From the NCBI RefSeq assembly GCF_007830175.1, contig NZ_VLKH01000004.1, positions 322,399-346,398 of the forward strand: a stretch of DNA of 24,000 bases, given 5' to 3'. Of the stretch, positions 1-24,000 are shown piece after piece; within the stretch, counting starts at the first letter, position 1; the number at the start of each line of letters is the position of its first letter. The stretch comes from Sedimentibacter saalensis (GTDB taxonomy: Bacteria > Bacillota > Clostridia > Tissierellales > Sedimentibacteraceae). The notes beneath the pieces were generated by a model, which was not told where the DNA came from, made no database searches, and was given only the letters and a program-made list of their open reading frames with translations. Both the position numbers and the translations under genes were made by a program.

Positions 1-1456
1 AGGATCCTTTTGAAACTTCATCTATCAGGTTTCGGTTTGTTGCCGAAATTACTCTCACATCCAGGTCTCTTTCAAAAGAACCGCCTATTCTCACAATTTT
101 ATTGTTGTCCAGAACCCTCAAAAGTTTTGGCTGTACTTCAAGAGGAACTTCACCTATCTCATCGAGAAAAATTGTTCCTCCATTGGCCAGTTCAAACTTG
201 CCCGGCCTTCCTCCCTTTACAGCCCCCGTAAATGAACCGCTTTCATATCCAAACAACTCACTTTCAAAAAGCTCCTTTGGAATGGCAGAGCAGTTTATAG
301 CAATGAATGGACCGCTGCTTCTGTTGCTTTCGTTGTGAATAGACTGGGCATACAGTTCCTTGCCTGTTCCGCTTTCCCCTTCAATCAAAACAGAACAGTT
401 TGTTTTAGAAATTTTCTTGGCAGTGCTTATGAGCTCATTCATTCTCACATCTGTTGTGACAATGCTGTCAAATGTATAGTTTGCATTAAATCCTGCAAGC
501 CTCATTACTTCCTTCCTCACCTGCTTTGCTTCCTTCATGAGCATTACGGCTCCTGTAACTTCATTGCCAACTGTTATTGGAGAAATGTTCAATGAACATT
601 CTATTTTTTTTGCTCCTATTGAAATTGTGTAATCAGAAAAACTCATTTTGTTTTTGTTTTCTAGAATGTTTTTTTGTATGTCAATTCCTTTGAATATTTT
701 TCCTATATCAATACTAAATATGTCTTCTTCCTCCATGTGGAAAAGATCCTTTATTTTATTGTTTATTCGCATTATGTTAAGAGAACTGTCAACAACCATT
801 ATACCATCGAGTATTGCATCAAAAGTTGTATCCATAAGATGGTATGATTCAGCAATCATAAGCTGTTTTTCAATGCAGTTTGCACTTGAAACCGCAATGC
901 CGTATGTATGTGTCTGCACATCTTTTGCACGGCCTGAAATGTCAAAGCATCCGATTACTTCTCCCTTGCTGTTGTGAATGGGTGCCGCAGAACAAGTCCA
1001 CTGGTGATGATATTCGCAGTAATGTTCAGGGCCCAGAACCTGTATGGGTTTGTCGGCAGCAAGACATGTTCCTATGGCATTTGTGCCCACGCTTTTTTCA
1101 TCCCACAGCGAACCCTTAACAAAATTTATGGTGTCGTGAATGTCCTTTATATCGCTGTTGATAATCAAATCTATGATTATTCCCTTTTCATCAGTAAGAA
1201 CTACGCTGTAACTTGTGGACTTAACCATTTCATAAACGTTTTCCATTATAGGACGGGTTAGCCTTATCATTTCTCTTTTGTTGTATATGCTTTTTTCAAG
1301 CACACCATCCTCAACCTTTGTTCCTTTTCCGGACTTATAATCAACGCCTAGCTTTTCGCACCTTTGCCATGATTCAAGGATATCAGTTTTAATATTTTCA
1401 AGAACAACTCCCTCTTCCACATATGACTGCCATTTTTTCCTTAATTCACTGAACAA
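1..1456 (-). CDS. sigma-54-dependent transcriptional activator (AcoR-like N-terminal sensor + AAA+ domain); C-terminal part lies outside the window
   Basis: Hand translation of the minus strand is open from a TTG at 1456 to the window edge (485 codons). An AAGGAG RBS lies 8 nt upstream (1465-1470). The translation contains Walker A GESGTGKE, the sigma-54 contact loop ESGSFTGA (a GAFTGA variant) and GGTIFLDEIGE (Walker B). The N-terminus SWQRCEKLGVD is typical of AcoR-type regulators. It is absent from the ORF track because there is no stop codon in the window. Confidence 0.85.
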   Translation of the reverse strand, partial: MFSELRKKWQSYVEEGVVLENIKTDILESWQRCEKLGVDYKSGKGTKVEDGVLEKSIYNKREMIRLTRPIMENVYEMVKSTSYSVVLTDEKGIIIDLIINSDIKDIHDTINFVKGSLWDEKSVGTNAIGTCLAADKPIQVLGPEHYCEYHHQWTCSAAPIHNSKGEVIGCFDISGRAKDVQTHTYGIAVSSANCIEKQLMIAESYHLMDTTFDAILDGIMVVDSSLNIMRINNKIKDLFHMEEEDIFSIDIGKIFKGIDIQKNILENKNKMSFSDYTISIGAKKIECSLNISPITVGNEVTGAVMLMKEAKQVRKEVMRLAGFNANYTFDSIVTTDVRMNELISTAKKISKTNCSVLIEGESGTGKELYAQSIHNESNRSSGPFIAINCSAIPKELFESELFGYESGSFTGAVKGGRPGKFELANGGTIFLDEIGEVPLEVQPKLLRVLDNNKIVRIGGSFERDLDVRVISATNRNLIDEVSKGS

Positions 1457-1500
1457 TTTATCATCTCCTTTATTTTTGGATGATTATGATTAGATGTATT

Positions 1501-1529
1501 ATGATAACATATTTATTCTTTGTGTTCAA
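1501..1529 (-). promoter_or_regulatory. putative sigma-A promoter for the sigma-54 activator gene
   Basis: On the minus strand: TTGAAC (1529-1524), a 17-nt spacer, then TATCAT (1506-1501). This lies about 45 nt upstream of the TTG start. Confidence 0.35.
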
Positions 1530-1600
1530 TCGTTTTCATAATCTGAATTATGACAAGGCACCAATATATTATGCATATGGAATTGCCGGGCTGAATCATG

Positions 1601-2092
1601 CTATTGCTCCATATTCATAAGTGTGCTCCATTTTATTCCGGTGCTTTTTTCATTTTGCATAACGCCTACCATCACTTCATCATTTTTTTCATCTTCAAAG
1701 TAATGCTCCAGTGCAAGCTTCAATACATCTATGAACTTGCGGTTCATTGCTTCCTGCTTTGGAATCCAGTGAAGTGATCCTTCGTCATTTTGCAAAACCA
1801 TTTTTGTATTTGTTCTTCCGAAATAAACATAATTTATTACCGTTTCATCCTTTTCTCTTCTTAAAAGCATGTACTTAAGTTTTAAATTTTCCACATTGTA
1901 ATCCTTTAAACCTGTCTCCTCATAAATTTCTCTTATGACTGCTGAATATGGATCATTTATTTCTTCCGGCTCAACATGTCCGCCCACTCCATACCAGAAG
2001 CCTGGCATACGCTTGTTTGTTTCTGACCTTTCCATCAGCAATACATCATCATTGTTCATTAAAAAAGCTGTTGCAATATTTCTGAATTTCAT
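1601..2092 (-). CDS. NUDIX hydrolase
   Basis: Nudix box GGHVEPE...REIYEETGL (REUxEExGU). RBS GGGGTGG lies just upstream of the ATG. The start is 11 nt downstream of the preceding gene's stop, so the two are likely co-transcribed. Confidence 0.85.
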   Translation of the reverse strand: MKFRNIATAFLMNNDDVLLMERSETNKRMPGFWYGVGGHVEPEEINDPYSAVIREIYEETGLKDYNVENLKLKYMLLRREKDETVINYVYFGRTNTKMVLQNDEGSLHWIPKQEAMNRKFIDVLKLALEHYFEDEKNDEVMVGVMQNEKSTGIKWSTLMNMEQ

Positions 2093-2103
2093 TTTCCACC
2101 CCG

Positions 2104-4548
2104 TTAATCAACCGACACTTCAAGAATAGCGCCGTTTTCTATGAGAATTTTTTTAAGAATTTCTGTATCCACATGCTGCACAGCAGTGTCTTTGTCAATC
2201 GCCATGGAAGCTGCAATTCCTGCGGCTTCACCCATTATCATGTATTGAGGCTCCATTCGAAGTGATGAATACGCAATGTGGCTTGCAGACACACAAACCG
2301 TAACAATAAGATTATCTGCTTCTGAAATTTTAGGCATCATAACCCTGTATGGAATCTGATAAGGAGTAACTGGAATTTGCAGTTCTCCTTCGTTTTGAAC
2401 ATAGCCATCCAATGTGAGATATCTTTGGACGTTGTGAGAATCTATGTTGTAAGAACCCATACCAATGGCATCAAACTTTAATTTATCATGTCGAACATCT
2501 CGTTCTGTCATGACATAATCACCCACCATGCGCCTTGCTTCTCTTATGTAAAGCTGGTACGGCCAATAATCGTTGTCAACAAATTCATCCCCCGCATAAC
2601 CCCACTTCTTAGCATCCGCTCTGAGTTCTGCCGGTACAGCTTCATCATTTGTCACAAAATATAACAGCCCCTGAATATACTCTTTATGTTCTTTTCTGAT
2701 TTCTTCCCTTTGCTGGTAATCAGCTTCAGGATACAGATAGCTCCCTCCTATGTAATCTGTGGAAAATGGTCCTGAATTATTTATGTCATACTTGTTGTTA
2801 GGCAATGGTCCAAAAAATATAATATCTGAAAATTTTATGCTTCTTCCTTCACTTTCCTTTAAGAAATTAAGCCAGGCCGCAACGAGCAGATATCTTTCCC
2901 TTCTGTAGTTTTCAGGCTTTGAAAATGGAACCTGGTTGTTTGGATTGTTTGTTAGGCACAATCTGTAATTGTATGATTGCACAATCTCATCACCGCTGCC
3001 TGCTGGTCCCGGAAGCCTGGTGGAAATTTCTTCATATAAGGTTCCATTTTTATCAAAAGCCTTTAGGTTATAATAAAAATTATTTCTCCCAAGAGGAGGA
3101 AGAACCCCTGCAAAACTTTCCTGGTAAACATCATTGCTTTCCCTGCCCACTGTATATGATACGCTTGATTTTGCCATGAGATCGCCTTCATAGGTGCTGT
3201 CGATAAAATTCTGAGCATAAAATAATAAGCCGTCCAGCATTTCAATGCTTAATATGGAAGTTCCGTCTTTTTTCACACCGCCTTTTTCCTTTAGAAGGCT
3301 GTTAAAATAAACATGGATGTTTTCCTCCTGCAGCATTTTTTTAAAAATCAGTTCTGCAACATGTGGTTCGTAAAACCAGCTTATTTTTTTGCTGTAATGC
3401 CTTCCTGCCAATTCAAAAAATTCTTTTGTCATTCCTCCTATTACTTTTATGTTTCCGTGATCCGTGTAGCTTAAGCCCCCGGAAACCATGCCGCCTAAGT
3501 GAGACGTCTGTTCTATGAGTGCAACATCCTTTCCTTCTCTTGAAGCAGAAACTGCTGCCATAATCCCCGAAGCTGTTCCTCCGTAAACAACAACATCATA
3601 AAAAAGAGGATACCTTACAAAGTCAACCTTCATTGGCTGCTGCCTGAGCTTTATGTTTGAAGACTTGTAGTCCTCATCATCAACAGTGAACCGTACCTGT
3701 TCCGTCCCGAAAAATCTCCCAAAAGTATTTGTTAAGCTCTGAAGAATCATTCCTTCATGCATGGCTTCCACATTCATGCCGCTAAGAAATTCCATGCTCA
3801 AATCGATGTGAAGTGTATGGTCCATATCCATGTCAAGCTTGTTAATGCGGCTATTTTTGGGAAGCACCCTCACATTACCCTTAACAACATCATAGTAGGC
3901 AGAAGTAAACACTTCCTCTGTTATATCATTTGTACTGAATTCTATTTTTTCTGAAACATTTCTTATTTTCATATCTTTTAGGTCAGGAAAATAAAAATTG
4001 ATTTCTTCAGTCAGTTTGTAGTTCCTTTTAATTTCACTTAAGTAATAAGTATTTTGAGTTATTTTTGCATTGTCTTTAAAATCAGATGAAGCTTCCTCGC
4101 TTATGACAATAGATTTCACAAGTCCCACTCCCTTGGCGTAATATTCAACAGTCCTTTTGTTATCCCATACGGTAGTAACCTCTACTGCACTGTACATCTC
4201 GATTGGAGTAGAAACCATTGCAGTTGTTGAAGTAATTGTTCTGACGCCTCCTCCGTTTACAGACCAATGTCTTCCTTCTTCTATTGGACCCATCATAAGA
4301 ATTTCCATATTACCTGGATAGTTCATGAGATTTTTTCTGAAATAACTTTCTTCCTGTGATAATTTCATCATTGCCTTATTGTCTGAAACCTGAATTACTG
4401 AAATATTCACTTCATCAGCATATTTTGTTCGTAACTGCATCATGTCTTCACTTACATAATCTATAGTCATTTCATAAATTTCATCATTTTCTGCTGTAAT
4501 GTAAGTATACTTTGTATCCTTCAAAACAGGAAAGTAATCAATGACCAT
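2104..4548 (-). CDS. multidomain protein: N-terminal unknown domain + GerMN-like domain + C-terminal FAD-dependent oxidoreductase (PF12831-like)
   Basis: Dinucleotide-binding motif DVVVYGGTASGIMAAVSASREGKDVALIEQTSHLGGM. The central segment (INFYFPD...LHIDLSMEF...VRFTVDDE) resembles GerM/GerMN. The reading frame continues upstream to an ATG at 4704 but is broken by a TAA at 4630-4632 (see next feature and findings). Confidence 0.8.
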   Translation of the reverse strand: MVIDYFPVLKDTKYTYITAENDEIYEMTIDYVSEDMMQLRTKYADEVNISVIQVSDNKAMMKLSQEESYFRKNLMNYPGNMEILMMGPIEEGRHWSVNGGGVRTITSTTAMVSTPIEMYSAVEVTTVWDNKRTVEYYAKGVGLVKSIVISEEASSDFKDNAKITQNTYYLSEIKRNYKLTEEINFYFPDLKDMKIRNVSEKIEFSTNDITEEVFTSAYYDVVKGNVRVLPKNSRINKLDMDMDHTLHIDLSMEFLSGMNVEAMHEGMILQSLTNTFGRFFGTEQVRFTVDDEDYKSSNIKLRQQPMKVDFVRYPLFYDVVVYGGTASGIMAAVSASREGKDVALIEQTSHLGGMVSGGLSYTDHGNIKVIGGMTKEFFELAGRHYSKKISWFYEPHVAELIFKKMLQEENIHVYFNSLLKEKGGVKKDGTSILSIEMLDGLLFYAQNFIDSTYEGDLMAKSSVSYTVGRESNDVYQESFAGVLPPLGRNNFYYNLKAFDKNGTLYEEISTRLPGPAGSGDEIVQSYNYRLCLTNNPNNQVPFSKPENYRRERYLLVAAWLNFLKESEGRSIKFSDIIFFGPLPNNKYDINNSGPFSTDYIGGSYLYPEADYQQREEIRKEHKEYIQGLLYFVTNDEAVPAELRADAKKWGYAGDEFVDNDYWPYQLYIREARRMVGDYVMTERDVRHDKLKFDAIGMGSYNIDSHNVQRYLTLDGYVQNEGELQIPVTPYQIPYRVMMPKISEADNLIVTVCVSASHIAYSSLRMEPQYMIMGEAAGIAASMAIDKDTAVQHVDTEILKKILIENGAILEVSVD

Positions 4549-4629
4549 GTCAATTTGAGTATGTGGTTCCTGATCATCAGACTCTGAAACCTCTCCCGTA
4601 TCTTCTATTTGTTCCTTCAGATAAATTTC

Positions 4630-4704
4630 TTACATGGAATATAAAAGAAAAGCAAAAGCTATAGTAATTACAAAGATAACAACTCCTCGAACGTTTTTTT
4701 TCAT
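4630..4704 (-). pseudogene. stranded signal-anchor mini-ORF (24 aa), in frame with the 2104-4548 ORF and separated from it by a single TAA
   Basis: The minus strand reads GGGGTGATTTA-ATG AAA AAA AAC GTT CGA ... TCC ATG TAA, giving MKKNVRGVVIFVITIAFAFLLYSM*. The ATG at 4704 is 156 nt (52 codons) upstream of the ATG at 4548, in the same frame. The sequence between them (EIYLKEQIEDTGEVSESDDQEPHTQID) looks like a linker. Confidence 0.6.
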
Positions 4705-4801
4705 TAAATCACCCCTTTTGATGCCTTACTATATTTATACCTTTCATTTAAAATAATAAACCACTAATGAAATTATTTTTTATGGTAATTAAAAATTATT
4801 G

Positions 4802-4830
4802 TTTACATTTTAACGAATAAATGTTAATAT
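4802..4830 (+). promoter_or_regulatory. putative sigma-A promoter with extended -10, driving the plus-strand RNA element
   Basis: TTTACA (4802-4807), a 17-nt spacer, then TGT-TAATAT (-10 at 4825-4830). The region is AT-rich, so chance matches are possible. Confidence 0.4.
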
Positions 4831-4836
4831 ATTTTT

Positions 4837-5030
4837 AATTAAATATTTTGTATATTAATTTTGCGAAATTGATTTTCCTAAAGCACAAGCCATGGATGCA
4901 ATTCGTTAGGGTATAGCTGGAAACGTCTATGCCTCCCGTTGGAAAGTAGAATTAATTGCAGAGGTAATTTTTGTACTTTTATGTACCATTACATCTACAA
5001 TTGCATCTTTCTCGGGAAAGATGTTTTTTT
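4837..5030 (+). ncRNA. candidate structured RNA (riboswitch-like leader or sRNA) of unknown class
   Basis: Hairpin 4910-4933 (GGUAUAG/CUAUGCC plus UG/CG) is capped by a GAAA tetraloop. Its two U-G pairs only work on the plus strand. TGCAATT (4897-4903) can pair with AATTGCA at 4954-4960. Alternatively, as GATGCAATT (4895-4903), it can pair with AATTGCATC at 4999-5007, which overlaps the terminator stem. A second hairpin lies at 4964-4994. The element ends in the intrinsic terminator at 5004-5030. Confidence 0.4.
5004..5030 (+). terminator. rho-independent terminator (plus strand)
   Basis: CATCTTTC-TCGG-GAAAGATG forms an 8-bp stem, followed by seven T residues. Confidence 0.65.
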
Positions 5031-5158
5031 ATTTATATAAAATATTTATAAAATGAAGGCAGCTGTTGACAAAGATATCCTCCCCGGATAATTTAATTTC
5101 GTTGTAGGGAAGTCGCGTCTCCTTACACTTTATTGCTGTCCTTCATTTTATTTTTGGG

Positions 5159-5181
5159 AAAAAAAAGACCGCATTGCGGCC
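5159..5181 (-). terminator. rho-independent terminator downstream of the vWA gene
   Basis: The minus strand reads GGCCGC-AAT-GCGGTC followed by TTTTTTTT. It begins 12 nt after the vWA stop codon. Confidence 0.6.
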
Positions 5182-5192
5182 TTCATAGTTAT

Positions 5193-5843
5193 TTACTTCC
5201 TTCCCCTTTTGTTGTAATCCATTTCTATTTCGCTCTTCCAGTCTGCTTCAACTTTCTTCCCTTTTCTGAAATTGCTAACGGCTTCACTTACAACTTTATA
5301 ATTAAGCATTGTTCCTTCCGAATCAGGGCAGAAATTTGCTGCACGTTCTTCATCAATTCCAAGGTTTAAAGCAGTTTCAGCCGCATCTATGTTTGCACCA
5401 AGGAATATGAAGTCCCATGCGTATTTTGACTTCTTAAGCTCAATCATGTCCTTGATTTTCCTGAACGTGAATTCCTTGCTTGAATTTTCCATTCCATCTG
5501 TGATTATTACAAAAATCACTTTGCCCGGTCGGAACTGTTCACTTGATTCTGAAATTGACTTTGAGATTCTGCTTATGGTTCTTCCAATGGCATCAAGAAG
5601 AGCCGTGGAGCCACCTACAAAATATTCCTCTTGGCTTAAAAAGTTTACATTTTGTATGTTCAATCTTTCGTGGAGCAGTTCATAATTGTTGTCAAACAAA
5701 ACCGTTGTCACAAGAGCTTCTCCTTCTTCTTTTTTTTGTCTCTTAAGCATTGAATTGAAGCCTCCTATTGTGTCCTGTTCGAGTCCGGACATAGAACCGC
5801 TTTTGTCAAGTATGAACACCATTTCAGTTAAATTATTTTTCAT
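5193..5843 (-). CDS. von Willebrand factor type A (vWA) domain protein, small cytoplasmic type
   Basis: MIDAS motif VFILDKSGSMSG (DxSxS), plus GGSTALLDAIG and VIITDGMENSS. RBS GGAGGG lies upstream. Confidence 0.85.
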   Translation of the reverse strand: MKNNLTEMVFILDKSGSMSGLEQDTIGGFNSMLKRQKKEEGEALVTTVLFDNNYELLHERLNIQNVNFLSQEEYFVGGSTALLDAIGRTISRISKSISESSEQFRPGKVIFVIITDGMENSSKEFTFRKIKDMIELKKSKYAWDFIFLGANIDAAETALNLGIDEERAANFCPDSEGTMLNYKVVSEAVSNFRKGKKVEADWKSEIEMDYNKRGRK

Positions 5844-5880
5844 TTTTACCCTCCATTCATTTGTTAATATGAGGATAACA

Positions 5881-5916
5881 TTTTAATAAAATAAAAGGTC
5901 GCTTTAAAAGCGACTT
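5881..5916 (-). terminator. hairpin plus T-tract downstream of the macro-domain gene
   Basis: On the minus strand a 7-bp stem (5916-5910 with 5902-5896, one G-U pair) is followed by TTTTATTTTATT. The stem overlaps the macro gene's TAA stop. Confidence 0.5.
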
Positions 5917-6925
5917 ATACTCCAAGCAAGTTTTGATCAAATGCAAACAATGCCTCATTTATTTCAAATATGTTGTAAATTTCTTCCTCAATAAAATATT
6001 CCACAATTATGTCAAACTTGCTGCTGTGGGAAAGTGCATATCCTGCCCTTCGGAGCAAATCCTTTGTTTCATCAATGCCCAGCTCCAAAGAAACAGCAAG
6101 CGCCAGGACAGTTGACTTTCTCGGACTGTAGTCCTTGTCGGTTCTGATTTTTGAAAAAAGCTTTCTGTCTATGTTGGCTTTTTTGTATGTTTCAACATCT
6201 GTCTTTCCCTTTTCGTCAATTATGCGAAGAAGCATCTGAGAAAAAGTTTCGTCAAGTTCCGTAACAACATCTTCAAGTTTTCTTATGCCTTTAGCCGGAG
6301 CTACTTCATATTCCTTAAGACTCGGAATTTCCAGTCTGTCTTCCTGAACCTCAAAGCTTTGAATTTTTCTGTAGTGGTCACTTTCAAATTTATCCCGGAC
6401 GTATTTGTCGTCTATGTACTCTTCTATAGACTTGTACAACTTTTCGCTTAAATCAAGGGCTTTCTTGTCAAACACCGCAAGGTAGACAGTCATGTCATTT
6501 TCAAGGAGAAATTCCTGGATTGCTGCCATGGCAACCCTTAATGCCTTGTCCTTTGGATAACCATAAATGCCTGATGAAATCAGAGGAAAAGCAATGGATT
6601 GGAGATTATTCTCCTTTGCAAGATTAAGAGAATTTAAATAACAGTCTCTTAAATGCTTTTCTTCACTGAAGTTTCCACCTTGCCATATGGGGCCCACTGT
6701 ATGGATAATATATTTTGCAGGAAGTGCATATCCTTTTGTAATAACTGCTTCACCAACATCACAGCCGCCTATGGAGTCGCATTCCTTTTGCAGTTCTTCC
6801 ATTCCAGCAGCATTAAAAATTGCGCCGCACACACCACCGCCCATTTTAAGCCTTGTGTTAGCTGCATTTACTATAGCATCAACATTCATTTTAGTAATAT
6901 CATTTCTGATAATTTCAAATGGCAT
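5915..6925 (-). CDS. macro domain (ADP-ribose binding/hydrolase) protein with a C-terminal HTH-like domain
   Basis: The N-terminus NDITKMNVDAIVNAANTRLKMGGGVCGAIFNAAG...AFPLISSGIYGYP is a canonical MacroD/YmdB-type signature. C-terminal residues around 225-330 (FSQMLLRIIDEKGKTDVETYKKANIDRKLFSKI...STVLALAVSLELGIDETKDLLRRAGYALS) look like an XRE-type HTH fold. Confidence 0.85.
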   Translation of the reverse strand: MPFEIIRNDITKMNVDAIVNAANTRLKMGGGVCGAIFNAAGMEELQKECDSIGGCDVGEAVITKGYALPAKYIIHTVGPIWQGGNFSEEKHLRDCYLNSLNLAKENNLQSIAFPLISSGIYGYPKDKALRVAMAAIQEFLLENDMTVYLAVFDKKALDLSEKLYKSIEEYIDDKYVRDKFESDHYRKIQSFEVQEDRLEIPSLKEYEVAPAKGIRKLEDVVTELDETFSQMLLRIIDEKGKTDVETYKKANIDRKLFSKIRTDKDYSPRKSTVLALAVSLELGIDETKDLLRRAGYALSHSSKFDIIVEYFIEEEIYNIFEINEALFAFDQNLLGV

Positions 6926-6949
6926 AGTTACTCCCTTCTGCTTATAGCA

Positions 6950-7438
6950 TTACTGGTATATGCTGTTTAAAAAACTTTTTCCAGTCTTTGTCCTGAAATA
7001 CTTTTGCTCAATTATCTCTGTCTGTTCTTTTTGTATATTTTCTTCAAAAATGTTTACCAGAAAATCTGCTTCCACAAGTATTTGAAAATCAATTCCGTCT
7101 ATTTTGCTGTATGTATGGTGATTGCCTATTAAAAACTCAATTCTTTCTTTTATGTCTTCGCTTAAATTGAATTTAGCCATGATTTCCCTTGCGGCAGGTG
7201 GTCCTTCAATTTCCTGGTAAATTCCTGCCGAAGAAGAATATTTTCTTTCGCTTTCCTTTATTCCAATGTCGTGCAAAATTGATGAAATTTCAAGAGCTTC
7301 CTGTTCTTCCTTTGAAATTTTTTCAAGTTCTCCTATGCTTTTGGCATAGGCGTACACCTTCAGTGCGTGGTTTATTCTTACTGCATCTTTTTCAAAATAT
7401 TCAATCATCTTTTTCATTATTTTGCTTACATTATTCAA
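6950..7438 (-). CDS. HD-domain metal-dependent phosphohydrolase
   Basis: H...HD pattern (INHALKVYAYA..., ISSILHDIGI, LIGNHH). TTG start with an AGGTGA RBS 4 nt upstream. Confidence 0.7.
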   Translation of the reverse strand: MNNVSKIMKKMIEYFEKDAVRINHALKVYAYAKSIGELEKISKEEQEALEISSILHDIGIKESERKYSSSAGIYQEIEGPPAAREIMAKFNLSEDIKERIEFLIGNHHTYSKIDGIDFQILVEADFLVNIFEENIQKEQTEIIEQKYFRTKTGKSFLNSIYQ

Positions 7439-7461
7439 TTTATCACCTGCCGATTTATGAA

Positions 7462-7983
7462 TTACAAATCCATGACCATTGTGTAGAGATTGTGTGTTTT
7501 TTTCTTGTAATCCCTTTTTGCTTCTTTAACTTTTTTATAACCAAGAGATGACCAGAACATTACACCGTTAGTGTTTTCCTCTACTGCACCAAGCCTAAGC
7601 ATTTTTGCTCCTGAATTTATTGCCAGATTTTTAACTGCATCATGTGACATCCTGCCCAGACCATTTTTCCTTTTCTCAGGATCTATGAACATGAGTCCGA
7701 TTATCCATGAATCAGGTTCAGGATAATTTTTCACAACTTCTATAAGTCCTGAAAGTTCATTTTCAGCACTAAAAATTCCAACAACAAATTTATCCTCGTA
7801 AGTGTTGTTTGGAGGAAGAGATGTGAAAATTTCCACTGCATCCTCATAATCCGGATATGTTCCGTCATGGAGAAGGTAATAGTCTGAGCACCTTTTGCAC
7901 AGTCCATATACCTGATTAATGTTGTCTTTTTCATGCATCGTTTTTACTTTATATCCGTTTTTTAAATCAATGCTGATTTCCAT
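7462..7983 (-). CDS. GNAT family N-acetyltransferase
   Basis: Acetyl-CoA binding motif-A-like segment IDPEKRKNGLGRMSHDAV, with a C-terminal FWSSLGY. RBS GAGGGG. Confidence 0.8.
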   Translation of the reverse strand: MEISIDLKNGYKVKTMHEKDNINQVYGLCKRCSDYYLLHDGTYPDYEDAVEIFTSLPPNNTYEDKFVVGIFSAENELSGLIEVVKNYPEPDSWIIGLMFIDPEKRKNGLGRMSHDAVKNLAINSGAKMLRLGAVEENTNGVMFWSSLGYKKVKEAKRDYKKKTHNLYTMVMDL

Positions 7984-8070
7984 ATTCCCCTCATAATTAT
8001 TCTAGTTTTCGTGGCGGTATCATAGTTAGCGGTTCTAAAAAACACCATGAACAATCTGCAACGAAACAAA

Positions 8071-8787
8071 TTATTCTTCATTCCACTGCTTCACAAGAGC
8101 CACTGCATAATCCTTTTCAATTTTAGATACTTCCTTGTTGTCTATGAGTGCTTTCAGCTTGTCATCACGTACCCATTTGCACATTTCTCTGCTGTAACCG
8201 TAATAATCGTGCTCGTTTGTCTTAACAATAAGCTCTTTGTTTTTGTCAATATAATATGTTGCAAACAAATCAGCATAAATGTCTGTAAATTCCCAGTACA
8301 TTTCATAGTCAAACAACGGTTCAAAAACATCAAGAAGTTCTCCGTAGTACCAGCTTTGTTTTTCCTTTGGTCTGTTAAAACGGGTCCATACTTCTTCCTG
8401 CATAACAGCATAATCTGCCTTAATGCTTCTTAAATTTGAAAGCTTGTCGGCCAGAGCCAAAAGCATAACATCCATATCCGCTTCCCTGCCAAGGTAATCA
8501 ATTGTGTGCTGCTTTCTTACTTCCCATGATTTTGACTTATCTTCTGAACAAGCAGCTACAATTGCTGCAACTTCACTTCCAAATTCTCTTTCAATGTCGT
8601 CTATTTCAACATGGGTGTCTTCCACAGTGTCATGGAGAAGTCCAGCAATTATGAGATTTTTGCTGCATTTGTTTTCTGTGAGTATGTGGGCAACCTCAAA
8701 TGGATGCACTATGTAAGGAGCATCTGAGCCTTTCCTTACCTGGTTTCTGTGAGCTTTCGCTGCAAATTCAATAGCTTTATGTATCAT
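8071..8787 (-). CDS. RelA/SpoT-type HD hydrolase, (p)ppGpp hydrolase-like (small alarmone hydrolase family), with a C-terminal extension
   Basis: AIEFAAKAHRNQVRKGSDAPYIVHPFEVAHIL...IIAGLLHDTVEDT matches the HD_4/SpoT hydrolase signature. There is no synthetase domain. Confidence 0.8.
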   Translation of the reverse strand: MIHKAIEFAAKAHRNQVRKGSDAPYIVHPFEVAHILTENKCSKNLIIAGLLHDTVEDTHVEIDDIEREFGSEVAAIVAACSEDKSKSWEVRKQHTIDYLGREADMDVMLLALADKLSNLRSIKADYAVMQEEVWTRFNRPKEKQSWYYGELLDVFEPLFDYEMYWEFTDIYADLFATYYIDKNKELIVKTNEHDYYGYSREMCKWVRDDKLKALIDNKEVSKIEKDYAVALVKQWNEE

Positions 8788-8821
8788 TTTATCACTCCGA
8801 AATTTTTATAATTTTTATATT

Positions 8822-9322
8822 TTAACCGACTTGAAGGACATTGTTCTTTGAAAGCCATTCCTGCAAGGGCCTAATTAATTCTTCCTGTTTAAGCACTTCC
8901 TTCATCTTCGACTGAACATAAAAAACATCAGCAATATTTCCGCCTTTTCTTTCAATGCGCTCAGTCATTGATTTAATAACTGCTGTTGGTTCCTTTTCAT
9001 CAGCCAGCGTCAGGAATATATAAACATTCTTATTTTTAAAATTCATGCTGTGAATGATGGAATTTAAAGGCGTTGAACTGTGGCCTGCCCACACCTGGCC
9101 TCCAATAAAAATATTGTCATAGCCGTCATCATTCAAATCCGTGCTTTTGATTTTGCCTTTAAGCCCAATTATTGATGAAAATGCTGCCCATGCAAAGCCT
9201 GCTGCTTCCGGTTCCTTGACCATTTCGATTTTTTTAAGCTCCCCTCCGGTCAAATTTGATATTTCCTTTGCCACAGCTTCAGTATTGCCGCTTAAGGTGT
9301 AATAAACAACTAAATTCTTCAT
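8822..9322 (-). CDS. flavodoxin-family protein
   Basis: N-terminal FMN phosphate-binding loop VVYYTLSGNTEAVAKEIS. RBS GGAGGAG. Confidence 0.7.
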   Translation of the reverse strand: MKNLVVYYTLSGNTEAVAKEISNLTGGELKKIEMVKEPEAAGFAWAAFSSIIGLKGKIKSTDLNDDGYDNIFIGGQVWAGHSSTPLNSIIHSMNFKNKNVYIFLTLADEKEPTAVIKSMTERIERKGGNIADVFYVQSKMKEVLKQEELIRPLQEWLSKNNVLQVG

Positions 9323-9402
9323 TGCTCTCCTCCATTATATTGAGACTGTATCAAAATTTCCTTCTGCATTGCAATAGCTGTAAAATATTGTATCCTATTC
9401 TA

Positions 9403-9430
9403 TTATTATCTCTAATTTCTTTCTTGTCAA
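9403..9430 (-). promoter_or_regulatory. putative sigma-A promoter for the flavodoxin-to-macro gene run
   Basis: On the minus strand: TTGACA (9430-9425), a 16-nt spacer, then TAATAA (9408-9403). Confidence 0.4.
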
Positions 9431-9482
9431 CAAAAAGGCTTAAATTCTTAAATATTTGCAAAGAATATTTTAGTTTTAATTG

Positions 9483-9511
9483 TTGAAAATATATACTGTT
9501 AATGATATACT
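9483..9511 (+). promoter_or_regulatory. putative sigma-A promoter for the DUF1846 gene
   Basis: TTGAAA (9483-9488), a 17-nt spacer, then TATACT (9506-9511). RBS AGGAGA at 9531-9536. Confidence 0.45.
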
Positions 9512-9544
9512 CTTCTTCATGTATAAAACGAGGAGAACTTATTT

Positions 9545-11029
9545 ATGAAAATTGGATTTGACAACAATAAATACTTAAATATGCAATCTGAACACATTAA
9601 AGAAAGAATTGCACATTTTGACAATAAGCTTTATCTTGAATTCGGCGGGAAATTATTTGACGATTACCATGCATCAAGAGTGCTTCCGGGCTTTCTGCCG
9701 GACAGTAAGCTGAAAATGCTGTCTCAGCTCAAAGACCAGACAGAAATTATCATTGCCATAAATGCCGATGCAATAGAAAGCAACAAAATCCGAGGAGATT
9801 TGGGAATTACTTATGACGATGATGTTTTTCGTCTTATAGATGCATTCCGCAACATGGGATTTTTTGTGGGAAGTGTTGTTATAACTCAATACACAGAAGG
9901 CGCTGCAACAAAACAGTTCCGCCGCAAGCTTCATGAACTGGACATCAAATCATATCTTCATTACAAAATAGAAGGGTACCCAAGCAACATTAAACTCATT
10001 GTAAGCGATGAAGGCTATGGCAAAAATGATTATATCGAAACTGAAAGACCTTTAGTTGTTGTAACCGCTCCGGGACCTGGAAGCGGAAAGATGGCAACAT
10101 GTCTTTCACAGCTTTACCATGAAAACAAGCGCGGTGTGAAGGCTGGATACGCAAAGTTTGAAACTTTCCCTATCTGGAACCTGCCTCTTCACCATCCGGT
10201 TAACATAGCATACGAAGCAGCAACAGCAGACCTTAACGATGTTAACATGATTGACCCGTTTCATCTGGAAGCATACGGCAATCCTACAGTAAATTACAAC
10301 AGAGATATTGAAATATTCCCTGTATTAAATGCAATATTTGAAAGTATTTTTGACAAGAGCCCTTATAAGTCCCCAACAGACATGGGTGTTAATATGGCAG
10401 GAAACTGTATCACTGACGACCAGGTGTGCAAAGATGCTTCCAAACAGGAAATCATAAGAAGATACTACCAGGGCCTTTGCGACATAAAAAGAGGACGCTG
10501 CTCAAAAGATGTTCTTTACAAATTGGAACTTCTCATGAAACAAGCAGGAGTTTCGGAAAGTGACCGCAAAGTTGTTGAACCTGCACTCAAGCGTGAAGAA
10601 GAAACAGATTATCCGGCAGTTTCCATAGAACTTCATGACGGTCAGATTGTAACAGGCAAGACTTCAGATTTGCTTGGAGCTTCAGCAGGAGCTCTTTTAA
10701 ATGCCATAAAAACTCTTAGCGGAATTGATGATGAAGTTCACCTTGTTTCTCCTGAAGCAATAGAACCTATTCAAACATTGAAAACTTCTTTTCTGGGAAG
10801 CTGCAATCCAAGACTTCATACAGATGAAATATTGATTGCACTTTCTGTGAGCGCTGCAAACAACCCGGAAGCAAGACTGGCACTTGAACAGCTTCCTAAT
10901 TTAAAAGGCTGTGAAGTTCATTCAACAGTGCTTCTTTCATCTGTTGATGAGCAAATATTCAAGAAACTTGGAGTTCATCTAACTTGTGAGCCTAAATACG
11001 AATCCAATTGCATATACCATAAACATTAA
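9545..11029 (+). CDS. UPF0371 / DUF1846 family protein
   Basis: Full-length similarity, from memory, to the streptococcal/clostridial UPF0371 family: LYLEFGGKLFDDYHASRVLPGF, VVTAPGPGSGK, GYAKFETFPIWNLPLHHPVNIAYEAATADLNDVNMIDPFH, NYNRDIEIFPVL. Confidence 0.9.
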   Translation: MKIGFDNNKYLNMQSEHIKERIAHFDNKLYLEFGGKLFDDYHASRVLPGFLPDSKLKMLSQLKDQTEIIIAINADAIESNKIRGDLGITYDDDVFRLIDAFRNMGFFVGSVVITQYTEGAATKQFRRKLHELDIKSYLHYKIEGYPSNIKLIVSDEGYGKNDYIETERPLVVVTAPGPGSGKMATCLSQLYHENKRGVKAGYAKFETFPIWNLPLHHPVNIAYEAATADLNDVNMIDPFHLEAYGNPTVNYNRDIEIFPVLNAIFESIFDKSPYKSPTDMGVNMAGNCITDDQVCKDASKQEIIRRYYQGLCDIKRGRCSKDVLYKLELLMKQAGVSESDRKVVEPALKREEETDYPAVSIELHDGQIVTGKTSDLLGASAGALLNAIKTLSGIDDEVHLVSPEAIEPIQTLKTSFLGSCNPRLHTDEILIALSVSAANNPEARLALEQLPNLKGCEVHSTVLLSSVDEQIFKKLGVHLTCEPKYESNCIYHKH

Positions 11030-11035
11030 AATAAA

Positions 11036-11056
11036 TCCCAAGCATTGCTTGGGATC
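11036..11056. terminator. terminator hairpin, copy 1 (ATCCCAAGC-ATT-GCTTGGGAT)
   Basis: 9-bp perfect stem, 7 nt after the DUF1846 stop. The T-tract is only on the minus-strand side (the plus strand reads AAAATAA before the stem). Confidence 0.5.
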
Positions 11057-11081
11057 AGACTATTGAAAAACCCCCGACGCT

Positions 11082-11157
11082 GTCATCCTGAGTGAAGCGA
11101 AGGATCTCATCTTTACTTAAAACATGAGATTCTTCGAGCAAGCTCTCAGAATGACAA
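11082..11157. repeat. REP/MITE-like imperfect palindromic element
   Basis: The left arm TGTCATCCTGAGTGAAGCGAAGGATCTCAT (11082-11111) is the imperfect reverse complement of the right arm ATGAGATTCTTCGAGCAAGCTCTCAGAATGACA (11125-11157). The GTCATYCTGAG...GAAGRATCTC motif resembles, from memory, a dispersed palindromic repeat seen in many anaerobe genomes. Confidence 0.6.
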
Positions 11158-11186
11158 CGTCCAACATAAACTTTGTTATCAACCTA

Positions 11187-11208
11187 ATCCCAAGCATTTG
11201 CTTGGGAT
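11187..11208. terminator. terminator hairpin, copy 2 (ATCCCAAGC-ATTT-GCTTGGGAT)
   Basis: Same 9-bp stem as copy 1, with one extra T in the loop. On the plus strand it is followed by TTTCATTATTTT. It lies 4 nt from the alaX-like stop. Confidence 0.5.
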
Positions 11209-11212
11209 TTCA

Positions 11213-12400
11213 TTATTTTAAAAGCATATCTTTTGCAATTTCCAGGCACTTTGCCCCGTTTGACTTATCTCCTGTGCACTGAAGAAGGAAGTTGTTTCCT
11301 CCTCCTTTTCCGTTCATAATAACTCTGCATTTTTCAAATATATTCTTAATGTCATAATTCATGTTTTTTGACTGACCTATTACAAGGCTGCATCCAGTAT
11401 CAGCTTCAGAAACCATTACTGCCACATAGTCTTCATCCTCAGTAATCTTAGAGCAAATATATCTTAAGTCCTTTACATCCTCATCTGACACTGAAAATAT
11501 ATACTTTAAATTTTCCTTCTCTATGGCATTTGTTTTTAAATCTCTTGCCTTATATTCATTGATACTGTTCTTGAGATTGTTCACATCTTTTTTTAATTGC
11601 TTGTTTTCATTAATAATTTTTTCAAAATTATCCATGATCATGTCTGCCCTGCAGGTCAAAATAGATGACAGAGCTGAAATATTTCTGTTTTTGATTATGT
11701 AGTCACCAAGTGCCCTTTTCCCGCAAAGGAATTCCACTCTTGTTCCCTGCTTGTATTTTTCAGTCTTTGTAACCTTTATAATTCCTATTTCTCCTGCATT
11801 TCTCACATGAGTTCCGCCGCATGCTGAAATGTCGCAGTCCTGGATTTCAATTATTCTCAAAACATCGAGTTTCAGAGGATCTTTTCTGAGATCAAGCTTC
11901 ATTGCTTCTTCATAGGAATAATTTTTAGCGACAACAATTTTATTATCATAAATGATTTTGTTGCACAATTGTTCCGCCTGTTCAATCATATCTTCAGTGA
12001 GAGGTATGTCCAGATCTATTGTTGTATAATTATCGCTCATATGAAATCCCACAGTGTTTCCGCCGAACAAGTGAGAGACAGAATATGAAAGAATATGCTG
12101 TCCTGTATGCTGCTGCATATAGTCAAACCTTTTGCTGAAATTTATGTTAAGTTTAACTTTGCCGCTTATTTCATCCTTCAGAATGTGTACAATTTCATCG
12201 CCACATTCCTGCACATCACATACATCAATGTTGTTTATTGTTCCTTCATCCTTTGGCTGTCCGCCGGACATGTGAGGATAAAATATTGTTTTGTCAAGTA
12301 TTGCCTCATAAAAATCATCTTTTTTAATACAGCTTATAACTTCTGCTTCAAGTTCAGTAAGGTAGGAATTTTCCTGATAAATTTTTTCGCTTGTCTTCAT
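11213..12400 (-). CDS. alaX: alanyl-tRNA editing protein, AlaX-L type (tRNA_SAD editing domain + DHHA1-like C-terminus)
   Basis: Zinc and editing motifs HTGQHILS and CGGTHV. The start is placed at the ATG at 12400 (MKTSEK...), which has a GGAGA RBS 4 nt upstream, rather than at the TTG at 12418. Confidence 0.8.
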   Translation of the reverse strand: MKTSEKIYQENSYLTELEAEVISCIKKDDFYEAILDKTIFYPHMSGGQPKDEGTINNIDVCDVQECGDEIVHILKDEISGKVKLNINFSKRFDYMQQHTGQHILSYSVSHLFGGNTVGFHMSDNYTTIDLDIPLTEDMIEQAEQLCNKIIYDNKIVVAKNYSYEEAMKLDLRKDPLKLDVLRIIEIQDCDISACGGTHVRNAGEIGIIKVTKTEKYKQGTRVEFLCGKRALGDYIIKNRNISALSSILTCRADMIMDNFEKIINENKQLKKDVNNLKNSINEYKARDLKTNAIEKENLKYIFSVSDEDVKDLRYICSKITEDEDYVAVMVSEADTGCSLVIGQSKNMNYDIKNIFEKCRVIMNGKGGGNNFLLQCTGDKSNGAKCLEIAKDMLLK

Positions 12401-12473
12401 CTTGTCTCCTGTTAACAAATTATTATATTATTAATATAACACATTTTCACAAATAAATGAACAACAACTACGC

Positions 12474-12498
12474 AACAAAAAAGCGGCACATGCCGCCG
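12474..12498 (-). terminator. bidirectional-looking terminator downstream of the NlpC/P60 gene
   Basis: GCGGC-ACAT-GCCGC stem flanked by AAAAAA on one side and TTTATTTATTTT on the other. Confidence 0.5.
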
Positions 12499-12503
12499 TT
12501 TAT

Positions 12504-13286
12504 TTATTTTATAACTCTTGTTGCTCCATAGTAATATTTAGAAAAATATCCTGATGACAATGTGTCAAGTTTTACAGTTTGTCCAGGTATTGGAGAATGT
12601 ATAAAGTTTCCATCTCCAACATAAATTCCAACGTGATTCAGATTATACGAAGTTGATGAATACTTGAAGAAAACCAAATCCCCCGGCATAAGCTCAGATT
12701 TTTCAACTCTTACTCCTATTGAATACTGATCAGTAGAAGTCCTTGGCATGTCAATACCGAAATTAGCCATTACATATTTTACATAACCTGAACAGTCAAA
12801 GCCGCTAGGTGAACTTCCTCCCGCCACATAAGGAGTGCCGATGAACTGTTTTGCGTAATCTACCACGTTGCTTCCTGAAGGTGATTCTGTAGATTTATCT
12901 ATTATTTTCACATATTCTGCAAACACATAGGCTGTTGCAGAGTTGTATTCTATTTCATACCAGCCGTTGCTGAGAGTTTTTATATTGAATGTGCTTCCTA
13001 AGGAAAGTTTCCCTAATATTTCTGTATCTGTTGAAGGACCGCTTCTTACATTAAGTATATTTACAGTAACTTTTCCCTGTTGAACAGGTTCTTGAGGAGT
13101 TGTTTCCTGAATTTCAGGTACTTGAATTTCTACTGATTGAACTTTATTGTCTTCATTTATGATTTCTGCTTGACTGTTTTCCTGTGTATCTAAATCATCA
13201 GCATTAATTTCTGTTGCAAATGCAGTTGTACATAGCATTATAGATGTTATTCCCGCAATGATAATCGTTTTCCTGAAATTGTTCAT
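12504..13286 (-). CDS. secreted cell-wall hydrolase: signal peptide + SH3b + NlpC/P60 (C40) peptidase
   Basis: Signal peptide MNNFRKTIIIAGITSIMLCTTAFA. SH3b-like segment VNILNVRSGPSTDTEILGKL...GWYEI. Catalytic GFDCSGYV and HVGIYVG. Confidence 0.85.
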   Translation of the reverse strand: MNNFRKTIIIAGITSIMLCTTAFATEINADDLDTQENSQAEIINEDNKVQSVEIQVPEIQETTPQEPVQQGKVTVNILNVRSGPSTDTEILGKLSLGSTFNIKTLSNGWYEIEYNSATAYVFAEYVKIIDKSTESPSGSNVVDYAKQFIGTPYVAGGSSPSGFDCSGYVKYVMANFGIDMPRTSTDQYSIGVRVEKSELMPGDLVFFKYSSTSYNLNHVGIYVGDGNFIHSPIPGQTVKLDTLSSGYFSKYYYGATRVIK

Positions 13287-13445
13287 AATTTACCTGCTAT
13301 TCAGAAGAAATGAATAGTACTCCCTTTTCTAATTTTTCCGGATTGAATTTCCATTGCCAAAATTTCTTAAAATTATACTGAATCTAAATGGTCTTAAAAA
13401 TTTTAAAGTAAGATATTTCGACATTGAAAACGTATAACTTCAATT

Positions 13446-13474
13446 ATTTTATCAAAAAAAGGAGAATTTGTCAA
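13446..13474 (-). promoter_or_regulatory. putative sigma-A promoter for the NlpC/P60 gene
   Basis: On the minus strand: TTGACA (13474-13469), a 17-nt spacer, then TAAAAT (13451-13446). This would give a leader of about 150 nt. Confidence 0.5.
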
Positions 13475-13498
13475 TGCAAATATCATTTTCTCTTAATC

Positions 13499-13828
13499 TT
13501 ATCCCAGTTTATCACCTTTCTCAACTGTTCTTTCAGGCTGTATAAGAACTACCCCTCCCTTTGAATATGTACCAAGTACAAGCACCTCCGAAATAAAATC
13601 TGCTATCTGTCTTGGAGGGAAATTTACAACTCCAAGCACCTGACATCCTATTAAATCTTCTGCTCTGTAAAAATCAGTTATCTGGGCACTAGATTTTTTA
13701 ACTCCTATTTCATCTCCAAAATCAACCCAAAGCTTGTAAGCTGGTTTTCTTGCTTTCTCGAAAAATTCAACCTTGATTATTTCTCCCACACGAATATCAA
13801 TTTTACTAAAATCATCAAATGTTGCCAT
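13499..13828 (-). CDS. csaA: CsaA-like tRNA-binding (EMAP/OB-fold) domain protein
   Basis: FSKIDIRVGEIIKVE...KPAYKLWVDFG...KSSAQIT is characteristic of the CsaA/Trbp111 family. The start is placed at the ATG at 13828, which has a GGAGGG RBS. Confidence 0.75.
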   Translation of the reverse strand: MATFDDFSKIDIRVGEIIKVEFFEKARKPAYKLWVDFGDEIGVKKSSAQITDFYRAEDLIGCQVLGVVNFPPRQIADFISEVLVLGTYSKGGVVLIQPERTVEKGDKLG

Positions 13829-13914
13829 ATACCCTCCATTGTCCAATGTTTTCTTATTATTATATCACATTATATTTGTTTTCATATTGTTTTTTACACA
13901 TACGCATCATTACA

Positions 13915-13946
13915 TTTAAAAAAATAAACGCCTTAGAAAGACGTTT
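13915..13946 (-). terminator. rho-independent terminator downstream of the GGDEF/HD-GYP gene
   Basis: On the minus strand AAACGTC-TTTCTAA-GGCGTTT forms a 7-bp stem including one G-U pair, followed by ATTTTTTT. Confidence 0.55.
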
Positions 13947-13955
13947 AATATTATT

Positions 13956-15653
13956 TTAGTTTAAATCAAGCATATTTCTATTATTACTAAGCATTCTAAT
14001 AAACTCTTGAACCATGTCCGGATCAAACTGCGATGAACTGCACGTTATCAGTTCCTCTACTGCCTGCTCATAGGTTTTTCTTTTGTGATATGGCCTGTTT
14101 GAAGTCATGGCATCAAAACTGTCAGCCACACTTAGTATCCTCACAAGATAAGGTATTTCATCTCCCATTAATCCTTTAGGATATCCTGTTCCGTCATACC
14201 ATTCATGATGGTGCAATATAAGAGGCAGCACTTCACTTAGAGCAGTAACAGTCCTTACAATCTGTGCTCCGTTTTCAGGATGTGTCTTGAGCAGATTCCA
14301 CTCCTCATCTGTAAGCACGCCTATTTTGTTTAATACATCCTTGCTTATTTGAATTTTTCCTATATCATGTAGATACGCTCCATACCTCAATGTCTTTCTG
14401 TCATTGTCAGAAAGATTGAGATGGTTTGCCATAAGTTCGCAGTAAATAACTACTCTGTCTGTGTGAGCATATGTGTAACGGTCCTTTGCATTGATAACAC
14501 TTATTAGAGTTTTTATGGAACTTATTAAATCAATATGTTTTTCGTCAATATCCTCTTTCAATTCTTCCAACACTGAATAATAACTTTCAACTCTGTTTTT
14601 ATTGAAAAACTTTGCCCTGTACAAAGCATCATCAGCAGTATTGATTAGTTCTTTTTTGTTTTTAGCCTTTATGGGATAACATGAAACACCTATAGAAATA
14701 GTCAAATTTCCGTTAGGTTGATTTTCTTCACCTTCAAAATGTGTGTTTTCTACAGCATCTCTTAATCTGTTTCCTATTTCAACAGCTTCTTCCTCGCAGG
14801 TATCCGGCAATATAATTGCAAATTCTTCACCGCCGTATCTAGCAATCACATCATTTTCTCTTACATTTTTTTTGAATATTTCTCCGAACTTATTCAGCAC
14901 AACATCACCTGCACTATGGCCATAAAGATCATTGTAATATTTGAAATGGTCAATATCAATGAATAAAAGCCCCAGTACCTTATTTGACTTGTCTGCTTCA
15001 TGAATGTGCTCGGACAATGAATTTTGGAAATATCTGTGGTTGTATACGCCGGTCAACTCGTCAATATTTGCCAGATGCAATGTATTTTCTCTGTGCTGGT
15101 TTTCAAGTTTCACATAATAACCCAAAAGCCATGCCATTATCACAAATACTCCTGACAGCACCAAATCTGCTTCAAAATATTTGTTAACACCGGTTTTATA
15201 CCCCAGTAAATCTATTATCAAAATAGCAACAGAGCTTATGACAGCAGTTGTTATGCCAGTATTGAAGCCATATTGAATTGTATTTGCAATTATTATAAAT
15301 AAATACAGGAATTTGTACTGGCTTTCATGGAATCCTGATATACAAATCAGTCCTGTATATATGGCCATAAAAACTACACTTTCTATGAGGCTGCTTATAT
15401 TATACACTTGTTCAATCTGATCTTTTTTAAAACTGTGCAGCCATCCCTCGCATATGAGAACAAAAATTCCAAACCCTATGAAGTTTAAGGCAACAATGTT
15501 ATTTCCAATTGTATTGCTCACCCACGACATCATATAAAGGTTTTCTGGAAATTGTGTAAATATAACAATACCACATATCAAAAGAGAAATGAGCTTTAAT
15601 ACAGACAACATGTCGTATAATTTTTGTTTTCTATTTATGTCAATTTGCATCAT
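13956..15653 (-). CDS. polytopic membrane protein with GGDEF diguanylate cyclase and HD-GYP phosphodiesterase domains
   Basis: The N-terminal 190 aa or so contain about 5-6 hydrophobic helices. The GGDEF domain has an intact GGEEF motif and an RxxD I-site (VRENDVIARYGGEEF). The HD-GYP domain has HTDRV, YLHDIGK and HHHEWYDGTGYP. The start is placed at the ATG at 15653, with an AGGTGA RBS 5 nt upstream; the GTG at 15662 lies inside that RBS. Confidence 0.85.
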   Translation of the reverse strand: MMQIDINRKQKLYDMLSVLKLISLLICGIVIFTQFPENLYMMSWVSNTIGNNIVALNFIGFGIFVLICEGWLHSFKKDQIEQVYNISSLIESVVFMAIYTGLICISGFHESQYKFLYLFIIIANTIQYGFNTGITTAVISSVAILIIDLLGYKTGVNKYFEADLVLSGVFVIMAWLLGYYVKLENQHRENTLHLANIDELTGVYNHRYFQNSLSEHIHEADKSNKVLGLLFIDIDHFKYYNDLYGHSAGDVVLNKFGEIFKKNVRENDVIARYGGEEFAIILPDTCEEEAVEIGNRLRDAVENTHFEGEENQPNGNLTISIGVSCYPIKAKNKKELINTADDALYRAKFFNKNRVESYYSVLEELKEDIDEKHIDLISSIKTLISVINAKDRYTYAHTDRVVIYCELMANHLNLSDNDRKTLRYGAYLHDIGKIQISKDVLNKIGVLTDEEWNLLKTHPENGAQIVRTVTALSEVLPLILHHHEWYDGTGYPKGLMGDEIPYLVRILSVADSFDAMTSNRPYHKRKTYEQAVEELITCSSSQFDPDMVQEFIRMLSNNRNMLDLN

Positions 15654-15680
15654 TTTTATCACCTGCTTTGCATGTCCAAT

Positions 15681-15706
15681 AAAAAGGGGTCATAAGACCC
15701 CTTTTT
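15681..15706 (-). terminator. intrinsic terminator or attenuator between agrD and the GGDEF/HD-GYP gene
   Basis: The minus strand reads AAAAAGGGGTC-TTAT-GACCCCTTTTT followed by ATT, overlapping the agrD stop codon. The GC core is 6 bp, flanked by an A-tract and a T-tract. Confidence 0.6.
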
Positions 15707-15842
15707 ATTCTTCTCTTAATGATTTAGGTTCTTCTGGCTGATACATTCCCCACCAGCAAGCTGAAGCAGTAGTTGTTGTAGCTAAAAATGACAACATTAC
15801 AGCTGCTAAAGTCATAACCTTCAATACTAGACCTTTTTTCAT
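15705..15842 (-). CDS. agrD: AgrD-type cyclic (thio)lactone autoinducing peptide precursor, 45 aa; not in the supplied ORF track
   Basis: Hand translation gives MKKGLVLKVMTLAAVMLSFLATTTTASACWWGMYQPEEPKSLREE. It has an amphipathic/hydrophobic leader, a single Cys followed by 4 residues (CWWGM), then an acidic YQPEEPKSLREE tail typical of clostridial AgrD. Its ATG overlaps the agrB TGA stop (ATGA at 15842-15839). Confidence 0.8.
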   Translation of the reverse strand: MKKGLVLKVMTLAAVMLSFLATTTTASACWWGMYQPEEPKSLREE

Positions 15843-16510
15843 TTGTTCGCCCTCCTATTTAGTATAGTCGTACCCCCCATAAACGTATCTAAAGATTCTA
15901 TAATTATGTGTCCAAGAGATACCAAAGTTATAGATTGCCATAAAATACCTGTGGATATACATACGGCAACAGTTAAAAAATTAATGTTATTTGTAAGTAC
16001 ATAAGCATATGTCATAACTATGTTTACAGCCAACATGCTTAAAGTAAACATCAAAGACTGCTTTTTAAGTCGTTTTCTTTTATCCGGATTTTTTAATGGT
16101 TTGTTGACACTGCCAACAGGACAATATTTAATCATAACATAGAAAACAAAAGCAAACTCTAATGCCATTAATCCAATTAAATATACAAATTCAATATTAA
16201 TCATCAGATGTTTTACCAAAAGTCCAAGAACACAAAATATAATCATTCCAATAACAGCACAGTTCAATGGTTTAGTTGCATGGACTCCGCCTGAAAACTT
16301 CCTTAAAATTGCCGCTGCAAAGGAAATAATCATAGATTCAGCAAAAACCCCTAACAAAAGACCAAAAGCAGCAATTGCAAAAATAGACAATACAGTCTGA
16401 ATTAGTGCAAACGCTCCGTAGGCAATAACCTCTTCCTGGTCATGTCCAAGGGATAAATTTGAAGAAACAACTGAAGCAAAGGATTTAGAAACCTTGTCAA
16501 TCCAACTCAT
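15839..16510 (-). CDS. agrB: AgrB, accessory gene regulator B (membrane peptidase that processes AgrD)
   Basis: Polytopic membrane protein with LRKFSGGVHATKPLNC. The catalytic His and Cys are 7 residues apart, as in staphylococcal AgrB (H77/C84). RBS AGAGGA. Confidence 0.85.
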   Translation of the reverse strand: MSWIDKVSKSFASVVSSNLSLGHDQEEVIAYGAFALIQTVLSIFAIAAFGLLLGVFAESMIISFAAAILRKFSGGVHATKPLNCAVIGMIIFCVLGLLVKHLMINIEFVYLIGLMALEFAFVFYVMIKYCPVGSVNKPLKNPDKRKRLKKQSLMFTLSMLAVNIVMTYAYVLTNNINFLTVAVCISTGILWQSITLVSLGHIIIESLDTFMGGTTILNRRANK

Positions 16511-16958
16511 TTTTAATCCTCTTGCTTTTTAAATTAATAATTATAACTACAATCAAGTAATAGAATATCATTGAAGGAATACCTGCTATTACCGATAACA
16601 ATGTTTGTCCAGACAATGCTGATGTAAAATTAAGAGAATTGTAGACAACAACCAGTATTATATCTGAAGAAAACAACAATATTACTGATGTCAAAGTAGC
16701 TTTAATAGCTTTATGTATCTCAATATTATTCAATTTAACAGCCAATGCAATATCAAACAAAATAGCTATAATTGTATGTACTCCGAAATGAATTGGTAAA
16801 AATCTTACAAAATAAATTCCGACACCTCCAATTACACCGGATATTAATACTTTTTTAAAATCAACTTCTGAATCAGATAAAAGACAAATTGCATACATAA
16901 CTAAAAATGTTTCAGGAATTATTCTAATAAATAACGAATATATAGGTTGCTGAAGCAT
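16497..16958 (-). CDS. small integral membrane protein (about 5 TM helices) of unknown function, first gene of the agr-like operon
   Basis: Hydrophobic profile with about 5 helices. The start is placed at the ATG at 16958, with a GGAGA RBS 5 nt upstream. Its 3' end overlaps the agrB start by 14 nt. Confidence 0.6.
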   Translation of the reverse strand: MLQQPIYSLFIRIIPETFLVMYAICLLSDSEVDFKKVLISGVIGGVGIYFVRFLPIHFGVHTIIAILFDIALAVKLNNIEIHKAIKATLTSVILLFSSDIILVVVYNSLNFTSALSGQTLLSVIAGIPSMIFYYLIVVIIINLKSKRIKNELD

Positions 16959-17014
16959 AAAATTCTCCAAGTTGAATCATATTTTTAATCTAAATTTTAT
17001 TATGTTTCGTAAAA

Positions 17015-17043
17015 ATTATAGCATTTAGTGTCGATAAATACAA
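17015..17043 (-). promoter_or_regulatory. putative sigma-A promoter (extended -10) of the agr-like operon
   Basis: On the minus strand: TTGTAT (17043-17038), a 17-nt spacer ending in TGC, then TATAAT (17020-17015). Confidence 0.45.
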
Positions 17044-17057
17044 TGTTTTTTCAAAAT

Positions 17058-17157
17058 AATTACAATTAATTAGGTAAAAAATGCTATATTAACAATTTTT
17101 TCCTTTATTCGAAAATATTAATGTAATTTAAGGAAAAAACTTCAAAATTACAATTAA
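17058..17157. repeat. three copies of an AATTACA(A)TTAA motif upstream of the agr-like promoter
   Basis: AATTACAATTAA occurs at 17058-17069 and 17146-17157 as exact direct copies. TTAATGTAATT at 17118-17128 is an inverted copy lacking one base. The last two form an inverted repeat with a 17-nt spacer. Confidence 0.45.
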
Positions 17158-17194
17158 AAACTAAACAGCTACACAGCAACAATCTAAAATCATC

Positions 17195-18172
17195 TCAGCA
17201 ATAACTGCCTTCAACTTCTTTACAGTATTCTACCAGTTTGTTCTTTACATTGTCAGGTGAAAGGATTTTAACCTTGTTGCCAAACTGAAATATCCACCCC
17301 AGAAAAGGAGGACTTATTTGAACTCTCACAATTGCCATGAAGTTGTCCTGGTCGTATTTGTGTATTATTGTTTTTTCACCAAAGCGGTCAATTACAACAC
17401 CAAGCAGAGAATTGTCAAACAATGCTTCCAAAGTTACTTCCTCCCCTCCAAACATACCAAACACTTTTTTGGCATGATCTCCAAAATTTATATGATCTCC
17501 TTGTTCTGCTGCTATTTCCAGAATTTCTATGTCTTCCATCTTGTCCACACGAAAGTGAGAAATTCTATCATGTTTTTCACAATCAGCAATCAGGTAGTAA
17601 TTTTCATCATACCATGTGAGGGTATAGGGACTTGCTGTATATCTTTCACCATTGTTTCTGTATCTTTTTTTCTTGTCAACTGTATATTCAAAGTACTTGA
17701 AGGAAATTTGCCTGTGGGTTGCAACAGCAAGATGTATTCTGTCAACATTGCAGTAAATTTTTTCATTCATGGTTTTTACTCTGTCGGCCACATAAACCTG
17801 TCGTTTTAGCTGCAAAGCCTCGTAATTACTGGCTAGACTGCTTATTTTCCTTATGAGGTCTCTAGATTTTCTTTCAGTGATAAATTTTGACGATGCCACA
17901 GCATCTGCAAGAAGTTTAAGCTCTGCCAGTTCAAAAGTTCTGTCCCCGACATAGTAGCTATAAGTCTTTGATTTTTTGCATAAAATATCAATTCCGTAGC
18001 TTTTTAAGGAATCAATATCGTTGTAAATGCTTTTTCTTTCTGCATTTATGTCGTATTTTTTTAGTTCGTTTATAAGGTCTGGAACTGTTAAGGAATGTTC
18101 TGAGTCAGTTTTTTCGAAAAGAATTTTCAACAAATACATCAGCTTTAATTTTTGATTTGATAATTTAGACAT
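17195..18172 (-). CDS. WYL-domain transcriptional regulator (N-terminal wHTH + WYL + C-terminal extension)
   Basis: N-terminal LKLMYLLKILFEKTDSEHSLTVPDLINELKKYDINAERKSIYNDIDSL (HTH_11-like). The WYL region is ISFKYFEY...PYTLTWYDENYYLIADCEKHDRISHFRVDKM. The start is placed at the ATG at 18172, with a GGGGGG RBS. Confidence 0.8.
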   Translation of the reverse strand: MSKLSNQKLKLMYLLKILFEKTDSEHSLTVPDLINELKKYDINAERKSIYNDIDSLKSYGIDILCKKSKTYSYYVGDRTFELAELKLLADAVASSKFITERKSRDLIRKISSLASNYEALQLKRQVYVADRVKTMNEKIYCNVDRIHLAVATHRQISFKYFEYTVDKKKRYRNNGERYTASPYTLTWYDENYYLIADCEKHDRISHFRVDKMEDIEILEIAAEQGDHINFGDHAKKVFGMFGGEEVTLEALFDNSLLGVVIDRFGEKTIIHKYDQDNFMAIVRVQISPPFLGWIFQFGNKVKILSPDNVKNKLVEYCKEVEGSYC

Positions 18173-18445
18173 TTTACCCCCCGATACAATGTTAATATAT
18201 TTAATTGTGCTTTTAAAACAAAATTTCATAAATACCTGCTCCGACACTTAATTTATCGGCTGTATTTTATATAATTTTATAATTTCATATATTATTTCCA
18301 AGACCTGTTCCTGTGCATAATCAGGTATAATTGCTGCATCAACACCAGAATGTGCATATTTGAATACATAGTGACCATTCTTACACATAATTATTATATG
18401 ATAATTTTACCAAGCATTCAATAATGTTAAAAAATTTTATTATAT

Positions 18446-18473
18446 ATAAAAAGGCTCGGAATTTTTCCGAACC
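18446..18473 (-). terminator. rho-independent terminator downstream of larC
   Basis: On the minus strand GGTTCGGAA-AAA-TTCCGAGCC forms a 9-bp stem with one G-U pair, followed by TTTTTAT. Confidence 0.6.
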
Positions 18474-18479
18474 TGGATA

Positions 18480-19862
18480 TTATAACATCAATGAAATATT
18501 CTTAATTTCATCATTTATTTCCTTGTAGCTCTTGCCTGTTATGTTGCATATGTTTTTTACATCTTCATATTCAGGCTTACAAAACACATTTCCTTCATAG
18601 CTGCTAACTTTTACTTTAACAGGACCATACTTTGTTTCCACTTCTATTATTTCCCTGTTAAGAACAGTCCTCTCAGTCCTGTATCTTCTGATACCAATAG
18701 TTGTTGTGTTGTTAAATATTACAGATTCCATTTTTCTAATGTCATCTTCTTTGCATATTACTGTCAGTCTGTAAGCCGGTCTGCTTTTTTTCATGTAAAT
18801 TGGAGTGAAGAAAACATCGCTTGCTCCGTCTTCAAAAAGTTTCTCCATTGTGAATGACAGACTTTCTCCCGTAGAATCATCAATGTTTGTTTCAAGCACC
18901 CACATATATTTATTTCCTTGGCAATGATGCATGTCTGTTTCTGATTGTTCATTTGATTCTTCAATCAGATAAGTTCTGAGCACATTTGCTTTGTCAAAAT
19001 CTTTTTTACCGGCACCTGTTCCAGTTTTCTTGATGGTGTAGGATAGAGGCAGAGAATCCATAGTCTTAATAGCCGCTGCTATTGCTGCTCCTGTAGGTGT
19101 TATCATTTCGCCCCTGGCTTGTGTTATTCTTATGGGCAGAGAATGTTCTGCTGCAATGTTTACGACCGCAGGAACAGGAACAGGAATTATGCCGTGTTGG
19201 CATTTAACATGACCTCTTCCTTCATACAGTTCAGAAACCACTACATCATCAATTTTAAGGTTATCTATTAATATGGCCAAAGCAACAATGTCAACTATGG
19301 AATCAACTGCTCCCACCTCGTGGAAATGAACTTCTGAAACTCCAAGACCGTGAGCCTTTGCTTCTGCTTCTGCCACAACCTGGAAAATCTTTCTGGAAAT
19401 TGATTTTGCTCTGTTTGTAATTTTTGATTCATCAATTATTTTTAATATATCGACTATGTTTCTGTGTTCATGGTAATGATGTGCATGTTGTCCATGACTG
19501 TCATCTGCTTCTTGATAATGTTCATGGTGGTCATGATCATATGAATGACAGTGGCCGTTTTCTATTTCATGTCCATGACTGTGCTCGTGATGATGTTCAT
19601 GGTCATGATGGTGTTCATGGTCGTGATGGTGCTCATGTTCGTGATGGTGCTCATGCTCTTGTTCTAAAACAACATTAAAATCACATGCATCTATGCCACA
19701 TTTCTTTGTTCTTCCTATTTCTATGCTGTATCCGTCTACATTCAGACTTCTCAATCCTTCCATCATCACTTCCCTGTCACCGCCCAGATCAAGAAGGGAT
19801 GCTACAGTCATATCACCGCTTATTCCTGAATAACATTCCATATACAAAATTCTTTTGCTCAT
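18480..19862 (-). CDS. larC: LarC, nickel-pincer cofactor nickel-insertion protein (DUF111 family), single fused ORF with a long His-rich insert
   Basis: The N-terminus YMECYSGISGDM is typical of LarC/DUF111. A His-rich tract spans residues 67-133. The C-terminal LarC2-like region is present in the same frame. Confidence 0.9.
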   Translation of the reverse strand: MSKRILYMECYSGISGDMTVASLLDLGGDREVMMEGLRSLNVDGYSIEIGRTKKCGIDACDFNVVLEQEHEHHHEHEHHHDHEHHHDHEHHHEHSHGHEIENGHCHSYDHDHHEHYQEADDSHGQHAHHYHEHRNIVDILKIIDESKITNRAKSISRKIFQVVAEAEAKAHGLGVSEVHFHEVGAVDSIVDIVALAILIDNLKIDDVVVSELYEGRGHVKCQHGIIPVPVPAVVNIAAEHSLPIRITQARGEMITPTGAAIAAAIKTMDSLPLSYTIKKTGTGAGKKDFDKANVLRTYLIEESNEQSETDMHHCQGNKYMWVLETNIDDSTGESLSFTMEKLFEDGASDVFFTPIYMKKSRPAYRLTVICKEDDIRKMESVIFNNTTTIGIRRYRTERTVLNREIIEVETKYGPVKVKVSSYEGNVFCKPEYEDVKNICNITGKSYKEINDEIKNISLML

Positions 19863-20605
19863 TATTGTACCGCCAATCTGTTTATTTGTGTGCTCATGTA
19901 CCCTGCTCCAAAACCATTGTCAATGTTTACTACAGCAATTCCTTCTGCACATGAATTAAGCATTGTGAGAAGAGAAGAAAGCCCGTTAAAATTTGCACCG
20001 TAACCTATTGATGTGGGCACTGCTATTACTGGTTTATGGGACATTCCTGCTATTACTCCGGGCAAGGCTCCTTCCATGCCGGCAACAGCTACAATGCAGT
20101 TGGCTTTGTTTATATCTTCAATTTTTGAAAGAAGTCTGTGAATTCCTGCTACTCCAACATCGTAAACCCTCATTACCCTGCTTCCGAAAAATTCCGCTGT
20201 CTGTGCAGCTTCTTCTGCAACTGCAATGTCCGATGTTCCTCCTGTGCACACTGCAATTAAACCAGTTTGTTCCGGAACATTCCTCATTATTTTTACAATG
20301 CGCGACATTTCGTCATATTCAGCTTCAGGCATAAGTGCATTTATTGCTTCATATTGTTCCTTTGAAGCTCTTGTACCCATTATGTTTATATTTTTTTCAT
20401 TGAATGACTGAAAAATCTTAACAAGGTGCTCTGTTGATTTTCCGCTGCAGTAAACAACCTCTCCAAATCCCGACCGAAGCATTCTGTGGTGGTCAAGCTT
20501 TGCAAACCCAAGGTCCTCGTAAGGAAGTTTTTTAAGAGTTTTTTCAGCTTCACTCAAATCAATTTCATTGTTCTTTACTTTTAACAGCAATTCGTGAATA
20601 TCCAT
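19862..20605 (-). CDS. larB: LarB, pyridinium-3,5-biscarboxylic acid mononucleotide synthase (PurE/AIR-carboxylase-like)
   Basis: DHHRMLRSGFGEVVYCSGK plus the PurE-like core IAVCTGGTSDIAVAEEA...VAGMEGALPGV. Its stop overlaps the larC start (TAATG). Confidence 0.9.
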   Translation of the reverse strand: MDIHELLLKVKNNEIDLSEAEKTLKKLPYEDLGFAKLDHHRMLRSGFGEVVYCSGKSTEHLVKIFQSFNEKNINIMGTRASKEQYEAINALMPEAEYDEMSRIVKIMRNVPEQTGLIAVCTGGTSDIAVAEEAAQTAEFFGSRVMRVYDVGVAGIHRLLSKIEDINKANCIVAVAGMEGALPGVIAGMSHKPVIAVPTSIGYGANFNGLSSLLTMLNSCAEGIAVVNIDNGFGAGYMSTQINRLAVQ

Positions 20606-20621
20606 CTTAACCTCTTTTATT

Positions 20622-21434
20622 TTATTTTTCCAAATTAATATCCATGCTTCCGGAACGGAAGCCTTCTATATCCAATGTAATATAAACAAAGCCGGATCTT
20701 TTCATGAAATCAATGATGGATTGGCTGTTTTCTACCAATTTGATCATATTTTCCTTTGTTACCTCGATTCTTGCTATGTCATTGTGAACCCTCACTCTAA
20801 CAACATCAAAGCCCAAGCTCTTTATAAAATCCTCTGCTTTATCTATTTTTTCTAAAATTTCAAAATTTAATTCAGTATTGTAAGGAAGTCTTGTAGCCAT
20901 GCATGGTGCTGATGGTCTTGAAGCAACAGAAATGTTTAAGCTCTTTGCCATTTCTCTTACTTCCTGCTTTGATATATCAAGCTCTGCCAAGGGGCTTACA
21001 ACTCCCAGTTCTCCAAGAGCCTTTACGCCGGGTCTGTAGACTTTCAGGTCATCTGCATTAGTGCCGTCAACCACGTATTTTAGATCATTGTTCTTTGCAA
21101 ATTCAGTTAAATTTACAAACAGCGATTTTTTGCACAAATAGCATCTGTTTACGGGATTTTTCAATATTTCCTTGTTTTCAAATTCATTTACCTGAATTAT
21201 TTTATGAATGGCTCCCATTTCTCCTGCCACTTTTTTTGAAACAGTTACGTCAGAAACAGGGTGCAGTCTTGTTTCAAAAGTTACGGCGTATACATTCTTG
21301 TTTTGTTTTTTCCCTGCTTCGCATGAAAGTTTAAGTATGAGACTGCTGTCAACTCCTCCTGAAAAGGCAATACATACTCCGCCTTCAACAAGCTTGTTTA
21401 TTTTTTCTTCTAGCAATAAAAATTTATTTTCCAT
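20622..21434 (-). CDS. larE: LarE, ATP-dependent sulfur transferase of nickel-pincer cofactor synthesis (PP-loop ATP pyrophosphatase)
   Basis: PP-loop AFSGGVDSS. VRVRVHNDIARIE and ITLDIEGFRSGSMD match Lactobacillus plantarum LarE as recalled from memory. The start is placed at the ATG at 21434, with a GGGAGGA RBS. Confidence 0.9.
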   Translation of the reverse strand: MENKFLLLEEKINKLVEGGVCIAFSGGVDSSLILKLSCEAGKKQNKNVYAVTFETRLHPVSDVTVSKKVAGEMGAIHKIIQVNEFENKEILKNPVNRCYLCKKSLFVNLTEFAKNNDLKYVVDGTNADDLKVYRPGVKALGELGVVSPLAELDISKQEVREMAKSLNISVASRPSAPCMATRLPYNTELNFEILEKIDKAEDFIKSLGFDVVRVRVHNDIARIEVTKENMIKLVENSQSIIDFMKRSGFVYITLDIEGFRSGSMDINLEK

Positions 21435-21447
21435 AATTCCTCCCATG

Positions 21448-22212
21448 TTAGGTCATTTGTTTATATTTTGAGCAAACAGGACACCCCTGAAGCACAAATG
21501 GTTTTTCAAGTCCGCATCTGTCAAGAAGCTCTTCATTTCTTAATATTTCATCTGATTTTCCGTCAGCCAGAACTCTGCCTTCGCCTATAACTATTGTTCT
21601 TTCGCAAACATCAAGTACCATGTCCAGGTCGTGAGTTGCTATTATTTTTGTGTGTTTAAATTCTTTCAATATGTTAATGAGCCTTCTTCTTGACTTAGGA
21701 TCAAGGTTGGATGAAGGTTCATCCATGAGAAGTATGTCAGGTTCCATTGATAATACACAAGCTATTGAAACCGAACGCTTTTCTCCTCCTGAAAGCTTGT
21801 AGGTTTGTCTGTCTGACAAATGTGATGCTCCTACAATTTCCAGGGCTCTTTCAACTCTTTTCTTAACTTCATTTTCTGATAATTTATAATTTCTTGGCCC
21901 AAAGGCAACATCATCATAAACTGTGGTGCTGAACAGCTGATGATCCGGATTTTGAAATGTAAAACCAATTCTCTGCCTTATTGACGGAAGTGTTTTTTTA
22001 TCAAGCGGAACATTGCCTATTCTTATTTCACCGCTGTCAGGGAACAAAATTCCGACCATTGACAAAAGAAGAGTTGATTTTCCTGCACCGTTACTTCCTA
22101 CCACTGCCACTGATTCTCCGTGATAAATTTCAAAATTCACACCGTTTAGTGCCTTTTTCCCATCAGGATATGAATAGCAAACATTGTCTATAATTACATT
22201 GTGATGACTCAT
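21448..22212 (-). CDS. cbiO: ECF/CbiMNQO-type transporter ATPase (CbiO/LarO-like)
   Basis: Walker A GSNGAGKST, signature LSGGEKRS, Walker B ILLMDEP. The start is placed at the ATG at 22212, with an AGGAGC RBS and a 1-nt overlap with the cbiQ stop. The upstream 26 codons in the ORF track overlap cbiQ and are unlikely to be coding. Confidence 0.85.
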   Translation of the reverse strand: MSHHNVIIDNVCYSYPDGKKALNGVNFEIYHGESVAVVGSNGAGKSTLLLSMVGILFPDSGEIRIGNVPLDKKTLPSIRQRIGFTFQNPDHQLFSTTVYDDVAFGPRNYKLSENEVKKRVERALEIVGASHLSDRQTYKLSGGEKRSVSIACVLSMEPDILLMDEPSSNLDPKSRRRLINILKEFKHTKIIATHDLDMVLDVCERTIVIGEGRVLADGKSDEILRNEELLDRCGLEKPFVLQGCPVCSKYKQMT

Positions 22213-23018
22213 TAAAATGCTCCTGTCATAATGTTGCCAAGTATTACCGGCACATTGTAAAATCTGACTAATAATAAAAATACAACACACAAAATCAAAT
22301 ACACATAATCATTTATGCGAAAAATATTTTTAGCCGTATAATATTCCCCTTGGTATCCACGCAAGCACATTGCACTGTAAATTGATTGTGCTCTGTCGTA
22401 CGTTCTCATCAATAACTGCCCCAAAAGCGGTCCCCACATATTATTGTGAATTCCTTTTTGTCCCGGAGCCCTTAAAAAATATGAAGTACTTATTGTTGAA
22501 AATTCTTCAATCAAGACATATGTATAGCGGTATGTGAGCAAAAAAACCATTATAAAAATTTTCGGCACATGTAGGCTGCCAAGGGCTTTTGCAATATCGT
22601 CCACTGAAGTAGTTGCAATTAAAAGCATTCCGCACATAACTGATAATGTGCTTTTTATTATGAGGCTTATATATGATAAAATACCTCTTGATACAATCAT
22701 ATTTTCAAAGATTACAACCGCTTCTTTGTCAAGTATTGGATTGGAAATTCCAACAAGCATAATAAGAGGCAGCACCAGCAGCGACCTTTTTAATACGGGC
22801 ATAACCTTAATGTCTCCAAGGTTGAAAACTATAGACGGATATATTGCCAGTGGAATCAGTGCCACAATTTCATACTTGTTAAATGAAACAGCAGTTAAAA
22901 TATAAAAAAAACTTGCCAACAATTTGACCAAAGGATTCAGTTTGTGAATCACTGTGTCATTTTGAGCTATTTCATCGAAATACCTTAATCCATACATTGA
23001 TTTTGTAATTTTATTCAT
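22212..23018 (-). CDS. cbiQ: ECF/CbiMNQO-type transporter transmembrane component (CbiQ/LarQ-like)
   Basis: Polytopic membrane protein with the N-terminal pattern IHKLNPLVKLL typical of CbiQ/EcfT. It sits between cbiM and cbiO. Confidence 0.8.
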   Translation of the reverse strand: MNKITKSMYGLRYFDEIAQNDTVIHKLNPLVKLLASFFYILTAVSFNKYEIVALIPLAIYPSIVFNLGDIKVMPVLKRSLLVLPLIMLVGISNPILDKEAVVIFENMIVSRGILSYISLIIKSTLSVMCGMLLIATTSVDDIAKALGSLHVPKIFIMVFLLTYRYTYVLIEEFSTISTSYFLRAPGQKGIHNNMWGPLLGQLLMRTYDRAQSIYSAMCLRGYQGEYYTAKNIFRINDYVYLILCVVFLLLVRFYNVPVILGNIMTGAF

Positions 23019-23031
23019 TTGTCTGTCCCGG

Positions 23032-24000
23032 TTAGTTATTGATTTTAGCCTTTATTTGTCTGTATTTTTTTGAAATTTTTCCTATTAATGCAGCAACTAT
23101 TAACGTCAAAATACTTCCTGATATTCCTGAAAGTGAAGTTCCAAGTTTTGCTTGAGTTTGAGCTTCCTGATCAGATTTAAAATTATAATCCGGAAGAAAT
23201 GAGATTTTATCCTGAACGCTTCTTAGAAGTTCATGTATGCTGCTGTTGCCTTCAACCTCGTTGCTGTCAATTGTTTTTTCTATTGACCATTCAAGACCGT
23301 CAGGATTATTTGATGCATACCATGATGCAATTCCTCCTATAACTAGTGCCGCACAAAGAAGCAATGCAACAACTTTTTTATTATTACTGTTATTAATTTT
23401 ATCCAGGTTGCTGCTTTCAAGAAGTTCGGGGCGGGTGTTCCATAAAAACGAAATGACTGCAGCAGTCAGCAGTCCTTCAACAATACCTATTGCCAGGTGT
23501 ATGGGCTGCATCATAATTACAAACGTGCCAAAAGGAAGTTCAGTCTTCCCTGAAAAAAATGTTTCAAGTACAACAGCAAATGATCCAAGCTGAAGTCCTA
23601 CTACAGCTGCAATCAGCGATCCGATAAGAATATTTTTCTTTGACATTTTCTTATGTATTATTTTTTTATAAATAAGAGGATATGCAACATAACATGTGAA
23701 AAATCCCATGTTGAATATGTTGCATCCAAGTGCAAGCAGCCCCCCATCAGCAAAAAAAAGAGCTTGAATTGCCAGTATTGAAATCAGCGTCAAAAATCCT
23801 GCATGAGGTCCAAGAAGTGCTGCTAAAAGGATGCCTCCTCCAATATGACCGCTGGAACCCGTTCCTGGAATAGTAAAATTTATCATCTGAGAAGCAAAAA
23901 CAAATGCTCCCATAACCCCCATCAAAGGAATCTTTTTTTCATTTTCTTCAATTTCTGTCTGAACCTTTTTTACAGAATATGTGGCAGCGCCAGCAGAAGC
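23032..24000 (-). CDS. cbiM: CbiM-type Ni/Co transporter substrate component fused to a C-terminal PDGLE (CbiN-like) domain; 5' end outside the window
   Basis: The frame is open to the window edge (323 codons). It contains IPLMGVMGAFVFASQMINFTIPGTGSSGHIGGG (CbiM core) and a C-terminal WYASNNPDGLEWSIEK plus a terminal TM helix (PDGLE domain). Confidence 0.8.
   Translation of the reverse strand, partial: ASAGAATYSVKKVQTEIEENEKKIPLMGVMGAFVFASQMINFTIPGTGSSGHIGGGILLAALLGPHAGFLTLISILAIQALFFADGGLLALGCNIFNMGFFTCYVAYPLIYKKIIHKKMSKKNILIGSLIAAVVGLQLGSFAVVLETFFSGKTELPFGTFVIMMQPIHLAIGIVEGLLTAAVISFLWNTRPELLESSNLDKINNSNNKKVVALLLCAALVIGGIASWYASNNPDGLEWSIEKTIDSNEVEGNSSIHELLRSVQDKISFLPDYNFKSDQEAQTQAKLGTSLSGISGSILTLIVAALIGKISKKYRQIKAKINN

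Follow-up and report, generated by a model that had tools for sequence, protein, structure and literature searches.

In the window (the whole stretch of 24,000 nucleotides of Sedimentibacter saalensis DNA that was analyzed), positions 4802-5031 of the plus strand contain a promoter, a structured RNA, and an intrinsic terminator, located between a divergent FAD_oxidored/Germane gene and a convergent vWA gene. As had been noted from the letters alone, no ORF follows this RNA on the plus strand: no credible one was found, and the next gene (DUF1846, start 9545) is 4.5 kb away. The minus-strand genes between the RNA and DUF1846 include those of the vWA protein (5193-5843) and a macro protein (5915-6925). 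The features of the locus are the following.

2104-4704, minus strand: divergent FAD_oxidored/Germane gene, the left flank common to all operon-bearing relatives
4802-4830, plus strand: sigma-70-type promoter with extended -10 (TTTACA, 17-nt spacer, TG, TAATAT)
4849-4965, plus strand: Moco/Tuco aptamer (RF01055), P3-less (covariance-model match, pair list, 9-sequence pairing)
4854-4864 with 4946-4956, plus strand: aptamer P1 (family model)
4867-4871 with 4899-4903 and 4876-4878 with 4894-4896, plus strand: aptamer P2 (family model)
4895-4903, plus strand: switching strand GAUGCAAUU, the P2 3′ strand when bound, predicted to pair with 4999-5007 when free
4909-4934, plus strand: aptamer P4, GAAA-capped hairpin (family model)
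4935-4942, plus strand: aptamer P5, then GGAAAG (family model)
4966-4998, plus strand: variable linker from aptamer to terminator, with substitutions and indels; internal near-neutral control
4999-5031, plus strand: expression platform, in which the antiterminator 3′ strand 4999-5007 overlaps the intrinsic terminator (fold, 9-sequence pairing)
5003-5011 with 5016-5024, then U7, plus strand: intrinsic terminator stem (terminator call)
5032-5049, plus strand: deletion junction 1; in relatives, an RBS (AGGAGG) and the SLH-protein gene, ~1.05 kb
5050-5155, plus strand: conserved three-way-junction RNA, ~100 nt (consensus pairs, fold z-score, relatives)
5050-5063 with 5135-5149, plus strand: P1 of this element (consensus fold)
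5076-5090, plus strand: element hairpin with loop UCCCC (consensus fold)
5103-5127, plus strand: element hairpin with loop AGUCGCGUC (consensus fold)
5146-5155, plus strand: U-run after the element (sequence)
5156-5163, plus strand: deletion junction 2; in relatives, Big_5, FecCD, ABC ATPase, Peripla_BP_2, and 248-aa genes, ~4.5 kb
5164-5184, minus strand: terminator hairpin of the convergent vWA gene, with a poor plus-strand U-tract in the window
5193-5843, minus strand: convergent vWA (YegL-like) gene, 100% identity to a Sedimentibacter saalensis vWA protein

The orphan RNA is a member of the known Moco/Tuco riboswitch family. The sequence-only reading had recognized a riboswitch-like RNA on the plus strand with aptamer, antiterminator, and terminator, which holds, and had matched its core to no class known to it, which does not: the Rfam covariance model RF01055 aligns to 4849-4965 over its full length (model positions 1-135 of 135) with 52.6 bits (E 3.7e-10), the gathering score being 36 bits. 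The conserved core is complete, every upper-case consensus block being matched in the cmscan alignment; it comprises P1, P2 with a tetraloop receptor (receptor-like CCUAAAG...CAUGG), P4 with its GAAA loop, and the P5 hairpin CCUCCC...GG followed by GGAAAG. The GAAA-capped hairpin described earlier is present at 4909-4934 and is P4 of the Moco motif. Pairing within the aptamer holds in 97.4% of cells (9 sequences), the G-U pairs of P1, P4, and the terminator are consistent with the plus strand, as had been deduced from them before, and orthologous aptamers at eight other loci score 49.9-55.5 bits to RF01055. That the RNA represents a new riboswitch class with another ligand, as had been suggested, is of negligible probability; its sole support was that the motif had gone unrecognized at first reading, and it is contradicted by a full-length match well over threshold in which no conserved core nucleotide is missing, as well as by the orthologous copies, which precede an operon with a standard RBS. 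The Rfam scan proposed with that suggestion gave a confident match to a known family, the very outcome that had been named as speaking against it. The candidate novel class is a standard Moco/Tuco riboswitch and is not worth pursuing as a new ligand sensor.

The S. saalensis RNA and the Moco RNA motif (RF01055; Regulski et al. 2008, PMC2408646) have in common the P1, P2, P4, P5 architecture, the GAAA tetraloop with the receptor-like CCUAAAG/CAUGG, the conserved CCUCCCGUUGGAAAG core, and an intrinsic-terminator expression platform. In the alignment of 4849-4965, the P3 columns (model positions 59-73) are deleted while the remaining aptamer is intact, which places the RNA in the P3-less subgroup and not in the Moco-sensing one, where P3 is present. 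P3-less RNAs, which make up 58 of 176 representatives, correlate with tungsten-cofactor metabolism (PMC2408646), and the S. saalensis form would be a putative tungsten-cofactor subtype, with the tungsten cofactor as its probable ligand. Because of its instability, the Moco/Tuco ligand does not lend itself to routine in-line probing (PMC2408646). The usual targets of RF01055 are molybdate/tungstate transporters, molybdopterin biosynthesis genes, and Moco/Tuco enzymes, whereas the S. saalensis copy is without a downstream gene and does not lie upstream of Mo/W transport, Moco/Tuco synthesis, or enzyme genes at the window locus.

The promoter at 4802-4830, an extended -10 promoter as had been proposed, would start transcription near 4837, as judged from its sequence. 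Its hexamers and the TG are kept in the related alleles L012 and L095, where the -10 reads TACTAT or TATCAT, and the promoter region is alignable in all relatives. The clean intrinsic terminator was likewise recovered; the hairpin at 5003-5024, followed by a T-run, is the sole plus-strand terminator within 4400-5400, where shuffles give 0.3. Strand 4895-4903 is a perfect 9-bp complement of 4999-5007 (duplex -9.4 kcal/mol), and this antiterminator pairing holds in 98.8% (9 sequences). A linked triple covariation is found in the distant relative L105, with 4901:5001 changing from A-U to G-C and 4869:4901 from U-A to C-G, and this compensatory change supports the antiterminator postulated before, with the correction that it takes up 5 nt of the terminator 5′ arm and not 4 nt. 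The other helix that had been drawn, with 4954-4960, has the complementarity claimed for it (to 4897-4903), but the role of closing the aptamer falls to the family P1 (4854-4864/4946-4956). The antiterminator employs the P2 3′ strand here, not P1 as in the Moco RNA motif comparison.

The region 4836-5035 folds with z = -2.85 versus shuffles. The unconstrained MFE of 4849-5031 is -42.6 kcal/mol and reproduces the family aptamer and the terminator, while enforcing the antiterminator gives -38.9 kcal/mol, so that the two folds are ~4 kcal/mol apart. An aptamer-coupled terminator/antiterminator platform is present. With the cofactor bound, P2 and P1 would sequester 4895-4903 within the aptamer, the 5003-5024 hairpin would form, and transcription would end near 5031 to give an RNA of ~195 nt; with no cofactor, 4895-4903 would pair with 4999-5007, the terminator would be blocked, and transcription would run on.

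The orphan state of this riboswitch is explained by the related Sedimentibacter contigs which still carry an operon. In L099, L101, L103, L104, and L105, riboswitch and operon are found beside the same FAD_oxidored left flank, and L101, alone of these five contigs, also has the same vWA and macro right flank, the vWA gene being common to it and the window. The order is riboswitch, RBS and ATG of the SLH gene, three-way-junction element, and Big_5-FecCD-ABC-PBP-248aa; the six genes encode an SLH protein, a Big_5 lipoprotein, a BtuCDF/Fhu-type ABC importer, and a 248-aa protein. This ancestral operon is convergent with vWA and ends in a bidirectional terminator. By blastn, window 4700-5032 corresponds to L099 5449-5121 and L101 16750-16422, and window 5039/5054-5127 to L099 4062-3968 and L101 15373-15299. 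The S. saalensis locus and three related alleles (L095, L012, and L096) have lost both coding blocks, and what is left is the riboswitch, the terminator, and the ~100-nt three-way-junction RNA. These alignments trace the orphan state to the loss, by deletion, of an operon still present in relatives. Two high-GC chance matches (L098, L100) from a metagenome pattern scan were discarded. This deletion origin had been missed by the sequence-only reading, as had the second structured RNA behind the terminator.

The latter element is found in 10 of 10 loci and, in the operon-bearing relatives, sits between the SLH and Big_5 genes. Three of its 22 consensus pairs are changed on both sides (10 sequences), its G-U variants are consistent with the plus strand, its fold has z = -2.67, and within the deletion group a compensatory change (A-U versus G-C) is seen in P1. 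Compared with the operon-borne copies, it is 20-30% different, the lower P3 stem is remodelled, and the extended lower stem is lost; this divergence might mark the onset of decay and not an adaptation. Searches at permissive thresholds (4560-5260, 5030-5175, and the operon-borne L099 copy) gave no Rfam family for the element and nothing credible besides RF01055. TwoAYGGAY RNA (RF01731) is the sole family with any likeness, both having a long closing helix round two hairpins and a few unpaired bases in common (ACA..., GCGUC). It was rejected: the score is 20.7 bits (gathering score 43; E = 0.53, 206 nt searched), and the AYGGAY loops that define the family are absent or not conserved in the element, whose own loops are UCCCC and AGUCGCGUC. 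An STnc540 match at 5156-5206 is mere terminator-hairpin similarity. No complete promoter of the element's own could be made out: TATAAT -10-like strings lie just upstream in an AT-rich region, with no convincing -35. The CCUCCCC loop forms, by eye, just 4 contiguous pairs with the FAD_oxidored RBS. Two small ORFs behind the riboswitch terminator were also dismissed; that at 5053-5091 (12 codons) has no SD and is interrupted or not kept in operon-borne copies, its changes in L012 being conservative, and that at 5133-5369 (78 aa, TTG) lies partly on the terminator and on the strand antisense to vWA, and indels disrupt it in relatives. The element represents a narrow yet structurally supported RNA motif between ancestral-operon genes, which survives the deletions and is without an Rfam family.

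Divergence was compared between two allele groups, the window with L095 and L012 with L096. Linker and junction are 22-28% different between them, and the structured parts 6-8% (Fisher p 1e-3 to 5e-5), with control regions of short length (59-60 nt). The deletion alleles differ from one another at 3-6 of the 117 nt of the aptamer (3-5%) and have 0-2 substitutions in the 33 nt of the terminator (0-6%); the element, at 11-14%, is less conserved than the aptamer. The window and L095 differ by just 8% in linker and junction, and this pair is without signal. Four-fold sites of the flanking genes differ by 21-48%; they are supportive only, with linker and junction as the main neutral control, because the locus genealogies are incongruent. 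In the gene tree of FAD_oxidored, the deletion alleles do not form one clade: the window is nearest to the operon-bearing L099 (94% nt identity). Recombination is therefore taken to act at the locus, and functional copies linked to an operon could renew the orphan copy by gene conversion. The aptamer does not diverge at the rate of its unconstrained neighbours (3-5% versus 22-28%, with short controls and at a recombining locus). From the conservation of aptamer, terminator, and element core next to non-structural neighbours that diverged, we infer that the remnant is probably functional and under selection.

Regulation of the divergent FAD_oxidored gene by the riboswitch is unlikely. L093, which is without the riboswitch, also conserves the region upstream of the gene (4730-4779), and in L103 a transposase lies between gene and riboswitch. 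At Tissierella and more distant FAD_oxidored loci (L013-L090, with L013-L016 scored), no Moco riboswitch is found at the equivalent position. In the window, the gene has a premature stop at codon 25.

The reading preferred here, to which a probability of roughly 0.55 is assigned, is that a P3-less Moco/Tuco riboswitch was orphaned by the operon deletion and would now be a cofactor-gated noncoding RNA that exists in two forms, one short and one long. Both coding blocks having been lost in the S. saalensis lineage, the switch would read into the formerly intercistronic 5050-5155 RNA only; plentiful cofactor would give the short form, and scarce cofactor a long form of ~320-360 nt which carries the element. 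Transcription and the two RNA forms are predicted, as is any function that the long form may have, be it in trans, in protein binding, or as antisense. In the window, a terminator-type riboswitch is followed by noncoding sequence. In L012 and L096, a terminator on the riboswitch strand comes after the element, where a true bidirectional terminator occupies the site of the vWA terminator hairpin, and it would yield a discrete RNA. No target or partner was found for the long RNA. It is conceivable, though rather to be doubted, that the riboswitch is kept by selection to gate a small trans-acting regulatory RNA at low cofactor; the C-rich and UCUCC loops of the read-through form might then act on Shine-Dalgarno regions or a binding protein in a cofactor-sparing response.

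Riboswitch-gated noncoding RNAs have precedents in AspocR, Rli55, and SreA (PMC8079631). The B12 riboswitch with Rli55 of Listeria or EutX of Enterococcus is also a terminator-type switch before noncoding sequence; there, ligand gives a short RNA of ~200 nt and its absence a longer RNA with an extra structured module, and likewise is proposed here. The Rli55 module, however, is an ANTAR-type binding site sequestering EutV, while the S. saalensis element is a three-way junction without ANTAR-like hexaloops; the ligand class differs, too, and the S. saalensis arrangement came from coding-gene deletion. AspocR, under a Listeria B12 riboswitch, is aimed at convergent genes, with antisense read-through, and the geometry is the same here. 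An antisense RNA controlled by an S-box riboswitch is also known from the ubiG operon of Clostridium acetobutylicum, where the riboswitch faces convergent genes as well. In contrast to AspocR and ubiG, the sister alleles of S. saalensis have a terminator before the convergent gene, and a link between vWA/macro and the cofactor is not evident. As in the trans-acting SAM riboswitches SreA and SreB of Listeria, the terminated riboswitch RNA might itself be a small RNA; SreA, however, still controls a downstream operon in cis, whereas the S. saalensis riboswitch has none, and no target pairing was found for it.

Among the competing explanations, the weightiest, albeit a somewhat improbable one, is that of a non-functional relic whose conservation would come from gene conversion out of operon-bearing alleles in a recombining population, or merely from selection against terminator-disabling mutations that would let harmful antisense read-through enter the vWA operon. 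The clear deletion origin, the incongruent genealogies with their recombination, the closeness of the window and L095 alleles throughout, the distance of the element from its operon-borne copies with the loss of the extended lower stem, and the lack of a target found are all in its favour, and the fresh nonsense mutation in the adjoining FAD_oxidored gene indicates that local gene decay occurs. Against it stand the low divergence of aptamer and terminator next to linker and junction in the same alleles, and promoter hexamers and TG that are kept although promoter loss would be the easiest route to silencing a useless unit. All aptamer changes in orphan alleles are in loops or pair-improving, the element P1 has its compensatory change within the deletion group, and the RNA structures were spared in each of three separate deletions.

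In another rival explanation, raised by the sequence-only reading, read-through at low cofactor would run past the element into the convergent genes for vWA and macro and repress both, through antisense pairing or through collision of the transcribing polymerases. This conditional antisense regulation is unlikely, although no plus-strand terminator is called past 5031 in the window or L095, the vWA gene begins on the opposite strand 40 nt past the element, and AspocR provides a precedent (PMC8079631). The good riboswitch-strand terminator between element and vWA in L012 and L096 weakens it; in the window, UUUUAUUUUU comes immediately after the long P1 of the element and ahead of the vWA terminator hairpin, and already the ancestral operon was convergent with vWA and had a bidirectional terminator at its end. 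The vWA, macro, HD, and GNAT genes, moreover, are without an evident Mo/W cofactor link. Even less probable, and to be given very little weight, is a terminated RNA of ~195 nt as the active trans-acting sRNA, like SreA (PMC8079631), with the element irrelevant. In its favour, conservation is highest in aptamer and terminator; against it, no target with complementarity was identified, and the sparing of the element by the deletions and the compensatory change in its P1 would be left unexplained.

If the switch is indeed kept to gate a trans-acting regulatory RNA, it would be, within the Moco/Tuco class, the first riboswitch known with a noncoding RNA under its control, and a regulatory RNA would have been born from an operon leader and an intercistronic region. 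The locus would offer a natural case of a riboswitch outliving its operon while seemingly still constrained, which bears on the origin of noncoding RNAs such as Rli55 and AspocR. As regards the operon retained in the other Sedimentibacter contigs, its products are a BtuCDF/Fhu-type importer with surface SLH and Big_5 proteins, and not an oxyanion transporter of the ModABC or TupABC type; such an importer under a cofactor riboswitch hints that a chelated metal or pterin-like compound may be imported.

The RNA encoded on the plus strand at 4802-5031 is confidently interpreted as a Moco/Tuco (molybdenum/tungsten-cofactor) riboswitch of the P3-less type on a terminator/antiterminator platform, whose operon has been lost by deletion and which has been conserved since. 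The sequence-only reading had described a promoter, a structured RNA and a terminator with no plus-strand gene behind them, which proved accurate. The features of the region are as follows:

4802-4830, plus strand: promoter-like site (TTTACA, 17-nt spacer, TG, TAATAT)
5003-5011 with 5016-5024, then U7, plus strand: intrinsic terminator stem, G+C-poor but well formed
5193-5843, minus strand: vWA gene
5915-6925, minus strand: macro gene
Beyond the macro gene and before 9545, minus strand: HD, GNAT, HD_4 and flavodoxin genes

The terminator at 5003-5024 is the sole plus-strand terminator across 4400-5400, where shuffled sequence yields 0.3, and the fold stability of 4836-5035 exceeds that of shuffles (z = -2.85). 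The ORF tables hold no credible plus-strand gene 3' of the terminator before DUF1846, which starts at 9545.

A new riboswitch class, as had been considered possible, is refuted by the Rfam check that the same reading proposed: at gathering thresholds the whole window gave a single match, to the known family RF01055, at 4849-4965 (+) with 52.6 bits versus the curated 36 (E 3.7e-10, model positions 1-135). The alignment to the family model includes all of its strongly conserved blocks, namely CCUAA, AUGG, AGGG, the GGAAAC tetraloop hairpin, CCUCCCGU and UGGAAAG, and the optional P3 hairpin is cleanly deleted. P3 is absent from 58 of 176 Moco/Tuco representatives, and this type shows an almost perfect correlation with tungsten-cofactor metabolism (Regulski et al. 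2008, PMC2408646); because of that correlation, the sole basis of the assignment, Tuco is the likely ligand. The GAAA-capped hairpin noticed earlier is present at 4909-4934 and corresponds to P4 of the motif. The two strands proposed to close the aptamer, 4895-4903 and 4954-4960, do show complementarity but do not form the aptamer closure of the RF01055 architecture, in which 4946-4956 forms the 3' strand of P1, pairing continuously with 4854-4864 in the window, and 4899-4903 forms the 3' strand of P2.

The alternative pairing of 4895-4903 (GAUGCAAUU) with 4999-5007 is borne out as a perfect 9-bp complement; it overlaps the 5' arm of the terminator, as had been suggested, by five bases instead of four. 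Nine homologous sequences retain this antiterminator helix, with pairing in 98.8% of cells. In L105, the most distant copy, A4901 is changed to G together with U-to-C changes at both of its alternative partners, 4869 (P2) and 5001 (antiterminator), a covariation that a partner-swapping strand would show, albeit in one sequence only. The unconstrained minimum free energy fold of 4849-5031 consists of the family aptamer plus the terminator (-42.6 kcal/mol), and enforcing the antiterminator (-38.9 kcal/mol) costs about 4 kcal/mol. The proposed design corresponds to an OFF switch: binding of the cofactor would stabilize P2 and P1, upon which the terminator would form and a transcript of about 195 nt would result, while transcription would read through when the cofactor is absent.

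NCBI names a protein from Sedimentibacter saalensis with 100% identity to the vWA protein, which is also encoded in exact form on sixteen metagenomic contigs. All ten places retrieved with it have the same gene order as far as the contig reaches, with 100% identity over their covered part of 4700-5200. The riboswitch, again without a gene behind it, is present in three alleles that are more distant (L095, L096 and L012, the last from Sedimentibacter sp. bin122). Further relatives were gathered by scanning metagenome contigs for the conserved ~110 nt after the terminator and through the vWA and Big_5 proteins. Five loci from related Sedimentibacter have the divergent FAD_oxidored/NUDIX flank of the window, L101 additionally having its convergent vWA and macro flank, and in all five the riboswitch (49.9-55.5 bits) and its terminator are followed by AGGAGG, ATG and an operon:

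L099, 140-5294, minus strand: riboswitch-controlled operon
L101, 10709-16601, minus strand: riboswitch-controlled operon
L103, 4581-10519, plus strand: riboswitch-controlled operon
L104, 4574-10516, plus strand: riboswitch-controlled operon
L105, 4601-10518, plus strand: riboswitch-controlled operon

The six genes encode, in order, an SLH/Big_5 surface protein, a Big_5 lipoprotein, a FecCD permease, an ABC ATPase, a Peripla_BP_2 protein and a 248-aa protein weakly similar to the TiaS TCKD domain and to 'methanogenesis marker 11'; the ~110-nt element lies between the first two. By blastn, window 4700-5032 corresponds to L099 5449-5121 and L101 16750-16422, and window 5039/5054-5127 to L099 4062-3968 and L101 15373-15299. 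Given this placement, S. saalensis has the ancestral arrangement from which about 1.05 kb with the SLH gene and about 4.5 kb spanning Big_5 to the 248-aa gene have been lost, with a small additional trim 3' of the element. The more distant L092 and L093 have no riboswitch and carry other genes between vWA and FAD_oxidored. The permease is of the BtuC/FecCD type and the Peripla_BP_2 protein is weakly IsdE/Fhu/BtuF-like; the importer is not of the ModABC, TupABC or WtpABC oxyanion-transporter type. Its substrate may be a chelated metal or a pterin-like compound. In L103, an rve-family transposase gene (442 aa; 2967-4295, minus strand) is inserted between the riboswitch and the FAD_oxidored gene, which is shortened to 819 aa.

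The ~110-nt element is predicted to fold as follows:

5050-5155, plus strand: three-way junction, whole
5050-5063 with 5135-5149, plus strand: long closing helix
5076-5090, plus strand: hairpin with loop UCCCC
5103-5127, plus strand: hairpin with loop AGUCGCGUC
Immediately 3' of the closing helix, plus strand: U-run

Its consensus in ten sequences comprises 22 pairs, three of which are changed on both sides, and several G-U variants among them would turn into C-A mismatches if read on the other strand. Within the deletion group, the closing helix has one compensatory change, A-U versus G-C. One copy occurs per locus, and no Rfam family matched it. Deletion-group and operon-borne copies differ by 20-30%, mostly where the second hairpin has been remodelled in its lower stem region, with loops and upper stems invariant. 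Within the operon, the element looks like a second cis-regulatory RNA, a candidate attenuator or aptamer. It lies there at L099 3925-4085 (minus strand) and in the equivalent gaps of L097, L101, L103, L104 and L105. The operon-borne form is enclosed by an additional helix, AACAUAUU paired to AAUAUGUU, which leads straight into a U7 about 50 nt upstream of the Big_5 RBS (AGGAGA), to which its UCUCCU strand is complementary.

Both deletion junctions are common to the four deletion alleles, which fall into two groups, the window with L095 (close throughout, 8%) and L012 with L096. Between the groups, 22-28% of aligned bases, plus indels, differ in the short control regions (linker, 4966-4998, and first junction, 5032-5049) versus 6-8% in the structured parts (Fisher one-sided p from 1e-3 to 5e-5), namely 3-6 in 117 nt of the aptamer, 0-2 in 33 of the terminator and 10-13 in about 95 of the element; at four-fold degenerate sites of the flanking genes the divergence is 21-48%. 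Changes in the aptamer either fall within the P2 loop or outside P1, or convert G-U to A-U. The promoter hexamers and TG are kept in the deletion alleles compared, and orphan and operon-linked copies have equal RF01055 scores. From these comparisons, the remnant does not look as if it were decaying. The RNA class itself is already known; what is unusual is the context of an orphaned Moco/Tuco riboswitch still under constraint, along with an uncharacterised intercistronic motif and an atypical ancestral regulon.

The odds are put at about even that the remnant today functions as a non-coding RNA unit gated by the cofactor. High cofactor would yield the form of about 195 nt, and low cofactor a longer one carrying the three-way junction, which might base-pair with mRNAs via the C-rich or UCUCC loops, bind protein or act antisense to vWA. 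In L012 and L096 a proper riboswitch-strand terminator follows the element, so that read-through in these two alleles would produce a discrete RNA some 360 nt long; the window and L095 have the vWA terminator hairpin, which lacks a U-tract in plus-strand orientation. The nearest working analogue is the B12 riboswitch with Rli55/EutX, AspocR and SreA being less close (PMC8079631). As the main competing reading, the remnant would be an inert relic whose similarity is maintained by recombination or by selection against read-through. In the FAD_oxidored gene the window is nearest to the operon-bearing L099 (94% nt) and, at 83-85%, no closer to the other deletion alleles than to other operon-bearing lineages; such incongruent genealogies (window 2104-5200 versus L099, L012, L095 and L096) indicate recombination, or polymorphism for operon presence among close Sedimentibacter. 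Since the locus recombines, gene conversion from functional copies could mimic retained function, as could selection against terminator unlocking.

In the window, codon 25 of the FAD_oxidored/Germane gene carries a TAT-to-TAA nonsense change (4630-4632, minus strand), leaving an 814-aa ORF from 4548. The call in L006 is 814 aa as well; an intact 866-aa protein with an N-terminal hydrophobic segment is encoded on the majority of strain contigs (e.g., L001). In Tissierella creatinini (L013), a Clostridiales-2 RNA (RF02937, 73.5 bits; 14053-14132, plus strand), without counterpart in the window, lies about 1.6 kb downstream of the FAD_oxidored homologue. With no relation to the riboswitch, LarC-like (Ni_insertion), LarB-like (AIRC) and LarE-like (PP-loop) genes adjoin a CbiM/N-Q-O-type ECF metal transporter at 18480-23925 (minus strand), which resembles a cluster for the nickel-pincer cofactor that includes a dedicated Ni/Co uptake system. 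An AgrB homologue is encoded at 15839-16510 (minus strand), and the 45-aa ORF immediately downstream of it (L001 2-139; L002 96-233) is likely an AgrD-type autoinducing-peptide precursor, and this pair is adjoined by a gene for a GGDEF plus HD-GYP-type protein (13956-15662).

Follow-up and report, generated by a model that had tools for sequence, protein, structure and literature searches.

Closest described systems

Pathogenic and industrial clostridia use Agr-like peptides to govern sporulation, biofilm formation and the production of toxins, and a receptor gene is missing from most of the loci. A direct path from a quorum signal to a c-di-GMP enzyme is known elsewhere: RpfR of Burkholderia reads BDSF, and cyclases with dCache domains have been reported to bind AI-2. 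The logic that we propose below for a Sedimentibacter locus is the same, with a sensor domain of a c-di-GMP enzyme reading the quorum signal without a two-component relay. The signals in those systems, however, are a fatty acid or a furanosyl borate, the sensors are PAS or dCache domains, and none of them involves an agr-type peptide.

Agr loci of the Clostridium perfringens type have no agrCA; they are served by unlinked regulators (PMC4963840), and the peptide is reportedly sensed by the unlinked kinase VirS (PMC7492741, PMC4963840). VirS binds the C. perfringens peptide, and swapped VirS variants alter peptide specificity; Li and McClane left room for more peptide receptors in this species (PMC7492741). 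The published operon analysis ends at agrD (PMC2706048), and we found no discussion of the downstream enzyme, annotated as CPE1560, in the literature searched. For Agr1 of C. difficile the pathway downstream of the peptide has been called unknown (PMC11210211), and according to a 2022 review the quorum-sensing pathways of C. botulinum remain to be defined (PMC9229411).

An agr-like locus followed by a c-di-GMP enzyme

We analysed a 24-kb stretch of Sedimentibacter DNA (the window) in which, as judged from its sequence, a C. perfringens-type Agr-like locus is present. The whole block lies on the minus strand in the order 5-TM gene, agrB, agrD, hairpin with T-tract and a gene for a 6-TM/GGDEF/HD-GYP protein. 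This confirms the layout given in an earlier note on this DNA, including the 51-nt gap from the agrD stop to the ATG of the enzyme gene. The first gene (16497..16958) encodes a membrane protein with five TM helices (153 aa counted from the ATG), which is identical to WP_145082658.1 and is the counterpart of C. perfringens CPE1562. The agrB gene (15839..16510) encodes the AgrD-processing membrane peptidase/cyclase; its product matches PF04647 over the full length (E = 7e-38) and shares 96% identity with its counterpart in Sedimentibacter sp. B4. Directly 3′ of it, agrD (15705..15842) encodes a 45-aa autoinducing-peptide precursor (TIGR04223, E = 6e-13; ...SACWWGMYQPEEPKSLREE) with the thiolactone cysteine and the charged C-terminal recognition tail of an AgrBD module, the conserved tail after the predicted ring being YQPEEPKSLREE. 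The cysteine with the four residues after it, followed by YQPEEPK, aligns with 40 homologues and with AgrD of C. perfringens (...SACLWFTHQPEEPKSLRDE). By analogy with the latter species, the product is predicted to be the five-residue thiolactone CWWGM.

The enzyme gene (13956-15653) encodes a protein of 565 aa from its ATG, with domains assigned by Pfam and NCBIfam. An N-terminal 6-TM sensor domain of an uncharacterised family (residues 1-190; 15084..15653) precedes the catalytic part (13956..15083), which consists of GGDEF (residues 195-353, Pfam E = 8e-49) and HD_5/HD-GYP (residues 382-546, Pfam E = 7e-39). The I-site and active site read REND-VIARY-GGEEF, with RxxD five residues upstream, and the HD-GYP motifs are LHDIGK and HHHEWYDGTGYP, the second of the form HHExxDGxGYP. 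Among 40 orthologues, GGEEF and HD[IV]GK are found in every one and RxxD in most; HHE..GYP is kept in the eight commonest variants of the second HD-GYP motif, those listed, which account for 30 of the 40. Judged by these residues, the GGDEF cyclase with its I-site and the HD-GYP phosphodiesterase are both intact. All motifs that the earlier note had read from this gene were thus found, and its membrane domain of about 190 aa has six TM helices.

Pfam searches with every window ORF of 80 aa or more yielded no histidine kinase and no LytTR regulator; in particular, an AgrC-type HATPase_c_5/HPK10 kinase and an AgrA LytTR protein are absent among these ORFs. The remark that no cognate receptor lies nearby therefore stands for kinases and LytTR regulators in the 24 kb, while the situation is not the unusual one it was taken for, because the C. 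perfringens type lacks agrCA. An Rfam scan of the agr locus returned no RNA family.

By sequence comparison, the block is orthologous to the agr locus of C. perfringens (CPE1562, agrB, agrD, CPE1560). Published primers for strain 13 matched the C. perfringens loci with zero mismatches and so identified them (PMC2706048), and in these verified loci tblastn placed the genes for the 5-TM protein, AgrB and AgrD in the order seen in the window. Identities between the two species are 31% for the 5-TM protein, 35% for AgrB, and 39, 61 and 58% for the TM, GGDEF and HD-GYP regions of the enzyme, which has 563 aa in C. perfringens. Both share the AgrD tail QPEEPKSLR[DE]E, an equivalent hairpin after agrD and a locus without agrCA; they differ in the ring, CWWGM in the window versus CLWFT. 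The agr-1 and agr-2 regions of C. botulinum and C. sporogenes have the same TM-GGDEF-HD-GYP enzyme after their first agrBD pair but, unlike the window, contain two agrBD pairs plus kinases sharing the sensor domain.

As in agrBDCA of Staphylococcus aureus, AgrB and AgrD would make a cyclic thiolactone (predicted for the window), a polytopic membrane sensor lies just downstream of agrD, and divergence of the sensor region goes along with that of AgrB and AgrD. Unlike in S. aureus, the locus lacks an HPK10 kinase (AgrC) and a LytTR regulator (AgrA), the sensor TM domain is unrelated, the predicted output is c-di-GMP turnover instead of phosphotransfer, a 5-TM gene is added and no RNAIII was seen. 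The earlier note considered such wiring undescribed. We too found no paper describing a linkage of agr to a c-di-GMP enzyme in the literature searched; as sequence, however, the arrangement is not new, since C. perfringens and C. botulinum genomes studied for years carry it.

Conservation of the gene order

Whether the synteny holds across Clostridia was the first check that the earlier note had named, and it does. Among 48 species-level loci retrieved with an AgrB profile and anchored on AgrB, 44 have the order 5-TM, AgrB, AgrD, 6-TM/GGDEF/HD-GYP; a single AgrB sequence pattern lay behind the retrieval, so this count is valid for this AgrB subfamily. Two of the four exceptions are loci cut by contig ends, and in C. 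frigidicarnis and C. oceanicum agrBD is kept while the enzyme is missing beside AgrB. The four-gene order was also found in Paeniclostridium and in C. perfringens, with more than 45 other anaerobes in all, spread over Clostridiaceae, Peptostreptococcaceae, Tissierellia and Peptococcaceae. The adjacency persists across families in which AgrB is merely 27-40% identical, and the genes flanking the block are entirely different between lineages while the block itself stays intact. The 5-TM gene is located upstream of agrB in nearly all related loci; the Peptococcaceae have two or three 5-TM paralogues in tandem.

The agrD-enzyme spacer and limits of the transcription unit

A hairpin resembling an intrinsic terminator (15678..15709) begins at the agrD stop codon, which is contained in its 5′ arm. 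The arms are AAUAAAAAGGGGUC-UUAU-GACCCCUUUUUAUU, with the core GGGGUC-UUAU-GACCCC followed by UUUUUAUU. For the 67-nt spacer the folding energy is −22.5 kcal/mol (z = −5.2), a value reached by none of 200 shuffled sequences. The hairpin leaves just 24 nt before the start codon of the enzyme gene, and part of them is taken by the ribosome-binding site AGGTG (15664-15660), which was read from the sequence and lies with its spacer (15654..15664) ahead of the ATG at 15653; the lack of room for a promoter noted earlier was thus borne out. The hairpin with its T-tract proved to be conserved as well: 35 of 43 distinct agrD-sensor spacers have a hairpin and a T-rich tail, versus 0.14 expected from shuffles. 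The median length of these spacers is 55 nt, so in most species an independent promoter has no room. A promoter-like match at 15678-15649, lying over the enzyme start codon, was rejected, as its −10 takes in the ATG.

On the 3′ side of the enzyme gene a second terminator-like hairpin with a run of seven Ts (13925..13947; −9.1 kcal/mol, z = −4.2) is likely to be the end of the transcription unit. Some transcripts would read past the internal hairpin, so that agr and the enzyme gene would be co-transcribed, and the hairpin might then act as the attenuator proposed in the earlier note. Since the internal hairpin is stronger than the end terminator, read-through may be slight, even very low.

A putative sigma-A promoter of the block was read from the sequence upstream of the 5-TM gene (17015..17043). 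It consists of a −35 TTGTAT (17043-17038), a 17-nt spacer and an extended −10, TGc-TATAAT (17023-17015). A consensus scan missed this site because its −35 agrees at just three of six positions. Sedimentibacter relatives down to 55% AgrB identity retain the −10 with its TG as well as the −35 region.

The 6-TM sensor domain

Searches of residues 1-190 against Pfam up to E = 10 returned noise only, although MASE9-12, which have been described without a tie to agr loci (10.1101/2021.11.05.467447), may lie outside the Pfam set searched. No curated Pfam model among the MASE families, 5TMR-LYT, 7TMR-DISM and PilS 6TM matched the domain; its kinase-borne version gave sub-threshold matches to DUF4118 and 6TM_PilS. 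A PDB sequence search with the sensor-domain profile also produced noise only. In the AF2 model (pLDDT 88.5) six TM helices are seen, the last one running into a long helix toward GGDEF. The best structural match was ImcA of Pseudomonas aeruginosa (PDB 8wcn; TM-score about 0.5, with a non-significant E = 0.3). ImcA likewise has a six-helix membrane domain preceding a cyclase but has no HD-GYP and no agr context, and is 10-12% identical. The comparison with AgrC sensors that had been suggested for this domain gave no detectable similarity: the hhalign probability against the AgrC-I N-terminus was 0.3%, a weak comparison made with a provisional AgrC sequence. No match to an agr cassette, looked for as a source of AgrC, turned up in a phage collection.

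Homologue searches with the TM domain through a word index, alone or as a profile, gave only two to five proteins; the index overlooked near-identical Sedimentibacter proteins and is therefore unreliable for this query. An exhaustive profile search was partly swamped by GGDEF matches, because all 287 alignment columns had entered the profile, and only matches confined to positions 1-210 were kept.

Mean pairwise identity is 43% in the TM domain versus 65% in GGDEF and 69% in HD-GYP. Divergence of the sensor half keeps pace with that of AgrB, AgrD and the 5-TM protein, whereas the catalytic half is conserved. Within the sensor domain conservation is lowest in residues 34-49, the predicted first outer loop, and highest at polar positions within helices 4-6. 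With catalytic similarity removed, TM similarity correlates with peptide-ring identity at rho = 0.21 (permutation p about 0.006), a weak correlation in which common descent and the generally faster evolution of the TM region are confounders.

The same sensor domain on histidine kinases

The sensor TM domain is also found at the N-terminus of PAS-HisKA-HATPase kinases, at 32-38% identity in end-to-end alignment. In one locus (L061) such a kinase occupies the slot directly after agrD; in the C. botulinum/sporogenes/tepidum group the kinases lie between two agrBD pairs; in Alkaliphilus a kinase is located 1.1 kb from agrBD. A domain shared in this way by kinases after or beside agrBD is the pattern expected of a locus-specific sensor module. 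In size and architecture the C. botulinum-group kinases (615 and 617 aa) match CBO0336 and CBO0340, uncharacterised candidate sporulation kinases for which no agr link has been drawn (PMC11210211); a separate copy of the 5-TM gene precedes the kinase that lies between the two agrBD pairs. Pairs of a 5-TM gene and a sensor-domain kinase also occur with no agrBD within 8-9 kb (L056-58 and L070), and the 5-TM gene of L056-58 was checked to be a homologue of that in the window. These pairs suggest that the cue for the sensor may be the 5-TM protein or something else.

Interpretation

We would give even chances to the 6-TM domain being an agr-linked sensor, probably of the locus's own peptide, that steers c-di-GMP and whose gene is expressed by read-through of the hairpin. 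The promoter would drive synthesis of the 5-TM protein, AgrB and AgrD and, going by C. perfringens, secretion of the five-residue thiolactone CWWGM. The 6-TM domain would most likely answer this peptide, directly or jointly with the 5-TM protein, and would tip the enzyme toward synthesis or toward degradation of c-di-GMP; cell density would in this way be translated into a second-messenger level with no two-component system involved. A PAS-histidine kinase would be the output of this domain in other species. The enzyme gene would have no promoter of its own and would be transcribed from agr transcripts reading through the hairpin at the agrD stop, and partial read-through would yield plentiful agrD message and scarce sensor enzyme. 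The results favour, without proving it, that agr and the sensor are functionally linked, and the 6-TM domain becomes a plausible peptide receptor. We advance more tentatively the wider proposal that this new domain, possibly with the 5-TM protein, is a widespread clostridial receptor of agr peptides with either GGDEF/HD-GYP or a PAS-kinase as its output. Several observations weigh against a peptide receptor: VirS is the experimentally supported one in C. perfringens, which has the same block (PMC7492741), and added to this are the kinase pairs without agrBD, the losses in C. frigidicarnis and C. oceanicum, the lack of AgrC similarity and the lack of an informative fold match.

The binding and swap data on VirS (PMC7492741), together with the working of C. 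perfringens-type loci through unlinked regulators (PMC4963840), would fit a different situation, in which an unlinked VirS- or AgrC-type kinase senses the peptide, the enzyme is a neighbour under shared regulation and the cue for its membrane domain is a different one, for instance the envelope or membrane state or a metabolite; the conserved polar residues in helices 4-6 could hold a common ligand and not a variable peptide. We regard this as rather unlikely, for it leaves unexplained why the domain is carried by kinases at agr loci in three arrangements, why the adjacency survives across families with 27-40% AgrB identity and why the sensor half tracks AgrB, the 5-TM protein and AgrD beside a conserved catalytic half. 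Less probable still, in our view, is that the sensor pairs with the 5-TM protein and not with free peptide, the signal being the state of that protein (peptide export or processing flux) or a ligand bound to it. Such pairing is suggested by the 5-TM homologues directly preceding sensor kinases without agrBD nearby, by the separate copy ahead of the C. botulinum-group kinase and by the tandem paralogues of Peptococcaceae. Yet no fold or family could be recognised for the 5-TM protein, which is not related to the sensor domain, and the pairs without agrBD could be receptors that eavesdrop on a peptide from another source, a variant of the own-peptide sensor preferred here. That the adjacency is meaningless, a frozen ancestral gene order with the hairpin merely ending the agr operon, seems very improbable: the hairpin does resemble a complete terminator and two loci have lost the enzyme gene while keeping agrBD, but the block stays together where its flanks change completely, the slot after agrD has been refilled by a kinase bearing the same domain and the spacer is in most species too short for a separate promoter.

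A sensor domain that accompanies agrD in at least four families, with interchangeable outputs, is a concrete and testable candidate, and it suggests that cell density could feed directly into c-di-GMP and, where the domain sits on kinases, possibly into Spo0A. If the peptide-sensing interpretation is true, the domain would be the receptor so far missing for ‘orphan’ agrBD loci and a second one besides VirS in C. perfringens, and orphan PAS-kinases of the kind proposed to phosphorylate Spo0A would carry the peptide signal to sporulation. C. perfringens is tractable in this respect, with synthetic peptide, agrB mutants and c-di-GMP tools in print.

Gene starts and the 5-TM protein

The GTG at 15662 was discarded as a start of the enzyme gene, as it falls within the AGGTG ribosome-binding site; from the ATG, the protein begins with the N-terminus MxxIDINRKQKLYD that its orthologues conserve. 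The TTG at 16970 chosen by the ORF tool for the 5-TM gene is probably too early. The 5-TM protein matched no Pfam family and no PDB sequence, a PDB profile search included, and hhalign found its family unrelated to the 6-TM sensor domain (0.6%). The JGI label ‘YjjB/DUF3815’ has no Pfam backing, and a kinship with SpoIIGA is unconvincing (weak matches in two of 26 members, E about 0.01). The AF2 model (pLDDT 87) is a bundle of five helices without a significant fold match in structure comparison. In one alignment of the 5-TM protein, residues P15, E16, P55, G59 and H61 are invariant.

Organization of the agr block

The agr block lies on the minus strand and consists of four genes. The first encodes a 153-aa protein with five transmembrane segments (5-TM protein; 16958-16497), which is identical to WP_145082658.1 and has no Pfam family. 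It is followed by agrB (16510-15839; PF04647, E = 7e-38), agrD (15842-15705; 45 aa, TIGR04223, E = 6e-13) and a gene for a 565-aa sensor enzyme (15653-13956). Its N-terminal part (residues 1-190) is a membrane domain; Pfam domains assigned to the remainder are GGDEF (195-353, E = 8e-49) and HD_5/HD-GYP (382-546, E = 7e-39), with motifs REND-x5-GGEEF, LHDIGK and HHHEWYDGTGYP. The GTG at 15662 chosen by the ORF tool falls within the AGGTG ribosome-binding site and was rejected as the enzyme start; started from the ATG at 15653, the protein has the N-terminal sequence that its orthologues share. A putative extended -10 promoter (TTGTAT-17 nt-TGcTATAAT, 17043-17015, minus strand), conserved in relatives, precedes the block, and a terminator-like site (13947-13925, minus strand) follows the sensor enzyme.

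The earlier note had described agrBD with a membrane GGDEF/HD-GYP gene 51 nt beyond agrD on the same strand, and no histidine kinase or LytTR regulator in the 24 kb. Every part of this description was confirmed: the gap is 51 nt, and no kinase or LytTR domain is present in any of the remaining ORFs of the window that are 80 aa or longer. The locus has neither AgrC nor AgrA and is not of the Staphylococcus aureus agrBDCA type.

Sedimentibacter sp. B4 has an AgrB 96% identical to the one encoded here, and both this strain and one metagenome contig share the entire 20-kb gene order with the window. Directly upstream of the block is a gene for a WYL-WCX transcription regulator (17195-18247, minus strand), which is kept at that site in Sedimentibacter relatives (loci L003-L007) only, not in Clostridium loci. 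A 12-nt direct repeat, AATTACAATTAA, is found at 17058-17069 and 17146-17157, between this gene and the agr promoter.

Conservation of the four-gene block

Forty-eight loci were retrieved with an AgrB profile from one-genome-per-species contigs, followed by tblastn with the proteins of the window. The synteny of agrBD and the GGDEF/HD-GYP gene, which the earlier note had raised for Clostridia at large, proved to be conserved: the order 5-TM protein, AgrB, AgrD, sensor enzyme was observed in 44 of the 48 loci, a proportion that applies to one AgrB subfamily (one AgrB sequence pattern), not to clostridial agr loci in general. Two of the four exceptions are truncated by contig ends; the other two, from C. 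frigidicarnis and C. oceanicum, have no enzyme. The 44 loci take in Sedimentibacter, Tissierellia MAGs, Peptococcaceae ('Ca. Formimonas warabiya' and UBA6129) and more than 30 Clostridium species, among them C. botulinum ATCC 25763, C. tepidum, C. paraputrificum, C. celatum, C. cadaveris and C. gasigenes. The window is an ordinary member of this widespread and well-conserved block.

Among 40 distinct full-length orthologues of the sensor enzyme, GGEEF and HD[IV]GK are invariant (40/40 each), the eight most frequent variants (30/40) have the HHE..GYP block in common, and RxxD is present in most. It is firmly shown that the locus has a conserved fourth gene, which encodes a membrane-sensing and apparently active GGDEF/HD-GYP enzyme.

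The block was also found in Paeniclostridium, immediately after spoIIGA-sigE-sigG (L054/L055, 2100-7686), that is, in a sporulation-gene neighbourhood. Peptococcaceae loci have two or three tandem 5-TM paralogues before agrB, and one Clostridium MAG carries the sensor enzyme in two tandem copies (for these tandem loci jointly: L050, 4982-5991; L052, 4388-5949; L046, 940-3896).

The Clostridium perfringens counterpart

A degenerate DNA search with CLWFTHQPEEPK, which we take to be the C. perfringens ring and tail, returned eight metagenome loci. Three of them match the strain-13 primers (PMC2706048, Table 2) with 0-1 mismatches (L062, five of five primers with no mismatch; L065 and L067, four with none and one with a single mismatch each) and are therefore assigned to C. 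perfringens. These loci encode the 5-TM protein, AgrB and AgrD (MKKLNKNLLTLFAALTTVVATTVATSACLWFTHQPEEPKSLRDE), followed by a hairpin with a T-rich tail and a TM-GGEEF-HD-GYP protein of 563 aa (64.7 kDa). As agrD has been located between CPE1561 and CPE1560 (PMC2706048), the enzyme is the gene annotated as CPE1560; the published RT-PCR covered CPE1564 through agrD only (PMC2706048). That the window carries a C. perfringens-type agr locus is firmly shown.

In the full-text literature searched we found no mention of a GGDEF/HD-GYP gene at agr loci, including the reviews PMC4963840, PMC9229411 and PMC11210211 and an HD-GYP survey (10.1101/2021.11.05.467447); an earlier mention may exist. The only reported link found is indirect: in C. 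difficile 027, c-di-GMP genes are regulated in an AgrA-dependent manner (PMC3754575).

The agrD-enzyme spacer

The spacer hairpin, AAUAAAAAGGGGUC-UUAU-GACCCCUUUUUAUU, begins at the agrD stop codon; the folding energy of the 67-nt spacer is -22.5 kcal/mol (z = -5.2). A GC-cored hairpin with a T-rich tail was present in 35 of 43 distinct agrD-sensor spacers (median length 55 nt), against a shuffled expectation of 0.14 ± 0.37. In the window the hairpin ends 24 nt before the ATG and the ribosome-binding site occupies part of this distance, which excludes a promoter after the hairpin, as the earlier note had maintained. The sole consensus promoter match after the hairpin contains the start codon and was rejected. 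The simplest reading would be that the sensor enzyme is expressed by read-through past the hairpin. We infer this rather than take it as established, because the terminator that closes the unit is weaker than this internal hairpin (-9.1 vs -22.5 kcal/mol) and because the spacers of a few species measure 120-180 nt, long enough for a possible promoter.

In locus L002 (1-1695, a Logan contig), agrD with the ring YWGH is followed by a perfect 13-bp inverted-repeat hairpin with no T-tract, and the downstream sensor-enzyme gene is disrupted by frameshifts, which could be an assembly error or mark a pseudogene.

A sensor domain with different outputs

No Pfam model matched residues 1-190 up to E = 10, and the domain appeared unrelated to AgrC when compared with one AgrC sequence. 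A confident AlphaFold2 model built from 51 sequences (pLDDT 88.5, pTM 0.82) has six membrane helices, the last of which extends as a long helix towards GGDEF. By the positive-inside rule the N-terminus is probably cytoplasmic and residues 34-49 would be extracellular.

Recurrence of the domain was assessed by an exhaustive profile search followed by Pfam scans of the matches; a word-indexed protein search had overlooked 99%-identical sensor-domain orthologues, and its negatives are unreliable for hydrophobic queries. The same domain was found on PAS-HisKA-HATPase kinases of 614-619 aa, on a HisKA-HATPase-receiver hybrid and on a 471-aa Alkaliphilus kinase. Enzyme and kinase sensor domains align end to end and have in common the motifs (S/E)xYKFLFLFIII..TIQ.G and N.YFE.DL.L.GVF...AW.LG.YV.

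In L061, a locus near Clostridium sp. USBA 49 and C. prolinivorans, the 5-TM protein, AgrB and AgrD are followed by a kinase, which fills the slot held by the sensor enzyme in the window. Alkaliphilus metalliredigens has its kinase upstream of the 5-TM protein, AgrB and AgrD, at a distance of 1.1 kb. C. tepidum, C. botulinum, C. sporogenes and a related strain have the order 5-TM, AgrB1, AgrD1, enzyme, acetyltransferase, 5-TM', kinase, 5-TM'', AgrB2, AgrD2, with kinases of 592-617 aa. We regard it as firmly shown that the sensor domain of the enzyme is a module recurring at agr loci with a different output. The regions with two agrBD pairs in C. botulinum group I, C. sporogenes and C. tepidum are L015, L024, L031 and L032 (e.g. 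L015, 5523-12621). For CBO0336 and CBO0340, two orphan kinases listed as uncharacterised, a 2024 review gives sizes and architecture (PMC11210211); by size and architecture only, the 615- and 617-aa kinases match these two.

What the sensor module reads

We infer, with about an even chance of being right, that the sensor module senses the peptide of its own locus. The ring of AgrD is highly variable (WWGM, IWGL, YWCV, FWAM, TWYF, FYSS and others) and the tail YQPEEPK is fixed. In the 40 orthologues mean pairwise identity is 43% for the TM domain, 65% for GGDEF and 69% for HD-GYP; conservation is lowest in the predicted first outer loop, with a column mean of 0.28, and in helices 4-6 it reaches the level of the catalytic domains. 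TM similarity correlates with ring identity after catalytic-domain similarity is regressed out (rho = 0.21, permutation p ~0.006), and the reverse residual shows no correlation with ring identity; confounded by shared ancestry and a faster TM clock, this is weak evidence. In mode of working, such a sensor may resemble the direct signal-to-c-di-GMP receptors known for other signals, such as RpfR (BDSF) and dCache cyclases (AI-2), from which the locus differs in both signal and sensor domain.

According to the main rival explanation, an unlinked VirS-type kinase is the sole reader of the peptide and the enzyme senses something else. Reading by such a kinase is documented in C. perfringens, where room is left for additional peptide receptors and a peptide pulldown shows an unidentified band of ~75 kDa (PMC7492741). 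The predicted mass of the enzyme, 64.7 kDa, does not agree closely with this band, which is therefore only a lead. As a second possibility, the sensor may act by way of the 5-TM protein. Two other lineages, in which agrBD is absent from the surrounding 8-9 kb, have a 5-TM homologue immediately before a PAS-histidine kinase that carries the same 6-TM domain (L056-L058, e.g. L056, 8509-10860; L070, 7518-9845). These pairs suggest that the 5-TM protein may be the partner of the sensor, rather than or besides AgrB. The interest of peptide sensing by the module lies at the level of the family, as a hypothesis on a sensor module at agr loci that is directly testable in C. perfringens.

Other features of the window

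A Moco (molybdenum cofactor) riboswitch hit (4849-4965, plus strand, 52.6 bits) is flanked by two minus-strand genes, with no credible plus-strand ORF after it. No LarA was found in the window. The minus-strand cluster at 18480-23925 encodes LarC with a long His-rich insert, a LarB-like AIR carboxylase, a LarE-like PP-loop ATPase and CbiM-PDGLE/CbiQ/CbiO, and looks like a cluster for nickel-pincer cofactor synthesis and Ni/Co uptake.
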